A stretch of 64,000 nucleotides of DNA from Oscillospiraceae bacterium (lineage in GTDB: Bacteria > Bacillota > Clostridia > Oscillospirales > CAG-272). A program made the position numbers and the translations under genes. Shown in pieces: positions 1 to 64,000 of the stretch (its first letter is position 1; each line of letters starts with the position of its first letter). The stretch is from the NCBI GenBank assembly GCA_015065105.1, contig SVQZ01000006.1, positions 28,274-92,273 on the forward strand. The letters are read 5' to 3'. Under the pieces are notes generated by a model, which ran no database searches, had not been told where the DNA came from, and saw nothing but the letters and a program-made list of their open reading frames with translations.

Positions 1-559
1 GGCAGGGTGTTCCCGCTCTGTCGGAATATCCGTTTTCGATGGGGGTGAGAATGCGGCATCGGTCACTGAAGACCACCTTTACCTTTGTTCCCTCGGGGAA
101 CAGCTTTGTGTCGGCGATCTCGGAAATTATACCGTCAAAGCCGTTTTTATCCCATTTTTCTATTGTGACTATAAAGGAGGGACGCTCTTCGGATTCGGAA
201 ATTGATTCGTTGGAAAAATCATCGGTGCTTTCATTTTTTAAACCGGAGGAAGAATTATCATCGACCCCGGGAAGGGGGGAGCTCTGCGATGCTTCGCCGT
301 CAAACGAACCGTTATCCTCTGAATGCAAAGACGTTTCTATCTGCGTTTCCTCCTGAACAACACTGTCTTTGCTGTCAAGCATACCTGTATGCCGGGCAAC
401 CAAAACACCGGTCAATATAAGGCAGAAGCAGGCGGCTGCGGGGATGATCCTGAACCATATCCTTTTATCTTCGTCCCTGTTTCTTCTTCTTTTGTCTGCG
501 CTTATTATAAGATCGTCATCGAGATAGTTCAGCGCATCATGGAGCTTTTCGGGTCTCAT
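1..559 (-). CDS. putative anti-sigma factor / membrane protein (3' end outside window)
   Basis: My own minus-strand translation from the ATG at 559-557, which overlaps the sigma-factor stop as ATGA: MRPEKLHDALNYLDDDLIISADKRRRNRDEDKRIWFRIIPAAACFCLILTGVLVA... The frame stays open to position 1 and has one TM helix. It lies directly downstream of an ECF sigma gene. It is absent from the ORF track because it has no stop in the window. Confidence 0.45.
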   Translation of the reverse strand, partial: MRPEKLHDALNYLDDDLIISADKRRRNRDEDKRIWFRIIPAAACFCLILTGVLVARHTGMLDSKDSVVQEETQIETSLHSEDNGSFDGEASQSSPLPGVDDNSSSGLKNESTDDFSNESISESEERPSFIVTIEKWDKNGFDGIISEIADTKLFPEGTKVKVVFSDRCRILTPIENGYSDRAGTPC

Positions 560-1116
560 GTCTCAAATCCCTCCTTTACGAGAAATTCTTTAAGGGCGCA
601 TCTTGTTCGGTAGAGCCTGCTCTTTGCCTTCGATTCACTCATACGGCAATACTTGGCCGCATCACTCAGAGAATCGAGATAATAGTATCTTATTACAAAT
701 AGATCTCTTGTATCCTTCGGAAGAGTACGTAAAAATCTGCTTACAGCCTCAGCTAAAATTTTATCTTCTATATTCTTTTCGGGAGAAATGGAGGGGTCGG
801 CCGTATCCCCGAGCTCTTCAAGAGAAAGGGCATACTCGCTTCCTCTTCTTTTTTGAGTGTTTCTTTTTCTGAAAATGTCTATTGAAATGAAACGGGTCAG
901 CTTCCCGAGATATGCAGACAGAATATTAGGTCTGTTGGGCGGGATGGAGTTCCACGCGGCAAGATAGGTGTCGTTGACGCTTTCCTCCGAATCCTTTGGG
1001 TCTGACAAAATATTACAGGCTATCTTTAAAAGATATCTGCCGTATTTTTTGTCGGTCTCCTCTATGGCAGACTCGTTGCGTTCAAAGTACAGCTCAACTA
1101 TTTTGTTGTCCTCCAT
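556..1116 (-). CDS. RNA polymerase sigma-70 family ECF sigma factor
   Basis: 186 aa. Region 2-like segment (DSEESVNDTYLAAWNSIP) and region 4 HTH-like segment (DLFVIRYYYLDSLSDAAKYCRMSESKAKSRLYRTRCALKEFL) are typical of ECF sigma-24 proteins. Confidence 0.85.
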   Translation of the reverse strand: MEDNKIVELYFERNESAIEETDKKYGRYLLKIACNILSDPKDSEESVNDTYLAAWNSIPPNRPNILSAYLGKLTRFISIDIFRKRNTQKRRGSEYALSLEELGDTADPSISPEKNIEDKILAEAVSRFLRTLPKDTRDLFVIRYYYLDSLSDAAKYCRMSESKAKSRLYRTRCALKEFLVKEGFET

Positions 1117-1367
1117 TAACGTACCTCCTTTTCAGTCCTTTATAAAAACAAGAGTACGGCTGTCTTTTACGGGCTTCAGACAGAATACACGAAGTGAAAA
1201 TGTTTTCTCTCATATAAATATATCGTAAAATAATCATTTTGGTTTCGGTATAAACGAAAATTTTATATTATAGAACACCGCTTCAGTTAGGGTAGTTTTC
1301 GTAAGCGTCATTCCCGAACATCGCTTAAAGCCCAAAAAGCTGACGCTTTCGGGAAATAATAAATAAT

Positions 1368-1393
1368 CAAGGCGGTCCGAAAGGATCGCCTTG
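1368..1393 (-). terminator. rho-independent terminator downstream of glycerate kinase
   Basis: Hairpin caaggcgatcc-tttc-ggaccgccttg on the minus strand, 3 nt after the stop, followed by T-rich sequence. Confidence 0.6.
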
Positions 1394-1396
1394 GAA

Positions 1397-2500
1397 TTAT
1401 TTATAAGTCATAAGCTTCATTACGTTATACGCGGTCTTGTAAAGAGAGGGCTCGTTTACGAGCTTTGCTTCCTTAAAGGGCATAGCTCTTCTCTGGATGG
1501 AGAATACGGCTGTAACACCCATTTCGTAGCACGTTTCGCTTTCGTCAGCCGCACCGCAGAGAACGATAAGCGGAATACCCTTGGGCTTTGTACGGGCAGC
1601 GATTCCCGAAATAGCCTTACCGTCTATGCTCTGGGAGTCAAAGCGTCCTTCACCTGTGAAAACAATGTCGGTGTCCTCAAGCTCAAGATCGAAATTTTTT
1701 GTATCAAGCACAACGTCTATACCCCGGCGAAGCTCCGAACCGAGAAACGCAACCATTCCCGCACCGCAGCCGCCTGCCGCACCCGCGCCGGGTATGTTTG
1801 CAACGTCCTTGCCCAAATATTCCTTGACCTTTTCGCTTGCGTGACGCATTGCAGAGTCAAGAAGCGGTAAAACGCAGGACTTTGCACCCTTCTGAGGAGC
1901 AAACACAAAGGAGGCACCCTTTTCTCCGCAAAGGGGATTGTCGATATCGCACATGGTGGTTATCTCACACTCCTTGATGCGGGTGTCGAGGGCGGAAATG
2001 TCAATGCTTTCGATATCGGCGAGAGACAGCCCGGCGGGAATAAAGCAATTACCTTCTTTGTTCCTGAATCTGACTCCCAAAGCGGCAGCTATACCGCATC
2101 CCATATCATTTGTGGAGCTGCCTCCGAGGGCAACTATAAACTTACGGAAGCCTGCGTTGAGGGCAGCACGTATAAGCTGACCTACGCCGTATGTAGTGGC
2201 GGTTTCGGGCTCGAGACGCTTTGCCATGGGAAGACCTGCACAAGCGGCAAGCTCTATAACAGCTGTGTCACCCAAAACTCCGTAAAAGCTTTGGATCCTC
2301 TCATACTGCGAGCCTGTGGCGGTAACGCGGCGTCTCTGCGCTCCAAAGGCGTCTATCGTACCCTCGCCGCCGTCGGCAATGGGCAGAAGCAGGGTCTTGG
2401 CATCGGGTAAAACAGCCTTTACAGCCTTGTTTATCGTCTCAGCCACCTCTCGGGCGCAAAGAGTTCCTTTATATGAATCGGGGGCAATGATTATCTTCAT
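1397..2500 (-). CDS. glxK: glycerate kinase
   Basis: 367 aa. The N-terminus MKIIIAPDSYKGTL...LPIADGGEGT is the hallmark of the glycerate kinase family. Length is typical. Confidence 0.9.
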   Translation of the reverse strand: MKIIIAPDSYKGTLCAREVAETINKAVKAVLPDAKTLLLPIADGGEGTIDAFGAQRRRVTATGSQYERIQSFYGVLGDTAVIELAACAGLPMAKRLEPETATTYGVGQLIRAALNAGFRKFIVALGGSSTNDMGCGIAAALGVRFRNKEGNCFIPAGLSLADIESIDISALDTRIKECEITTMCDIDNPLCGEKGASFVFAPQKGAKSCVLPLLDSAMRHASEKVKEYLGKDVANIPGAGAAGGCGAGMVAFLGSELRRGIDVVLDTKNFDLELEDTDIVFTGEGRFDSQSIDGKAISGIAARTKPKGIPLIVLCGAADESETCYEMGVTAVFSIQRRAMPFKEAKLVNEPSLYKTAYNVMKLMTYK

Positions 2501-2606
2501 TTAGGGGAGATCCTTCCGTTTTTGAATAATATCTGTTGTTTTTGCATATACTACAATAACATTGTATCACAAAAAAGAATAATAATCAATAAAAAATAAA
2601 AAAAAC

Positions 2607-2635
2607 CTTGACAAAGGAAAAAGGGTATGCTATAA
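2607..2635 (+). promoter_or_regulatory. sigma-A type promoter of the tRNA pair
   Basis: TTGACA (2607-2612), 17-nt spacer, TATAAT (2630-2635), about 45 nt upstream of tRNA-Leu. Confidence 0.7.
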
Positions 2636-2677
2636 TAATTAGGCTAAAGACGACAGCAACTTGTTTTGAGCAAAAAC

Positions 2678-2766
2678 GCCGGAGTGGCGGAATAGGCAGA
2701 CGCCCGGGACTTAAAATCCCGTGGGATTAATTTCCCGTACCGGTTCGACCCCGGTTTCCGGCACCA
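2678..2766 (+). tRNA. tRNA-Leu (anticodon TAA), CCA encoded
   Basis: Manual cloverleaf. Acceptor GCCGGAG/TTCCGGC, anticodon stem CGGGA/TCCCG with loop CTTAAAA, long variable arm (GGGA..TCCC), T arm ACCGG-TTCGACC-CCGGT, and 3' ACCA. Confidence 0.85.
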
Positions 2767-2800
2767 TCAAGCCGGTCAAAAAGGTCGGCTTGATCAATAT

Positions 2801-2850
<50 letters not shown>

Positions 2851-2875
<25 letters not shown>

Positions 2876-3317
2876 GAAACGAAAAGACATCCAAACGGAT
2901 GTCTTTTTTCGTTTCTGATTTCAGAAACAGAATTTGTAATGCGGCCGACGGGTTCCCGGAGGGGAACGAGCCGAGCGCGTCCGGGGGACGATACAGTGAG
3001 GCGAGTGAGTGGCAGCGGTCTGTATTTTCAAGGCACCGCCGTGTGCCGCCGAAAATACAGGGAACCGCAACAGGACGCGGTTCGATCCCTGTCTCCGCAA
3101 CCAGAAACGAAAAGACATCCAAACGGATGTCTTTTTTCGTTTCTGATTTCAGAAACAGAATTTGTAATGCGGCCGACGGGTTCCCGGAGGGGAACGAGCC
3201 GAGCGCGTCCGGGGGACGATACAGCGAGGCGAGTGAGTGGCAGCGGTCTGTATTTTCAAGGCACCGCCGTGTGCCGCCGAAAATACAGGGAACCGCAACA
3301 GGACGCGGTTCGATCCC
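2851..3317 (+). repeat. 228-bp tandem direct repeat (2 full units plus 11 nt) starting inside tRNA-fMet
   Basis: Units 2851-3078 and 3079-3306 differ at one position that I could see (T at 2996 vs C at 3224). Each begins with GGTTCGATCCCTGTCTCCGCAACCA, the last 25 nt of tRNA-fMet, followed by the terminator and a GC-rich ~160-nt segment. A third start, GGTTCGATCCC, is at 3307-3317. Confidence 0.9.
2876..2915 (+). terminator. rho-independent terminator after tRNA-fMet (duplicated at 3104-3143)
   Basis: gaaacgaaaagacatcc-aaac-ggatgtcttttttcgtttc: long hairpin with an embedded T-run. Confidence 0.7.
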
Positions 3318-3399
3318 AGAGTATAATGATACTACAGTGGTGGAATCGCTTTAAATTATAGCTGAATAATATTTAGGGCATACTCTGTCTCCGCAACCA
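3318..3399 (+). other. 67-bp AT-rich insert with 7-bp terminal inverted repeats, then the rest of the third tRNA-3' core
   Basis: AGAGTAT (3318-3324) and ATACTCT (3380-3386) are reverse complements. CTGTCTCCGCAACCA follows at 3385-3399 and completes the core that began at 3307. Confidence 0.6.
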
Positions 3400-3401
3400 A
3401 A

Positions 3402-3437
3402 GGAAACCCTTGTAAATCAAGGGTTTCTTTCTTTTTT
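3402..3437 (+). terminator. rho-independent terminator after the third tRNA-3' core copy
   Basis: gaaaccctt-gtaaatc-aagggtttc followed by tttcttttttg. Confidence 0.6.
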
Positions 3438-3903
3438 GCTTTTCCCTGTTTGCCTGTTTAGACGGAAATAGACCTATCTTTTCTGCCGGTTTTTTGCCGG
3501 TTTCTACGGTGAATGGGACAAAAACCGTAGTAAATATTATAAAAAACAATGTGATGTCAACTGTGAGATTAGTAAACCTAGCCTCTTTTGACATCACATT
3601 ATTATTTCTCTATCTTTACATTACATCTCCCACCAAATATAAAAGACACAGAGTAGATTTGACAAAACTTTGGAAACCAGTTGAAGTTTCGTTATAGCAA
3701 GCCTTTTTGCATCTCTTTATCGTAAATATAGCATATTTTAGAATGGATAGTAATTGCTATTATGAGAGGCATAATGAATATTTTAAACAGTCTTGGTGTT
3801 TTACAACCAAGAGTGTTTGCTTTTTGCACAATACTATTCAGTATTTTCAAAAATAACCTTACATCATAGATACACAACATTTTTTCAACATTGTCGAAAC
3901 CTG

Positions 3904-3932
3904 TTGCATTTTACACTAAAATATGTTAAAAT
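3904..3932 (+). promoter_or_regulatory. candidate promoter of the two-gene islet operon
   Basis: TTGCAT (3904-3909), 17 nt, TAAAAT (3927-3932), about 58 nt upstream of the ATG at 3990. AT-rich context lowers specificity. Confidence 0.35.
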
Positions 3933-3989
3933 TATTTTGATATATAGATATATCGTACAAAAATATAAATTAGTTTATTGGAGGGTTCT

Positions 3990-6900
3990 ATGAAGGTCGA
4001 GCAATTATTGAACGATTTGTGTAAATTTTTGAAGATGTTGCCACATCCCATTTTGTTAGAGTGTATTGACAATATAACATTTATAAATAGAAACGAACGT
4101 CGCAAATATGAAAGAATTAAAAATTTGGATAATAAAATCGATGCTCTTGTTCAAGATGTACGTTTTAGAGTGAAATTAATAGAAAATATACATCAAAACT
4201 ATAATCAAAATATACAATTTTCTGGTGATGTTCTATATGAAGACTTGTTAGCTTCAATTAATTCGGAAAATTGCATGTCGGTAATTGTATATATATTATA
4301 TCTATGTTGTGACGGTGATTTTGACAAACAACATTTCAGTAAGTTTATCGAATCGGAACCGTTTCAAAAAACTATAAAAAAAGCTTGGGATACTCCCACT
4401 ATATTAGAAATTAACAGTGCAACAAATATAATCGAAAATACATCATTCAAGGAGAAAAAAACTATGTTTTGGTATCTTGGTAATATTGAATTAAGATCTA
4501 CATATTACAATTTCAAACCGCGATATATTTACGAAGAATTAGAAGGTGTAATATCAGAAATTCCCAACGATGTATTAAAAGAAGATTTTCCGGAACACGG
4601 GTCTATCAATCTCGGATACCAGCATTTAGGCGATCAAGCCCACGAATTCTTAAAATCGCTTAACATAGACAAAATTCATGATATATCTGATACTACACCT
4701 ATCACTAGTGTTTTCGCTATACATATCGAAAATAGTGATATAGAGAATAACGACAATGACAAAATTCGCAAAAAAATAGATTTGCAGAAAATCTATGAAA
4801 ACGGCATTTTACTATCCGACATAATAAAACCCATTTCCGACTTTAAAATGTATAAAATCGTTACTCCACAAGAAAATATAGTTGCTGATTCGTTTGCGGG
4901 AATAATTTTTGTAAACGAAGATCATTATTATCCAGAAGAATTAGTTCTATTAGAATGGGGAGAAAATCGCTTATTCGGTCCTTATAAGTTACAAGAACGT
5001 TCAATAGATGGCGAAAAATATATCCGTCCAGACAGTGGTAGCAATCAATATTTACTGGAATACTATTCCGAAGAAGATTATGAATCGTTTTTCTTTGAAA
5101 AAATTCCATATCTTCATGACTCTGTTTTTACAGACATAGCATTTTTAAAAAAATCTCCTAAATGCTTCGATGCCATTCCTTTAGAAATACTACTTTCAAA
5201 ACTTACTGAATCAGTAGATTTTAATTTAATTGAAAGCAATCCAGATGAATTTGTAAGATTGTATACAACTTCACCATTTTTGGGACAACTCCCCTCTGAA
5301 ATCCGTAAACAACGTATAGAAAGAGTTGAAGAAATCTTTAAAAGTACCGCACATTATGATGACAAAAAGAGGGATGTCCTAGAATCTCTTTTTGACAATT
5401 TAGGTGATAATGTTTTTAGTATTTTAGGCGATAAAATCAAAAATAGTTCTGAATTCAAAAAGCTCCAAGAACAAGCGACTATTTTACAAGAAACTAACAA
5501 CAAGCTGAAAAATGATAATGATAGTTTGACAGAAGAAAACAGGCGATTGCTTCAAGAAAATACCCAGCTTGAAGAAAATGCGAATCATAATGGCACATTT
5601 ATTGATTCGGAAAAAATCGAAGAGTTAGAACAAGAAATTGCTGAGTTAAGCGAAAAGGTAGCAATAATCGACGACTACGACTCATTATCTAAAGATTACG
5701 ATGAGTTAAGAAAAAAATATCAACAAGAAACTGATTTATATGATTCAAAAGTCATCGAAGTTAATGAAAAGAAGAATGAATTAAACGAACTCCAGGCAAA
5801 ATTCAAATCTTTTATTACAAATGAATTAAACGGATCTGATGTAACCAAAACTCTCAGAACTGCTTTCGATCCATACATATCCAATGCAATGATCGAAGCA
5901 GCAGGAAAATATCAATACGATTCAGAGAACGCATATTATAAGGAAATATCTGAAAAACTAAACAAATTAGATACTCCGAAATATGAAAAAGAAGATCTAA
6001 TTAATCGACTTGTTAAGCATGTTCAACTCTCACGAAAATACACTAAAAACGAAATCTTAAATATATATATCTGTCTCTCGCAAAATTTCTTAACGATTTT
6101 TTCAGGTGAACCCGGAACTGGTAAGACTTCAATTTGTAATATTCTTGCTGATAGCTTAGGATTAAACAATTTCGGTACTGAAAAAAATATATCTATGAAT
6201 AGATATATTCCCGTTTCGGTAGAACGCGGTTGGTCATCTAAAAGAGATTTGATAGGATACTTCAATCCTCTTACAAAAAAGTATGATAGAAATAATTCTA
6301 AAATATATGATGGATTGATGCTTTTGAACGAAGAAAGATCGAATTCTCGTTTTCCTTATGTCATTCTTCTCGACGAGGCAAATTTAAGTCCTATAGAGTA
6401 TTATTGGGCAGATTTTATGAGAGCAGCAGACCGCACGGGAGAAAAAAATTATGTAAATATCGGATTGAATGAAGATATCTATATACCCCAAACACTTCGT
6501 TTTCTCGCAACTATAAACAATGACCAAACAACTGAACGTTTATCGCCTCGTTTGGTGGACCGTGCGTGGATAATTAAACTTCCTAAAACAAGTGTACTAG
6601 AATCTGCAACATATATAGATAATCTTAATAATGATACTATCTTATGGAACGACATAGAAAACGCTTTCATTGTTTCTGAAAGCAAAGAAATGTCTTTGAA
6701 AAATTTGGCAGAGCAAATCTATAAACTCTTTGATGAACACAATCTTTCCGTAAGTCCTAGAGTTCAACAGAGCATAAAAAGATATGTTTGTGTTGCACAA
6801 GAAATAATGGAAGATGAAATAGGCGTTTCGAATAAAAAAGAAAAAGCACTTGATTTTGCTATTGTCCAGAAGTTATTACCCAAGATTAATGGCTATTATA

Positions 6901-7034
6901 AGGACTACGAACGTCTATTTACTTCACTCAAACAAATTTGTGATGAAAATAACTTAAAAATGACCAAAGAGGCGTTGATTTTCATGGAAGATTTTCAGCG
7001 TCAAAATATGGGTTATTGTCAGTATCTCGTATAA
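3990..7034 (+). CDS. McrB-like AAA+ NTPase with unknown N-terminal region and central coiled coil
   Basis: Start moved to ATG 3990, since GGAGG at 3980-3984 makes the track's TTG at 3978 less likely. Walker A GEPGTGKTS (6105-6131). Walker B ILLDEAN (D-E at 6372-6377). Motifs parallel to E. coli McrB: VSVERGWSSKRDLIGYFNP vs VQFHQSYSYEDFIQGYRP, and ATINNDQTTERLSPRLVDRAWII vs LMNTADRSLAVVDYALRRRFSF. Heptad-rich, charged, low-complexity segment KKLQEQATILQETNNKLKNDNDSLTEENRRLLQEN...ELNELQAKFKSF (~5450-5815). Confidence 0.75.
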   Translation: MKVEQLLNDLCKFLKMLPHPILLECIDNITFINRNERRKYERIKNLDNKIDALVQDVRFRVKLIENIHQNYNQNIQFSGDVLYEDLLASINSENCMSVIVYILYLCCDGDFDKQHFSKFIESEPFQKTIKKAWDTPTILEINSATNIIENTSFKEKKTMFWYLGNIELRSTYYNFKPRYIYEELEGVISEIPNDVLKEDFPEHGSINLGYQHLGDQAHEFLKSLNIDKIHDISDTTPITSVFAIHIENSDIENNDNDKIRKKIDLQKIYENGILLSDIIKPISDFKMYKIVTPQENIVADSFAGIIFVNEDHYYPEELVLLEWGENRLFGPYKLQERSIDGEKYIRPDSGSNQYLLEYYSEEDYESFFFEKIPYLHDSVFTDIAFLKKSPKCFDAIPLEILLSKLTESVDFNLIESNPDEFVRLYTTSPFLGQLPSEIRKQRIERVEEIFKSTAHYDDKKRDVLESLFDNLGDNVFSILGDKIKNSSEFKKLQEQATILQETNNKLKNDNDSLTEENRRLLQENTQLEENANHNGTFIDSEKIEELEQEIAELSEKVAIIDDYDSLSKDYDELRKKYQQETDLYDSKVIEVNEKKNELNELQAKFKSFITNELNGSDVTKTLRTAFDPYISNAMIEAAGKYQYDSENAYYKEISEKLNKLDTPKYEKEDLINRLVKHVQLSRKYTKNEILNIYICLSQNFLTIFSGEPGTGKTSICNILADSLGLNNFGTEKNISMNRYIPVSVERGWSSKRDLIGYFNPLTKKYDRNNSKIYDGLMLLNEERSNSRFPYVILLDEANLSPIEYYWADFMRAADRTGEKNYVNIGLNEDIYIPQTLRFLATINNDQTTERLSPRLVDRAWIIKLPKTSVLESATYIDNLNNDTILWNDIENAFIVSESKEMSLKNLAEQIYKLFDEHNLSVSPRVQQSIKRYVCVAQEIMEDEIGVSNKKEKALDFAIVQKLLPKINGYYKDYERLFTSLKQICDENNLKMTKEALIFMEDFQRQNMGYCQYLV

Positions 7035-7052
7035 TTAGGAAGATATACATAT

Positions 7053-8852
7053 ATGAACAATTATATTTTGCGGTTAGAAACCAATACATACAACAGAGAA
7101 ATTCCGTTGATCTTAAAAGATACAATCGATTTGTTTGACGATTATTTCGAACAACTTAACGGAGAGTATATACATAACGATTATGCATTTAAACTTTCTG
7201 TTATAGATTCGCAATGCAATAAAGTTCATATAGATAGCTTGTTCATAAACAATGAGATAGTTGATGATGAAAAATTTTTGTGTGGTTGTAAAACATTGCA
7301 TATTTTTTTGGAGTGTTTTGGTATTGTAAAAATCGAAGTTATTATTGAAGGTGTTTCATACATCACCCAAAATATAAGAATCATAATGAAAGAAAATGCA
7401 ATAAACAACAATATACTCAATATGATTGATTATATATATGATAATTGCGATGATTACTTGTATGAAGAACACAAGCACTCCAAAACGGCTACGGGAATAA
7501 ACCCCAACTCTAAAGTCTCTATTGATAGTAAATTGTCTATGATTAATGATATTTATGACACTTATATCAAAGGGTACAATATACTAAAATATAACGCACA
7601 GACAAGACTTATCAATACAAATAAAATTGGTGATTTTTCCGAATTACAATCTATTAATAGTACCACTATTGATTATATAGTTAACCATCCTGAAGAATTA
7701 CAGCCTGTTAGTTACAACTCAGGTATAGCGGTTAATAAGCAACACTATCAGCCTAGAAAAACATTGGTGCAATCCGTATCTTATTCTTCAGACATATATG
7801 AAAATCAGGTAATTGTTGGTTTTCTAAAATCTGTTATTAAAGATTTAGAAGATATCAAAACATTAATAGAATCGCACAAAAAACAAAATAGTGTTCCATA
7901 TAAACGAGATGGTTATATAGATTCTTCGTACTATATATACACTCGGAATGTAAAATTACTAAATGATTATTTGTTGAACATTGACGATGCTATTATTCGC
8001 TTTCAAAAATTATATTTAGAATTCAAAAAAATTTTGAATGTAAATGATATAAATATAATATCTCAACCAATGTATACAAATATATTTAGAAGAATTCTGC
8101 CGTATAACATCATTTTTGAAAAGATTTGCAATTGGTTTAATTGTGGTAATTACGATCTAACCAAATCTGACCTGTTACTCAGTTTTGTTTCTATAAGTAA
8201 AATATATGAGTATTTTTGCTTATTAAAACTCAACCGTGCTATAAATAATCGCGGTTATACGATGGAAAAAGGATATTCTTATAAATACGATGAAAACAAG
8301 TATTATCATAACACTACATATAACAACACATTTGAATATGCAAAAGATGGAATAAGAATCACATTGTATTATCAACCAATCATCTATGGAAAAACCAATG
8401 GACGAGAAAGACCAAATGGTATCATGTTATTTAGGAATACTACTATCAGCATAAAAGATCCTTCTATTCTTGCAATGCTAGATGATAGTGCACCACAACG
8501 TGGTAATAGTTATGTGCCTGACTATTTAATAAAAGTTAATAAAGAAAATAGCACTAATTACTACATTTTAGATGCCAAACATAGTACGGTTAATAATATT
8601 AAACGATATCAACTTCCACATTTGATATTCAAATACTTGTTTTCTATCAGTACTTACCCACAAGGTGAAAATATCAAAGGTATGTGTATTTTGTGCGGAA
8701 AAGATTCATTTAACTCAACAGAAAATCTTTATGATATTGCAAGTTCTTTTAATATCAAATTAAATCCCCAAGCATCCATTTGTCAAATCACCGGAACCGA
8801 TATTTCAAATGATAAAGATTTGGAAGAATATATTAAACAAATAGAGTTATAA
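7053..8852 (+). CDS. McrC-like protein with C-terminal PD-(D/E)xK nuclease motif
   Basis: 599 aa, 18 nt downstream of the ATPase gene. Motif ...KIYEYFCLLKL...YVPDYLIKVNKENSTNYYILDAKHS fits the E...PD...(D/E)xK layout (D at 8520-8522, D-A-K at 8571-8579). A large N-terminal region coupled to a McrB-like ATPase matches McrC/DUF2357-type partners. Confidence 0.7.
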   Translation: MNNYILRLETNTYNREIPLILKDTIDLFDDYFEQLNGEYIHNDYAFKLSVIDSQCNKVHIDSLFINNEIVDDEKFLCGCKTLHIFLECFGIVKIEVIIEGVSYITQNIRIIMKENAINNNILNMIDYIYDNCDDYLYEEHKHSKTATGINPNSKVSIDSKLSMINDIYDTYIKGYNILKYNAQTRLINTNKIGDFSELQSINSTTIDYIVNHPEELQPVSYNSGIAVNKQHYQPRKTLVQSVSYSSDIYENQVIVGFLKSVIKDLEDIKTLIESHKKQNSVPYKRDGYIDSSYYIYTRNVKLLNDYLLNIDDAIIRFQKLYLEFKKILNVNDINIISQPMYTNIFRRILPYNIIFEKICNWFNCGNYDLTKSDLLLSFVSISKIYEYFCLLKLNRAINNRGYTMEKGYSYKYDENKYYHNTTYNNTFEYAKDGIRITLYYQPIIYGKTNGRERPNGIMLFRNTTISIKDPSILAMLDDSAPQRGNSYVPDYLIKVNKENSTNYYILDAKHSTVNNIKRYQLPHLIFKYLFSISTYPQGENIKGMCILCGKDSFNSTENLYDIASSFNIKLNPQASICQITGTDISNDKDLEEYIKQIEL

Positions 8853-8895
8853 ATGTCGTTAAACTAGTATTTATAAATATATATTATAACTCTGA

Positions 8896-8930
8896 ACAGG
8901 TAATAGCCCGTGCTATTACCTGTATTTTTT
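8896..8930 (+). terminator. rho-independent terminator closing the islet operon
   Basis: acaggtaatagc-ccgt-gctattacctgt (12-bp perfect stem) followed by atttttt. Confidence 0.8.
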
Positions 8931-8949
8931 ATTTATAGGAGAAACATCT

Positions 8950-9072
8950 ATGAAAGAAACAAACATTACCGTGCTTATGGTAGAACCCGGCAAGAATCCT
9001 TTTATGACAAACGTAAAAAACAAACATTTGACACACAGGGAGAATACCGTTATAATATATACATCAAGATAA
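8950..9072 (+). pseudogene. 40-codon ORF resembling the N-terminus of DUF3846-type mobile-element proteins (probable gene remnant)
   Basis: My translation: MKETNITVLMVEPGKNPFMTNVKNKHLTHRENTVIIYTSR*, with AGGAG 6 nt upstream. From memory, ITVLMVEPGKNP matches the start of DUF3846 proteins (M.I.VL.VEPGK.P). The similarity is lost after ~22 aa. Confidence 0.3.
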
Positions 9073-9083
9073 CGGAGAACAAC

Positions 9084-9896
9084 ATGAAAAACATTATAGA
9101 AATAAAAGATTTTCTCTCTCCCGAGCTGGACGTATATGCACGGCTGAGCGAGGCTCAGCTTTTGAACAGAGAGTTTCCCGAAAAGGGTATGTTTATAGCA
9201 GAGAGTCCGAAGGTTATCGGACGTGCCCTTGATGCAGGCTATGAGGCGGTAAGCTGCCTTATGGAGAAAAGGCATATAGATGGCGAGGGTAAGGCCATTC
9301 TTGAGCGAATAGGGGGCGTACCCGTATTTTGTGCGGAATTTGATGTTTTGACTCAGCTCACGGGCTTCAAGCTTACAAGAGGTATGCTTTGTGCAATGAG
9401 ACGTAAGCCGCTGAAGAGCGTAAAAAAGGTGTGTGAGGGTAAAAGCAGAATAGTAATACTCGACAAGGTCATGAATCCGACAAACGTGGGCGCAATAATC
9501 CGCTCGGCGGCGGCTCTCGGAATGGATGCGGTGCTCCTTACTCCCGGATGCTCCGACCCCCTCTACCGACGTGCGGCAAGGGTGAGCATGGGTACGGTTT
9601 TTCAGATAGAATGGACTTTTCTGCCCGATGAAGGTTTTGATGAAATAAGTTCGCTCGGCTTCAAAACGGTAGCTATGGCATTAAAGGACGAATCTGTTTC
9701 GGTAAGCGATCCCGCTCTGAATGCCGAAGAGAAGCTTGCCGTTATTATGGGTACCGAAGGTGACGGGCTCTGTGACGAAACTATAGAGGGCTGTGACTAT
9801 ACCGTTAAAATACCGATGTATCACGGAGTTGATTCGCTGAACGTTGCCGCCGCATCTGCCGTGGCATTCTATGCGCTGGGCAATAAGGGGAAATGA
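9084..9896 (+). CDS. TrmH/SpoU family RNA 2'-O-methyltransferase
   Basis: Start reset to ATG 9084 (GGAGAA at 9074-9079). The sequence has a SpoU substrate-binding-like N-terminus and SPOUT motifs (NPTNVGAIIRSAAALG, VIMGTEGDGL, IPMYHGVDSLNVAAASAVAFY). Confidence 0.85.
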   Translation: MKNIIEIKDFLSPELDVYARLSEAQLLNREFPEKGMFIAESPKVIGRALDAGYEAVSCLMEKRHIDGEGKAILERIGGVPVFCAEFDVLTQLTGFKLTRGMLCAMRRKPLKSVKKVCEGKSRIVILDKVMNPTNVGAIIRSAAALGMDAVLLTPGCSDPLYRRAARVSMGTVFQIEWTFLPDEGFDEISSLGFKTVAMALKDESVSVSDPALNAEEKLAVIMGTEGDGLCDETIEGCDYTVKIPMYHGVDSLNVAAASAVAFYALGNKGK

Positions 9897-10033
9897 TCGG
9901 AGTTTTTTGATCGGGTATAAACCAGAGTAAAACCCCTTCTTTGGATACCGAAACGACCCGATTCTCCATAAATGAAAATTGTTACAGATCGAAACGATAC
10001 ACTTTAGATCCATAAGCCGGCGGAGGTTTTCAC

Positions 10034-11221
10034 ATGATTTCTTTTAACAGCCTATTTAATACCGATCCCGAGGCGGAGTATTTTCCCGAATATGATTGTA
10101 ACGGTGAGTACAAGGGAATAAAGGCATTGACCTACAGAGGCGCAGACTATAAGGGAAAGCCTACGAGAATATTTGCTCATATAGGATTCCCTGAGAGCGC
10201 GGAGGGCTCAGTTCCTGCCGTTGTTCTGATACACGGCGGAGGCGGCCACCCCGATGACGAATGGATCAAAAGATGGAATGCAGAGGGTTATGCCGCTATT
10301 GCCATGAGTACCGACGGTTATTTTCCCGCAAGACCTGTAAATCTGTATGAAGGTGCGGACGTCTCGGATATGGTTCGGGAGTTTTCGGATCCCTTTTACA
10401 AGGAGGGTCATACAATACTTCCCGCAAATATGCATATGTCCGATTCGGATATAACTGTTACCGACCAATGGATCTATCAGGCGGTCGCCGCAGTCATCCT
10501 TGCCGTCAATCTGTTACGGGCAGATGAAGGAGTGGACCCCTGTAAGATCGGAATATGCGGAATATCATGGGGAGCTGTAGTTGCTTCGGTTGCTGTAGGC
10601 TATGATCCCCGTTTCGCTTTTGCCGTACCGATCTACGGCTCGGGCTATCTTGCCTGCGGTCTTTCTGGTCTTGACAGGATCTTCAAGGCTCCCGGTGTGC
10701 AGAAATGGTTCCCCGAAAGAAGATTTCATAAGGTGAAGACTCCCGTCCTCTGGCTTTGCTGGAATGACGACTGCTGTTTTTCGATAAATTCAAATTCAAT
10801 GTCCTATCTTGATACAAAGGATAATAATATAAATACCCGTCTTTCAATGCTTCAGGATATGGGGCATTCCCACTCCTGTGCATATACCGCAAGGGAAAGC
10901 TATTGGTTCGCAAATGAGATCCTGTCGGGCAGAACTGTTCCCGAGGTTACGGCGGAATATATCGGAAATACCGTTAGGTATTCGTGCGGTGTAAAGCCCG
11001 GATCCGTGCGTCTCTTTTACATAACAGAGGAAATGAGCTATACGCGCCGCGAAAAATACGGCTTGCATAACACCTTTATGGAACAGGAGTGGCAAATAAC
11101 CTACCTTGACCCCGAACACACCCGGGCAAAGCTTCCCGGCAACGCAAAAGGGAAGTATATAGAATTTACCCTTGAAAACGGAATAGTGCTTACAACACCT
11201 TACAGTGAGTTCAAAGGGTGA
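10034..11221 (+). CDS. alpha/beta-fold serine hydrolase (dienelactone hydrolase / esterase-like)
   Basis: 395 aa. VVLIHGGGGHPD oxyanion-type segment and nucleophile elbow GISWGA. No signal peptide is evident. Confidence 0.6.
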   Translation: MISFNSLFNTDPEAEYFPEYDCNGEYKGIKALTYRGADYKGKPTRIFAHIGFPESAEGSVPAVVLIHGGGGHPDDEWIKRWNAEGYAAIAMSTDGYFPARPVNLYEGADVSDMVREFSDPFYKEGHTILPANMHMSDSDITVTDQWIYQAVAAVILAVNLLRADEGVDPCKIGICGISWGAVVASVAVGYDPRFAFAVPIYGSGYLACGLSGLDRIFKAPGVQKWFPERRFHKVKTPVLWLCWNDDCCFSINSNSMSYLDTKDNNINTRLSMLQDMGHSHSCAYTARESYWFANEILSGRTVPEVTAEYIGNTVRYSCGVKPGSVRLFYITEEMSYTRREKYGLHNTFMEQEWQITYLDPEHTRAKLPGNAKGKYIEFTLENGIVLTTPYSEFKG

Positions 11222-11245
11222 TTTGTGCAGCAGCATTAACCGTTC

Positions 11246-11274
11246 TTGACAGATAAACCTGCAAATGCTATAAT
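11246..11274 (+). promoter_or_regulatory. consensus sigma-A promoter
   Basis: TTGACA (11246-11251), 17 nt, TATAAT (11269-11274). About 110-nt leader before the 529-aa ORF. Confidence 0.65.
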
Positions 11275-11389
11275 TTTTCAAAAGGTGATAAAATAATTTC
11301 GTCTGTTTTTAATATTTAAGAAACCGCTTAGTATTATAGTTCGGGACGGCACCCGCATTAAAATATCTGAAAGGAGCTTATGAAAACAT

Positions 11390-12979
11390 ATGTCAGAAAT
11401 ATACAGTTATCATACCTTTATACTTCCCTTTATATGGAACGTTGAAGGTATAAGTTCAAGGGACGTTAATGCCTTTCCGAAATGTTTTGAGAATAATCCG
11501 AATTGGATATCTACCAATTTAGAGGAAGCTCACAGAATAGGGGATAACGGTAATATAATTTCGGATGAGGACGCTTCTTTGCTGTATGCGGAATATCAGT
11601 ATTTTAATCCTGCCGCACGTAATGCCATATACGGCTTTGATTCGGAGATCGTTCACAATTATTGCTTTAATCCGAAGTTCGTCCGTAATAAAGGCAGATA
11701 CATAATAGAGAAAAAAGGCATTAAGTATGTTCTTATGGTCAATGCCATTCGTCTGAAGATATATAATACCGGAGTTGCGCTGTTTATACTTGAATGCGAG
11801 AATCTTTCTTCTCCCGAGTTTGCATATCAGAACAATATGTCTGCAGTAAAGAATATCAACGATTACGGAAGACGTATCAGCCTTCCTTTTATTCCCGAGG
11901 ATCCCGACATTTCTGTCTGTGCAGACAGCTTGACTCTTGAAATAGACGGAGTGGGTTCATTTACCGAGAATATGAGGAGCTTTATAGAGGCTACGAGAAA
12001 AAAGAAGGATATATTCGACAAGGTTTCCTTAACTCATATGAGCGATTTTGTGAAGAAGATTTTGGAATACGGAGGTGATTACAGCTTCAGCTCCAATTAT
12101 TCAAAGGCTTTGCAAAATAAAAAAACATTCTATATATATCCGGCACTTGATGACAGAATGTTTACATTCTGCGTTGTATGTAACGGCGAAGCTGTGGCTC
12201 ATTACACGAGAACTGCGAAAAACGGAAAGTATATGTTTGAAACCGATGATAATATGTCAATGGACCTCTATGAGTTTGCTTTTGTTGATCCTGCCGGGGA
12301 ATGCTCGTGCCGGGATTTTAAAATGAGGAGCGATCTTTTGGAAAAGCATATTTACCGCCGTTGGCTTTCTTACGGAACACTGTTTACCGTTGTGAATCAC
12401 AGCTTCATGACCGTTAGCAGTTTTAAACCCACTTGTAATTCAGCATTGACACAGTATTTTCAGATATGCTGTCTTAGCTTGGCACAGCGTGCATCGATAA
12501 TAAACTTTCAGCGCGAAGCAACCGCACTGTCACGTACTATCGAAAAGCAGGGTAAAACGATCCGCGTAAAACTGATCACAAGGATCCTGGACCTTCAGGA
12601 AAGGTTTATTGCCTTTCAGAATCAGCTCTGTTTTACCGAAATATCCTCGCAGGAGCAAGCGATAGATCTTTATGCTATGATCAAGAAAGCTTTCTTTATC
12701 GAAAAGGAAAGCGATGCCTTGGCAAACCATCTTGAAAATTTATATAATGCGGCTAATACCAATATCGATTTCAGCCTGAATAAATACGGTACTGCCATTG
12801 CCATTCTGGCAATACTTATGTCTCTTATAAGCTTCTGTGCCGATTTTTCCGGATTTACGAGTCTGTTTATCAAGGACGGGCTGAAGGGCTTACCCCTGTT
12901 ATGGGCTATACTCGGCTTCGGATGCGTTGCGGCGGCATTGGCTTCACTTAGTTTACTTATCTACAAAAGGAGAAAATAG
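11390..12979 (+). CDS. hypothetical membrane protein with CorA-like C-terminal architecture
   Basis: 529 aa. Large soluble N-terminal part, long helical segment, then two C-terminal TM helices (TAIAILAILMSLISFCADF, LPLLWAILGFGCVAAALASLSLLIY) and a basic end (KRRK). There is no GMN motif. G+C is lower than the flanks (35% on one sampled line). Confidence 0.5.
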   Translation: MSEIYSYHTFILPFIWNVEGISSRDVNAFPKCFENNPNWISTNLEEAHRIGDNGNIISDEDASLLYAEYQYFNPAARNAIYGFDSEIVHNYCFNPKFVRNKGRYIIEKKGIKYVLMVNAIRLKIYNTGVALFILECENLSSPEFAYQNNMSAVKNINDYGRRISLPFIPEDPDISVCADSLTLEIDGVGSFTENMRSFIEATRKKKDIFDKVSLTHMSDFVKKILEYGGDYSFSSNYSKALQNKKTFYIYPALDDRMFTFCVVCNGEAVAHYTRTAKNGKYMFETDDNMSMDLYEFAFVDPAGECSCRDFKMRSDLLEKHIYRRWLSYGTLFTVVNHSFMTVSSFKPTCNSALTQYFQICCLSLAQRASIINFQREATALSRTIEKQGKTIRVKLITRILDLQERFIAFQNQLCFTEISSQEQAIDLYAMIKKAFFIEKESDALANHLENLYNAANTNIDFSLNKYGTAIAILAILMSLISFCADFSGFTSLFIKDGLKGLPLLWAILGFGCVAAALASLSLLIYKRRK

Positions 12980-12983
12980 AAGG

Positions 12984-13535
12984 ATGAGACCCGAAAAAAT
13001 ATGCAGAGAAATGAATGTGATCCATTACGTTTTATTCTTCTTTCGGAATAATCCTGAGTTTCGTACCAGATATTATCATGAATTTATCAAGTGGGTGGGA
13101 TATGACAATTGGGATGAAGTGCTCCCCGAGATCCGAAATTCATGGGAATCGGCACGAAACAGCTTTGATAAGCTGCACGGACTTGCAAGAGCTTTCAAAG
13201 AATTTAAAAACCCGCAGGACATCTTGATTCCCCGTGAGTCTGCACCCGACGAAGCTCTTGTTGATTCGATGAAAGAGGCATCGGAGGTTTTCAGCGAGCT
13301 TTTAAAGCTTGAGGCCCGCATACCCGATAATTGTAAGCCTGAGGGTATAAAATGCCTTAAATCGCTTATAGAAATATATGCAAGCGGTAAAAATGACAGT
13401 GTAAAGAATGAGCTTTGTAAATATTTTGATGACAGAATTGATGTTTGTAAAGAATTAAGAGGTCTCGAAATCGAAAAGGAAAAAGCCGAAATAGAATCAA
13501 TAAAACACAAAGCTTCCGAGGAGAAAAAGGAATAA
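12984..13535 (+). CDS. hypothetical protein
   Basis: Start reset to ATG 12984 (AAAGGAGAA upstream), 5 nt after the preceding stop. 183 aa, helical/charged. No motif recognised. Confidence 0.5.
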   Translation: MRPEKICREMNVIHYVLFFFRNNPEFRTRYYHEFIKWVGYDNWDEVLPEIRNSWESARNSFDKLHGLARAFKEFKNPQDILIPRESAPDEALVDSMKEASEVFSELLKLEARIPDNCKPEGIKCLKSLIEIYASGKNDSVKNELCKYFDDRIDVCKELRGLEIEKEKAEIESIKHKASEEKKE

Positions 13536-13556
13536 TTGAGCGAAGAAATACGAAAA

Positions 13557-13583
13557 GGACAGAAGCAGGCTTCTGTCCTTTTT
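13557..13583 (+). terminator. rho-independent terminator
   Basis: ggacagaagc-ag-gcttctgtcc (10-bp stem) plus ttttt. Confidence 0.8.
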
Positions 13584-13865
13584 AATTTATAGGAAATTGC
13601 TTCGATTCGGGCACTGAAGAAAGAAGCTTATGTAAGGTTCACACCCGATCATCGGTGCGCCCGGCGTCCGCTTTTTTAATGTATAGGAAATTGCTCTGAT
13701 TCGGGCACCGAAGAAAGAAGCTTATATAAGGTTCACGCCCGATCATCGCTGCGGGCCGGCGTCCGCTTTTTTAATTTATAGGAAATTGCTCCGATTCGGG
13801 CACTGAAGAAAGAAGCTTATGTAAGGTTCACACCCGATCATCGGTGCGCCCGGCGGCGCTTTTTT
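13584..13865 (+). repeat. three head-to-tail copies of a ~95-bp intergenic repeat (body type A)
   Basis: Units 13584-13677, 13678-13772 and 13773-13865. Each is AATNTATAGGAAATTGCT..GATTCGGGCAC.GAAGAAAGAAGCTTAT.TAAGGTTCAC.CCCGATCATCG.TGCG..CGGCG.CGCTTTTTT. Confidence 0.9.
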
Positions 13866-16348
13866 AGAATAAGCAGTGTGAGTGCCGCAAGGATAAGCGT
13901 TATGCCGCCGACGGTGTAAACGGTTGTACCGATGCCGCCTGTGGAGGGAAGTATCGAGCCCGAGATATTTTCGACCTTTATCGTATTTTCCTCCAGATGG
14001 CTCGATTCGTTTACGGTAAGCTCGAAGGCTTCACCTAAGAGGTTATAGCCTGCGGGAGCCTTGGTCTCCGCAAGATAGTATTTTCCGTAGGCAAGACCGT
14101 AGATGCCTACACTTCCGTTTTTGCCGGAGGTAACCGAGGTAACCTTTTCGCCTTTAAGCTCAGGGTTGTCAAAGAAGGACACCTTGATGACCTTACCCGT
14201 TGCACCCGCTATCTCGGTAAGACGGGTGTCGTTTGCGCCCACCTCCTCGGGAGTTGCGGGACGGTATAATTCAAAGGTTGCACCCGAAAGGGTCTCGGAG
14301 CTGTTTTTTGAATCCACCTTCAAAAGATTTGCACCGCCCGTGTAAACGACAGGTTTGTCCGATCTTGCGGTAAAGTCAAAGTTGACAGCATTGATATATT
14401 CAATTTCGGCTTGGTTGGGTATTTGTGTACCCATTTCCGCATTTGCGTTTATCTGCGCGTCGAAATAAACGCGGAGCATATAGCTGTTAAAATCGTTTGT
14501 GCCCACGGTATCCGCTATCTTCGCCATACCTGCGGCTGTAAGCTCGACTATGAAGGAATCACCCGGGCGATCTTCCGAAAGAGAATCAAGGTCTGTTACG
14601 GTAAGCTTGTAATCGGTATCGGGGGTAAGGGCTGCAACCGTACCCTCTCCGCTTTTTTCAAGAACTATCATAAGGTTGCCGAGATAATCGAGACGGTTGT
14701 CAAGAGTGTCGGTTATAACGTAGGATCTACCGCTTGAGATATCCTCGGGGACTGTTGCACCGATTATCCAGGTGTGTGCTTCGTAGGCATTGACCGAAGC
14801 CTCGTCGTTTCCCACCGAAACAACGTCCTTTTCGATATAAACACCGCCCTTGACGTCATTTTTCGGCTTTATCGTTACCTCGTTCACCCATTCTCCGCTG
14901 TCGGGATCTGTCATGGGGATGTGCAGATAGAAGGGCTCTATCGGAGCAACGATGCTCGGATGGGGTCTTTCAACAACAAGATAAACACCGTCGGGAAGGT
15001 TGTGATGAAGGAAATTCATCGAAGCCTTTCCGTTTTCGTCTGTGGTAAGGGAGTAATCGGGAAGAGAGGGATAGGTGTAGTCCTTTGCATCGGGAAGTGT
15101 TACCTCTCCCGAAAGATATTCGTCCATCGTTGCAACGGGATAGATATCAAAGGTGATGCCGGAAAGCGGCTTGTTCTCATAGGAATCGTTACCGACTGCA
15201 ACGTTTGCAAGCTTTTCTATATTGAGGATACGGTCTTCTGCCGCCCTTACCTTTGCATATACGGGAAGACGGCTGTCGTCATAACCAACCATCGACTGAG
15301 ACGCTCCGCGCGCTCCCTCCGAATCGAAGAAGAAGTAACCCTTGACGGTCTGATAACCGGAAATTACAAGATCTACGTTCTCGGAAATAAGGGATGCGGG
15401 AACGTTCTTTAAGGTCAGAGTAACGGTCTGCCTGCCGTTCTTAAGGGAGGCGCTTGCCTTATAGCTGTCGTTAAGCACCGCAGTTAAGGTAAGCTCGTCT
15501 GTTGCCGTTATCTGTACGTCGATAGTTGTGCTGACCGTGATATCATAACTGCCGTCAGAGTTTTCATTGAATACGGGATCGTTGAGATCTGTAAAGGAGG
15601 AGGGGGAAACGGTTTTTTCGGAAGCCGCCACAGGCTCGAGAGAAAGAAGATAGTTGTAGGCGGTTTCTATGGTGGAGTTTATAAGTTCGTTATTCTTGTA
15701 TCTCAATTCACTGTAGGAGCAGAGAGAACCGTATTTTGTGTTCGTAGGATTAAAGACGTATCTGCAGAACTTGGGGAAGGAAAGCTCGGAGCCGTGGGAT
15801 ATCTTCCAGATAGCCGCCTGTGTGGCAGCTATAGCCTCTCCCGTTGTAAGACCCTCGGCGCCCGATGCCGCGGCAAGCTCCGCGGTTTTAGCGGTAACTC
15901 TTTGTGCATGATCGTCTTCCGATTCACCGTCTATCGGAATTATGTAAAAGCCCTTCTGCAGGACCGCACGTATCCTGCCTGCGGCGGAGGCGGAAAAGGA
16001 AGAGTCCTCTAAGTTTACACGGCGGTAGTCCGTACCCTGAACTGCGGTTACGTGAATGTCACCGCAATAGGTAGGGAAGTGCTTTCCTGTTACGGAATTG
16101 TACATGGTATATATAAACGCCTGTATGGGAACGCCGTTTCCTCCGTATTGCTCGTTAAGGTCATAGCCGATCATACAGGGGCTCTGGTAGCGGTACAAGG
16201 ACTCACCGTTACCGTCACGGTTGAGAACGTATGTATCGCTTTCGGCAAGAGTATCCTCTGCAATCGAGGGTAATGTTATTACCGATAATAAAATAAAAAT
16301 ACAAAGGATAAAGGAAATAATTCTTTTGCTGTTTAATAAACCCTTCAT
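13838..16348 (-). CDS. LPXTG-anchored adhesin with thioester domain and Cna-B/isopeptide-type repeats
   Basis: 836 aa with a signal peptide. Thioester-domain cues: Cys in PTYCGDIHV and TQAAIW. Repeated Cna-B-like segments (e.g. GATFELYRP...GKYYLAETKAPAGYNL). C-terminal LPSTGG, then a TM helix and KKRRRAHR. Confidence 0.8.
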   Translation of the reverse strand: MKGLLNSKRIISFILCIFILLSVITLPSIAEDTLAESDTYVLNRDGNGESLYRYQSPCMIGYDLNEQYGGNGVPIQAFIYTMYNSVTGKHFPTYCGDIHVTAVQGTDYRRVNLEDSSFSASAAGRIRAVLQKGFYIIPIDGESEDDHAQRVTAKTAELAAASGAEGLTTGEAIAATQAAIWKISHGSELSFPKFCRYVFNPTNTKYGSLCSYSELRYKNNELINSTIETAYNYLLSLEPVAASEKTVSPSSFTDLNDPVFNENSDGSYDITVSTTIDVQITATDELTLTAVLNDSYKASASLKNGRQTVTLTLKNVPASLISENVDLVISGYQTVKGYFFFDSEGARGASQSMVGYDDSRLPVYAKVRAAEDRILNIEKLANVAVGNDSYENKPLSGITFDIYPVATMDEYLSGEVTLPDAKDYTYPSLPDYSLTTDENGKASMNFLHHNLPDGVYLVVERPHPSIVAPIEPFYLHIPMTDPDSGEWVNEVTIKPKNDVKGGVYIEKDVVSVGNDEASVNAYEAHTWIIGATVPEDISSGRSYVITDTLDNRLDYLGNLMIVLEKSGEGTVAALTPDTDYKLTVTDLDSLSEDRPGDSFIVELTAAGMAKIADTVGTNDFNSYMLRVYFDAQINANAEMGTQIPNQAEIEYINAVNFDFTARSDKPVVYTGGANLLKVDSKNSSETLSGATFELYRPATPEEVGANDTRLTEIAGATGKVIKVSFFDNPELKGEKVTSVTSGKNGSVGIYGLAYGKYYLAETKAPAGYNLLGEAFELTVNESSHLEENTIKVENISGSILPSTGGIGTTVYTVGGITLILAALTLLILKKRRRAHR

Positions 16349-16518
16349 GAAGTAAACATCTCCCTTTTAGTTTATATATTGATTATACCACTTATTGATA
16401 AAAAAATCAAGAGGATAAAAGATATGATACGTTTCTCATATTTTTATTGCGGAAAGCTGCGTTGTGCAGCCGTTTGCAGAGCGGAAATGAGGGGACTCGG
16501 TATAGAAAGGGAAGAGTA

Positions 16519-17343
16519 TCAGTCGATATCCTCCTTCTTTATCGGCTTGAACATAACGTAAATAAGCAAAACAAAGATTATCGGCAGAGCTACGAACGGG
16601 GTAACGATAAGGGTGTCTATTCGGTAAGCTTCGTTTGAAATATAGATATTCTTTTCCTGGGATTCATCGACCTGATGGCCTCTTACCAGCATTCTCTGAG
16701 TATTGATCCCGTAGGGAGTACAGGTAAGAAGGGTACAGTAATCCTTATCCTTTACCACCTGTATCAGGCTCGTGTCGTCGGGGTCAACGATTCGTATCTG
16801 ATCCACCTCGTAGGTGAAGGTCCTGTCAAGTACGGTAAAGGTAAAGGTATCTCCTATCTCCATACGGTCAAGATAGGTAAAAAGCGTAGCTGTGGGCAGA
16901 CCTCTGTGGGCGGATACCACCGCGTGGGTGTTTTCCCCTCCTACAGGCAGGCTGGTACCCTGCATATGACCTGCCGCGGTACTCAGCACCGCATTATCGG
17001 TGCCGTGATATATCGGAAGCTCCTGATTTATTTTCGGAATGCTTACGTAACCCATCATGCCTGTACCGGTGATATCAAGGGTCTTCCAATATTCGTCCTC
17101 TATACGCTCGTAATCCTGAATGGGAAAGTCAAGAGAAAGGAGCTTTTTATTATATTCCTCTGCCTCTTCGATGACAGCGGTGAAATCCTCGGGCTTGTAG
17201 GCGGCTAACATTTTTTCGTAGTTAGTGATAGCCTCGGTCTGTGTCCGCGAGTTCCAAAAGCTGCTTATCGAAGGGTACAACAGCACGGACAAGCCTATGA
17301 AAAATATTATTAAAAGTATAACGGTAACCTTTTTACTCGGCAT
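16519..17343 (-). CDS. srtC: class C (pilus-assembly) sortase
   Basis: TLLTCTPYGINTQRMLVRG (TLxTC motif), conserved VVSAHRGLP, and N- and C-terminal TM segments. ATG 17343 is preferred over 17379 because AGGGGGA sits 6 nt upstream. Confidence 0.85.
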   Translation of the reverse strand: MPSKKVTVILLIIFFIGLSVLLYPSISSFWNSRTQTEAITNYEKMLAAYKPEDFTAVIEEAEEYNKKLLSLDFPIQDYERIEDEYWKTLDITGTGMMGYVSIPKINQELPIYHGTDNAVLSTAAGHMQGTSLPVGGENTHAVVSAHRGLPTATLFTYLDRMEIGDTFTFTVLDRTFTYEVDQIRIVDPDDTSLIQVVKDKDYCTLLTCTPYGINTQRMLVRGHQVDESQEKNIYISNEAYRIDTLIVTPFVALPIIFVLLIYVMFKPIKKEDID

Positions 17344-17439
17344 AAGCTTCCCCCTGCAGTTGTAAAGCTTTTTGATCATCGGCGGGAGTCATGCTCCCGC
17401 CTTGACCAAAAAAACAAACAATAAATTTTGTGATTCTTA

Positions 17440-18945
17440 TCAGTCCTTGATCATGGACATTCTCTTTCTGGTTACAAGAACAACGCCTGTAGCAAGAACA
17501 GCGAATACACCGATGCAGATGAAGATGATGGTTCCTCTTGCACCTGTTTCGGGGAGCATGGAGCCGGTCTTGTTAACTACGTGTACACCGGAACCGGTGG
17601 AGTAGATACCGTCGTTGAAGATAGAATCGAGATTGCCGTCGGCAATTGTGAACTCCTTGCGGGAGGTGAGCTTGTTGTAACCTGTGGGAGCAATAGTCTC
17701 CTCAAGGTAGTAAATGCCGTTGTCAAAGCCGATAACAGTAACCTTACCGTCCTTAACCTTGATAGCAACGCCCTCCTCGTCTTCTCTTGCGCGGCGGTAG
17801 ATGGGGTTGCCGTCATCATCGAGAACGGGAGTCTGGTCATCAGACTCCATCAAGGGAACTACCTTGATCTCGTTGCCGCCCTCGGCTGAATCGTAGATAC
17901 GGAATTCAGCGCCGTCGATAAGCTTGTTGGTGGAGTCGGTCTTAACGATGTCGATAGAGAAGGTGTAGGTAGTAGTCTTGTCGTATGTGGTGTATTTGTC
18001 TTCACCGTATTCAAGTCTGGACTGGTTGGTGTTGCCTTCCTCGGTGCCTATCTCGGCATAACGGTTGAGCATTGCGTTGTAGTAAACGAGAAGACGGTCG
18101 TTGGGCTTAAGGGAAGCTATGAATTCATCGGAGAAGATGACCTCGAAGTCGCATTCATCGCCGAACTCAGCGGTCTTAACGGTGTAGTCCTGCTCTGCTG
18201 CGAGAACGGTCTCAACACCTGCGCTGTTTACGTGCTTGATCTCTGTAACGCCTCTGCCCTCGTCAAGGTCATGCTCAAAGGTAAGACCCTCGGACATTGA
18301 GTCGTGGAGAACGTAGTTTTCTGCACCGGCAGCAACGTGGATGATAGTCATAAAGTTTACAACCTGACCGATGTCAGCGGTGTTGGTGTCGCCCCACATA
18401 CCTGTAAGGTCTTCCTGAACCTGCTTGTCGATGGTGGGAGTGTGGTTCTTGGCATTGATGGAAGCGTCGGGGTCGGTGGTGGTCAAGCCGCAAAGAGCAC
18501 CTGCGGTAGAGTCAACGAGGTACCAGCCGAGTGCGAGGCCGGAGAATACGCCCTTGGTGTCGGTGACAGCCATATCGCCGTTATCCGAGCTTGCAACGGG
18601 CTTGATGTTATTAGCCTTAGCATAACTAAGAGCCTTCTGTGCGAATTCCGCAACTACTGCATCGGATTCACCGTTGGTCCAGGTTACGTAGCCTGCTTCG
18701 TCAACTGTAAGGTAAGCTTTAGCTTCATCGGTCTCAAAGTAAGCGGTCCAGTCGCTGTTTACCTTGTAGGAGTAAGCGCCGCTGCCCTTGTTGTAGCTTT
18801 CGAGATCCAAAAGCTGATAGATCGCATAGCTGGTATCTGCGCTTATACCGTTGATGGTGATAGAGCCCTCGTTCGCAGCAAAGGATGTTACCGACAAAGA
18901 GAGAACGAATAAAAGGGTGAGTGCGATAGAAACAAACTTTTTCAT
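17440..18945 (-). CDS. LPXTG-anchored major pilin (SpaH/EbpB-like isopeptide-forming fimbrial subunit)
   Basis: 501 aa with a signal peptide. ITINGISADTSYAIYQLLDL-type N-terminus. E-box-like GIYYLEETIAPTGYNKL. LPETGARG sorting signal, then TM and a basic tail. Confidence 0.8.
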   Translation of the reverse strand: MKKFVSIALTLLFVLSLSVTSFAANEGSITINGISADTSYAIYQLLDLESYNKGSGAYSYKVNSDWTAYFETDEAKAYLTVDEAGYVTWTNGESDAVVAEFAQKALSYAKANNIKPVASSDNGDMAVTDTKGVFSGLALGWYLVDSTAGALCGLTTTDPDASINAKNHTPTIDKQVQEDLTGMWGDTNTADIGQVVNFMTIIHVAAGAENYVLHDSMSEGLTFEHDLDEGRGVTEIKHVNSAGVETVLAAEQDYTVKTAEFGDECDFEVIFSDEFIASLKPNDRLLVYYNAMLNRYAEIGTEEGNTNQSRLEYGEDKYTTYDKTTTYTFSIDIVKTDSTNKLIDGAEFRIYDSAEGGNEIKVVPLMESDDQTPVLDDDGNPIYRRAREDEEGVAIKVKDGKVTVIGFDNGIYYLEETIAPTGYNKLTSRKEFTIADGNLDSIFNDGIYSTGSGVHVVNKTGSMLPETGARGTIIFICIGVFAVLATGVVLVTRKRMSMIKD

Positions 18946-19032
18946 GATTTTTACCTCTTTCTTTTAGATTTTTTTGTTTGTTTTCTTTTCTTTGGTTTGA
19001 ACTTTACGTTCACACGTATTCAAGTAAGAGAG

Positions 19033-22000
19033 CTATTCCCGCCTCCTTTCCCGTTTACGCCTGAACGAAAGCATATATATCACAGGGCAAAGCATAATTG
19101 CCGAGCCGCATAAGATATACAGGATTCGTGAGGGGGTACCCGTTGCAGGAAGCATGGGACCGCCTGTGCGGTATGTGTTGGTAATGGTGGAAGAATATAC
19201 GGGGGGTGACGCGCCTGAAGCCGTCATTTCCCCATAGCTTACTATCCACTTATCGCCGTTTATTACCTCTTGCAGGGAATAAACAATGGCGTTACCTTCG
19301 GAATCCTCGTAGGGCAGACCCTTAAAGGACGCTGTCCACGCGTTCTTAAGGGAGAGAGTTACCGTTCTGCCCGTATCCACTCCGTTTGCGTACAAACGGA
19401 CGGTTATCTGCTCTTTTTCGTACACGCTCGTATCCATATCATGGGGTATGGACCAGTTCTTTTTGACGGTGACCGACGTCTCCTTTTCGAGAGGGGTGTT
19501 GGTCACAACAAAGCCCTCGCCCTCTATCGGAATATTGACAGAGGTCGTTTGCTCTGTTTCGGGCATCAGTACAAGAGCGTTTGATACCTGCGTGTTGTTC
19601 TCAAATTTCTGAGAGCCGTTAAGAGCGGATGCCAAATAATAATTATTGTATTTGAGAATAAGTCCTCCCGAGTGCTTGCTGAAATTCAGGTACTGCTTTC
19701 GGTTGTTATCCTCAAGGTGCCGGTTTAATGCAAAGAAGTCGGTGGGACTGCCGTTACCATAATAGAAGGTTATGGTCTGTCCCTCAAGGTTGGTCAGCCT
19801 TACGTTACTGCCGTTGACCGATGCCCTCCAGAGAGCCAAAGACGAGGTCTTTGCGCTTTCCGCGTCCACCCATTTAAAGCCTGTATCCTCGGCATACTGC
19901 AGGGTGGAGAGAGCTTGTCCCTTTGAGTTCTTTAAGATATACACCTTGCCGTTCTCAAAGGTGTCGGCAGAGCGCCATTGGGTTCTCACCACCTCAAACT
20001 GACCGTTTGCCTTTTCGATACTGCTGTAATATCCCGGGGCATAGGATTCTTCAACTCCGTAACGGATCGGAGTAATGCCGTTTTCGGCATACTTGGGAAG
20101 GTTTTCCCACTTTGCCATCCAGCCGTTCTCCTCGTTGAGAACAGCCTCGCGGAGTCTGGTGACCCTGCCCTCGGAGTCTGTAACGGTCAGATATACCGTT
20201 ATATCCTCACCGCTGTGGTCCTTTGTATCATCCCAATGCTTTATTACCTCAACACAGGTAGTATCCTTGACCCATTTCGGTGCATTGGTTGCAACTATAT
20301 AAGCCCTCTGTGTTTGCGTGTCGATACGGAAGCCGTGAACGTTGAAGCCGGGAGAAATACCCGAGCCCTCGTCGAGGATCTCAACCTCATAGCTTGCCGT
20401 ACCCTCCTTGTCGAGGGTTATTTTGATAAGACCGTTGGAGAAGCCGTAATCGGGATTGTCGGGAGGCTTTGTTTCGCGTATGTAATATACGTTACCCGCG
20501 CCCATGCCCCACATATTCGCAACACCGTCTGTAACGGTGAATACGTTTGTGGCAGGATCCTTTTTGTCATGGGATTCTTTTGATGTCCAGAGCTCTGCGG
20601 GCTTGGTACATTCTCTGTCGGTGTAAACAGAGAACTGTGCGCCGTTGAGCACCTCTCTTGTGAGAACGTCCTCCTTCTGAATACTGAAGGAGAATCGGGG
20701 TGCAAGATTGAAGTATATAGCACAGTTTGACATCGAGCTTCCTCTTTCAAGGTAATAGAGGGTAAGAGTATGCTCGCCTGCCTGAACGCTCTGAAGCACA
20801 CGGCTCAGCTCATCGTTTTTTACTCCGTTTATAGTTACCGTACCGGTGGAAAAGTTTATATCACCGGTCTCGCGTCCGTGAAGGCCTCCGAGGTCGAGAA
20901 CGAGCTTGCCGTCAACGAACACCCATACGTCGTCGTCACCGGTGAAGCGGAAGTGCATATCCTCTCCGTATATATCCTTGTTACCGTATTCACCCGAGGC
21001 GGTTCGTCCGCCGGGAGAAAGGGGAAGGTAGAAGTCGATATCAACCACCATGCCGAACCAGAAGTTCGTTCCTATGTTGGCTGTTGAGTTATTGTTATCG
21101 TTGTAACGGCTGTCATACATATAGTGGGCGGTTTGTGTATATTCACCCTCCGTACCCTCATAATTGTAGGTTACGGGGCTTTTGCCGTTAGAGTTGGCAT
21201 AGGGGGAGTTTAAGGGAAGGAAGTCGGAATACTTTCCTGCATCCTCGTTGTTAATAGAGTCTCTTGTGGCTTCAAGATAATCGTAAATGTAGAATCTTTG
21301 ATCGCTTTGATTGTAGGAGGCTGCATTTCTCTCCGAGTTATAATAATAGTATCCGAAATGCTCATGATCGGGATCAAGGCAGAGCTGGAAGAGATGGTCT
21401 GCCTCTCCGAGATAGGTCTTACCCGGTAAGATGACCTCGGGATCAAAAAGCGCATCCCTTATGGCATCGGTATAAAGTCCGGGATATACAGTACCCGCTT
21501 CGGTGGGGTTGTTTATATCGTTATGACCGTTAGGATATGAGATATCCTCATTTCCTCTGTCCCAGTCACGGAATATAAAGTTAAAGGTAGGATCTCCATT
21601 ATAGGGATTGTTTCCGTTGGTGATAAGATTCCATTTTTCCGAGTGAGAGCTTGCGCTGACGGTAACGTCAACCTTTTCGGACAAGAGATTCATCAACGCT
21701 CCGTAGTCGAAGAGACGGGTTGTTACAAAGCTGTCTGTGCTGACGGTGTCGGCAACCTGTGAATTGAATTCGCCGATATCGTAGCTTGCCGCCTTCCAGT
21801 CGGCATAGAATACCATATTGCCGGTCACCGTTACCTTGTCGCCGGGAGCGTAGTACTTGTTGTTCGTGATATCGTACCAGCCCTTGAGCTCGTATTCGTA
21901 CTTAACGGGTGACTTCCAGCTTTCGGGAAGGGTCATGGTGCTGTTTGAATAAACAGTATAGGCGCGGTCATCGGAGCCTCCCAGACTCATTATTCCTCCG

Positions 22001-23364
22001 CAGGTACCGTCAAACCATACGGTACAGGGTGTGCTTCGTGCCACCATAAAGGTTACGTTCTGATTCTGGTCCCTTGTCATAAAGAAGTTTTCAAGGGCAG
22101 GATCAAAGCCTATGTATGCCGAATGGCTCAGCTTCATTCCTCTGCCCGAGGCAGAGACCGAGGTTCCCCATCTTCCCGGAGTCGTTATACCGCAATCGGA
22201 GGAGGAATTGTAGAAGGGATGCAGGTAACGTCCGCTTCCCGCGTTTTGTATTGCTGTGGAATTGTTGTTATACCTTGAGAAGCTCCAATAGAGCATATCG
22301 GGGTCGTCGGTGTCGGCGCATATTCTGCCGTTTGCATCGATATGACCCATTACCGCATTTCCCGCACCGTCAATGATATAAACAGTACCGTTCACAACGG
22401 TGTAGATAACAAAACGGTCGGAGGAGGTAAGCATTGAGCTTTCAAAATTCACGGCGGCAGCCAGAGTATCAAGCTCCCCGGGCTCGCTTATATATACCGC
22501 AAATTCCCCTGTATCGGGGATCGCACCGTAGCCGAGGATCTCCTTTGATGAGAAGGGATAGCTCAGCTCGGCAACGCATCCCTCAACATCACCCTCGATC
22601 ACGTATATCGTATCCTCTGTTACCGAGGTTATTACCGCCGCCTTGTCGGCTGTGCCGGGCGCAGCTTCGTTTTTGCTTAAGAAGAGTATGTCTCCCGCTC
22701 TCGGTGAAAATTCATCGGCGGGTTTGTATATTCCGGCATCCTCCCAGTCGATGCGAAGCGCCTCGGCGCCTGCGTTGTAGGGGATGTCCGTCGCTCCCGC
22801 ATAGTCGAGACAGAACAATGCAAACATAGCGGACCAGTCTCCGTACGGATTACCGTACCATTGTCCGTATCTCGTTATACCTCTGCGTATTCCGTCGTCA
22901 CCTATAACGAAGTTTCTGGTGCTTTCGGTATAGCCTATCTGGGAACGTGCCAAGATCACCGTGTTTTCTGCGGTACTGCCGCCTCTGCCTGCCTCTGCAA
23001 AGCTCATTTCCCAGTCATCGGCTGTTTCAAGGTCGGCATTGAGATCGCTGTAACAGCTTTCGGTATGTATATGCTCCTCTATGGGGCATTCCTTTTCTGT
23101 TATGAAGCATTCACCGGTATGGGTATGGTTTTCGTCCTCGGGTAAGGTGCAGACAAGGGTCTGTATCATGCATTCCTCGGAATGAACGTGCTCCTGCATT
23201 CCGCAGAAGGCCTCGCCTGCCATGGTGATGCCGATCAGCTTCAGATACCAGAACACCGCCATTACAACGATGAAGGAGCAAGCGGCAACGATGCTCCATA
23301 CAGCTCTTTTGCCCTGTCTTGTCAGTTTCGATCTCTGTATATATTCAGTTGGCTGAAATTGCAT
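19033..23364 (-). CDS. giant LPXTG surface adhesin with CHAP-like, fibro-slime/PA14-like and Cna-B-type domains
   Basis: 1443 aa with an N-terminal TM. CHAP-like segment YGQWYGNPYGDWSAMFALFCLDYAG...PRAGDILFL...IYVIEGD. Fibro-slime-type motif FRFTGDDDVWVFVDGKLVLDLGGLHG. C-terminal LPATGTP, then TM and RRKRERRRE. Confidence 0.75.
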   Translation of the reverse strand: MQFQPTEYIQRSKLTRQGKRAVWSIVAACSFIVVMAVFWYLKLIGITMAGEAFCGMQEHVHSEECMIQTLVCTLPEDENHTHTGECFITEKECPIEEHIHTESCYSDLNADLETADDWEMSFAEAGRGGSTAENTVILARSQIGYTESTRNFVIGDDGIRRGITRYGQWYGNPYGDWSAMFALFCLDYAGATDIPYNAGAEALRIDWEDAGIYKPADEFSPRAGDILFLSKNEAAPGTADKAAVITSVTEDTIYVIEGDVEGCVAELSYPFSSKEILGYGAIPDTGEFAVYISEPGELDTLAAAVNFESSMLTSSDRFVIYTVVNGTVYIIDGAGNAVMGHIDANGRICADTDDPDMLYWSFSRYNNNSTAIQNAGSGRYLHPFYNSSSDCGITTPGRWGTSVSASGRGMKLSHSAYIGFDPALENFFMTRDQNQNVTFMVARSTPCTVWFDGTCGGIMSLGGSDDRAYTVYSNSTMTLPESWKSPVKYEYELKGWYDITNNKYYAPGDKVTVTGNMVFYADWKAASYDIGEFNSQVADTVSTDSFVTTRLFDYGALMNLLSEKVDVTVSASSHSEKWNLITNGNNPYNGDPTFNFIFRDWDRGNEDISYPNGHNDINNPTEAGTVYPGLYTDAIRDALFDPEVILPGKTYLGEADHLFQLCLDPDHEHFGYYYYNSERNAASYNQSDQRFYIYDYLEATRDSINNEDAGKYSDFLPLNSPYANSNGKSPVTYNYEGTEGEYTQTAHYMYDSRYNDNNNSTANIGTNFWFGMVVDIDFYLPLSPGGRTASGEYGNKDIYGEDMHFRFTGDDDVWVFVDGKLVLDLGGLHGRETGDINFSTGTVTINGVKNDELSRVLQSVQAGEHTLTLYYLERGSSMSNCAIYFNLAPRFSFSIQKEDVLTREVLNGAQFSVYTDRECTKPAELWTSKESHDKKDPATNVFTVTDGVANMWGMGAGNVYYIRETKPPDNPDYGFSNGLIKITLDKEGTASYEVEILDEGSGISPGFNVHGFRIDTQTQRAYIVATNAPKWVKDTTCVEVIKHWDDTKDHSGEDITVYLTVTDSEGRVTRLREAVLNEENGWMAKWENLPKYAENGITPIRYGVEESYAPGYYSSIEKANGQFEVVRTQWRSADTFENGKVYILKNSKGQALSTLQYAEDTGFKWVDAESAKTSSLALWRASVNGSNVRLTNLEGQTITFYYGNGSPTDFFALNRHLEDNNRKQYLNFSKHSGGLILKYNNYYLASALNGSQKFENNTQVSNALVLMPETEQTTSVNIPIEGEGFVVTNTPLEKETSVTVKKNWSIPHDMDTSVYEKEQITVRLYANGVDTGRTVTLSLKNAWTASFKGLPYEDSEGNAIVYSLQEVINGDKWIVSYGEMTASGASPPVYSSTITNTYRTGGPMLPATGTPSRILYILCGSAIMLCPVIYMLSFRRKRERRRE

Positions 23365-23406
23365 ACTGCCGCTCCCTCCTTTCTTTGTAAACTTTAAACG
23401 GCTATA

Positions 23407-24018
23407 TTATGCCATCCATTTCGCCTCTTTGAGAGGCCAGAGCTTAAACCAGATCCTTCCTACGATCTGATCCTCGGTAATGCATCCTATCATACTGCTT
23501 CGGCTGTCGATCGAGGTCTTTCTTTGGTCTCCCATCATGAAGTATGCGTTTTCGGGGACCTGATACGGAAACTCCGTGTCGCATTCGCCGAATGCCTTTT
23601 CCGAAACGTAGGGTTCGTCGAGAGGCTCGCCGTTCAGGTAAACGGTTCCGTCCTTTTTTATATCGATCCAGTCGCCGGGGCCTGCAATGATCCGTTTTAT
23701 GAGTATCTTGTTTGAATAATAGAAGGCGCAGAGGTCTCCCGTTTCAAACCTTTTCGTTTTGACAAGGAGAACGAGCTCGCCCTCGTTTAAGCTCGGCTCC
23801 ATGCTCGTTCCCGCTATCTGCAGAACGGGAAAAATAAAGGTCGCAATGAGCGCAGCTGCCGCCGCTACAACGATAAGCGCGTTTACCGTACTTCGAAGCA
23901 GCTTTTTGAAGCGCTTTTTATAACGTTCACGCTTCAGCTCGTTTCTCAGGACGTCTATATGAGGAACTCTTTTTTTCTTTTCATTTTCCTTTTGCTCTTT
24001 TGTTTTCATCCGATTCAT
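23407..24018 (-). CDS. signal peptidase I (S26 family), first gene of the pilus locus
   Basis: 203 aa, TM anchor, GTSMEPSL catalytic-Ser box, MMGDQRKTSIDSR box. Confidence 0.85.
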   Translation of the reverse strand: MNRMKTKEQKENEKKKRVPHIDVLRNELKRERYKKRFKKLLRSTVNALIVVAAAAALIATFIFPVLQIAGTSMEPSLNEGELVLLVKTKRFETGDLCAFYYSNKILIKRIIAGPGDWIDIKKDGTVYLNGEPLDEPYVSEKAFGECDTEFPYQVPENAYFMMGDQRKTSIDSRSSMIGCITEDQIVGRIWFKLWPLKEAKWMA

Positions 24019-24069
24019 TATTCTTTCTTTGTTTTTTCTTGTTTTGAAAATCCGTGCATTTTTGTTTTT

Positions 24070-24164
24070 TTAGTTTATAGGAAATTGCTCCGATTCGGGC
24101 ACTGAAGAAAGAAGCTTACGTAAGGTTCACGCCCGATCATCGGTGCGCCCGGCGGCGCTTTTTT
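24070..24164 (+). repeat. single type-A copy of the ~95-bp intergenic repeat
   Basis: TAGTTTATAGGAAATTGCTCCGATTCGGGCACTGAAGAAAGAAGCTTACGTAAGGTTCACGCCCGATCATCGGTGCGCCCGGCGGCGCTTTTTT. Near-identical to the units at 13584-13865. Confidence 0.9.
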
Positions 24165-24481
24165 GGGAATAATATCCAATAGATTTGAGTGATAGGTATA
24201 ATTACCCATTGTAATTTATCTTAAATTATTTATTATATCATATTATATTGCAAAGTTCAATATCTTACGATACATTTTTCATAGTTGTTATGTATCGGAA
24301 AAGGGCGCGTACAAACGGGTCTTTTTTCGGTCTGCAGGATCTGGTTTTGATGGTGAATAACGAAGGATCTACTCATAAAAAATTTGTCGAACGATTTTTA
24401 GGGGGGTACCCTACCGAAACGAAAAATCATATGTTATAATAGTTTCAAAGGGAAAAATTGGAACCAAAAAAGGAGAAGAAA

Positions 24482-25267
24482 ATGGCAGAGAGAAGAATGT
24501 TTTCAAAATCGGTAATAGAAAGCGATATCTTTCTTGATATGCCGTTGACCGCCCAGCTTTTATACTTTCATATTTCCATGAAGGCGGACGACGACGGATT
24601 TATAAACAATATCAAAAGGACCCAGAAGGCAGTAGGATGCAGGAGAAACGACATATTGACACTTGAAAAGAACGGCTTCATTCTGTGCTTTGAAAGCGGT
24701 GTTACCGTTATAAGGCATTGGAGGATCCATAATTACATACAAAAGGACAGACGTAAGGATACCGTCTATCAGAAGGAGCTCTCCCGGCTCGTTCAAAAGG
24801 ACGGTGTATATAATTTTCTTGATGACGGTTTGGATACACAACGTGTACAAAATGCGTACATTTCGGATACACAGGATAGTATAGGTAAGGATAGTATAGG
24901 AGAGGAGAGTATAGGTAAGGAGAGTATAGAGGGTGTTACGGCGCCGAATGGCGGTCTTGCGGCGCCTTGTATGTGTAAAAACGGAAAGGCAAAAAGGTAC
25001 GGTGCTTATGAAAACGTCATTCTGAACGATAAGGAATACGAGACACTGCAAAAGGAATTTCCCCATGATCTTGCCGAGCGTATAGAACTGCTTTCGGAGT
25101 ATATGGCATCTAAGGGCAAAAGCTATAAATCGCATATTGCCACCATAAGGGCATGGGCGCGCAGGGAGAACGGGCAGGTAAGGACAAAGGAAAAAGAGAA
25201 AGAAAAAAACAGCTACGACCGATTTATGGACGAGCTTAAAAAAATGAGAACGGAGGATATAAGCTGA
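24482..25267 (+). CDS. phage-type replisome organizer (DnaD-like N-terminal domain)
   Basis: Start reset to ATG 24482 (AAAGGAGAAG upstream). RRMFSKSVIESDIFLDMPLTAQLLYFHISMKADDDGFI is the conserved N-terminus of phage replisome organizer proteins. Confidence 0.75.
   Translation: MAERRMFSKSVIESDIFLDMPLTAQLLYFHISMKADDDGFINNIKRTQKAVGCRRNDILTLEKNGFILCFESGVTVIRHWRIHNYIQKDRRKDTVYQKELSRLVQKDGVYNFLDDGLDTQRVQNAYISDTQDSIGKDSIGEESIGKESIEGVTAPNGGLAAPCMCKNGKAKRYGAYENVILNDKEYETLQKEFPHDLAERIELLSEYMASKGKSYKSHIATIRAWARRENGQVRTKEKEKEKNSYDRFMDELKKMRTEDIS
24875..24934 (+). repeat. four tandem 15-bp repeats (iteron-like) inside the replisome organizer gene
   Basis: GATAGTATAGGTAAG / GATAGTATAGGAGAG / GAGAGTATAGGTAAG / GAGAGTATAGAGGGT, encoding DSIGKDSIGEESIGKESIEG. 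Confidence 0.8.
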
Positions 25268-25854
25268 TGGCAACAATGAACAAGATAACCGAGGTGTTGG
25301 CGGCAATAAAGACGTTATACCCCTATTACGGTAAGGAAACGGGGGTGGAGCAGACGGTGAGATTATGGCATACGGTGCTTTTCCCCTATGATGACGAAGA
25401 GGTGGAGAAGGCTCTGTATTTATGTCTCCAGAGCTGTAAATATCCCCCTTCGCCCGCCGATATCTCCGAGGCTGTACGGAGCTTTCGCGAAAGCAGTGAG
25501 CCTACACCCGAGGAGCTGTGGAGCGAGTATTCGGAGGCGCTTTTGAAGGCGGCAAGGCTTGTTAGCTGTTTTAATTATACCGCAGTTGACGAAAACGGCC
25601 TTACCCAGGGGCAGAATGCAAGGAATAAATGCAACGAGATATTCGAGTCTCTGAGTCCCGACGTGAAAAGATATATCGGGAGCTACGGCGAATTTGTAAG
25701 ACGGGGTCTGGAGAACTTTTACGGTGAGTCTTCAAAACACGAAAGGGAGAGATTTGTACGCAGAATGAGTCAGCTTAAGGAGTCGGCACTATACCGTGAC
25801 AGAGATATGCTTTCGTATCGAAATTCCGCCGAAAGTCTCGGATATTATGACTGA
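25267..25854 (+). CDS. putative replicative helicase loader/inhibitor (phage G40P-loader-like)
   Basis: 195 aa, start overlaps the preceding stop (ATGA-type coupling). The N-terminus LAAIKTLYPYYGKE...LWHTVLFPYDDEEVEKAL resembles the G39P-like loader family, from memory. Confidence 0.5.
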   Translation: MATMNKITEVLAAIKTLYPYYGKETGVEQTVRLWHTVLFPYDDEEVEKALYLCLQSCKYPPSPADISEAVRSFRESSEPTPEELWSEYSEALLKAARLVSCFNYTAVDENGLTQGQNARNKCNEIFESLSPDVKRYIGSYGEFVRRGLENFYGESSKHERERFVRRMSQLKESALYRDRDMLSYRNSAESLGYYD

Positions 25855-25917
25855 TGCTCTTGATTTGAAGGTGAAGATATGCTATAATAGAAAAAATATT
25901 ATTATACGGAGACGAAA

Positions 25918-26652
25918 ATGGACGGATTTTTAGAGATACTCGACGTAATAGATTCAACAGCAAGTGCCATGGGCGGTGCCTCAAGCTTTTTCTACGGAAT
26001 TTCCGCAATGCTTACGGCAATAACCTCGTTTCTCGGCTTTATTATATCCGGTGTGGGACTTGTACTGCTTTTTATTGCCTCTGTTTTAACACTTGTCGTT
26101 ATCGTTGTTTTCTATTTTTTCAGAGCTATTCCCACCTATAAGTTTGCCAAAAAGCATGGACTTGGCTGTGCGCTTCTTGCCTTTGTTCCTGTTTTCGGCG
26201 AATACTGTCGTATGTTTATCCTCTGGAAATGCGGCGGCAGGGAGGAATTTACGGTATTTAATAAAAAGCTTAACATAAAGCAGGGTCTTTACGTCTTCTT
26301 CGGCTTTACGTTAATTGACCTTTTCGGATTTTTTATCATTGGCTTTATCGTCGGCTTCCTCAACATTTTGCCCGGCTTAGGCCAGCTTCTGTCCCTTGTG
26401 TCGAATCTGCTTTACATAGTCCCGGCGGCGGTTACCGGCATCGTGAAATTCGTTTATTTAAGAGATCTTTTGGGTATTTACAAGCCCGATGAAAAGGCTA
26501 ATATTACCTGCGCTATAGTTTTGTCTGTCCTTGACAGTATATGCTTCGGACTTGTTATCCCCGGATATTTATTTACTCTTTTGAAAAAAGAACCCTTGAC
26601 AAAAAGGGCGGGCGAGGAGTTTATATACGTTGACCAAAGCAGTGAGATGTAA
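25918..26652 (+). CDS. hypothetical polytopic membrane protein
   Basis: 244 aa with at least 5 hydrophobic helices. No motif recognised. Confidence 0.5.
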   Translation: MDGFLEILDVIDSTASAMGGASSFFYGISAMLTAITSFLGFIISGVGLVLLFIASVLTLVVIVVFYFFRAIPTYKFAKKHGLGCALLAFVPVFGEYCRMFILWKCGGREEFTVFNKKLNIKQGLYVFFGFTLIDLFGFFIIGFIVGFLNILPGLGQLLSLVSNLLYIVPAAVTGIVKFVYLRDLLGIYKPDEKANITCAIVLSVLDSICFGLVIPGYLFTLLKKEPLTKRAGEEFIYVDQSSEM

Positions 26653-26654
26653 AT

Positions 26655-27293
26655 ATGAAAAGCTATAAAAATACAGTGATTTTCGGAGACAGCTATTCGA
26701 CCTTTCTGGGCTATATTCCCGAGCATTATGCCGCCTTTTATTGGCAGGACCCTACCCCTCACGGTGTAAGCAGGGTGGAGCAGACCTGGTGGTATCAGTT
26801 AATGAGTGAGACAGGCTCAAAGCTTATACTTAACGACAGCTGGTCGGGCTCGTGTATATGCCATACGGGCTATGACGGCGAGGACTGCAGCGAGACCTCC
26901 TCCTTCGTTTTCCGTCTTGACAGACATATAAAAAACGGTTTTTTCGAGAAAAACCGCGTGGATACGGTCTTTGTTTTCGGAGGCACAAACGACAGCTGGT
27001 CGGGGGCGCCCTTGGGTGAATTGCAGTATTCAAATTGGGAAAAGAGCGATCTTTACAAAACTCTTCCCGCAAGCTGTTATTTTATGGACAGAATAAAAAA
27101 GGCCTGTCCCGATGCCGAGGTGATCTGGGTGATAAACGACGGCTTGAAAGAAAAGCTCACCGGGGATACCGTAAAAGCCTGTGAGCATTACGGTATAAAT
27201 TGCATACTCCTCGAAAATATCGATAAGCTCCCCGATCATCCCACCCCGAAGGGAATGATACAGATAAAGGAGCAGATAATCAATAATCAGTAA
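26655..27293 (+). CDS. SGNH/GDSL-family hydrolase
   Basis: VIFGDSYS block I near the N-terminus, GGTND block III, DHPTPKG near the C-terminus (block V-like). Confidence 0.75.
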   Translation: MKSYKNTVIFGDSYSTFLGYIPEHYAAFYWQDPTPHGVSRVEQTWWYQLMSETGSKLILNDSWSGSCICHTGYDGEDCSETSSFVFRLDRHIKNGFFEKNRVDTVFVFGGTNDSWSGAPLGELQYSNWEKSDLYKTLPASCYFMDRIKKACPDAEVIWVINDGLKEKLTGDTVKACEHYGINCILLENIDKLPDHPTPKGMIQIKEQIINNQ

Positions 27294-27296
27294 TTC

Positions 27297-27482
27297 CCAA
27301 AGCGGCAAGTTGCCGCACCCAAATCCGCTCCATTTCTTGGTGCAAACAACTCACACGAAATGAAGCAATTTCCTGTAAATCAAAAAAACGGGTGCCGGGC
27401 GCACCGAATTCCGCCCCAATCTTTAGCGATTAACCGATTCTTCGATCTCACGAGGCGGAGCAATTTCCTATATATTAAAAAA
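27297..27482 (-). repeat. two copies (body types B and C) of the intergenic repeat family, inverted orientation
   Basis: The reverse complements read GATTTACAGGAAATTGCTTCATTTCGTGTGAGTTGTTTGCACC...GGGTGCGGCAACTTGCCGCTTT (27297-27387) and AATATATAGGAAATTGCTCCGCCTCGTGAGATCGAAGAATCGGTTAATCGC...CGGTGCGCCCGGCACCCGTTTTTTT (27388-27482). Confidence 0.85.
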
Positions 27483-27515
27483 CAGGAGGTATGGCCGAAA
27501 ATCGACCATACCTCC
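27477..27515 (-). terminator. rho-independent terminator of the GH18 gene
   Basis: Minus strand: ggaggtatgg-tcgattttcgg-ccatacctcc followed by tgtttttt. Confidence 0.75.
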
Positions 27516-27539
27516 CGCTTTATCTTTTCTGCTTTCGCA

Positions 27540-29891
27540 TTATTCTACAGTTACGGTGTAATAATTATAGCTTTCATCGTCGTACTGTACGCAGAAGGTA
27601 TAAGTGCCTGCAGACTTAAGTTCAACGCTGAGAAGTCCGTTTACGACCTTGTCGGCCTTGATGGCTACAGAGCCGGGCGCCGCCTTTATCTGTGCGGAGG
27701 TCGTATATTCGCCCTTTGCATAACGGACTACCTTTAAGCCGTCAAGCTCACCGAATGTAACAACGTTGTCATTCTGCGTGAAGCTTGGCGTCTTTTGGAG
27801 GATATCTGTTACGTATATCTTGGTGTAGCCGTTTTCATAGCATACCGCTACTGTCACCCTGCCGTTTTCCCTGTACTGGATGGTGTATTCGTCAACACCC
27901 TTAAGCACTCCCTTTGCGGTGAAGGCGCGGGAGCCCTCGGCTGCCTTTATCTGTGCACCCGACTTGTATTCTCCGTAGGCGGTACGTATAACCTTGATGC
28001 CTTCAAGGTTAGATACGGTAAGCTGAAGTCCGTTACTTGAGAAGGCGGGCTCGGTGACGTTGATATCAACGTAGAGGAAAAGGCTTTCTCCGTTGTTTGT
28101 GCGCAGGAGAACCGTATGCTCTCCGCCTGCGGGGAGGGTATAGCTGTAGCTTTTTGCGCCGTTGATTTTTGCGGAGGTAAGACGTACCGTTTTATTTGCG
28201 TTTACGTCTGTATAGTTGTCAAAATGCCCCTTTGCTATAAAGATATCCTTTATGTCTTCGGGAATGTTGGAGATCGTTACCGAAGCACCCTCGGCGCTTA
28301 CCGATACGGCAGGATCCTCAATTACGACCCTGTTCGTGAAGGATCTTGTGTCGCTCATGGTTATGATCACGGTGTAGGTGCCGGGCTCTTCAAAATATAA
28401 TGAGAAAATTCCGTCATGGATATATTCGGAGAGCATATCCCCTTCGAGAGCAGTTCCTCCTGCCGCTATAAGGGCGTCCGCTGTCATATAGCTGCCCTTG
28501 CCGTATGCGGCCTTTACGATGTTTGCCGCCTCTGTGAAGCTTACTGTGTTACCGTCAACGGTCATTGAGGGCGGAGTTACCGTTATTAATTTCGGTATGG
28601 CACGGCTCTCGTATTCGTTACAGCGCGTGCAATAGCGTCTTTCCTCGCCGTCCGCCTTGAAGGTTGCGGCGGTATGAAGCTCCCATTCCCCGTAGCTGTG
28701 GCCGTTCTGACAGGGGGAAACGTAGTATTTGTCGAGCCATGTACGCATACTGTCATAAAGGCCGATGCCGTCGGCGGTACAGTAGTCAAAGACCATAATT
28801 CCGCGTACCCTTTCCTCGCCGACTATCCTGCATTTTATCTCGACCGACTGCTGGTCATCGTAGGAAAGGAACACTCCGCTTGAGGGGTTGTAAACGTAGG
28901 GTGCCTGGGAAGCGGGATCCCAATAACGGGTAAAGCCGTTTTTGTTTACGTATCTTGCGAGAATATCTGTTAAATGAAGGTTGGACTCATCAATGGTGCC
29001 CTTCTGGAAAAGACCGTTGTTTACGTTGGGGACACCCGACCAGCGGCGGGAATAAAGTCCGCAGCCGGGTACTATCTTATCTGCGGGGATGCCGTTCTGA
29101 AGATAGAGCTGAATGTCACCGTAAACGCTTCCGTTGATATAACCGAGCTGGCTGTTATCGTAGGGAGGGGTATGGTGGTGGGTATAGGGCTGGTTTATAT
29201 AGAGGTCATAGTTCATTATGTTGAAATAGTCAACGTAATTTGCAAGCTCGTTCATTTTGAAAAGGCTGAATGCCCAATGAGTGCCCGGAACTGCCATGGA
29301 AAGGATATACTCCTTACCGTTAGAAGCGGAAAGTGCATCGAACTTTTCTCTCATTCTCTGCATAAAGTACACGAAATTAGTCTTCATGTTGTTTGAATCC
29401 GAGGGGAACTCATAGTCGATATCGAGACCGTCAAAGCCGTACTTTGTGATGATGCTTACCATTTCCGAGGCAAGCTTTTCCGCATGAGTCTTATTATAGA
29501 ACCAGCTCTCGAAATCGTTGATATTTCCGTTGGCAACCGTGAATACGAACTTGATGTTCGGGTTCTGCGCCCTTGCGGTGCTTCTGATACTTGCCATTTT
29601 CGAGGAATAGCTGTGGGTGATGATAGAGCCGCTTGAGGGGTTGGTCATTGCGTTTGCTACTACCGTTGCGGGATGGTAGTTTAAAACGTCGATACCCGAA
29701 AACTCATAGGATACCACCTGAGAGGCGTTGTAATAAGCCACTAAAAGGGGCTTGGTCGATGCGGTAAGGGCTTCTTCTTTCATTTCAGAGCTCTCCTTTT
29801 CGGGCGGAATTTCGTTATCTGCCATGGCGGCGGCAGGTAAAAGCATGGCAAAAACAAGGACCATGGACAAAAGCGAAACTAATCTTTTCAT
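27540..29891 (-). CDS. secreted glycoside hydrolase family 18 (chitinase-like) protein with C-terminal repeat domains
   Basis: 783 aa with a signal peptide. GH18 catalytic motif FDGLDIDYEFP. The C-terminal ~350 aa holds repeated Ig-like segments (e.g. VIRTAYGEYKSGAQIKAA / VVRYAKGEYTTSAQIKAA). Confidence 0.85.
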   Translation of the reverse strand: MKRLVSLLSMVLVFAMLLPAAAMADNEIPPEKESSEMKEEALTASTKPLLVAYYNASQVVSYEFSGIDVLNYHPATVVANAMTNPSSGSIITHSYSSKMASIRSTARAQNPNIKFVFTVANGNINDFESWFYNKTHAEKLASEMVSIITKYGFDGLDIDYEFPSDSNNMKTNFVYFMQRMREKFDALSASNGKEYILSMAVPGTHWAFSLFKMNELANYVDYFNIMNYDLYINQPYTHHHTPPYDNSQLGYINGSVYGDIQLYLQNGIPADKIVPGCGLYSRRWSGVPNVNNGLFQKGTIDESNLHLTDILARYVNKNGFTRYWDPASQAPYVYNPSSGVFLSYDDQQSVEIKCRIVGEERVRGIMVFDYCTADGIGLYDSMRTWLDKYYVSPCQNGHSYGEWELHTAATFKADGEERRYCTRCNEYESRAIPKLITVTPPSMTVDGNTVSFTEAANIVKAAYGKGSYMTADALIAAGGTALEGDMLSEYIHDGIFSLYFEEPGTYTVIITMSDTRSFTNRVVIEDPAVSVSAEGASVTISNIPEDIKDIFIAKGHFDNYTDVNANKTVRLTSAKINGAKSYSYTLPAGGEHTVLLRTNNGESLFLYVDINVTEPAFSSNGLQLTVSNLEGIKVIRTAYGEYKSGAQIKAAEGSRAFTAKGVLKGVDEYTIQYRENGRVTVAVCYENGYTKIYVTDILQKTPSFTQNDNVVTFGELDGLKVVRYAKGEYTTSAQIKAAPGSVAIKADKVVNGLLSVELKSAGTYTFCVQYDDESYNYYTVTVE

Positions 29892-30048
29892 AAAGTTTAC
29901 CTCCGTAACAGATACAAGCGGGCGCCTGCCCGCGGTGATTTGGGCGCGGATCTTACCTGAAACAGCTTTGTTTTAATGCCTTAAGCAAAGCAGTTTCCTC
30001 TGACATAAAAAATCATAACATAATTTGTTCATAATGTCAAATAAAATA

Positions 30049-30077
30049 TTGAAAAACGATAAATTTTATGATATAAT
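30049..30077 (+). promoter_or_regulatory. consensus-like sigma-A promoter
   Basis: TTGAAA (30049-30054), 17 nt, TATAAT (30072-30077). Confidence 0.55.
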
Positions 30078-30139
30078 ATATAAGTATTCTTAACATACAG
30101 AACATTTTTTTGATTTTAAGCATTGTAAAGGAGAAATTT

Positions 30140-32800
30140 ATGATGAATAAGAGAATTGCCGTTTGGCTGCTTGTCTTTTCTCTTGTATTGAGCGCAATGC
30201 CCTTCGGTGTAAGCGCCGCAAGAGAAGGTGCTGTAAACAGCGGGGAATTGCTGAGCGCCGCCAAGGGATACGCATGGGACGTACTTGTTACCATGGGACA
30301 GAAGGAAAACACCCTTATCTTTACCTGGACCACAAACGGTGACGGAAACGAAAGGGTTGAGATAGCCGAGGCATCAAAGATGACCGACGGAAATTTCCCG
30401 AAGGAGTTTCAGAGCTTTGCGGCGGTTGACGTAACTGCCGAGATATCCTCTGCGACAGCCCCGGACCTTAAGCCTGATACGAAATACTGCTACAGACTTG
30501 CAAATTCCTATAATAATTATTCCGAGATATTCTACGTTACCACAAGAAAAGCGGATAACGAGTTCTCCTTCCTTCTGGCGGGCGACCCCCAGATAGGTGC
30601 GAGCGGAGACGTTGTTGACACAAGAGTGTGGGGCGTTACCCTTGAAAAATCGAAGGAGTGGTTCGGAGACAGCATAGAATTTCTGATAACTGCGGGCGAC
30701 CAGGTAAACAACGCTCCCGTTGAATCTCAGTATGACGGCTTCAGCGACCCCGAGGAGCTTCGCTCTCTTCCTCTTATCACCACCCCCGGTAACCATGATA
30801 ATTACACAGGCTCGAAATACAGCGATCATTTTATCCACGAGGACGTAGATCCCCTCACCCTTTCGGACGCAGGCGAGCTTGGCGGAGACTATTGGGTTGC
30901 TTATGACGGCACCATCATTATGTCGCTCAACATGAACAATTCAAGCTATTCTCTCCACCGTCAGTTCATGGAGAATGCTATTGCGGAATATACCGAGCAG
31001 TACGGCGAACCCAATTGGAAGATAGTTACCTTCCATCAGTCGCTTTTCTCTGCGGCATCCGGCCGCTGGGAGGAGGCTTCGCGCCGTAACTCTCTTGCTC
31101 CCATTCTCTCCGATCTCGGCATCGATGCGGTGCTTATGGGTCATGACCATATCTACACCAGAGCATATATGATGGACGGTATAAAGCCTGTGACCGACGA
31201 AAGCAGATACGTTGCGGTAGGAGAGGACAAGTACGGCTCGGTGGTTGATCCCGCCGGCTCTGAGGTCTTCTATATCACTGCAAACTCCGCTTCCGGCTCC
31301 AAGTTTTACGATATGGCATCGGAGGAGGTTCCTTACGCTGCCGTTGCAAATCAGGAGCATACCCCCAATATAACAAAGATCGACGTGACCTCCGATTCTA
31401 TGGTATTTACCACCTACAGAAGCTCGGCAGGAAACGAGCTCGGCGATATCGTTGACTTTTTCGCTATCCGTAAGAGCACCGATACCGACCGTCACGCTCC
31501 TACCCTGACAGCTCCCGAGACCACCTATTACGCAACCAATAAGGATTACGATATCATGTACGGTATCAGAGCCTACGATAACGTTGACGGCGATCTTACC
31601 GATAAGATAGAGGTTACGGGCAGTCTCGATCCCATGTCCGAATCTGTTATCACATATACGGTAACCGATAAGGCGGGCAACGTGACCAAGGTCGAAAGAC
31701 TCATGATCCCCTACAGTATGCAGGATCCCGTTACCCCCGATTCCGAATGGAAATATCTTGACGACGGTTCGATCCCCTTCACAAGCGACGAGGATCTTTC
31801 CTGGACTCTCGACAGCTTTGACGATTCGTCCTGGAAGAGCGCTTCCGGCCCCTTCGGTGCAAGAGACGGTATGATAGACGAGCATGACGGCATTGTTCCC
31901 AATACTCTTATCTCGCAGTATTTCCCCGAGGGAAGCGAGGACGAGGGAATAAATATTCCCACCTTCTTCTTCAGAAAGAGCTTTGACGTAAAGGATCCTG
32001 AAAACATAAGCATCATCGGTGCGAATTTCTTCTTTGACGATGCCGTTGAGATATATATCAACGGAGTTCTTGTTTCCGATTACAATACCGCTGTTGTAAT
32101 GGAAAAGAGCGGATACAGTAATCAGGAGTCGGACGGCGATGCCGCACCGGGCGCCTTCAAGCTTACCGGTAAGGACTATATCAGATCTCTGGGTCTGAAG
32201 GAAAGCGGTAACGTTATCGCGATTTGTCTCTATCAGTCATCTATATATTCGGATGATATATTCTTCTATATGGACTCTCTCTATCTCGGCTGTACCCCCG
32301 AGGGTATGCCCTTTACCGACGTTCCTGCAGACGAATGGTATTACGGTGCCGTTGCCCGCGCATATAGCGAGGGACTTGTATTGGGTACATCAGAGACTAC
32401 CTTTGCCCCCCGCGCAACCATGTCAAGAGCGGCGGTATGGACGGTGCTTGCAAGGATCAACGGCGCCGATATCACCTCTGCCCCCGGCGAGAAATGGTAT
32501 GAGGGCGCAAGACGCTGGGCAATGGAAAACGGTGTTTCTGACGGAACCAACCCCGCAAATCCCATCAACCGCCAGCAGTTTGCAAAGATGCTTCACAGCA
32601 TGAAGGGTTCCCCCGAGGCGCAATACTGTATTGCAGACTTTGCGGATAAGAACGAGGTTGCCGACTGGGCGCTCGATTCTATGAATTGGGCTGTGTCATC
32701 GGGACTTATCACAGGCAGAAACGGTACGCACCTTGCTCCCAAGAGCAGTGCTTCAAGAGCCGAGGCCTGTACCATTCTTTTAAGATACATCGACAACTGA
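30140..32800 (+). CDS. cell-surface calcineurin-like metallophosphoesterase with C-terminal SLH domains
   Basis: Start reset to ATG 30140 (AAGGAG upstream). Signal peptide present. Phosphoesterase motifs GDPQIG, AGDQVN, GNHD, GHDHIYTR. The C-terminus FTDVPADEWYYGAVARAYSEGLVLGTSETTFAP... is an SLH repeat. Confidence 0.8.
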   Translation: MMNKRIAVWLLVFSLVLSAMPFGVSAAREGAVNSGELLSAAKGYAWDVLVTMGQKENTLIFTWTTNGDGNERVEIAEASKMTDGNFPKEFQSFAAVDVTAEISSATAPDLKPDTKYCYRLANSYNNYSEIFYVTTRKADNEFSFLLAGDPQIGASGDVVDTRVWGVTLEKSKEWFGDSIEFLITAGDQVNNAPVESQYDGFSDPEELRSLPLITTPGNHDNYTGSKYSDHFIHEDVDPLTLSDAGELGGDYWVAYDGTIIMSLNMNNSSYSLHRQFMENAIAEYTEQYGEPNWKIVTFHQSLFSAASGRWEEASRRNSLAPILSDLGIDAVLMGHDHIYTRAYMMDGIKPVTDESRYVAVGEDKYGSVVDPAGSEVFYITANSASGSKFYDMASEEVPYAAVANQEHTPNITKIDVTSDSMVFTTYRSSAGNELGDIVDFFAIRKSTDTDRHAPTLTAPETTYYATNKDYDIMYGIRAYDNVDGDLTDKIEVTGSLDPMSESVITYTVTDKAGNVTKVERLMIPYSMQDPVTPDSEWKYLDDGSIPFTSDEDLSWTLDSFDDSSWKSASGPFGARDGMIDEHDGIVPNTLISQYFPEGSEDEGINIPTFFFRKSFDVKDPENISIIGANFFFDDAVEIYINGVLVSDYNTAVVMEKSGYSNQESDGDAAPGAFKLTGKDYIRSLGLKESGNVIAICLYQSSIYSDDIFFYMDSLYLGCTPEGMPFTDVPADEWYYGAVARAYSEGLVLGTSETTFAPRATMSRAAVWTVLARINGADITSAPGEKWYEGARRWAMENGVSDGTNPANPINRQQFAKMLHSMKGSPEAQYCIADFADKNEVADWALDSMNWAVSSGLITGRNGTHLAPKSSASRAEACTILLRYIDN

Positions 32801-32813
32801 AAGCGAGATCAAA

Positions 32814-35468
32814 ATGATTATGAGAAAATACATTTCGGCCGTATTGATATCTGCCATCCTTCTTTTGAGCATTCCCTTTACCGCTTCGGCTGATACGGGG
32901 CCCACCTACAGCGATTCATACCCTACGGTTGGCATAAAATACGGGGATGACGTTATAATCACCCCCATGCAGAGCGAAAATTCATATTATATAACCTGGG
33001 AATCGGATCTTTCGGGAAATGACAGAGTGCAGTACATAAAGAAAAGCGAGGCTGTGAACGGAGCATTCCCCGAGAACGCTCTCACGGTATCCGCATATAA
33101 GCTCAGTCAGCAGAGATATACCGCAGAGCTGAAAGATCTCGAGGCTGATACCGAATACCTTTACCGTGTGGGAAGCGGAGAAAACAACTGGTCGAAGGCT
33201 TATCCCCTGAACACATACGCCAAGGACAAGAGCTTTTCCTTCCTTTTCGGCGCAGACCCCCAGATAGGTACACACCCCGGTATGGATACAAGAGCCTGGG
33301 GAAATTCCATGGGTAATATGATGGAATGGTTCGGCGGCGATATAGAATTCTTCATGAATGCGGGGGATCAGATAAACGAGTATGCAAGAGAGATAGAGTA
33401 TGACGTTTATAAGAGTCCCGGAGCGATGCGGAGCCTTCCCCAGATAGTTACCCCCGGCAACCATGACAACGGTTACGCTCATTCCGCTCATTTTATTTAT
33501 GAAAACGTTGACCAAAATACCTTGTCAGACGCAGGCAAATACGGAGGAGATTTTTGGGTACCCTATGACGGTGTACTTATATTAAGTCTTAATCTCAACA
33601 ACGAAAGTGCTGCTCTTCATATCGATTTCTGCGAAAAGGCAATAGCGGAATATACGGCTCTTTACGGTGAACCCATGTGGACCTTTGCGCTATTCCACCA
33701 GCCCTTTTATTCGGCAGGTGTGCGTGCAGAATATGACGAGACTATAGAATATCGTACCACCCTCGGTGCTGAATTTTCAAGACTTGGTGTGGATGCCGTT
33801 TTTAACGGACACGACCATACCTATACCAGAAGTTATATGGTTAACGGTACCGATATTAAGGACGATGCCTCCCTTTATACAGAGATCAACGGTGATAAAT
33901 ATGCGAGCTATCACAGTGTAGCTGACGGTGATACCGTTTATATTACCGGAAATTCCGCATCAGGCTCAAAATACTACGGCTCATACGAGCAGTATTTTTC
34001 CGCAAAGGCGCTTCAGGAGAACGTTCCTACCTTAACAAAGGTTGACGTTACCGAAAATTCTCTTGTGTTTACCACATACCGTACAGGCGAGCATAACGAG
34101 GCGCTGGATGTTTATGATTTCTTTGCCATCCACCGCGATGCAAGCTCGGACAATAATGCTCCGGTAATTATGGCTCCCGACGAGCTTAGATTTAACGCCG
34201 CTTATGCCGATACGGTTATTTCGAGAGTAATGGCATACGATGACACCGACGGCGATCTTACTGACGAAATGAAGACCGAGGGTAGTATCACTCCCTACGG
34301 TGAAGCACTCATCACCTTTACCGTTACCGATAAGGCCGGCAATACTGCCGCAAAAAAGGTGAAATTCATTCCTTACGGCTATGAGAATGTTTTCGGTGCA
34401 GAAAAGGAATGGAAATATCTTGACGACGGTTCTCTTCCCTTTGATGATGATACCGATCTTCGCTGGACGACAGACAGCTTTGATGACAGCCAATGGAAGA
34501 GCGGTATAGGAGCTTTCGGTGCTTATAACGGAGGACTTGAGGACTTTGATCCTGACGATCCTTTACCCAATACGCTTATTTCACAATATTTCCCCGAGGG
34601 CAGCGAGGACGAGGGGGTAAATATCCCCACCTTCTTCTTCAGAACCACCTTTGACCTTGCAGACCCTGATTCGGTTGAGCTTTTGGACTTTGATTTCAGA
34701 TATAATGATGCGCTCAATATCTATATCAACGGAGTGAACGTTATAAAGCATAACACCGAAAGCGTTTCAGGAAAGGGCGAATACTGTTTTGACGGCGCAC
34801 CCGAAACGGTGAGCTATGCAAAGCTTCGTGTGACCGATGAGGCTCTTATAGACTCCCTTGAGCTTCGCGAAAGCGGTAACGTTATAGCTGTTGATCTTTA
34901 TCAGTTCAGCATATATTCCGAGGATATATATTTCTGCATTGATGCCTTTAACGTTGGCATGGAGCGAAAAGCTCTCCCCTTTACCGACGTTCCTGCAGAC
35001 GAATGGTATTACGGTGCCGTTGCCCGTGCGTATAACGAGGGGCTTGTATTGGGTACATCAGAGACCACCTTTGCCCCCCGCGCAACCATGTCAAGAGCGG
35101 CGGTATGGACGGTGCTTGCAAGAATCGAGGGCGCGGATATTTCGGTAAATGAGGGCGAAAAATGGTATGAGGGTGCAAGGCGCTGGGCTATGGAGTCGGG
35201 AGTATCCGACGGAACGAACCCCACGGATCCCATCAACCGCCAGCAGTTTGCAAAGATGCTTCACAGTATGAAGGGAACACCCGAAGCCGAATATTGTATC
35301 GAAGGCTTTGCCGATAAGGATCAGGTTGCCGACTGGGCGCTCGATTCTATGAATTGGGCTGTGTCATGCGGACTTATCACAGGCAGAAACGGTACACACC
35401 TTGCTCCCAAGAGCAGTGCTTCAAGAGCAGAGGCTTGTACGATACTTTTAAGATATATCGATAATTGA
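32814..35468 (+). CDS. paralogous SLH-anchored metallophosphoesterase
   Basis: Same motif set (ADPQIG, AGDQIN, GNHD, GHDHTYTR). The C-terminal SLH region is nearly identical to that of the upstream gene. Confidence 0.8.
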   Translation: MIMRKYISAVLISAILLLSIPFTASADTGPTYSDSYPTVGIKYGDDVIITPMQSENSYYITWESDLSGNDRVQYIKKSEAVNGAFPENALTVSAYKLSQQRYTAELKDLEADTEYLYRVGSGENNWSKAYPLNTYAKDKSFSFLFGADPQIGTHPGMDTRAWGNSMGNMMEWFGGDIEFFMNAGDQINEYAREIEYDVYKSPGAMRSLPQIVTPGNHDNGYAHSAHFIYENVDQNTLSDAGKYGGDFWVPYDGVLILSLNLNNESAALHIDFCEKAIAEYTALYGEPMWTFALFHQPFYSAGVRAEYDETIEYRTTLGAEFSRLGVDAVFNGHDHTYTRSYMVNGTDIKDDASLYTEINGDKYASYHSVADGDTVYITGNSASGSKYYGSYEQYFSAKALQENVPTLTKVDVTENSLVFTTYRTGEHNEALDVYDFFAIHRDASSDNNAPVIMAPDELRFNAAYADTVISRVMAYDDTDGDLTDEMKTEGSITPYGEALITFTVTDKAGNTAAKKVKFIPYGYENVFGAEKEWKYLDDGSLPFDDDTDLRWTTDSFDDSQWKSGIGAFGAYNGGLEDFDPDDPLPNTLISQYFPEGSEDEGVNIPTFFFRTTFDLADPDSVELLDFDFRYNDALNIYINGVNVIKHNTESVSGKGEYCFDGAPETVSYAKLRVTDEALIDSLELRESGNVIAVDLYQFSIYSEDIYFCIDAFNVGMERKALPFTDVPADEWYYGAVARAYNEGLVLGTSETTFAPRATMSRAAVWTVLARIEGADISVNEGEKWYEGARRWAMESGVSDGTNPTDPINRQQFAKMLHSMKGTPEAEYCIEGFADKDQVADWALDSMNWAVSCGLITGRNGTHLAPKSSASRAEACTILLRYIDN

Positions 35469-35469
35469 A

Positions 35470-36612
35470 ATGAATTTATTTAAGAAGCTCATACCCTACC
35501 TTCTGATAGCGGCGGTCCTTGTCTCGGTGTTTGCGGTATGGAAAACGAATCCGATAGATTACGAAAGAGGTAATTCCGAAACCATCTCCTATCTGAAGGC
35601 GAAGGTGCTTTCGGTAAACTCGCAGAGTCTTGAGGAATCCGAGGGACTTCCGGGCAGAATGAAGGGCGAACAGAATATAACGGTACGCTTTACCTCGGGC
35701 AAGCTCAAGGGCCGTGAGGTCACCCTTGACAATATGTTAAGCGAGGAGCATTCGGTGGAGGTCGCGAAGGGAACGAAGATAATCGTTAAATGCGATACTC
35801 CCGAAAACGTTACCCCCTATTATACCGTTTACGAGTATGACAGAACGGTGGGTATCATTGCGGCTCTTGCAGTATTCCTTGTGCTTATCGTCCTTGTGGG
35901 ACGCTCAAAGGGTCTGAAGGCGGCTCTGGCGCTCTTTGTTTCGGTCGTCCTTATTGCAGGCGGTATGCTCCCCCTTCTGTATAACGGAAAGAGCGCGGTG
36001 GCTGTAACCTTCGTTATCTGTTTTGTTATAACCATGGTGACCTTGCTTTTGCTCAACGGCTTCAGCGCAAAGACCTGGGTGGCTATACTCTCAACTCTTA
36101 TAGGACTTTTTGCTTCGAGTGTATTTTATATCTTAATGGAGAGCATACTCTCTTTGACAGGCTATTCCCTTGACGAGACCCCCGATCTTATTATGATAAC
36201 GAGACACACGGGCCTGAAGCTGAGCGAGATACTCTTCTCGGGAATACTTTTATCATCTCTCGGAGCGGTAATGGATACGGCAATGTCCATTGCCTCCTCG
36301 CTCTTTGAGATACTTTCGGTAGAACCGAAGATGAAGCAGAAGGAGCTTTTTGCTTCCGGTATAAACATAGGAAGGGATATGATAGGCACTATGTGCCAGA
36401 CCCTTATACTTGCCTTCACGGGAAGCTCTGTGGCCTTCCTTCTGGTCATGCTTTCGTATAACACCCGCTTTCATCAGTTCCTTTCCTCCGAATTTTTGGC
36501 GGTAGAGCTTTTGCAGGCATTGACAGGATCCCTTGCGGTAATTCTTACCGTACCCATAACGGCATACATATCTGCATCTGTCGGCAGAAAAATATTTAAA
36601 AGGAGTATGTAA
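35470..36612 (+). CDS. polytopic membrane protein, YibE/F-like
   Basis: 380 aa. One N-terminal TM, a ~100-aa extracytoplasmic segment, then ~6 TM helices. The family assignment is from overall architecture only. Confidence 0.45.
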   Translation: MNLFKKLIPYLLIAAVLVSVFAVWKTNPIDYERGNSETISYLKAKVLSVNSQSLEESEGLPGRMKGEQNITVRFTSGKLKGREVTLDNMLSEEHSVEVAKGTKIIVKCDTPENVTPYYTVYEYDRTVGIIAALAVFLVLIVLVGRSKGLKAALALFVSVVLIAGGMLPLLYNGKSAVAVTFVICFVITMVTLLLLNGFSAKTWVAILSTLIGLFASSVFYILMESILSLTGYSLDETPDLIMITRHTGLKLSEILFSGILLSSLGAVMDTAMSIASSLFEILSVEPKMKQKELFASGINIGRDMIGTMCQTLILAFTGSSVAFLLVMLSYNTRFHQFLSSEFLAVELLQALTGSLAVILTVPITAYISASVGRKIFKRSM

Positions 36613-37001
36613 TGAAAATGAAATTTATTTCGGTAATACTTTGTCTTATTCTCTCTCTTTCCCTTCTTTCGGCTTGTAAGGCGGGAGAAAAGGAGGATAT
36701 GCCGAAGGAAGAAAAACAGACCGAGGCAAAGGCGGAAAACGTTGATCCCGCCGACTTTTACGGTTGCTGGAAGTACGTAGAAAGCGACGAATGGATCGTG
36801 ATAGGCGAGGACGGTAACTTCGCTGTTTACGATGAATTTGAGGTGCTTATTACTCCCCGTCCCTATACCGTTACTCCCGACGGTCTTTATATCGACGTTA
36901 TGGATTTTCTTCTTTATTTTGATGACAGAGGTGTGCTCTGTACCGATGACGGTCTTGAAATGATGTTCAGTAAATTACCCGAAACGATATCGGAGGAATA
37001 A
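36612..37001 (+). CDS. small lipoprotein
   Basis: Lipobox LLSAC after a hydrophobic leader. 129 aa. Confidence 0.6.
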   Translation: MKMKFISVILCLILSLSLLSACKAGEKEDMPKEEKQTEAKAENVDPADFYGCWKYVESDEWIVIGEDGNFAVYDEFEVLITPRPYTVTPDGLYIDVMDFLLYFDDRGVLCTDDGLEMMFSKLPETISEE

Positions 37002-37032
37002 AACAATAATAAAAGCGGGCGCTTGCGCCCGC

Positions 37033-38289
37033 TTATAAATTATTGTATTCCTTTATAAATTCCTCATACATATAAAGACTGCCCATGGCGATAAGCGGTC
37101 TTTTTTCTTTTTTTGAATCCTCAAGCGCCTTTTTGAGAGCCGATGCCATATCGGGGAAGGGGGTGGCATGAACTCCTTGTGTTATAAAGGCTTGTGCGTA
37201 TAATGCTGAATCGAGGGCGCGGGGATTATTCGGGGTCACGCAATATGCCTTATAGGTTATCGGTCTGAGCAGTCTTGTTATAAGGCTGTAGTCCTTATCA
37301 GCCATAACTCCGCTCAGTATATTTACCTTGTCGGTAAAAAGCTCTGTTACTGTTCGGCAAAGAGCCTCAACACCGTCGGGATTATGACCTCCGTCATAGA
37401 TGATGAGGGGATCCTTTGAAATCACCTCGAATCTCGCTCTCCATTTTGCACGGCAAATACCGTTGTATATGGCTTCCTCCGAAATGCCGAGCATTTCCGC
37501 CGCAGTTATTGCAAGAACTGCATTTTTAGGCTGGTAACCGCCTGCCAATTCAAGCTTGAAGCGTTTTTTGTACCCGTTCAGATTGAATTCAGCGCCGTCA
37601 AGCGTAAGGGTTATATCGGAGAGTCTTGAGTAATTGCAAGGGTAAGCCTTACAGCCTGTCTTTTTCGCTTTTTTTAGTATTACCTCGGTGCAGCAGGGAT
37701 CTGTCTCACCGAATAAAGCGGGAACGTTCTTTTTAAAAATACCCGCCTTTTCAAAGGCTATCTTTTCCTTTGTGTCACCGAGAAATGCGGTGTGGTCAAG
37801 GGAGACCGACGTGATTATCGACAGCAAGGGAGTTTTTATGACGTTGGTGGAATCAAGTCTTCCTCCCATTCCCGCCTCGAGAATAACTATATCACATCTC
37901 TTCTCATAGAACCAGAGAAGGGCGGCGGCGGTGATAAGCTCAAATTCCGTGGGCTTGTCCTCCATTGAGTCTGCCAGAGGCTTTATTTTTTCGATGATCC
38001 CCGCTAATTCCTCATCCGAAACGGGCTCTGCGTTAAATGCCATTCTTTCGTTGAAGCGGAATACGTAGGGCGAGGTAAAGGTGCCCACCCTTAAGCCCTG
38101 CGCAATGAATATCTCGGTGAGCATCGCGCATACCGAGCCCTTGCCGTTTGTTCCTGCTACGTGGATATATTTCAGCTTGTCCTGTATATTTCCCATGAGG
38201 GCGCAAAGCTCGGTTATTCTTTCAAGTCCGGGACGGCTTCCCATCCAGCAGACGGAATGTATATATTCAAGTGCCTGATTATAGGTCAT
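37033..38289 (-). CDS. folC: bifunctional folylpolyglutamate synthase / dihydrofolate synthase
   Basis: 418 aa. Mur-ligase P-loop HVAGTNGKGS and typical FolC length and layout. Confidence 0.9.
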   Translation of the reverse strand: MTYNQALEYIHSVCWMGSRPGLERITELCALMGNIQDKLKYIHVAGTNGKGSVCAMLTEIFIAQGLRVGTFTSPYVFRFNERMAFNAEPVSDEELAGIIEKIKPLADSMEDKPTEFELITAAALLWFYEKRCDIVILEAGMGGRLDSTNVIKTPLLSIITSVSLDHTAFLGDTKEKIAFEKAGIFKKNVPALFGETDPCCTEVILKKAKKTGCKAYPCNYSRLSDITLTLDGAEFNLNGYKKRFKLELAGGYQPKNAVLAITAAEMLGISEEAIYNGICRAKWRARFEVISKDPLIIYDGGHNPDGVEALCRTVTELFTDKVNILSGVMADKDYSLITRLLRPITYKAYCVTPNNPRALDSALYAQAFITQGVHATPFPDMASALKKALEDSKKEKRPLIAMGSLYMYEEFIKEYNNL

Positions 38290-38818
38290 TTCTGCCTCCC
38301 ATTGCCCTTCTTAAGGCGGTGCTTTTTGTAATAAAATAGAGAAGCAGATATTCAACTGCTCCGATAACTGCATAAAGAGGAAGTCTCGGCAGTACTCCTG
38401 CCAAGGGCAGAGAATAATACAGCATAAGTCCTGCGGATTTTATTATCATGTTGCCCGTGATATGAGAGAGGGCAACGGCGGCGGGAAGGCGCAGCTTATG
38501 ATTTTTTGAATAGGGAAGACCCGCAAAGAAGCCGACGGCACCCGCGCCCAGGGTTATTATCGGGTTGATACCGCCGATGCCGTACTGAGATACTGCGGTG
38601 TTCAGAAGATCGGCGCAGACTCCCGTGGCAAAGCCGGTAACGGGACCGAAGAGATAGCCCGAAAGGATTATCGGCAGGTTTTCAAAGGTGATACGGATGG
38701 AGGGTGTTATTGTAAGCATCTTGCAAAGATATGCAGTCACCACCGCCAAAGCCGTAAGTATTGCGGCAGAGCATAGCACCTTTAGTGTTCCGAACAGTCT
38801 TATTTTCTTTTTTTGCAT
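38279..38818 (-). CDS. folT: folate ECF-transporter S component
   Basis: Start reset to ATG 38818 (MQKKKIRLF..., 179 aa, AAAGGAGG 8 nt upstream). About 5-6 TM helices. Directly preceded by a THF riboswitch and overlaps folC by 11 nt. Confidence 0.75.
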   Translation of the reverse strand: MQKKKIRLFGTLKVLCSAAILTALAVVTAYLCKMLTITPSIRITFENLPIILSGYLFGPVTGFATGVCADLLNTAVSQYGIGGINPIITLGAGAVGFFAGLPYSKNHKLRLPAAVALSHITGNMIIKSAGLMLYYSLPLAGVLPRLPLYAVIGAVEYLLLYFITKSTALRRAMGGRNDL

Positions 38819-38904
38819 ATAAAAATACCTCCTTTGCCACGCTTTTTTGCGGCAAAGCAGGTATCTTATTTTTTTAGATAAAATATCCGTATATAGCCGT
38901 ATAA

Positions 38905-39002
38905 GAAGCGGGATGCAGAAGCCGTACCGCAAGTTTAAAACTTTTCGTCCGCCGTTCAACTCCCCGTTCCCGCGGCACTTGACGCACAGCCTCTTACTCT
39001 TC
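38905..39002 (-). promoter_or_regulatory. THF (tetrahydrofolate) riboswitch aptamer
   Basis: The minus-strand RNA GAAGAGUAAGAGGCUGUGCGUCAAGUGCCGCGGGAACGGGGAGUUGAACGGCGGACGAAAAGUUUUAAACUUGCGGUACGGCUUCUGCAUCCCGCUUC aligns motif by motif with the Eubacterium siraeum THF aptamer as I recall it (GAGUAG..GCGUUAAGUG..GGGA..ACGAAGC..GCGG..GCAUCCGCUC). P1 (GAAG/CUUC), P2 (GAGGCUGU/ACGGCUUC), P3 (CCGC/GCGG) and P4 (AAGUU/AACUU) all pair. Downstream, the hairpin CUUUGCC...GGCAAAG (38826-38860) can occlude the AAAGGAGG RBS. Confidence 0.85.
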
Positions 39003-39008
39003 GATGCT

Positions 39009-39037
39009 ATTATACTATATACCCTATCTCTTGTCAA
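39009..39037 (-). promoter_or_regulatory. consensus sigma-A promoter driving the THF riboswitch-folT-folC operon
   Basis: Minus strand TTGACA (39037-39032), 17 nt, TATAAT (39014-39009). The -35 box overlaps the stop codon of the upstream gene. Confidence 0.75.
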
Positions 39038-39666
39038 TAGCGCAGGGATGCAATATTTCTTATTATCTGCCCTGTGTATTCCGTTTCGTATATACCCTGC
39101 TCCCACATTTTCAAAGCGCCTGCTTCTCCGTAACGGTAGCACATGGCGATCTTGTTTATATCGGCATATTTGTGATAATAGTCTGAAAGCATATATACTC
39201 CGCAGAGGGTATTGTCGTAAAAATCAAGAATATCGCTTACCCCCAGCTCTTTTTTCAGCCATTCGTGATTTACCGAATTTATCTGCATAATGCCCCAGTC
39301 GTTATTTTCGGATATCTCACCGTCGGTGAAATTGCTTTCCGCCTTCATTACTGCAAGCACAAGATCGGCGGGCAGTGAATATTCCTCGCAGAGCGAAAAG
39401 ATATAGTCCTGCTTTTCCTGTGATAAGGGTATGTCGTAATAGATTTTCCCCTCTGTTTCCTCCACAGCTTGTACAGGTTCGTTTTTTTGCTCGGTAAGAA
39501 CTATCTTCTCCACCGATTCGAGCGTACCTATAGTGCCTTCCTCCTCCTTCACCGCTTCTATCTCGTAGCCGTTGGCTCGGATAAGAGAGCCGAGAATGAA
39601 TGCCGCAATGAAAAAAACGGTAAGAGTACACGCCATACATACCGAATACTTAGTATAAAAATTCAA
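39034..39666 (-). CDS. lytic transglycosylase (SLT domain) with N-terminal membrane anchor
   Basis: Start reset to TTG 39666 (AAAGGAGTGG 7 nt upstream). TM anchor present. SLT motifs AVMKAESNF and WGIMQINS. Confidence 0.75.
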   Translation of the reverse strand: MNFYTKYSVCMACTLTVFFIAAFILGSLIRANGYEIEAVKEEEGTIGTLESVEKIVLTEQKNEPVQAVEETEGKIYYDIPLSQEKQDYIFSLCEEYSLPADLVLAVMKAESNFTDGEISENNDWGIMQINSVNHEWLKKELGVSDILDFYDNTLCGVYMLSDYYHKYADINKIAMCYRYGEAGALKMWEQGIYETEYTGQIIRNIASLRY

Positions 39667-39852
39667 TTTTACCACTCCTTTACCATATATTACCATAAGG
39701 AGTGGGAAAAATTTGTCATTTCCTGGTGTGAATATCGGTTTTGATTCCCTATTAAACCCGAGCACGCCGTAAAGTGTGATCTTCTTCTTTGCGATGTGCT
39801 TTGTACCAAAGAGAGTAAAAGCGCCGCCAAAAATCCGTATTTAAATAAAACG

Positions 39853-40180
39853 ATCCGCCGAAAAAATCGGCGGATCTCAGACTGTCGAAAAAGTCGGTCG
39901 GACGTGTGAGCAAATTATTATTTTAAAGTTTAATACGCCCAATAAATTAATTAGAAAATAAGCTTCACAACTCCTGATAAAGTTGAATAACTATTCAATA
40001 GCGGTGTAAACGTCGAGTTCACACCGCTATTTCACACTTTTCCGTGAAAAGGGGTTCTACCGTACATAGTACGCCTACGTCCCCTTTTCACGAAAACCTA
40101 CGCTTCCTTTTTCGAAGCCTGACAGCTTGTCGATAAGTTTATCGACAAGCTGCAATCCGCCGAAAAAATCGGCGGATCTC
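39853..40180. repeat. 26-bp palindromic direct repeats bracketing a hairpin-dense 276-bp segment
   Basis: ATCCGCCGAAAAAATCGGCGGATCTC occurs at 39853-39878 and 40155-40180. Between them are TTGAATA-AC-TATTCAA, TAGCGGTGT..ACACCGCTA, CGTGAAAAGGGG-N30-CCCCTTTTCACG and CAGCTTGTCGATA-AGTT-TATCGACAAGCTG. Confidence 0.8.
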
Positions 40181-40221
40181 TCTGCATTTTTAAAAAGCGA
40201 TTTCGGCAATTCTATATCCTG

Positions 40222-40578
40222 TCATTGCTGCGGCTTATCATCCGCTTTAGGTATAAAAACAGTTACCATTTTGCCGAGCTTTTTACATCTTTCGATAACG
40301 TATTTAGTACCCTTTGACTTTGTGTCCCAGAAGGCTATAACGTGATCGGCATAATCTATTATCTGATCGTTCCTTTTTAAGGGAGCGCCCCTTTTATAAC
40401 GTTCGTAATCGGGAAGAAATTCGGTCAGAGGTATATTATTTTCTCTGGCATACTGCGCCGCATAGCTGTCAACGCCCTTGGCGCCTCCGCTTACTATTTC
40501 GGTTACGTCGAAATTCTTAAGATAGAATCCCAGATCGTCCAAAACAATATTTCGTGAACCTATAATAGCTATCTTCAT
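40222..40578 (-). CDS. SLOG/DUF2493-like (DprA-fold) small protein
   Basis: 118 aa. MKIAIIGSR...VSGGAKGVDSYAA...AFWDTKSKGTKYVI matches the DUF2493-type Rossmann-like family, from memory. Confidence 0.5.
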   Translation of the reverse strand: MKIAIIGSRNIVLDDLGFYLKNFDVTEIVSGGAKGVDSYAAQYARENNIPLTEFLPDYERYKRGAPLKRNDQIIDYADHVIAFWDTKSKGTKYVIERCKKLGKMVTVFIPKADDKPQQ

Positions 40579-40595
40579 TGCTGTCTCCTCTTTCT

Positions 40596-40660
40596 TTATG
40601 TATAGGAATTTACTCCGCTTTGTGTGAGTTGTTTGTGCTGCAGAAACGGACCCGGGCGCT
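40596..40660 (+). repeat. partial type-B copy of the intergenic repeat family
   Basis: TTATGTATAGGAATTTACTCCGCTTTGTGTGAGTTGTTTGTGCTGCAGAAACGGACCCGGGCGC. Shares the head and the GTGTGAGTTGTTTG core with the copies at 56069 and 27297. Confidence 0.7.
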
Positions 40661-41823
40661 TATTTAACTCTTACGAGACTCCTTACCCCCTCGTCGAGAG
40701 CGGCTAAAAGAATGTCGGCGTCATCTCTTGTATGGGATGGGTCAAGACTTATCCTTACCGAGTGGTCCGCCTCCCTTTCGGTAAGACCGAAGTCGGGAAG
40801 AACGTGGCTTGCGTGTCCCGAATTTGAGGAACAGGCAGAGCCGCTTGATACGAAAATACCCTTTGAGGATAAAAAGTGGAGCATGGTCTCGCTTTTTATA
40901 CCGGGAAGGGTTATATTTAAAATATGGGGTGCAGGGTCTTTGGGGATATTCGTGCGAATTTCGGGATTCAAGCCCTTTATGATATATAAGCGTATATCAT
41001 TCATCGATTCCGCGTCGATACCTTCCTTTACTGCCTCGGCAAAGCCTGAGACGGCGGGGAGATTTTCTGTTCCGCTTCTGAAGCCTTTTTCCTGGCCTCC
41101 GCCGAGGATATGGGGAACAAGGCGCTTTGTCTTTATTATATCCGGGGCAACGTAGAGCGCTCCGATGCCCTTGGGGCCGTGGATCTTATGAGCGGAAAGG
41201 GTGACCATATCCGCCATAAGGCTCTCGGGAGAAAGCTTTATCTTCATGAATGCCTGTACCGCATCCGTGTGGGTAACGATATCGGGAGATACCGTCTTTG
41301 CCATCGAAAAGAGCTTTTTGATATCGTATTTTGCACCGGTCTCGTTGTTTACCGTCATAATACTTACCATAACGGTGTTCTTATCGAGGGCATTCATGTA
41401 TTTTTCGAGGTCTATTTCACCGCCGGGGGCGGGAAGATATACCACCTCATAGCCCTCTTTTTCAAGCTTTTTTGCACAGTTAATGACTGCAGAATGCTCG
41501 CTTACCGTTGTGATAAGCTTTTTTCCTCTGTTCTTTTCCTTTGCGTGCATAGTACCGAAAAGGGCGAGATTGTCAGCCTCGGTGCCGCTTGCGGTGAAGA
41601 AAAGCTCTGCGTTTCTTTTACGCACGTTAAGAGCGGAAAGTATTGCTTCACGCGCCTTTTCAAGCTGCTTTTCAGCCTCGTAGCCCTTGGTGTGAAGAGA
41701 GGAGGGGTTGCCCCAATACTCCTGCATTGCAAGAGTCATTGCATCGATCACTCTTTCTGATGGCTTGGTGGTGGCGCTGTTGTCAAAATAAAGATTCATA
41801 TCAGTTGAATTTGAAGTTATCAA
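40660..41823 (-). CDS. cysteine desulfurase (NifS/IscS-type, class V aminotransferase)
   Basis: 387 aa. PLP-lysine motif SAHKIHGPKGIGALY and active-site loop SSGSACSS. Confidence 0.9.
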   Translation of the reverse strand: MITSNSTDMNLYFDNSATTKPSERVIDAMTLAMQEYWGNPSSLHTKGYEAEKQLEKAREAILSALNVRKRNAELFFTASGTEADNLALFGTMHAKEKNRGKKLITTVSEHSAVINCAKKLEKEGYEVVYLPAPGGEIDLEKYMNALDKNTVMVSIMTVNNETGAKYDIKKLFSMAKTVSPDIVTHTDAVQAFMKIKLSPESLMADMVTLSAHKIHGPKGIGALYVAPDIIKTKRLVPHILGGGQEKGFRSGTENLPAVSGFAEAVKEGIDAESMNDIRLYIIKGLNPEIRTNIPKDPAPHILNITLPGIKSETMLHFLSSKGIFVSSGSACSSNSGHASHVLPDFGLTEREADHSVRISLDPSHTRDDADILLAALDEGVRSLVRVK

Positions 41824-42340
41824 GGATCTTTTCTATCTCTTCGGTGTGCTCTGCATAGAGCTCGGGGGTAGATGTGTAGGTTATGAGAAATACCGTTTCA
41901 TCCTTGATACATACGGTCTGCATATATTTATATTCTGTTTCTCCGAGCTTTGCGGTATATACGTAACGCATAGCGTCCTGCTTGTCAAGCTTTTTTGCCT
42001 TGTCCTTTGCAGAATACTCTATATCGGTGAGCAGGGAGCCGAGCTCCTTTTCATGGTCCGCCCAATAGTCCTTCGCGGTATAGTTTGACTTTTCGATACC
42101 GAGGGGATGGGAGGAGATAACAACGCTTGAAGCATCGCTTACCGATGCGTATGCACTTATGGTAGCGCTTTTGTTGCTTACTACCCATTTTTCGGGAACG
42201 AAGGCTGTATATTCAACAAGGTCGTTGGAAAAGAGCTTCATGCCCTTGGGGATTTCGATTTCGGGTGCGGCGCAGGACGAGAACAGAATTGCCGCTGTGA
42301 GCAAAGTAATAAATAAAATCTTAAGTTTCAAAAAAATCAC
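41801..42340 (-). CDS. hypothetical lipoprotein
   Basis: Lipobox LFSSC after a hydrophobic leader. 179 aa. The 3' end overlaps the desulfurase start by 23 nt. Confidence 0.55.
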   Translation of the reverse strand: MIFLKLKILFITLLTAAILFSSCAAPEIEIPKGMKLFSNDLVEYTAFVPEKWVVSNKSATISAYASVSDASSVVISSHPLGIEKSNYTAKDYWADHEKELGSLLTDIEYSAKDKAKKLDKQDAMRYVYTAKLGETEYKYMQTVCIKDETVFLITYTSTPELYAEHTEEIEKILDNFKFN

Positions 42341-42481
42341 CTCGTACAGTCTATTATAGTACAGTATTAGCTAACTTGCAAGAAAACTTTTTATGAACGC
42401 TTATTGATTTTATCAATATTATATGATACAATTTTAAAGATATAATAATTAATATAGTATAGGAAAAGGGGTTGAAAAGAA

Positions 42482-43441
42482 GTGAAAACACCGAAGATTT
42501 TAACGATAGGCAGCGCCAATATCGATCTTGTGGCGCATATTACGAGATTCCCCTCGGTGGGACAGACGGTAAAGGAGAGCGCGGGCTACGAATATGTTCC
42601 CGGCGGTAAGGGCGCAAACTGCGCGGTAGCTGTGGCGCGTCTCGGCGGAGAATCGGTATTCTGCGCCAAATTAGGTAACGATACATACGGCAACAAGCTT
42701 GCTTCGATCTATGCCTCCTCCGGTATAGATACAAGATTTATAACCTATACAAGCGAACAGAGAACGGGACTTGCCATGGTAATGGTAGAATCAAACGGCA
42801 ATAACCGTATAGTGGCATACCCCGGAGCAAACGAGCTTCTTTCTGAAAGCGATGCGGAAAACGCAGTGCTCTGCTATCCCGATGCAATTATGATGCAGTT
42901 TGAGATACCTAAGGAAACTGTTCTTGCTGCCGCAAGATATGCAAGAGAGCTGAAGATCCCCCTTATAGTTGACGCAGGGCCCGCCCTCAGAGACCTCCCC
43001 TTGGATCAGCTGGGTCCCTTGGAGATATTCTCTCCCAACGAAAGCGAGACCCTCGCATATACGGGTATAAACCCCAACACCATGGATAACTGCCTTAAGG
43101 CCTGCATGGCTCTGGCAAACAGGGTGGAGGCGAAGGTTTACGTGCTCAAGCTGGGCTCAAGAGGCTGTTACGTTTATGACGGCACCTATTTTCATGTAAT
43201 GCCCTGCTATCCCGTTGAGGCTGTTGATACAACCGCCGCAGGCGACGTATTCACCGCCGCATATGCCCTTGAATATCTCAGAACCCCCGAATCGGACAAG
43301 GACAGAATAAAGCGGGCGGCAGCATATGCCAATGCCGCGGCTGCTCTGAGCGTTACAAAGACGGGCGCATACAATTCGATACCCACCCATGACCGGGTAT
43401 GTCTTTTTGCCGAGGCGAACGGAATACCCTATAGGTTTTAA
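42482..43441 (+). CDS. rbsK: ribokinase (PfkB family)
   Basis: GSANIDLV, GGKGANCAVAVARLG, DTTAAGDVFTAA. GTG start. Confidence 0.85.
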   Translation: MKTPKILTIGSANIDLVAHITRFPSVGQTVKESAGYEYVPGGKGANCAVAVARLGGESVFCAKLGNDTYGNKLASIYASSGIDTRFITYTSEQRTGLAMVMVESNGNNRIVAYPGANELLSESDAENAVLCYPDAIMMQFEIPKETVLAAARYARELKIPLIVDAGPALRDLPLDQLGPLEIFSPNESETLAYTGINPNTMDNCLKACMALANRVEAKVYVLKLGSRGCYVYDGTYFHVMPCYPVEAVDTTAAGDVFTAAYALEYLRTPESDKDRIKRAAAYANAAAALSVTKTGAYNSIPTHDRVCLFAEANGIPYRF

Positions 43442-43444
43442 GCT

Positions 43445-44407
43445 ATGAATTATAACGAAATAAGAGATCATTTTACCTCATCAAACGAAAGGGATAATAT
43501 TTATTACAGAATATGCACCCCTAAGGATATGGCGAGGGGAATAATACAGATATCCCACGGTATGTGCGAATACTTCGACCGTTACGAGGGCTTTATCGAG
43601 TATTTTACGAATAAGGGCTTTGTTGTTTGCGGCAGCGATCATATCGGACACGGTAACAGCGCAGCGGACAAGGATTCCCTCGGATATATGGGTGAAAACG
43701 GAAACGAATATCTCGCAGACGACCTTTTGATGCTTAACAGTATCGTTCGTAAAAAATACAGAAGCCTTCCGTATATCCTCCTTGGACACAGCATGGGCTC
43801 CTTCGTTGTAAGAGATTATATTATGCGGTATCCCGATACGATAGACGGTGCCGTAATATGCGGTACCCAGGGCAGTAACAAGGCTGTTTCTGCGGGAATA
43901 TTCCTCTGCAACCTGCTTTCTCTCTTCAGAGGAAAGAAGCACCGCAGTGATTTTGTAAGGTCTATAGCCTTTAAGGGCTATAATTCCCGTTTTAAGGACG
44001 AAAAGGACTCCCTTTCATGGCTCACCCGTGTAAAATCGGTGAGAGAAGCCTATGCCTGCGATGATTTCTGTAACTATACCTTTACCCTTGACGGCTTTAA
44101 AAACCTTTTTACCCTTTTAAAGAGGGTGAATGAGCCCGAGTGGGAAAAACGAGTTCCTCAGAGTCTTCCCATCATGCTTATTGCGGGCAGGGAGGATCCT
44201 GTGGGAAATTACGGAGGGGGAGTTACCGAGGTATATGACCTTCTTGAAGCAAGGGAGGTCAATATGCTTGAAATCAAGCTTTATGAGGGTGCCCGCCATG
44301 AGCTTTTCAACGAAGAAAACAAAGAAGAAGTATTTTGCGATCTTGAGGGCTTTGCGTCCCGTGTGATCGAGGGTGTTCTGGAGGCAAGAGGATATGGCAG
44401 AGCTTAA
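43445..44407 (+). CDS. alpha/beta hydrolase (lysophospholipase / monoacylglycerol lipase-like)
   Basis: HGMCEY...GHGNS and nucleophile elbow LLGHSMGSF, with a late conserved His (GARHELFNE). Confidence 0.75.
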   Translation: MNYNEIRDHFTSSNERDNIYYRICTPKDMARGIIQISHGMCEYFDRYEGFIEYFTNKGFVVCGSDHIGHGNSAADKDSLGYMGENGNEYLADDLLMLNSIVRKKYRSLPYILLGHSMGSFVVRDYIMRYPDTIDGAVICGTQGSNKAVSAGIFLCNLLSLFRGKKHRSDFVRSIAFKGYNSRFKDEKDSLSWLTRVKSVREAYACDDFCNYTFTLDGFKNLFTLLKRVNEPEWEKRVPQSLPIMLIAGREDPVGNYGGGVTEVYDLLEAREVNMLEIKLYEGARHELFNEENKEEVFCDLEGFASRVIEGVLEARGYGRA

Positions 44408-44816
44408 AAAAATATTGGCGGTTGACTACGGAGACGTGAGAACGGGTCTTGCAGTATCCGATGCCCTCGGCATGATGGCAGGGGGAATAGGTACGGTAAA
44501 GGCGAGGGGTATGCACGACCTCTGCAATATAGTATTGGAGCATGCCGAGAAAAACAAGGTAGGGAAAATAATCATAGGAGACCCCGTTAACATGAACGGT
44601 ACAAGGGGTCCGAGAAGCGAGAAGGCGCATATGTTTGCCGACCTTTTAAGAGAGAACACCGATATAGAGGTAGAGCTTTATGACGAAAGATGCTCCACCA
44701 TGGTGGCGCATACCTATCTCAATGCAACCAATACCCACGGAAAAAAGCGCAAAGAGGTGGTTGACACCCTTTCCGCCCAGATAATTCTTCAGGATTATCT
44801 CGATTCAAGAAGATAA
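44394..44816 (+). CDS. ruvX: Holliday junction resolvase-like / pre-16S rRNA nuclease RuvX (YqgF)
   Basis: Start reset to ATG 44394. ILAVDYGDVRTGLAVSD N-terminus and DERCSTMVA. 140 aa. Confidence 0.85.
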   Translation: MAELKKILAVDYGDVRTGLAVSDALGMMAGGIGTVKARGMHDLCNIVLEHAEKNKVGKIIIGDPVNMNGTRGPRSEKAHMFADLLRENTDIEVELYDERCSTMVAHTYLNATNTHGKKRKEVVDTLSAQIILQDYLDSRR

Positions 44817-44878
44817 ATTTCAAGATACCCCCAAAAGAGAAATTTAGTTGCGTAAACTAATAGCGAAAGGATATAAAA

Positions 44879-45604
44879 ATGGAATCCGAGCACGCGATAA
44901 TAGGGAAGGTGATGGGCGCGAAGGTGAGCAGCCGCGCCGCAGACGAGCTTGTAAGAGAATACCTGCCCTTTATCAAAAAAGAAGTATCAAAGCTGTCCGA
45001 GGTATCAGACCCGGAGTACGAGGACCATCTTTCTATAGCAATGTTCGCCTTTCACGAGGCTGTGCTTGCTTATTCAAAGAACAAGGGCTCCTTTTTGAAA
45101 TTTGCCGAGGTGGTAATAAAGAACCGTCTTATAGACTATCACCGGAAAAGTATGCGCCACAGCGCAGTTATTTCGCTTGACGCGGAATACGGCGGTGACG
45201 ACAGACGCAGTATGCTCAGCGAATACGATCCCGGAGAGGATAACGTTGCCGAAAGACATAATGCCAATGCCGCAAGAGAGGAGATAGAAGAGTTTTCGAA
45301 GGCTCTCTGGAGCTTCGGACTTATGATATCGGATATAGCGGATAATTGCCCTAAGCAGAAAAGGACGCTTTATGCCTGTCATAAGGTACTTTTGTTCGCA
45401 AAGGGACGTCCCGAGATATTTGAAGAGCTTTTAAGGACAAAAAGACTGCCGGTATCGGCACTTTCGTCGGGTACGGGTCTTGAAAGAAAGCTTATAGAAA
45501 GACACAGAAAATATCTTGTTGCCGTATTACTTGCATATACCAACGGATTTGAGATAATAAGAGGACATTTAAAGCAGATAAGTGCAAGAGAAGGGAGAGA
45601 GTAA
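44879..45604 (+). CDS. sigI: RNA polymerase sigma-I factor
   Basis: 241 aa. The N-terminus ...ELVREYLPFIKKEVSK...SIAMFAFHEAVLAYSKNKGSFLKFAEVVIKNRLIDYHRK is typical of SigI. An RsgI-type gene follows immediately. Confidence 0.75.
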   Translation: MESEHAIIGKVMGAKVSSRAADELVREYLPFIKKEVSKLSEVSDPEYEDHLSIAMFAFHEAVLAYSKNKGSFLKFAEVVIKNRLIDYHRKSMRHSAVISLDAEYGGDDRRSMLSEYDPGEDNVAERHNANAAREEIEEFSKALWSFGLMISDIADNCPKQKRTLYACHKVLLFAKGRPEIFEELLRTKRLPVSALSSGTGLERKLIERHRKYLVAVLLAYTNGFEIIRGHLKQISAREGRE

Positions 45605-45605
45605 A

Positions 45606-46610
<1,005 letters not shown>

Positions 46611-46637
46611 AAAATCGGGAGCTTTTCCCGATTTTTT
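46611..46637 (+). terminator. rho-independent terminator
   Basis: aaaatcggga-gcttt-tcccgatttttt. Confidence 0.7.
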
Positions 46638-46690
46638 AATTTATAGGAAATTGCTCCAAACCGCCCGACGTAACCGCCGCTTCCGCAAAT
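46638..46690 (+). repeat. head-only / truncated copy of the intergenic repeat family
   Basis: AATTTATAGGAAATTGCTCC directly after the terminator T-run. The body diverges and is short. Confidence 0.6.
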
Positions 46691-46877
46691 ATTATGTAAA
46701 GAGAAAAAAACTTGTCTTTTGATTGCAATAAAAACTTAATATCAAAGGCACAGGAATTATGAAAAAATATGACTCCCGAAGAAAAGCATTTATATTATGA
46801 TTTTCTTTAAGGATTACCCTTATTTTTTAAAAATATCTGCGTATTCTATTTATGAAAACCAAAATAAAGGAGGCTTA

Positions 46878-47300
46878 ATGATGAAGAAGAAAAGCTTAAT
46901 AAGATTATCGGCAGTATTGATCGTTGTCCTTGCAGTGTCGGCAATTCTTGCGGGCTGTGCGGCAAAGGACGCGGCAAGAGAATTGAAAAAGGATATCAAA
47001 GAACACACTGACAGAATGCTGACGGCAGATCCCGGTAAAGAAGAAAAGTCTTATACCGGTACTTCGGGCAATGCCGACACAAGTAAAAGCACCATCATTA
47101 CCTCGGAGGAAGCCAAGGCTGCAGCCCTTGAAAAGGCAGGGCTTGAAGCTGCGGATAATATATTTTGCAGCTATGACCGTGAGGATAATGATTACGATAT
47201 AGAATTCAGACATGACGGCATTGAATATGAAATGGAGGTCGATGCTTCGAGCGGTATTGTAAAGGATTACGATACCGATTTCGAAAATGATTGGGATTAA
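46878..47300 (+). CDS. PepSY-domain lipoprotein
   Basis: Start reset to ATG 46878 (AAAGGAGG upstream). Lipobox LAGC. PepSY-like SEEAKAAALEKAGLEAA...YDREDNDYDIEFRHDGIEYEMEVDASSGIVKDYD is clearly paralogous to the RsgI C-terminal domain. Confidence 0.7.
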   Translation: MMKKKSLIRLSAVLIVVLAVSAILAGCAAKDAARELKKDIKEHTDRMLTADPGKEEKSYTGTSGNADTSKSTIITSEEAKAAALEKAGLEAADNIFCSYDREDNDYDIEFRHDGIEYEMEVDASSGIVKDYDTDFENDWD

Positions 47301-47445
47301 GGAGAGCCAATGAGCTAAAAAGCACCTGTCCCCGAATAATATTGCCCCTCGGCCGGCGAAAGCCGGCAGCCCCTCCGAAAGGAGGGGCTCTTCAATTTTA
47401 TGGGTTTTATTACAAAAAGTTAATATTTATATATTATAATAATTA

Positions 47446-47474
47446 TTGAAAAATCTTTATTGATGTGATATAAT
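47446..47474 (+). promoter_or_regulatory. consensus-like sigma-A promoter
   Basis: TTGAAA (47446-47451), 17 nt, TATAAT (47469-47474). Confidence 0.55.
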
Positions 47475-47542
47475 ATCATTTATCTATGGATATACATACT
47501 AAACGTTTAAATTAAATCCCTTAAAAGAGGAGGACGTTCGTT

Positions 47543-48403
47543 TTGGCAAAGAAAAAAATATATGAAGCATACGGCGCATATGCTGCCGACGAGGGCCTTG
47601 TTTTCAGAAAGCCCAAGAATTTTAACCGTAAGAGAAAAACACGGATCTTTTTCATCATTCTTCTGGCATTGCTTCTTACTGCGGCATTGGCATTCGGGGT
47701 ATATAAGCTCTTTTTCGGCCCCGAAAAATACGATGACAGAGACGCGTTCTATTTTACCAGCAATATTTTAAGCGAAGAGGGCGGTAAGTTCAAGGCGGTA
47801 GGCTCTATCGACTTTGATATATATAACTATGCTGATATCCGTACCTCGAAGGTAAAGATAGAGGGCTTTGATATAAAGGTAAGCGCCAACGGTAAGAATA
47901 TTACCAAAAAGGCGGATATGAAGGTGGGCGAAAGAGCAATGGACGCCCGTGTTCCCTCGGCTTGTAACGTAAACATTGAGCTTCCCCGCGAATATCACGA
48001 CAAGCTTATAGAGGTAGAGGTTACCTCCAAGCCGAATAACGTTGTACTCAAGGCGCAGTTTGAATACGAGCCCGAGTACGGCTATAAGGTAAAGGATGAC
48101 GGAGTTTGCGTTGAGGTCATTCTTTTCGCAAACAAGGATGTTACCCTTGACCTCGAATGGGACGGCGAGGCTCTTATTGCCGACAGCACCAATCCCTATA
48201 TTCAGAGCGCGGGTCTCGATAAGACAAAATGCTCTGTTTCCCTTGCAGGCGGTATGAGTACGAGCATATACTTCTTCAAGGCAGATCCAAAGGAAGAATT
48301 CGATAATATGACCGATGCGCTCAGACTCAGCTATAACGATGAGCAGGCGGGAGCAAAGCAGTCGGTACCCAATGAAGAAAAGGAGGCTGAAAAGGATGAA
48401 TAA
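47543..48403 (+). CDS. hypothetical membrane-anchored protein
   Basis: 286 aa. TTG start 9 nt after GAGGAGG. One TM (IFFIILLALLLTAALAFGVY). No motif recognised. Confidence 0.5.
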   Translation: MAKKKIYEAYGAYAADEGLVFRKPKNFNRKRKTRIFFIILLALLLTAALAFGVYKLFFGPEKYDDRDAFYFTSNILSEEGGKFKAVGSIDFDIYNYADIRTSKVKIEGFDIKVSANGKNITKKADMKVGERAMDARVPSACNVNIELPREYHDKLIEVEVTSKPNNVVLKAQFEYEPEYGYKVKDDGVCVEVILFANKDVTLDLEWDGEALIADSTNPYIQSAGLDKTKCSVSLAGGMSTSIYFFKADPKEEFDNMTDALRLSYNDEQAGAKQSVPNEEKEAEKDE

Positions 48404-51400
48404 AGGTATTATTTGCAGGTCTCTTTCGCTTTTACTTACTCTTGTAATGCTTCTTACGGCAATACCTCTTAATATAACTGTATTTGCGGCGGATGCCGCA
48501 ACGGTGGGCGGTGTTGGTTATTCCACCTTAAAGGAGGCGCTTTCCGCCGCTCCCAACGGCTCAACCGTATATATCAATTCAAATATCACCTTAAACGAAA
48601 CCTTGAGCGTTGTAAAGAACGTTACCCTTACCTCTGACGGCGGAGACTATAAGATACAGAGAGGAGCGGGCTTCACCGGAGCTCTTATAAGCGTTACCGG
48701 ATCTCTTACCCTTACCGCATCCTCGGGTAAGCTTACCCTTGACGGTGCCTCTGTTTCTGCAAAGTCCCCCCTTGTAAACGTTAACGGCGGAAACTTTACC
48801 CTTAAGGGCAATACCGTGCTTACGGGTAACGTAAGCTCGGCTTCGAACGGCTCTGCTGTTTCTGTTACGTCGGGTGTGTTCCATTTTGCGGGCGGCTATA
48901 TAGGAGCTAACAGCTCCCTTGGCTACGGCAACGGAGTTTACGTTGCAGACGATAACGGAACCTTTAAGATGTCGGGCAATGCCAATTTCGGTTCGGACTC
49001 AAACGTATATCTGCGCGCATCAACCTATATGGAGATGCCCTCTGAATTGACCGGTACCTCCGATATCACCTTATATACCGAAAACGCCTATGACGGCAGA
49101 AGAGTTGCAAAGGTAACGGGGGGCTTTGAGCTTTCCGACTCCCAGCTTGCCCGCTTCAAGGTATTTTCGGGCAGCAGCGCCATGGAAACGGTATATTCCC
49201 AAGGAAGTCTTCTTGTATCCCTTTCCGAGCTTCCCTCGGATGAGGACGTCTGCAGGATAGGTAACAAGAAATACGATACTCTCGCAGAGGCTCTTGAAGC
49301 CTGTCCCGAGGGTAAAGCTACCGAGATAGTGATCCTTTCGAGCCTTGCTCTTGATTTTGGTATAGTTATCTCGGGAGAAAGAGAGATAACTCTTACCGCG
49401 GAAAGCCAGAGCGTTATATCCCGTGCTCTTACCTTTACGGGCGGAGCTATGTTCAAGGTTGAAAAGGGCTCTGTGCTTACCCTGAACGGTTCGCTCCAGA
49501 TAAGCGGCTCCTCCATAGCTGCAAACGAGGGAGCTATAGACGTTGAGGGCTCTCTTGTAATGAACAAGGGTGTAGGTATTACAAACCATATTTGCGACCG
49601 CGGTGTCGTTAAGGTAAGCGGCAGCTTCGAAATGAAGGGCGGTACGCTCAGCGGTAACACGGTAAGCCTCGGTACTGTATATGTTTCTTACGGCAGCTTT
49701 GAAATGAAGGGCGGCGAGATAAGAAACAACAATGCGGTAAACGGCGGCGGTGTTTATCTCGAAGCGGGCAGCTTTGAAATGAAGGGCGGCAGTATATCGC
49801 AGAACAGCGCGGCGCAAGGAAGCTGTGTGTGGGCAGGTGCAAACTTTACCCTTTCGGGTTCTGCGGCTCTTTATAATACGGGCGATGCCATATCCATGGT
49901 ATATCTTTCTACCGATGCGCTTATCAACGTTGCACAGGGCTGGGAGCCCAAGAGCGCAGAGGGATATTCAACCGTTATTACCATCGCTGTAAAGGAGCTT
50001 AAGCTCAATGCCGTTGTGGCTGAATTTGCCGAAGAGGCGAAGGCTGACAATTTTGCTCTTGCCGAGAGCATGGGCAGGCAGTATGCGTTGAAGGCGGACG
50101 GTAAGAATATCAAGATAGTTTCTGCAGACGACGCATACGTTGCGTTTTACAATAACGAGGGCTACCTCACAATAGAGGAGGCCTTTGAAAAGATACCCGA
50201 GAATGCGATCGCAACCGTTACGGTTGTAGGCGATGCGTTAATGAGCGCTACCGTTACGGTAAAGAAGGGTCAGAATATCACCCTTATAGCGGGCGAAAGC
50301 ATTCTTGAAACAGACAGTACTATACGCAGTATAAAGCGTTCCGAGGATTTTTACGCACCCTTCTTCATAGTTGAAAATGAAGCCTCCCTTTCTATCGGTG
50401 CACCCGAGGGCAAGACCCTTTGTATAGACGGTGAGTCGAAAGAGGTATCAGGCTCGGCCTTTACCGTTTACGGAATCTTAGGTATAGGCGAGGGCGCGCT
50501 TATAAAGGCAAACAATAACAAAAAGGGAGAGAATCTTACACAAACTCCCGTATATACCTTCGGCGGTGCGGTGCTTGTCGGCGAAAAGGGTGTATGTACC
50601 CTTTCGGGCGGAGCAATCGAGGGCTGTTATGCATCGATGGGCGGTGCGGTTTACGTGACCGACGGTCTTCTTAACCTTTCGGGCGGAAGTATATCAAAGA
50701 ACAGCGCAATATTCGGCGGCGCGGTATATCTCAATACCGCCACCCTTTACGAAAAACAGCAGATAAAGCAGGGCGAGGAGCCTCTTTGCGCGGTATTCAA
50801 TATGACTGAGGGCTCATTGAAGGAAAATTCTGCATGGGCGGTTCCTTCTGTCAAGTATTCGGGTCTGGGCGGTGCCATCCTTGCAGGTAACGGCTCGAAG
50901 GCAGTTCTTTCGGGCGGTGACCTTACCTCGAACAAGGCTGACCACGGTTCGGCGGCGGCTATAGGTAATATGCCCGCAAAGGCGGACGATCCTTTTGACG
51001 CTCCCTCCTTCGTTCTTACCAAAACTGTAGTTATCGCCGAGGATAACGGTATCTATCTTACCATTCCCGGAAGCTCTTTCGTTCGGGTGACCGAGTCTCT
51101 TGAAGCGCAGAAGAGCGCTATAGAGCTTACAATTCCCGATTCCTTGCCCGCTCATATGCCCTTGGTAAAGTTCGATCCCGAAAAGACCGAGGATGATAAG
51201 AAGGACGAAGAGGAAAGAGTTGTTTCGGCTAAGCCCGCCATTGAAAAGAAGCTTTTCAAGCTGGAAAAGAGTGCGGCTGAAAAGTACGGTCTTTCGGTGA
51301 GTGCTCTCGACGAATCTCTTATCATCAATACTACCGAGGACGGTGTTTTTGCAGGCTATAAGAGCGGCAGGTATTATAACGCTATTACAAGATACAAAAC

Positions 51401-52763
51401 GGTAAAGAATACCGGAGATGATGAAAAGTCCGAGGAAAAGAAGGAAGAAAAGGAAGAGAAAAAGACCCAGCTTTCTTACGAGCCCATTACCGTTGGAGAA
51501 AAGGGAATATTCAGCGTTTACTATGAAATGAATTATTATCTTGACGGCTATAAGAGCATTACTCCCATGCTCACGGCTCCCTTTGCAAAGGGTACCAAGA
51601 TAACCATGATAGATACCACCGGCGAGGAAAATACAGGCTACTATTACTACGTTGTAACCGGCGAGGAAAAGGTCAAGGAAAAGGGCTCTGCCACCGAGAT
51701 ACTCGATGACGACGGAAGAAAGCTTATCTCCCTTGATACCGTTGAGATACCCTTGAGCGATTTCTGCAGGATGGGTACTGAGAGCGAGGGCTATAAGCTG
51801 CAGTTCAGCTCGGATGCGAAGGAGATAACCGAAAAGGTTACCTTTGTGGTCGATATGACAGAAGCGGAGATAGAAGAGACAAGGACCTCCCTCGGTGATT
51901 TCGTTATGGTATGGAATCATTACGTTGTGGATTCCAAGCTCGGTCTTAAGTATGATATTTCCGAATTTATCGGACACGCAAAATACACCGTGACCGATGA
52001 AAAGCATTCCAAGATAGACCTTTCTTTCGAGGATAAGGAAATTTCCGTTTCCTATACTCTTTCTCCCGAAAGTGCGGCAATAGCTTCAAAGCAGGGCGTT
52101 ATTATGCTTTCTTTGGGTACAAGATTCCCCAAGGGAACTGTTCTTACCGATGAAAAGGGCAACTCTTATACCGCCCCCGAACGCTCCAGCCTTCTTGCGA
52201 TAGCCATACCCCGCGATTCAAAGGGTAATATAGTCAAGAACGGCTCGCTGACCTTGACACTTTCCAACTACTACGGTACAAAGATCCCCGAATCCTCCCT
52301 GAGAGCTTATATTTATCCGAGTAATGACGGAAAGCATTATGCCGACGGTGCGGATTACGATGCACGAAGTGAATCGGTAACGCTCTCCCTTGCTCCCGCA
52401 GACGAATACGGAATACTCGTTACCACCCTTGACGGCAAGGATAAGCCCTTCTACGAGGGCTGTGAAAAGCTCCTTGATAAGGGCAGTCTTGAAATGAAGG
52501 TCAAGGCTGTGGTAAATGCAGAGGAGACCGATAAATTCCGTCTGTTCCTTGAAAAGAAGCAGAAGGACGGAAGCTACAAGCAGACAGCCCTTTCCGAGCT
52601 CTTTGTTATCGGAGACAAGAAGGCGGAAATGGTTGAATTAGGTACGGGTAATATAAGTCTTGAGCTTCGCGCTGACCTTGAAAAGCTTAAGGGAAGCGAA
52701 TTTAAGATAGGCTTTAAGAATGAAAAGGCGGTAGAATATATAAAAGTTAATATAACCAAATAA
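48396..52763 (+). CDS. giant secreted protein with right-handed beta-helix-type repeats
   Basis: Start reset to ATG 48396 (AGGAGG upstream, overlaps the upstream stop by 8 nt). Signal peptide present. Many repeats of the G-G-[AG]-[VI]-Y / [NS]-S-A type (GGGVYLEAGSFEMKGGSISQNSA, MGGAVYVTDGLLNLSGGSISKNSAIFGGAVYL). Confidence 0.65.
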   Translation: MNKGIICRSLSLLLTLVMLLTAIPLNITVFAADAATVGGVGYSTLKEALSAAPNGSTVYINSNITLNETLSVVKNVTLTSDGGDYKIQRGAGFTGALISVTGSLTLTASSGKLTLDGASVSAKSPLVNVNGGNFTLKGNTVLTGNVSSASNGSAVSVTSGVFHFAGGYIGANSSLGYGNGVYVADDNGTFKMSGNANFGSDSNVYLRASTYMEMPSELTGTSDITLYTENAYDGRRVAKVTGGFELSDSQLARFKVFSGSSAMETVYSQGSLLVSLSELPSDEDVCRIGNKKYDTLAEALEACPEGKATEIVILSSLALDFGIVISGEREITLTAESQSVISRALTFTGGAMFKVEKGSVLTLNGSLQISGSSIAANEGAIDVEGSLVMNKGVGITNHICDRGVVKVSGSFEMKGGTLSGNTVSLGTVYVSYGSFEMKGGEIRNNNAVNGGGVYLEAGSFEMKGGSISQNSAAQGSCVWAGANFTLSGSAALYNTGDAISMVYLSTDALINVAQGWEPKSAEGYSTVITIAVKELKLNAVVAEFAEEAKADNFALAESMGRQYALKADGKNIKIVSADDAYVAFYNNEGYLTIEEAFEKIPENAIATVTVVGDALMSATVTVKKGQNITLIAGESILETDSTIRSIKRSEDFYAPFFIVENEASLSIGAPEGKTLCIDGESKEVSGSAFTVYGILGIGEGALIKANNNKKGENLTQTPVYTFGGAVLVGEKGVCTLSGGAIEGCYASMGGAVYVTDGLLNLSGGSISKNSAIFGGAVYLNTATLYEKQQIKQGEEPLCAVFNMTEGSLKENSAWAVPSVKYSGLGGAILAGNGSKAVLSGGDLTSNKADHGSAAAIGNMPAKADDPFDAPSFVLTKTVVIAEDNGIYLTIPGSSFVRVTESLEAQKSAIELTIPDSLPAHMPLVKFDPEKTEDDKKDEEERVVSAKPAIEKKLFKLEKSAAEKYGLSVSALDESLIINTTEDGVFAGYKSGRYYNAITRYKTVKNTGDDEKSEEKKEEKEEKKTQLSYEPITVGEKGIFSVYYEMNYYLDGYKSITPMLTAPFAKGTKITMIDTTGEENTGYYYYVVTGEEKVKEKGSATEILDDDGRKLISLDTVEIPLSDFCRMGTESEGYKLQFSSDAKEITEKVTFVVDMTEAEIEETRTSLGDFVMVWNHYVVDSKLGLKYDISEFIGHAKYTVTDEKHSKIDLSFEDKEISVSYTLSPESAAIASKQGVIMLSLGTRFPKGTVLTDEKGNSYTAPERSSLLAIAIPRDSKGNIVKNGSLTLTLSNYYGTKIPESSLRAYIYPSNDGKHYADGADYDARSESVTLSLAPADEYGILVTTLDGKDKPFYEGCEKLLDKGSLEMKVKAVVNAEETDKFRLFLEKKQKDGSYKQTALSELFVIGDKKAEMVELGTGNISLELRADLEKLKGSEFKIGFKNEKAVEYIKVNITK

Positions 52764-52779
52764 TTTTTATAAAAAAATA

Positions 52780-52808
52780 TTGCATTTTTGTTCATAATAT
52801 GGTAAAAT
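52780..52808 (+). promoter_or_regulatory. sigma-A type promoter
   Basis: TTGCAT (52780-52785), 17 nt, TAAAAT (52803-52808). Confidence 0.5.
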
Positions 52809-52849
52809 ATCAGTAGATATATAATAAAGCATAAAAGGGGGTTCAGTAA

Positions 52850-53449
52850 ATGAACAAAATAATTACTATCAGCCGTCAGTATGGCAGCGGCGGAAGAGAA
52901 ATAGGAGCGAAGCTTGCAGAAAAGTTCGGTATCCCCTTTTACGACAATGCCCTCATCGAAATGGCGGCAAAGGAAAGCGGTTTCTCCGAAAAGTATTTTG
53001 AGGATCCCGAAAAGAACGCAAGTAATAGTTTTCTCTACTCTATCGTACGCGGAATGCAGTACCAATATCGCAACGCAACACCCTGGAGTCTTGAGGAAAC
53101 GGTTTATACCACCCAGTCTGATATAATCCGCAAAAAGGCTGACGAGGGGCCCTGCGTTATCATCGGACGCTGTGCCGATCATATTCTTTCCGACTATGAA
53201 AACGTTTTGAAGATATTCGTTCACGCGGATCTCTCCTTCCGTATTGAAAGAGCGGTACGTATCGACGGTGTTGACCCCAAGGAGGCAAAGGACACTATTT
53301 CCAAGAAGGATAAGCGCCGTATGAACTACTATAACTATCATTCGGATACAAAGTGGGGAGATGCCCTCAACTATCATCTCTGCATTGATTCGAGCGTTTG
53401 CGGTGTGGATAAAGCAGTTGAAATTATTGCCGAGTATATCGGAGAATAA
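52850..53449 (+). CDS. cytidylate kinase-like family protein
   Basis: IITISRQYGSGGREIGAKLAEKFGIPFYD is the typical N-terminus of this family. 199 aa. Confidence 0.75.
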   Translation: MNKIITISRQYGSGGREIGAKLAEKFGIPFYDNALIEMAAKESGFSEKYFEDPEKNASNSFLYSIVRGMQYQYRNATPWSLEETVYTTQSDIIRKKADEGPCVIIGRCADHILSDYENVLKIFVHADLSFRIERAVRIDGVDPKEAKDTISKKDKRRMNYYNYHSDTKWGDALNYHLCIDSSVCGVDKAVEIIAEYIGE

Positions 53450-53504
53450 ATAATTGTAATTAAAGGAGCCGCTTTACGGCTCCTTTTATCTATAGGAGTT
53501 ATAT

Positions 53505-56015
53505 ATGTTTTTTAAAAGATTAAATGAGATAGTTGCCATGGTAAGAGACCTTAAGGCAACAAAGGAAAATACTCTTCCCGATAATTCATATTTTCTGCCC
53601 GATTCGAGCGTGCTTTGCTATCCCAGAAAATACGGCGAATCGAGATACCCCTATTACAGCGACGGTCTTGTTATGTTTGCAAGATCGAGCGGTTATATCG
53701 ATATAAACGAGGGAACCTTCCACGTTTTCAGGACGGCGAACTATAACGAGGATGCGGTCATCGGATTCTTTGCGGGCGAAGAAAGAAAGGAAGGATATTT
53801 TCCCCTTTCGGTCCTCGGAGCGGGAAAACAGCTTTTTGAACCGGAAGACGTTAAGAGATACACCGTTTATTCTCCCGAGTGTGTTTACTACATAGTTGAA
53901 AGTTCGTCGTGTATCTATGCGGTGCGCGGTTACGTGGATGCCGACAAGCATATACGTTTTACAATGGGTGCTGTCAACCGCGCGGAAGAAAAGAAGATAT
54001 ATCTTGCATCATATTTTGAACCCATGCTCCGTTATATTGCGGCAGAGGGCTTCTTTAACAGAATGACAAAGCATTCAAAGCTTCTTCCCAACGGAAGCTA
54101 TATAATGAAAAGCCTTAATGCCTGTTACGACTGTCTTTCTATACGCGTTGCCTGCGGCGGTAACGTAACAGAAAAGTATTCAACCACCGCAAAGCGTACC
54201 TTCCTCGGCTTAAAGGGCGGATGCCTTGCGAATGCCGAGGCGCTTAAAAACGGTAAGCCCGATTTCACCGTTACAAATACCAACACCACCGACCTTCCTG
54301 TTGCCTGCGATTTCTATCATTTCGATCTTAAGGCGGGCGAGTATGCCAGGGTTGACTATGAGCTTCTTGTAACTGCGGACGAGCTTATTGCGGAATGCTT
54401 TGCTCTCGGCAAGGTAGATGCAGAGGCGGCAGACCTGGAGCTCGGCAGATCGGCAAAGGCTGAAAAGGCGGAAAACGCAGAGCTTAAAGCGAATTTCGGC
54501 AAGTGGGAGGAGGAGCGCATCGGAGGGGGTGTACTCAATAATTTCCTTGATTACGTCAAGCGTCAGATCAGCCTCTGTGCTCTCGGTAAGAGCTATGCGG
54601 AAAGTATGCTCGGTATCCGTGACGTATTCCAACAGCTTGAGGCCTCGCTTATCTGGCAGAGCGAGAGGTCAAGAGCTCAGATAGTGAAGGTCATGAATTA
54701 TATTTTAGAGGACGGCCGTGCTCCGAGACAGATATCCTTCCCGTCGAGCGAGAAGCCTGTACCCGACATGGATCTTCGGCCCTATATCGACCAGGGCCCC
54801 TGGATAATAGATACCCTTTATACCTATCTTGCGTTTACGGGTGACAGCTCGATACTTGACGAGGAGTGTTCTTATTACAGAGTTGAAAATACTCTCGGTC
54901 CGGTGCTTGAAAGTGACAGACGCGACAGTATATTAGAGCATCTTTGTGCTATAACCGATTATCTTGTTTCAAATATTACTCCCGAAACAGGGCTTTTGCG
55001 CGCTCTCTGGGGCGATTGGAACGATGCTATAGACGGAATCGGCAGAACCAAGGACGAAGGCGCGGAATTCGGTTCGGGTGTCAGCGTTATGGCAAGCGCC
55101 CAGCTTTATTGCGCTCTTGATAAGATGGCAAAGATACTTAAAATGAAGGGTAATGAGGAAAAGGCTGAAGAGTATCTTGAAATAAGAAGGGCGCTCGGCG
55201 AAAGCTACAGAGAAAATGCGGTTTGCGAGGAGCTTGGAGTTAAGAGGATACTTCACGGCTGGGGCGATAAGCGCGAATATTTTGCGGGCAGTTACGAGGA
55301 TTATGACGGCAAGTCAAGGATCAGCCTTACAGCCCATGCCTTTGCGGTAATTTCGGATATTACAAGAAAATATCCCGAGCTGCGCGCAGATATAATCAAG
55401 AATATTCTTTCTCTCGATTCTAAATACGGACTTCTCACCTTCAGCGAGTCCTTTGACGAGATAGACGCGAGAATAGGCAGGATCTCCACAATCACACCCG
55501 GTACCTACGAAAACAAGGCGGCTTACGTTCATGCAAGCACCTTCGGTATTATGGCGCTCTTCCTCTTGGGCGAGAGCAGGCAGGCATGGAGACAGCTTGA
55601 AAAGTCTATGGTAATTACCCATGACAATGCAACCCTTACTACTTTCGTTATGCCCAATTCCTACTGTGCAAGCGAGGAATACTTTATAGACGGTGTTTCT
55701 ATGGGCGACTGGTACACAGGAAGCGGTACCGTGCTTATCAAGGAGCTTGTACGCTTCGGCTTCGGTGTTGACCCCGACCTTTGCGGCTTAAGGATCGCTC
55801 CCCCTGTTTATTTCCCTTGTGAGGATGCAAGTCTTGACCTTACCGTAAAGGGCCGTAAGATAAGAGTGAACGTTTACGGTGCGGGAGAGCAGCAGAGAAG
55901 GATATACCTTAACGGCAATGATATTACCGGCGGCTTTGACGAGCAGATGAAAACAAATACCGCCTATATTCCCGAAAACGAGCTTACAGACGGTATGGTG
56001 ATCGATATTAAATAA
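53505..56015 (+). CDS. (alpha/alpha)6-barrel glycoside phosphorylase/hydrolase-like protein (GH94-like)
   Basis: 836 aa. LWGDWNDAIDG resembles the catalytic DWND segment of cellobiose/chitobiose phosphorylase-type enzymes. No signal peptide. The family call is tentative. Confidence 0.45.
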   Translation: MFFKRLNEIVAMVRDLKATKENTLPDNSYFLPDSSVLCYPRKYGESRYPYYSDGLVMFARSSGYIDINEGTFHVFRTANYNEDAVIGFFAGEERKEGYFPLSVLGAGKQLFEPEDVKRYTVYSPECVYYIVESSSCIYAVRGYVDADKHIRFTMGAVNRAEEKKIYLASYFEPMLRYIAAEGFFNRMTKHSKLLPNGSYIMKSLNACYDCLSIRVACGGNVTEKYSTTAKRTFLGLKGGCLANAEALKNGKPDFTVTNTNTTDLPVACDFYHFDLKAGEYARVDYELLVTADELIAECFALGKVDAEAADLELGRSAKAEKAENAELKANFGKWEEERIGGGVLNNFLDYVKRQISLCALGKSYAESMLGIRDVFQQLEASLIWQSERSRAQIVKVMNYILEDGRAPRQISFPSSEKPVPDMDLRPYIDQGPWIIDTLYTYLAFTGDSSILDEECSYYRVENTLGPVLESDRRDSILEHLCAITDYLVSNITPETGLLRALWGDWNDAIDGIGRTKDEGAEFGSGVSVMASAQLYCALDKMAKILKMKGNEEKAEEYLEIRRALGESYRENAVCEELGVKRILHGWGDKREYFAGSYEDYDGKSRISLTAHAFAVISDITRKYPELRADIIKNILSLDSKYGLLTFSESFDEIDARIGRISTITPGTYENKAAYVHASTFGIMALFLLGESRQAWRQLEKSMVITHDNATLTTFVMPNSYCASEEYFIDGVSMGDWYTGSGTVLIKELVRFGFGVDPDLCGLRIAPPVYFPCEDASLDLTVKGRKIRVNVYGAGEQQRRIYLNGNDITGGFDEQMKTNTAYIPENELTDGMVIDIK

Positions 56016-56037
56016 TAAGTGTAAAAAGCGGTGTGAA

Positions 56038-56068
56038 CTCATTATTCACACCGCTTTTAATGTATAAG
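56038..56068 (+). terminator. rho-independent terminator
   Basis: gcggtgtgaa-ctcatta-ttcacaccgc plus tttt. The same stem sequence recurs at 59823-59849 and, degenerate, at 40010-40032. Confidence 0.75.
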
Positions 56069-56248
56069 AAATTGCTTTGTTTCGTGTGAGTTGTTTGCGC
56101 CAAGGAATCGAGCGGGACTCGGTGCGCCCGGCGCCCACTTTTTAAATGTATAGGAAATTGCTCCACTTCGGGCACTGAAGAAACAAGCTTATGTAAGGTT
56201 TACACCCGATCATCGGTGCGGGCCGGCGCCCGCTTTTTAACAGGAGAT
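56069..56248 (+). repeat. type-B then type-A copies of the intergenic repeat family, head to tail
   Basis: 56069-56153: AATGTATAAGAAATTGCTTTGTTTCGTGTGAGTTGTTTGCGCC...GGTGCGCCCGGCGCCCACTTTTT. 56154-56248: AAATGTATAGGAAATTGCTCCACTTCGGGCACTGAAGAAACAAGCTTATGTAAGG...CGGTGCGGGCCGGCGCCCGCTTTTT. Confidence 0.85.
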
Positions 56249-56294
56249 TCTCCGCTTTCCTGTGAGAAGCCTTCGGCTATGAAAGATCAGTAGC

Positions 56295-57158
56295 TTATTC
56301 TTCGTAGTTCGCGCACCATTCCAAAAGGTTTCCGCCCTTCGAACCCTCAAAGGCATTCCATGCAACCACTCTGTTTTTTGAAGGGATAAGAACTAACTGC
56401 TGGCCGAACATACCGCCCTTATTGAATATCCTGCCGTCATATTCGGGATGGAGCTCGTAAGAATTGGAGAAAACTATATCCACCCATTCCTCGGAAATAA
56501 TACGCTTACCGCGGTAGAGACCCTTTTGCATATATACCACACCCAGCTTTGCCATGTCACGGCTCCTTATGTAAAGCCCGGTGGCGCCCATGGGGTAATG
56601 ATGGGGACATCTGCTCCACGATGCCTCCTGAAATCCGAGGGGCCAGAAGAGCTTATCCCAGAGATAATCGTCCATTTTCTCACCGCATTTTGCAGAAAAA
56701 ACGCGTGAGAGCATATAGAATGCCGCGTCGCTGTAGCTGCAGCCCTTGCCGGGCTCGTAGCACAGAGGTGTTTCGAATATATATTTAAGAAAATCGGGAC
56801 CGAAATTCTCATGGATGCCGTAGCAGTCTATATCAAGCATCCCGCCTTTAAATCCGCAGGCATGGCGGAGAAGATGATCTATCGTCATTTTCTCAAAGCG
56901 CGGATCTGTTTTTTCGTTTACGTATTCGGGGAAGATATCAACTACCCTTTCATCAAGGGAGATAAGCCCCTTATCATAAAGCATACCTATGGCTGTTACC
57001 GTGAACACCTTTGCCACCGAATAGGAATTGAAGCAGGCGGTAACAGGGGATATTTCAACGGTTTCGGGCTCCTCTTCGCCGATCATTTCGGAAACTCTGA
57101 ACAGGTTATTTCCCCATTCCTTGGCCTGCTTTACAAAATCATCTAAAAATTTGCTCAT
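56295..57158 (-). CDS. serine hydrolase, beta-lactamase/transpeptidase-like family
   Basis: 287 aa. S-x-x-K motif (YSVAK) about 45 aa from the N-terminus and a YSD-type second motif (CSYSDAAF). Confidence 0.65.
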   Translation of the reverse strand: MSKFLDDFVKQAKEWGNNLFRVSEMIGEEEPETVEISPVTACFNSYSVAKVFTVTAIGMLYDKGLISLDERVVDIFPEYVNEKTDPRFEKMTIDHLLRHACGFKGGMLDIDCYGIHENFGPDFLKYIFETPLCYEPGKGCSYSDAAFYMLSRVFSAKCGEKMDDYLWDKLFWPLGFQEASWSRCPHHYPMGATGLYIRSRDMAKLGVVYMQKGLYRGKRIISEEWVDIVFSNSYELHPEYDGRIFNKGGMFGQQLVLIPSKNRVVAWNAFEGSKGGNLLEWCANYEE

Positions 57159-57274
57159 GTGCTTATCCTTTCTTTGGCTTTTTAGCCTTCAATGACGGCA
57201 CCCGGAGCGGAGCCGTAAGCTTAATATATAATAGCATATATTTGTTCAATATTCAATTACTCTTTTTTAAAATA

Positions 57275-57303
57275 TTGACAAGTTTTTTTGATAATGGTAT
57301 AAT
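57275..57303 (+). promoter_or_regulatory. consensus sigma-A promoter
   Basis: TTGACA (57275-57280), 17 nt, TATAAT (57298-57303). Confidence 0.65.
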
Positions 57304-57330
57304 AAACTAAACCGTAAAGGAGGTAAACCT

Positions 57331-57984
57331 ATGGATAATAATATTCACGATATATCGGAGAATGAAATAACCGAAGAGCTTTCCGTAAATGGGGAGAGCG
57401 CAGCAGAGATTACCGAAGAGCTGACAGCAGCGAAGAAAAAGGGCTCAAGCGTTGCATCTATAGCGGGCTTTATTCTTTCTCTTGTTTCGTTGATCCCCGT
57501 ATTGAATATCCTCAGCTGGCTGCCCTCGCTTATTTTATCGATAATCGGCTGGGCAAGATCAAAGAAGCAGAACCGCAAAAAGTGTCTCGCCGTTTCGGCT
57601 GTTATAATCGATTTAGTTATACTTCTTGTAAGCGCTGCCCTTATCGTCGGCATTGCCATCTATTTTTCGGGAGATGCCGAGGGCTTCGAGTCCTATAAAA
57701 AGCTCGAAAAGGAAAACGATTGGATAAAGGTTACCGATGAATACGTTATTATCGATACCAACCCCGATGACGTTATTAACAAAAACAATCAAGAAGCTCT
57801 TTGGCAGATAGAGGTGATAAATGACGATCTCATTTTCGAGGAAGGTCTTTACGATAGAATGATGGATACCTCATTCCTTGACGGAACACATTCAGAAAAA
57901 AACGAAACTGACGAATATTCGGTGAGCTGGTGGTATCATCCCAATTACGGACTCGAAGTTACTTACAAGGTTATAGAAAAGTGA
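57331..57984 (+). CDS. hypothetical membrane protein
   Basis: 217 aa. Two TM helices (DUF4190-like GFILSLVSLIPVLNILSWLPSLILSIIGW). Confidence 0.5.
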   Translation: MDNNIHDISENEITEELSVNGESAAEITEELTAAKKKGSSVASIAGFILSLVSLIPVLNILSWLPSLILSIIGWARSKKQNRKKCLAVSAVIIDLVILLVSAALIVGIAIYFSGDAEGFESYKKLEKENDWIKVTDEYVIIDTNPDDVINKNNQEALWQIEVINDDLIFEEGLYDRMMDTSFLDGTHSEKNETDEYSVSWWYHPNYGLEVTYKVIEK

Positions 57985-57991
57985 GGAAATA

Positions 57992-59656
57992 ATGGCTAAA
58001 TTCTGCGGAAAATGCGGTGCTCCCCTGCCCGAGGGAAGTGATATCTGCGAAAGATGCGCCTTAAAGGGAAAAAAGCCTGATATCGAGATAGTAAGGCAGA
58101 CTCCGAATTTGAAAAATGCACAAAAGGCAATAAAAAAGAAGAGATTTTTCACCCTTACCGCCGTTGTTGCGATCCTTCTTGCGTCGGCTCTTCTTCTGGG
58201 AGGCTCGGCGCTTCTTATAAAGAATATTATAGATAACAGGCAAAGCGTTGGCGAGACTCCTTCTGATGAGGAGCTTTACAGAGAGATACTTGAGGATATC
58301 ATATCCAAAAAGAACAAAAAGCAGCATGAGTATATCTATGCTCTCGGACTCGGGAGCGCAGATATGGCATACGTCATAAAGGATATTGACGAAAACGGCA
58401 CAAAGGAGCTTCTTGTTTACAGTCCCGATGATCCGAAATCCCTTGTATATGAATGCTATACCGTAGCAAAGGATAAAGCGCTCTGCCTTATAAAGAGCGA
58501 GGAAAACAAAAAAGCCTATGCTTTGAAAAACGGAGGTCTTCTTCTTTCATGGTCGGCAAGCGCTGTTGAATGGGGCGAGGACAGATACGTTATAAATGAT
58601 GACGGCGACGGGATCGACTTTGTTGACAGAGTTGCCTTTGACCGCGTTTATGCCGAGGATGAATCACCCACCGATGAGGAGTGCGCCGACGGCGACTGCT
58701 ATTTTTATACCGATACCGCTCCCGAAAAGAGCGAATACGAGCATATAAGCTATGAAGAGGCGGAGGATAAGAGAAATACAAACGAAAAGGACAAGCTTGT
58801 TCTTGAAGGCGATACTCTTGATAAATATGAGCATAGCTTTGAATCGGTAACAGAAACAGATGCTCCCAAGGAAACGGAAACGGATATGCCAGAGCAAACA
58901 AAAGAGACCGGGGAAGAGGAGTCTCCCGAGGATACTTTTTCTTCGGTATCCGAGGACGTTATATATGATGAATATATACACAGCGCTCTTACTCTCTATG
59001 ACAGCACCGCCGATCTTTACAGTGATTACGGTGCAGTAGGCGTTTTTTCCGCTCTTACCGATGACCTTGACGGCGATTTGCAAAAGGAGCTTATCACCTT
59101 TGAGCTTGTGAAGGATGAAAGCGATAGGTACTGCATCAGGATGAATCTCTATAAGATAAAGGATGACGGGGTCATCTTCTGCGATACTATTGAAAATATC
59201 CGTGCTTCGGGTGCAGGTGTATTTGCAAATCAGATATGCGCTTACCGTGACGGAGCTGTCATAAGGATAGAGAGCTACGCTACCTCTTTGGGCGGAAGCA
59301 TTATGAACAATGATTTTTACGCATTTTCGGTCATACAGGATAAGATAGTTATGGAGGAGCATTTCAACGACTATTCCTATTACCGATATGACGAAGAGTC
59401 AAGAAGCGATCTTAAAAGAGGTAAGGATTACTCAAGCTTTGCAGAATTCAGTGCGGCTCTTGAGGAGGCAGGCTTTATGTTCAACGCTCACTATCATTGC
59501 GGAACTCAGAGCGGCTTTGACGTGATCAGAAACGATTACAGAAGCTGGGAGGAGTTTAAGGGGGATCATATATTCACCTTCGTCGATTCTCTTGATATGT
59601 TCGCCCAAGGAAACCACGGATTTATTCACGATAATACAGGAATCTCAACTTATTAA
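57992..59656 (+). CDS. zinc-ribbon domain membrane protein
   Basis: N-terminal CGKCGAPLPEGSDICERC zinc ribbon, one TM, large extracytoplasmic region. Confidence 0.55.
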   Translation: MAKFCGKCGAPLPEGSDICERCALKGKKPDIEIVRQTPNLKNAQKAIKKKRFFTLTAVVAILLASALLLGGSALLIKNIIDNRQSVGETPSDEELYREILEDIISKKNKKQHEYIYALGLGSADMAYVIKDIDENGTKELLVYSPDDPKSLVYECYTVAKDKALCLIKSEENKKAYALKNGGLLLSWSASAVEWGEDRYVINDDGDGIDFVDRVAFDRVYAEDESPTDEECADGDCYFYTDTAPEKSEYEHISYEEAEDKRNTNEKDKLVLEGDTLDKYEHSFESVTETDAPKETETDMPEQTKETGEEESPEDTFSSVSEDVIYDEYIHSALTLYDSTADLYSDYGAVGVFSALTDDLDGDLQKELITFELVKDESDRYCIRMNLYKIKDDGVIFCDTIENIRASGAGVFANQICAYRDGAVIRIESYATSLGGSIMNNDFYAFSVIQDKIVMEEHFNDYSYYRYDEESRSDLKRGKDYSSFAEFSAALEEAGFMFNAHYHCGTQSGFDVIRNDYRSWEEFKGDHIFTFVDSLDMFAQGNHGFIHDNTGISTY

Positions 59657-59822
59657 AGGTTTTACGCAGGCAAATAAAAAGTATCGAACCGATTCGGTTC
59701 TTCGGACTGCCTAAAAGTCGGCCGTCCTTGAGAAGGAAAACTATATTAAGTTTAATTTACGGCAAAAAACAGATATAGTTTTTAAATATCAGCTTCCGAT
59801 AAAATTTAATAAGCGCTAAAAT

Positions 59823-59856
59823 GCGGTGTGAACGTTGAATTCACACCGCGTTTTTT
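59823..59856 (+). terminator. rho-independent terminator
   Basis: gcggtgtgaa-cgttgaa-ttcacaccgc-g plus tttttt. Confidence 0.75.
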
Positions 59857-60005
59857 AATGTATAGGAAATTGCTGTGCCTCGTGAGATCGAAGAATCGGT
59901 TGATCGCTAATTGTTGGGGCGGAATTGGGTGCGGCAACTTGCCGCTTTTTAAATTTAAAGGAAATTGCTCCACTTCGGGCAACAGAATGAAGCGGTTTTC
60001 AAAAG
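59857..60005 (+). repeat. type-C copy plus truncated type-A-like copy of the intergenic repeat family
   Basis: 59857-59950: AATGTATAGGAAATTGCTGTGCCTCGTGAGATCGAAGAATCGGTTGATCGC...GGGTGCGGCAACTTGCCGCTTTTT. From 59951: AAATTTAAAGGAAATTGCTCCACTTCGGGCAAC... Confidence 0.85.
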
Positions 60006-60007
60006 CT

Positions 60008-60505
60008 TTATTCCGGCTCCCCTGTGCTGTTGTCCGTATCCTCGGGCTCCTGTGAAGGAGTGTCGGAGGTGTTGTTATCGGGAGTGTCATTCTCGTCGGG
60101 AGCATCGGTCTCTTCGGGTTCGGTCTCCTCAGGCTCGGTCTCCTCAGGCTCGGTCTCCTCGGGCTCAGTCTCCTTGGACTCAGTCTCCTTGGACTCAGTC
60201 TCCTTGGGTTCGGTCTCCTTTTCCTTTTCGCTTTCCTCCTCATCCTCATCTTCTTCACTCTCTTCTTCTTCGTCATTGAGAGTATCGTCTGAATAGAGGT
60301 CCTTTTCGGGGTCTGCAGGCTCCTTTTCACCGTCATCCTCGGGAAGAGTGTCTATTACAACTCCCGAATCCTTGGAGCCGGAATCCTTTTTCTTTTTGTT
60401 TGATGAAGGGATATCGACAAAAAGAAGGAGAAGGAGTGTAATAAGAAGCACTCCTGCCACTATGGCAAGGATAAGATTCGTTCTTTTATAACTGTCCTTT
60501 TTCAT
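60008..60505 (-). CDS. membrane-anchored acidic repeat protein
   Basis: Start reset to ATG 60505 (AGGAAG upstream, just after the hom stop). One TM. The tail is KETESKETESKETEPEETEPEETEPEETEPEE. Confidence 0.5.
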   Translation of the reverse strand: MKKDSYKRTNLILAIVAGVLLITLLLLLFVDIPSSNKKKKDSGSKDSGVVIDTLPEDDGEKEPADPEKDLYSDDTLNDEEEESEEDEDEEESEKEKETEPKETESKETESKETEPEETEPEETEPEETEPEETDAPDENDTPDNNTSDTPSQEPEDTDNSTGEPE

Positions 60506-60516
60506 GGCTTCTTCCT

Positions 60517-61581
60517 TTATTTGCAAAGGGGTGTACCAACTCGGGCTTCATAATCAGCCTTCATGGGATCTGTCATTTCGCTTGTAACGTTTTCGCTCTT
60601 TACCCACTGTTGCTGTTCGGGTTGATTACCCAGGCAGCGGCAGATGTCGATGATATCGGCTACAACCGCACTTGCGGTGGGAAGGCTTCCTGCGCCTGCG
60701 CCGTAGAACATTACGTCTCCGAGGGTGTTACCGCGTACGAGAACTGCGTTGAAAACGTCATCAACGGTGGAGAGGGGATTGGAATTGTTTACGGCTACAG
60801 GAGAAACTGCCATATAAAGCTTGCCGTCCCCGCGCTTTGCGGCTCTTGCCACAAGCTTGATAGCCTGACCGTTAGCCTCTGCCTTTTCAACGTCCTCTGT
60901 GGTTATTTCGGTGATACCCTTTGTGTCAACAAGATCGCTGGGTACAAGCTCGCCGAATGCAAGGGCGGAAAGTATGCATATCTTACGGCAGGCATCTATA
61001 CCTAAAATATCGGCATCGGGGTTGGCTTCTGCGTAGCCCTTCTGCTGTGCCTCCTTTAAAGCCTCCTGCATGGTTTTGCCGTGGAGCTTCATCTGAGTGA
61101 GAATATAGTTGGTGGTGCCGTTAAGAATACCGTTTATCTCGCATATCTCGTTGCCCACAAGGGAGGTGGACATTGCTCTGATTATCGGAATACCGCCTCC
61201 GACACTTGCCTCAAAGAGGTATCTTACCTTGTTTTCCTTCGCACAAGCCAAAAGCTCTACTCCGTAGTTTGCAACGACCTCCTTGTTTGAGGTAACAACG
61301 CTCTTTCCTGCCTTCATTGCTGCAATCGCAAACTCATATGCGGGATGGGAGCCGCCCATCATTTCGGCAACAACACTTACCTCGGGGTCGTTTAAGATAA
61401 CGTCAAAGTCATGAACTATACGGTCAGCGTATTCGCTTTCGGGGAAATCGCGGAGATCAAGGATATACTTAACTCTTACCTCATCGCCTGCCTGAGCCTT
61501 TACGGTCTCAGCATTTCTCTTGAGGACCTCTGCCGTACCGCTTCCGATAACACCGAAGCCTAAAATTGCTATATTGATCAT
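60517..61581 (-). CDS. hom: homoserine dehydrogenase (no C-terminal ACT domain)
   Basis: INIAILGFGVIGSG NAD-binding N-terminus and a catalytic-domain segment (GILNGTTNYILT, EADPxxD-like AEANPDADILGIDA). Confidence 0.85.
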   Translation of the reverse strand: MINIAILGFGVIGSGTAEVLKRNAETVKAQAGDEVRVKYILDLRDFPESEYADRIVHDFDVILNDPEVSVVAEMMGGSHPAYEFAIAAMKAGKSVVTSNKEVVANYGVELLACAKENKVRYLFEASVGGGIPIIRAMSTSLVGNEICEINGILNGTTNYILTQMKLHGKTMQEALKEAQQKGYAEANPDADILGIDACRKICILSALAFGELVPSDLVDTKGITEITTEDVEKAEANGQAIKLVARAAKRGDGKLYMAVSPVAVNNSNPLSTVDDVFNAVLVRGNTLGDVMFYGAGAGSLPTASAVVADIIDICRCLGNQPEQQQWVKSENVTSEMTDPMKADYEARVGTPLCK

Positions 61582-61626
61582 TTTCTTTTCCGATACCGCC
61601 TTGTGCGGTATCCGTCCTTTCCTTGT

Positions 61627-62892
61627 TTAGTTGTTATAATTAATTTGAATGGTTACTGCATTTGTATTCGTGTTGGCGGGCATTATTCTGAATGCATCCT
61701 TTAACACGGGGTCGGGATATTCCTCGTTCAAGGTGTTGAGCGCCGCGCTGAAATGGGGCGCTATTACCGAGCTTTCGCCCGAAACGGTATATTCAAGCTC
61801 TATATATCCCTTTTTGCTCTTTACCGCCTTTTGGAGAGCGTGATATATGGTATTTTCAAGCTCCTCTTCCTTTGTGACGTGACAGCTTATCTGTTTGTAA
61901 TAATTGTTTGAGAGCCCTGCCTTCGGCAGTACCCCCTCCGAATTATCAAAGGCATGGTCTTTTTTTATTTCCTCGTCAGACATATTGAAATATCCGTGGA
62001 AATACAGACCCTTGTTTTTATCTGCATCGTTATCGTTCCAGGTAACGTCGATGTGGTAGTAATTTGAATCGATGTTTACCATATTCCATACGTGCTCGGC
62101 TCCGTTAGCTGTTCCGAAGACGACCATGGTGTCGATATGTGCGGCTGTGAGAAGCTCCTTTACCGCATAGGCATAGCCGTCACACATAGCCTGACCCTTT
62201 ACCAAAGCTCCGTAGGAGGTGCTTTCAAGCATATCATCGGAAAGAGAGGTATATTTACAATTGTCGGTGATGTAATCGGTCAAGGCGACTTCCTTTTCAA
62301 ATTGGGTCATCGAGGAATCGGCAAGCTTAAGAGCATCCTCGACCGTTTCATCGTATTCGGCTCTCATAGCCTTGATATTCTTTTTTGAATCGATATAGAC
62401 CATACCTATCTTGGTCTTATGGGAGGCATTATAGAGAACGAGATCGTCGAAGCAAACGTAGAAAAGATCGGCACGGTCGGCTCTTATACATGAAATTATA
62501 TGCATAAGGTCGTTCATTGTATAGGAAGTACCGATCACTTCGCTTTCTTCCTTTAAATTTTCCGCCGCTATGGTTATTGAATCGTAGAGAAGCTGTTCAC
62601 GGTAGGACAGCGAATTATAGTAGGCGGAATACAACCTTTCGTTTGAAGGGGTGTTCGCTAACTGATGATCTACGATACGGTGCTTTATCTTTACCGCGCT
62701 GATGCTGACTATAACGGCAAGTGCTGCAAGAAAGAGAAAGTATAGGATATACCGTAGTCTCCTTTTGTTTTTTTCTTCACCGAAAAAGCATCTGCAACGT
62801 GCCGTAAAGGAAGCGAAAGCCTCCTTTGTCAGAAGGGTATTAAATACCGAAATGCGGCTCTTTTTCGCCCTTTTATTATCTTTATTCTTCAT
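61627..62892 (-). CDS. transglutaminase-like cysteine peptidase domain protein, membrane anchored
   Basis: TM near the N-terminus. Core motif GQAMCDGYAYA...AEHVWNMVNIDSNYYHIDVTWND (Cys-His-Asp triad layout). Confidence 0.7.
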   Translation of the reverse strand: MKNKDNKRAKKSRISVFNTLLTKEAFASFTARCRCFFGEEKNKRRLRYILYFLFLAALAVIVSISAVKIKHRIVDHQLANTPSNERLYSAYYNSLSYREQLLYDSITIAAENLKEESEVIGTSYTMNDLMHIISCIRADRADLFYVCFDDLVLYNASHKTKIGMVYIDSKKNIKAMRAEYDETVEDALKLADSSMTQFEKEVALTDYITDNCKYTSLSDDMLESTSYGALVKGQAMCDGYAYAVKELLTAAHIDTMVVFGTANGAEHVWNMVNIDSNYYHIDVTWNDNDADKNKGLYFHGYFNMSDEEIKKDHAFDNSEGVLPKAGLSNNYYKQISCHVTKEEELENTIYHALQKAVKSKKGYIELEYTVSGESSVIAPHFSAALNTLNEEYPDPVLKDAFRIMPANTNTNAVTIQINYNN

Positions 62893-63044
62893 AAAGAGTA
62901 TAATAGCATTTTTTTGTTGACTATATTTGAATTAAGCATGAATAGTATGTTAACATAAAAGGTGTGCAGAATTTTCTGCACACCTTAAAATCTTTTATAT
63001 TATTTTATTACCGAAAAACCTTCGGTTTAGTGATGAAGCCGATA

Positions 63045-64000
63045 TTACTTCTTGCCGAAGAGGGAAGAGAAGAATCCGCCCTTTTCTTCGGTTGCGGGAG
63101 CTTCAGCCTTGGGAGCTTCTGCCGGCTTGGGAGCTTCAACCTTGGGCTCTGCCTTGGGAGCATCGTTTACGGGTCTGGGCTGCTGGGGTCTGCGTTCGCT
63201 GTTGTAATTGTTGTTACGGGGACCGTTATTGTTACGGGGGCCTCTGTCGCCGCCCTGACGGGGACCTCTGTCGCCGCCCTGTCTGGGAGCGCGTTCCTTG
63301 GGAACGTAATCGGCATAAGCAAGGTTCATTCTGCCCTTTTCGTCAACACCGAGGAACTTAACCTTGAAGTCATCGCCGACCTTAACGATATCCTCAACCT
63401 TTTCAACTCTGTGGTCTGCAAGCTTGGAGATGTGGACCATACCCTCCTTGCCGGGAGCAAATTCAACAAATGCGCCGATCTCGATAACTCTTGTTACCTT
63501 ACCGTCATATACCTGGCCTGCTTCGGGCTCAAATACGATATTCTTGATGATCTCCTGTGCCTGGAGAGCGCCGTCACGGTTAACAGATGCGATGTAGATG
63601 GTACCGTCTTCCTCGATATCGATCTTGGCACCGGTATCTGCAACGATCTTCTGAATAACCTTACCGCCTGTACCGATAACCTCGCGGATCTTGTCAACGT
63701 CGATGTTCATTGTGATCATCTTGGGAGCGTACTTGGAAACCTCTGCGCGAGGCTCTTCAATTGCCTTGAGAATATACTCGTCAATGATATAGTCTCTGCC
63801 CTTATGGGTGGTCTCAAGAGCGCTCTTGATGATCTCGGGGGTAAGACCGTCGATCTTTAAGTCCATCTGAATGGAGGTGATACCCTTATGAGTACCTGCT
63901 ACCTTGAAGTCCATATCGCCGTAGAAGTCCTCAAGACCCTGAATGTCGATCATGGTCATCCATCTTTCACCCTCGGTGATAAGACCGCAGGAGATACCTG
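63045..64000 (-). CDS. pnp: polyribonucleotide nucleotidyltransferase (PNPase), C-terminal part; 5' end outside window
   Basis: GDMDFKVAGT, a KH domain (IREVIGTGGKVIQKI) and an S1 domain (GKVTRVIEIGAFVEF). The frame stays open upstream of the track's internal Met through position 64000 (..GISCGLITEGERWMTMIDIQ). Confidence 0.9.
   Translation of the reverse strand, partial: GISCGLITEGERWMTMIDIQGLEDFYGDMDFKVAGTHKGITSIQMDLKIDGLTPEIIKSALETTHKGRDYIIDEYILKAIEEPRAEVSKYAPKMITMNIDVDKIREVIGTGGKVIQKIVADTGAKIDIEEDGTIYIASVNRDGALQAQEIIKNIVFEPEAGQVYDGKVTRVIEIGAFVEFAPGKEGMVHISKLADHRVEKVEDIVKVGDDFKVKFLGVDEKGRMNLAYADYVPKERAPRQGGDRGPRQGGDRGPRNNNGPRNNNYNSERRPQQPRPVNDAPKAEPKVEAPKPAEAPKAEAPATEEKGGFFSSLFGKK

What the first reader, a model, noticed from the sequence alone, without database searches (positions are those of the whole stretch)
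3990..8852. Divergent McrBC-like / coiled-coil nuclease (CoCoNuT-like) two-gene module on an AT-rich islet
Seen in the sequence:
- Two tightly linked genes (18-nt gap) are the only long ORFs in a ~5.5 kb segment whose composition (~30% G+C on sampled lines) is foreign to the flanks.
- Gene 1 ends in an AAA+ domain. Its Walker A (GEPGTGKTS), Walker B (ILLDEAN), inter-motif segment and NND...R..DR segment line up with E. coli McrB.
- Gene 2 ends in an E...PD...DAK PD-(D/E)xK motif, as in McrC.

Established knowledge: McrB-type NTPases paired with McrC-type nucleases form type IV (modification-dependent) restriction systems. Variants with coiled coils fused to the McrB homologue have been described as CoCoNuTs.

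Unusual here:
- The ~120-aa coiled coil sits between an unrecognisable ~480-aa N-terminal region and the NTPase.
- The McrB guanine-specificity signature (NTAD) appears as NND, shifted by one residue, so nucleotide preference is uncertain.
- No helicase, methyltransferase or other accessory gene accompanies the pair.

Inference: a compact, possibly undescribed subtype of McrBC-like defence.
Basis: partly seen in the sequence, partly recalled or inferred. Interest (0 to 1): 0.85.

Follow-up and report, generated by a model that had tools for sequence, protein, structure and literature searches.

The report
Two-gene coiled-coil McrBC-like defence module
This AT-rich islet carries a two-gene relative of the McrBC restriction system from the recently described "CoCoNuT" branch, ordinary in its motor and nuclease but with an N-terminal sensor region of about 480 residues that matches no known domain.

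Summary

Gene 1 is a McrB-family NTPase:
- hhalign against proteins named McrB: 99.5%, E 5e-23.
- hhalign against published Type I-A CoCoNuT CnuB fragments: 99.8%.
- Best solved relatives whose match spans the NTPase core: E. coli and T. gammatolerans McrB.

Its "shifted" NND is the NxD signature that defines the CoCoNuT branch, so it supports the classification and is not an oddity.

Gene 2 is a McrC homologue: DUF2357 plus PD-(D/E)xK (both above Pfam cut-offs), invariant D490/D507/K509, and McrC as the only significant Foldseek hit.

Two-gene CoCoNuTs (Types I-A and I-C) are already described, so the missing helicase or methylase is not unusual. The partner has the Type I-C layout (beta-sandwich, McrC-N, PD-DxK).

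What differs is the gene 1 N-terminus: a helical domain plus a beta-rich domain. No CSD, YTH or any other match was found by Pfam, profile comparison or Foldseek. It occurs only in front of this NTPase (about 180 clusters among 1.84 billion proteins), mainly in gut and rumen Clostridia.

The pair is conserved in 78 of 80 loci with changing neighbours. Verdict: new variant of a known, still largely uncharacterised kind.

The parts
3431..8925 (.). AT-rich islet (26-34% G+C) holding the two-gene unit. It lies between the tRNA-Met repeat scars and the SpoU methylase promoter.
   Evidence: Composition profile; terminator-like hairpins at both ends. No empty-site relative was found, so the exact borders are inferred.
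3990..7034 (+). Gene 1: CnuB/McrB-like protein of 1014 aa. Order of regions: N-terminal module, coiled coil, NxD AAA+ NTPase, C-terminal helical region.
3990..4379 (+). Gene 1 aa 1-130: all-helical N-domain with a conserved basic helix (N33, R34, R38, K39). Absent from the roughly 850-aa members of the family.
   Evidence: AF2 model, pLDDT mostly 85-93; conserved columns; profile hits of about 860-aa proteins start at profile position 156
4467..5174 (+). Gene 1 aa 160-395: beta-rich core of the N-terminal module. Conserved residues include G164, Y173-N174-F175, P201, N254, G330-P331 and D394. No detectable relative outside this family.
   Evidence: AF2 model; Foldseek against PDB and BFVD has no hit better than E 0.14; conservation in 44 diverse members; 98 of 99 long hits carry the same NTPase
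5181..5444 (+). Gene 1 aa 398-485: helical connector between the beta-rich domain and the coiled coil (conserved L401, R442).
   Evidence: AF2 secondary structure; conservation
5445..5825 (+). Gene 1 aa 486-612: coiled-coil segment. Its length is conserved but its sequence is not.
   Evidence: 0 Pro and 1 Gly; length 95-154 aa in 43 of 44 members. Only coiled-coil proteins match this stretch.
6027..6599 (+). Gene 1 aa about 680-870: AAA+ NTPase core. Walker A is at 6105-6131, Walker B D795/E796 at 6372-6377, NxD (N843-N844-D845) at 6516-6524, and R854/D857/R858 follow downstream.
6600..7031 (+). Gene 1 aa 871-1014: C-terminal helical region with the conserved motif ALDFAIVQKLLPKINGY. It is shared with other NxD-branch McrB homologues.
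   Evidence: Aligned over its length with McrB-named proteins
7053..8852 (+). Gene 2: CnuC/McrC-like protein of 599 aa.
   Evidence: Pfam DUF2357 30.5 bits (cut-off 23.3) and PDDEXK_7 31.7 bits (cut-off 22.1). Foldseek top hits are McrC 7vsr_M (E 2.8e-4) and 6hz4_N (E 4e-3).
7053..7391 (+). Gene 2 aa 1-113: all-beta N-terminal domain. It is consistent with the Ig-like beta-sandwich described for McrC homologues of the NxD branch.
   Evidence: Nine predicted strands in the AF2 model. No significant structural match to a named Ig fold, so this is consistent only. Description in PMC11090510.
7407..8252 (+). Gene 2 aa 119-400: helical DUF2357 (McrC N-terminal) domain with long helices (249-278, 292-328). 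It is the presumed stalk that engages the NTPase ring.
   Evidence: Pfam; AF2; hhalign against Type I-A CnuC fragments 87.9%, E 3e-6
8259..8792 (+). Gene 2 aa 403-580: PD-(D/E)xK nuclease domain. Catalytic candidates are D490 (8520-8522) and D507-A-K509 (8571-8579), with E386 (8208-8210) in the preceding helix.
   Evidence: Invariant columns in 32 homologues; aligned with E. coli McrC D244/D257/K259
8896..8933 (+). Intrinsic-terminator-like hairpin plus T-run that closes the two-gene unit.
3400..3440 (+). Terminator-like hairpin after the last tRNA-Met 3'-end copy. It insulates the unit from upstream transcription.
2801..3399 (+). tRNA-Met (2801-2875) followed by repeated copies of its 3' end at 2861-2875, 3089-3103 and 3385-3399. 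These are candidate scars of integration next to the islet.

Best explanation
The pair is a self-contained, horizontally moving McrBC-family (type IV-like) defence module of the NxD/coiled-coil (CoCoNuT) branch.

Gene 1 is the CnuB/McrB-like motor. Its AAA+ NTPase core carries Walker A, Walker B and the NxD sensor motif. A coiled coil of about 125 aa and a family-specific N-terminal module (helical plus beta-rich) precede the core.

Gene 2 is the CnuC/McrC-like partner. It has an N-terminal beta domain, a helical DUF2357 stalk and an intact PD-(D/E)xK nuclease.

Inferred mechanism, by analogy with solved E. coli McrBC (6HZ4, 7VSR):
- The NTPase forms a ring.
- The DUF2357 stalk of gene 2 inserts into the ring and switches on NTP hydrolysis through contacts that include the Asp of NxD.
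- The N-terminal module selects the target.
- The nuclease of gene 2 cuts the target.
- No methyltransferase is present, so the system must recognise a feature of the invader and does not protect self by modification.

Shown here: homology, motifs, domain order, strict gene pairing and mobility. Inferred: ring assembly, activation, nucleotide preference, the target (DNA or RNA, modified or not) and defence itself.
For: NTPase identity:
- BLASTP against E. coli McrB aligns Walker A, Walker B and the N-motif (E 1e-3). The family profile against E. coli McrB gives E 2.6e-5.
- The family-only profile against 12 proteins named McrB by NCBI, UniRef or JGI gives probability 99.5%, E 4.8e-23 over 291 columns.
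- Against published Type I-A CnuB fragments the result is 99.8%, E 3e-28. BLASTP against Dorea RGK31155.1 gives E 6e-21.
- In the PDB profile search, E. coli McrB (6hz4_A, E 8e-8) and T. gammatolerans McrB (6ut3, 2.6e-5) are the best hits whose alignment spans the NTPase core. Midasin scores higher overall (E 7.6e-10), but as the sum of weak P-loop matches over its repeated AAA modules.
- The NxD motif is nearly invariant across the family, as F(L/V)ATINxD(Q/H)TTE. It is the defining signature of this branch.

Partner identity:
- Two Pfam domains score above their gathering cut-offs.
- The AF2 model has pLDDT 81.9. McrC chains are the only hits with E below 0.01, one of them below 1e-3.
- The catalytic D/D-x-K residues are invariant.

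Pairing and independence:
- A gene 2 homologue lies directly downstream in 78 of 80 loci from species-representative genomes, usually 11-18 nt away. The other two contigs end there. No third gene is shared by more than 14 of the 80 loci.
- Neighbours differ completely between contexts.

Mobility:
- The islet is AT-rich and sits next to tRNA-Met scars.
- A 59%-identical pair rides an integrase/Mob_Pre element.
- Relatives occur on 315 plasmids.

Precedent for function: a Type II CoCoNuT-like locus protects Pseudomonas against RNA phages and one DNA phage (bioRxiv 10.64898/2026.04.06.716636).
Against: - There is no experimental evidence for this family or for any Type I CoCoNuT.
- The gene 2 profile against the single E. 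coli McrC sequence is weak (probability 19.6%). Foldseek TM-scores are low (0.17-0.38) because the domains are arranged differently.
- PADLOC recognises gene 1 only as the candidate PDC-M26A and does not recognise gene 2.
- No NxD McrB homologue had been characterised biochemically as of the 2024 eLife paper. The nucleotide used is therefore unknown.
- The residue after NxD is Q or H, not the usual E or D.
- The N-terminal module has no recognisable nucleic-acid-binding fold. Target choice is a guess.
- The borders and mode of acquisition of the islet are not established: no integrase lies in the islet, no downstream repeat was found and no empty site was found.
Confidence: 0.8

Rival explanations
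1. It is simply a Type I-C CoCoNuT as already described (CSD-YTH-CoCo-McrB plus IG-McrC_N-PD-DxK). On this reading its CSD-like and YTH-like domains have drifted beyond what my tools can see, so nothing about it is new.
For: - It has two genes. The coiled coil sits between an N-terminal region and the NxD NTPase. The partner has the Type I-C layout: beta domain, DUF2357 and PD-DxK, with no zinc ribbon and no coiled-coil insert.
- Pfam also fails to find CSD or YTH in the Klebsiella and Acinetobacter plasmid relatives, so a negative Pfam result is weak evidence.
- The stretch VLLEW-x4-LFGPYKLQ-x7-KYIRP (aa 318-347) has a strand pattern loosely like a cold-shock barrel. This is my own reading.
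Against: - Foldseek of a confident model (pLDDT 82.5) found no CSD, OB, YTH, EVE or PUA structure among 237 PDB matches. The best was E 0.42, probability at most 0.07.
- Profile comparison with the N-termini of published Type I-A CnuB gave probability below 1%.
- The module is about 480 aa, roughly twice the size of CSD plus YTH. It starts with a 130-aa helical domain that is not part of the described architecture.
- N-terminal motifs of this family are absent from the part of the paper's sequence table that is held, which covers Type I-A only.
Confidence: 0.2
2. The module is an abortive-infection or RNA-targeting system and not a DNA restriction enzyme. As proposed for CoCoNuTs in general, it would sense infection and cut RNA or cause dormancy.
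For: - Bell et al. predict RNA targeting for all CoCoNuTs.
- A Type II-like locus protects against RNA phages.
- The N-terminal module is not one of the known modified-DNA readers such as DUF3578, SRA, EVE or Mrr-N.
Against: - The RNA prediction rests on CSD, YTH, SmpB-like and HEPN domains. None of these was detected here.
- The only nuclease is an intact PD-(D/E)xK of the McrC type, whose characterised members cut DNA.
Confidence: 0.2
3. The NTPase is a housekeeping MoxR-like or dynein-like AAA+ protein and the pairing with a nuclease-like gene is incidental.
For: - Pfam gives only generic AAA, AAA_22 and AAA_5 hits for gene 1, at or below their cut-offs.
- One relative is labelled "MoxR-like ATPase" by JGI (P0186).
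- Midasin tops the PDB profile list through summed weak P-loop matches.
Against: - Profile comparisons with McrB-named proteins and CnuB score 99.5-99.8% over about 200-290 columns, including the NxD motif and the C-terminal region.
- The partner is a McrC homologue, present in 78 of 80 loci.
- No vWA or other MoxR partner is present.
- The context is mobile and variable.
Confidence: 0.02

Closest known systems
Type I-C CoCoNuT (CnuB: CSD-YTH-CoCo-McrB; CnuC: IG-McrC_N-PD-DxK), Bell et al., eLife 2024 (PMC11090510)
   Same: - Two genes only, with the NTPase gene first.
- NxD signature.
- Coiled coil directly upstream of the NTPase.
- Partner built as N-terminal beta domain, DUF2357 and an active PD-DxK, with no zinc ribbon and no coiled-coil or CSD insert.
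   Different: - The region upstream of the coiled coil is about 480 aa: a helical domain plus a beta-rich domain, with no detectable CSD or YTH.
- The residue after NxD is Q or H, not the usual E or D.
Type I-A CoCoNuT (for example E. coli APL73567.1/APL73566.1, Dorea formicigenerans RGK31155.1/RGK31156.1)
   Same: - Two-gene system with an NxD NTPase and a coiled coil.
- NTPase clearly homologous: BLASTP E 6e-21, hhalign 99.8%.
- DUF2357 homologous: 87.9%.
   Different: - There is no helical insert between Walker B and NxD. The spacing is 48 aa here against 84 in the Dorea protein.
- The partner lacks the coiled-coil/CSD insert and the zinc ribbon.
- The N-terminus is unrelated.
Canonical McrBC of E. 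coli K-12 (structures 6HZ4, 7VSR) and T. gammatolerans McrB (6UT3)
   Same: - AAA+ NTPase with Walker A and B and an Asn sensor motif.
- McrC partner with a DUF2357 stalk and a D...D-x-K nuclease.
- NTPase gene upstream of the nuclease gene.
- No cognate methyltransferase.
   Different: - NxD here, NxxD there.
- About 23% identity over the core only.
- The N-terminal DUF3578 or YTH modified-DNA reader is replaced by an unrelated 480-aa module plus a coiled coil.
- The partner has an extra N-terminal beta domain.
- GTP use and modified-DNA dependence are unproven here.
Unnamed plasmid pairs in Gammaproteobacteria: Klebsiella IncF plasmids with a 628-aa "AAA family ATPase" plus a 603-aa "hypothetical protein"; Acinetobacter indicus pB18-1 with 894-aa and 899-aa proteins
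   Same: - NTPase 31-35% identical over about 320-370 aa.
- NxD motif and a coiled coil.
- The Klebsiella partner aligns with gene 2 over 530 aa (E 1e-13), including the PD...D-x-K motif.
- They cluster together in a rough NJ tree.
   Different: - Their N-termini are different and shorter.
- They are found in another phylum and on plasmids.
- They are not annotated as defence genes in the records.
PADLOC candidate system PDC-M26 (protein A)
   Same: Gene 1 aa 500-811 matches the PDC-M26A profile at E 6.6e-25.
   Different: - Only the coiled coil and NTPase match.
- Gene 2 matches no PADLOC model.
- No paper in the searchable library mentions PDC-M26.

Membership tests
McrBC family (type IV restriction, McrB NTPase plus McrC nuclease) | [quoted passage not shown] | tested here: met
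   GEPGTGKTS (aa 706-714) and ILLDEAN (aa 792-798), invariant in 20 homologues
McrBC family (type IV restriction, McrB NTPase plus McrC nuclease) | McrB signature Nx(x)D motif at the sensor-1 position | tested here: met
   N843-N844-D845 aligns with N333..D336 of E. coli McrB. It is the NxD variant and is nearly invariant in 44 diverse members.
McrBC family (type IV restriction, McrB NTPase plus McrC nuclease) | Profile-level homology of the NTPase to recognised McrB proteins | tested here: met
   hhalign 99.5%, E 4.8e-23 against McrB-named proteins. PDB profile search: 6hz4_A E 8e-8, 6ut3_A E 2.6e-5.
McrBC family (type IV restriction, McrB NTPase plus McrC nuclease) | Adjacent partner with a McrC N-terminal (DUF2357) domain and a PD-(D/E)xK nuclease | tested here: met
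   Pfam PF09823 and PF04411 score above their cut-offs. Foldseek top hits are McrC 7vsr_M and 6hz4_N. The partner is present in 78 of 80 related loci.
McrBC family (type IV restriction, McrB NTPase plus McrC nuclease) | Intact nuclease catalytic residues (D ... D/E-x-K) | tested here: met
   D490, D507 and K509 are invariant in 32 homologues and align with E. coli McrC D244/D257/K259.
McrBC family (type IV restriction, McrB NTPase plus McrC nuclease) | Hexameric GTPase stimulated by McrC; cleavage that depends on modified DNA | not testable with these tools
   Needs biochemistry. No NxD-type McrB had been characterised as of PMC11090510.
CoCoNuT systems (Bell et al. 2024) | NxD (not NxxD) NTPase signature | tested here: met
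   definition
CoCoNuT systems (Bell et al. 2024) | Long coiled coil fused to the NTPase (or encoded separately, as in Type I-B) | tested here: met
   aa 486-612 has 0 Pro and 1 Gly. Only coiled-coil proteins match it, and its length is conserved.
CoCoNuT systems (Bell et al. 2024) | NTPase falls inside the CoCoNuT clade of the McrB tree | tested here: inconclusive
   A rough NJ tree (183 columns) groups the family with other coiled-coil-fused NTPases, including the helicase-associated P0057 (bootstrap 100). This group is apart from the DUF3578/methylase-associated NxD group. The Type I-A reference, however, fell with that other group, and no I-B, I-C, II or III references were available.
CoCoNuT systems (Bell et al. 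2024) | Predicted RNA-binding or translation-related domains (CSD, YTH, SmpB-like, Hsp70-like) in the system | tested here: not met
   None were found by Pfam on 44 members, by Foldseek against PDB or BFVD, or by hhalign against Type I-A CnuB N-termini.
CoCoNuT systems (Bell et al. 2024) | Ig-like beta-sandwich at the N-terminus of the McrC homologue | tested here: inconclusive
   The AF2 model has nine strands in aa 4-113 and no helix longer than 4 residues. No significant match to a named Ig or FnIII structure was found; the best was E 0.3-2.
CoCoNuT Type I-A | Helical insert in the NTPase between Walker B and NxD; CnuC with a coiled-coil/CSD insert and a zinc ribbon | tested here: not met
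   The spacing is 48 aa, against 84 in Dorea Type I-A CnuB and 54 in E. coli McrB. Gene 2 is 599 aa with no such insert.
CoCoNuT Type I-C | CnuB = CSD-YTH-CoCo-McrB; CnuC = IG-McrC_N-PD-DxK; two genes only | tested here: inconclusive
   The two-gene composition and the CnuC layout are met. CSD and YTH were not detected in CnuB.
MoxR / dynein-related AAA_5 housekeeping ATPases | MoxR-type AAA+ protein with a vWA or other chaperone-client partner in a stable housekeeping context | tested here: not met
   AAA_5 scores E 0.14 for gene 1. The partner is a McrC homologue. The context varies and is mobile.

The most novel reading that the evidence does not exclude
The N-terminal module of gene 1 is a previously undescribed sensor fold. 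It consists of a helical domain with a conserved basic helix, plus a beta-rich domain with conserved G164, YNF173-175, P201, N254, GP330-331 and D394.

It evolved only in front of this NxD NTPase. It would give the system a target specificity unlike any characterised type IV enzyme. Examples would be a nucleic-acid feature or phage component other than the modified bases read by DUF3578, SRA, EVE or YTH domains.

On this reading the family is a distinct CoCoNuT subtype of gut and rumen Clostridia.
Probability: 0.3. Interest if true: 0.6.

Novelty: new variant of a known kind. Interest (0 to 1): 0.4.

Why it matters
CoCoNuTs were defined purely by computation in 2024. Within the literature searched here, the only experimental support is a seven-gene Type II-like locus in a 2026 preprint. 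No NxD-type McrB homologue had been studied biochemically as of the 2024 paper.

A compact two-gene member with an intact nuclease would be a convenient system for several open questions:
- what the NxD motif does to nucleotide use and to activation by McrC;
- what the coiled coil is for;
- what such systems recognise.

It is widespread in gut and rumen Clostridia, with 292 loci among species-representative genomes. Its sensor region matches nothing known and could point to a new recognition principle.

In practical terms, current annotation labels these genes "hypothetical" or "AAA family ATPase", including a related pair on many Klebsiella plasmids. Such defence modules are therefore being missed.

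Tried and rejected
- Single-sequence and family-profile HMMER searches of gene 1 and gene 2 against PDB sequences found nothing useful. McrB appeared only after the profile was broadened with distant NxD relatives.
- NCBIfam gave no meaningful hit for either protein.
- Megablast of the islet against E. coli genomes found no match.
- Rfam found only the two tRNAs in 1-16000. The tRNA-like repeats are not a tmRNA or any other known RNA.
- Foldseek of the N-terminal model against PDB and BFVD gave only chance-level beta-sandwich hits.
- A profile of the N-terminus against PDB sequences gave only a weak GCN4 basic-region match, E 0.26.
- Pfam on 44 diverse family members found nothing recurrent upstream of the NTPase.
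- I looked for a third conserved gene in 80 loci. None was found.
- I looked for an empty integration site through the exact SpoU methylase protein. All 22 contigs carry the islet.
- I looked for a copy of the tRNA 3' end downstream of the islet. None was found.
- Small ORFs in the islet arms (3373-3597, 3692-3880, 3793-3993, 8950-9072) have no Pfam match. I dropped the idea that the 40-aa ORF is a remnant of a mobile-element gene.
- The Type I-C reference sequences could not be retrieved from the paper's supplement, because only the Type I-A sheet is held.
- "PDC-M26" appears in no searchable paper.

Full report
**1. Observation**

The window holds two same-strand genes. Gene 1 runs from ATG 3990 to the stop at 7034 (1014 aa) and has GGAGG 6 nt upstream. 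Gene 2 runs from 7053 to 8852 (599 aa). The gap is 18 nt.

They are the only long ORFs in a stretch of 26-34% G+C (about 3500-9000). Most of the flanks are about 45-56%. Terminator-like hairpins lie on both sides of the unit, at 3400-3430 and 8896-8923. A perfect TTGACA-17-TATAAT at 9028-9056 precedes the next gene, a SpoU methylase.

- Walker A, aa 706-714.
- Walker B D795/E796, nt 6372-6377.
- NND, aa 843-845.
- R854, D857 and R858.
- In gene 2: E386, P489-D490 and D507-A-K509, nt 8571-8579.

All are invariant or nearly so in alignments of 20 homologues (gene 1) and 32 homologues (gene 2).

**2. Gene 1 is a McrB-family NTPase of the NxD branch**

Library searches alone were uninformative. 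Pfam gave only generic AAA hits, NCBIfam gave nothing, and PDB sequence searches gave nothing.

Pairwise and profile comparisons gave a clear answer:
- BLASTP against E. coli McrB aligns Walker A, Walker B and the Asn motif (E 1e-3).
- The family profile against E. coli McrB gives E 2.6e-5.
- The family-only profile of the C-terminal 395 aa, against twelve proteins that NCBI, UniRef or JGI call McrB, gives probability 99.5% and E 4.8e-23 over 291 columns. Several of these proteins carry the DUF3578 reader domain.
- Fragments of published Type I-A CoCoNuT CnuB proteins give hhalign 99.8%, E 3e-28. BLASTP against Dorea RGK31155.1 gives E 6e-21. The fragments come from Supplementary file 3 of PMC11090510.
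- With a broadened profile, E. coli McrB (6hz4_A, E 8e-8) and T. gammatolerans McrB (6ut3, 2.6e-5) are the best solved-structure hits whose alignment spans the NTPase core. Midasin scores higher overall (E 7.6e-10), but as the sum of weak P-loop matches over its repeated AAA modules.

The family consensus is F(L/V)ATINxD(Q/H)TTE. The position after D is Q or H, not the usual E or D.

**3. Gene 2 is a McrC homologue with an intact nuclease**

- DUF2357 (PF09823) and PDDEXK_7 (PF04411) both score above their gathering cut-offs.
- The AlphaFold2 model has pLDDT 81.9. It shows an all-beta domain (aa 4-113), a long-helix domain (119-400) and an alpha/beta nuclease domain (403-580).
- In Foldseek against the PDB, the only hits with E below 0.01 are McrC chains: 7vsr_M (E 2.8e-4, probability 1.0) and 6hz4_N (E 4e-3).
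- D490, D507 and K509 align with E. coli McrC D244, D257 and K259 and are invariant.
- The layout (beta domain, McrC-N, PD-DxK) is what the CoCoNuT paper gives for Type I-B and I-C CnuC.

**4. Coiled coil**

Residues 486-612 contain no Pro and one Gly, and are rich in E/K/L/N/Q. Only coiled-coil proteins match this stretch (Spc110, keratins, myosin, ZapB, JetC, LmuB). The segment is 95-154 aa long in 43 of 44 diverse members, although its sequence is not conserved.

**5. The N-terminal region**

The AF2 model of aa 1-490 has pLDDT 82.5. It shows:
- a helical domain, aa 1-130;
- a disordered linker, aa 135-158;
- a beta-rich domain, aa 160-395;
- a helical connector, aa 398-485.

No test found a relative:
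- Foldseek found nothing significant in the PDB (best E 0.42) or in BFVD (best E 0.14).
- Pfam found nothing recurrent in 44 members.
- Profile comparison with the N-termini of Type I-A CnuB gave probability below 1%.

A profile search of 1.84 billion cluster representatives returned only 179 proteins with E of 0.001 or better. Of the 99 hits of at least 600 aa, 98 carry the same NxD NTPase.

Three length classes exist:
- about 1000 aa, with the helical domain;
- about 850 aa, starting at the beta-rich domain;
- 1100-1430 aa, with other N-terminal extensions.

The beta-rich domain is therefore the family-specific core. By position it is the presumed target sensor. This role is inferred.

**6. 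The pair is the unit, and it moves**

- Among species-representative genomes, 292 loci encode a relative. Most are in Ruminococcus, Oscillospiraceae, Lachnospiraceae and Clostridium. A few are in Alistipes, Fibrobacteria, Comamonas and Mucispirillum.
- In 78 of the best 80 loci a gene 2 homologue follows directly, typically 11-18 nt downstream. The other two contigs end there.
- No flanking gene is shared by more than 14 of the 80 loci.
- Contexts differ: tRNA-Met/SpoU in the window, an integrase-DUF6076-AAA_25-Mob_Pre element, a neighbourhood with dynamin-like GTPases, an HsdM_N fragment and radical-SAM genes, and ArsC/YgjV.
- The NTPase also matches 315 plasmids at 31-35% identity.
- A Klebsiella IncF pair (628 + 603 aa) aligns with gene 2 over 530 aa.

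In the window the islet lies just after tRNA-Met, whose 3' end is repeated three times. The islet holds no integrase. I found no downstream repeat and no empty site.

**7. Classification**

- Type I-A and I-C CoCoNuTs consist of CnuB and CnuC only, so the missing accessory genes are expected.
- Type I-A is excluded. There is no helical insert between Walker B and NxD: the spacing is 48 aa against 84 in the Dorea protein. The partner has no coiled-coil/CSD insert or zinc ribbon.
- The architecture matches Type I-C except for the N-terminus.
- A rough NJ tree groups the family (bootstrap 92) with the Acinetobacter and Klebsiella plasmid proteins. It also groups with a helicase-associated coiled-coil NTPase whose locus looks like Type II/III (P0057, L011). 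This whole group has bootstrap 100 and is apart from the DUF3578/methylase-associated NxD group.
- Without Type I-B, I-C, II or III references the placement stays provisional.

**8. Mechanism**

Shown here: homology, motifs, domain order, pairing and mobility.

Inferred from E. coli McrBC structures and from Bell et al.:
- The NTPase assembles into a ring.
- The DUF2357 stalk of gene 2 activates hydrolysis through the NxD Asp.
- The N-terminal module selects the target.
- The PD-DxK domain cleaves it.

DNA or RNA, modified or not, is open. The RNA-binding domains behind the RNA prediction for CoCoNuTs are not detected here. A Type II-like locus has been shown to protect against RNA phages and one DNA phage.

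**9. Verdict**

The finding is real, and its main interpretation is right. Two of the three features called unusual are textbook features of the CoCoNuT branch. The third, the N-terminal module, has no detectable relative outside this family and is specific to it.

I rate the finding a new variant of a known and still largely uncharacterised kind, with interest 0.4.

Noticed in passing
window 2851-3306: A perfect 228-bp tandem duplication (2851-3078 and 3079-3306) begins with the last 25 nt of tRNA-Met. Contig L008, which carries the identical gene 1, has exactly 228 bp less between glycerate kinase and gene 1. The copy number therefore varies between assemblies or strains.
   Followed up: partly
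window 3307-3399: A third copy of the tRNA-Met 3' end is split in two. GGTTCGATCCC lies at 3307-3318 and CTGTCTCCGCAACCA at 3385-3399, with about 66 bp of AT-rich sequence between them. A terminator hairpin follows at 3400-3430. It looks like nested integration scars, but no integrase is nearby.
   Followed up: partly
L004-L007 (protein P0042), compared with L002 (P0011): At least 24 contigs carry a variant of the 59%-identical homologue with an exact in-frame deletion of aa 346-611. The deletion removes the end of the N-terminal module and the whole coiled coil. The variant sits in the same integrase/Mob_Pre element, and in several of these loci the integrase gene is also split.
   Followed up: partly
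L002 1944-12883: In Oscillospiraceae MAGs the homologous pair is cargo of a small integrative mobilisable element: tyrosine integrase, DUF6076, a 70-aa gene, an AAA_25 protein and a Mob_Pre relaxase. The element is inserted between a mechanosensitive channel gene and a GH25/Big_2 gene.
   Followed up: partly
L100 4176-7870 (Klebsiella pneumoniae plasmid NZ_CP054404.1); 163 Klebsiella plasmid records: Many Klebsiella IncF plasmids carry a related NxD coiled-coil NTPase (628 aa, annotated "AAA family ATPase") plus a 603-aa "hypothetical protein". The latter aligns with gene 2 over 530 aa. Pfam detects no domain in that partner, so the pair is probably missed by defence annotation.
   Followed up: partly
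window 4086-4106 (gene 1 aa 33-39): A conserved basic helix (N33, R34, R38, K39; motif NRxERRKYE) in the N-terminal helical domain gives weak hits to the GCN4 basic region (E 0.26). It may be a nucleic-acid contact, but the score is at chance level.
   Followed up: no
window 9028-9056: A perfect sigma-70 consensus (TTGACA, 17 nt, TATAAT) lies 28 nt upstream of the SpoU/TrmH methylase start at 9084. It sits just past the islet terminator.
   Followed up: no
L021, L041, L042 and 11 further Ruminococcus loci, downstream of the pair: In 14 of 80 loci the same three genes follow the pair on the same strand: a 796-aa protein, a 200-aa membrane protein and a 399-aa coiled protein. This is probably lineage synteny and not part of the system. 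Their functions were not checked.
   Followed up: no
window 11000-13535: A second region of lowered G+C (0.35-0.43) holds two ORFs with no Pfam match (11390-12979, 529 aa; 12927-13535). It lies next to an LPXTG pilin/sortase cluster (13838-16348).
   Followed up: no
L011 615-13060: The distant relative P0057 (827 aa, coiled coil plus NxD NTPase) lies in a five-gene array. The array has a UPF1-like helicase (AAA_11/AAA_12), a 739-aa protein, a 1127-aa partner and a 321-aa protein. This resembles a Type II/III CoCoNuT. It was used here only as a comparison point.
   Followed up: no
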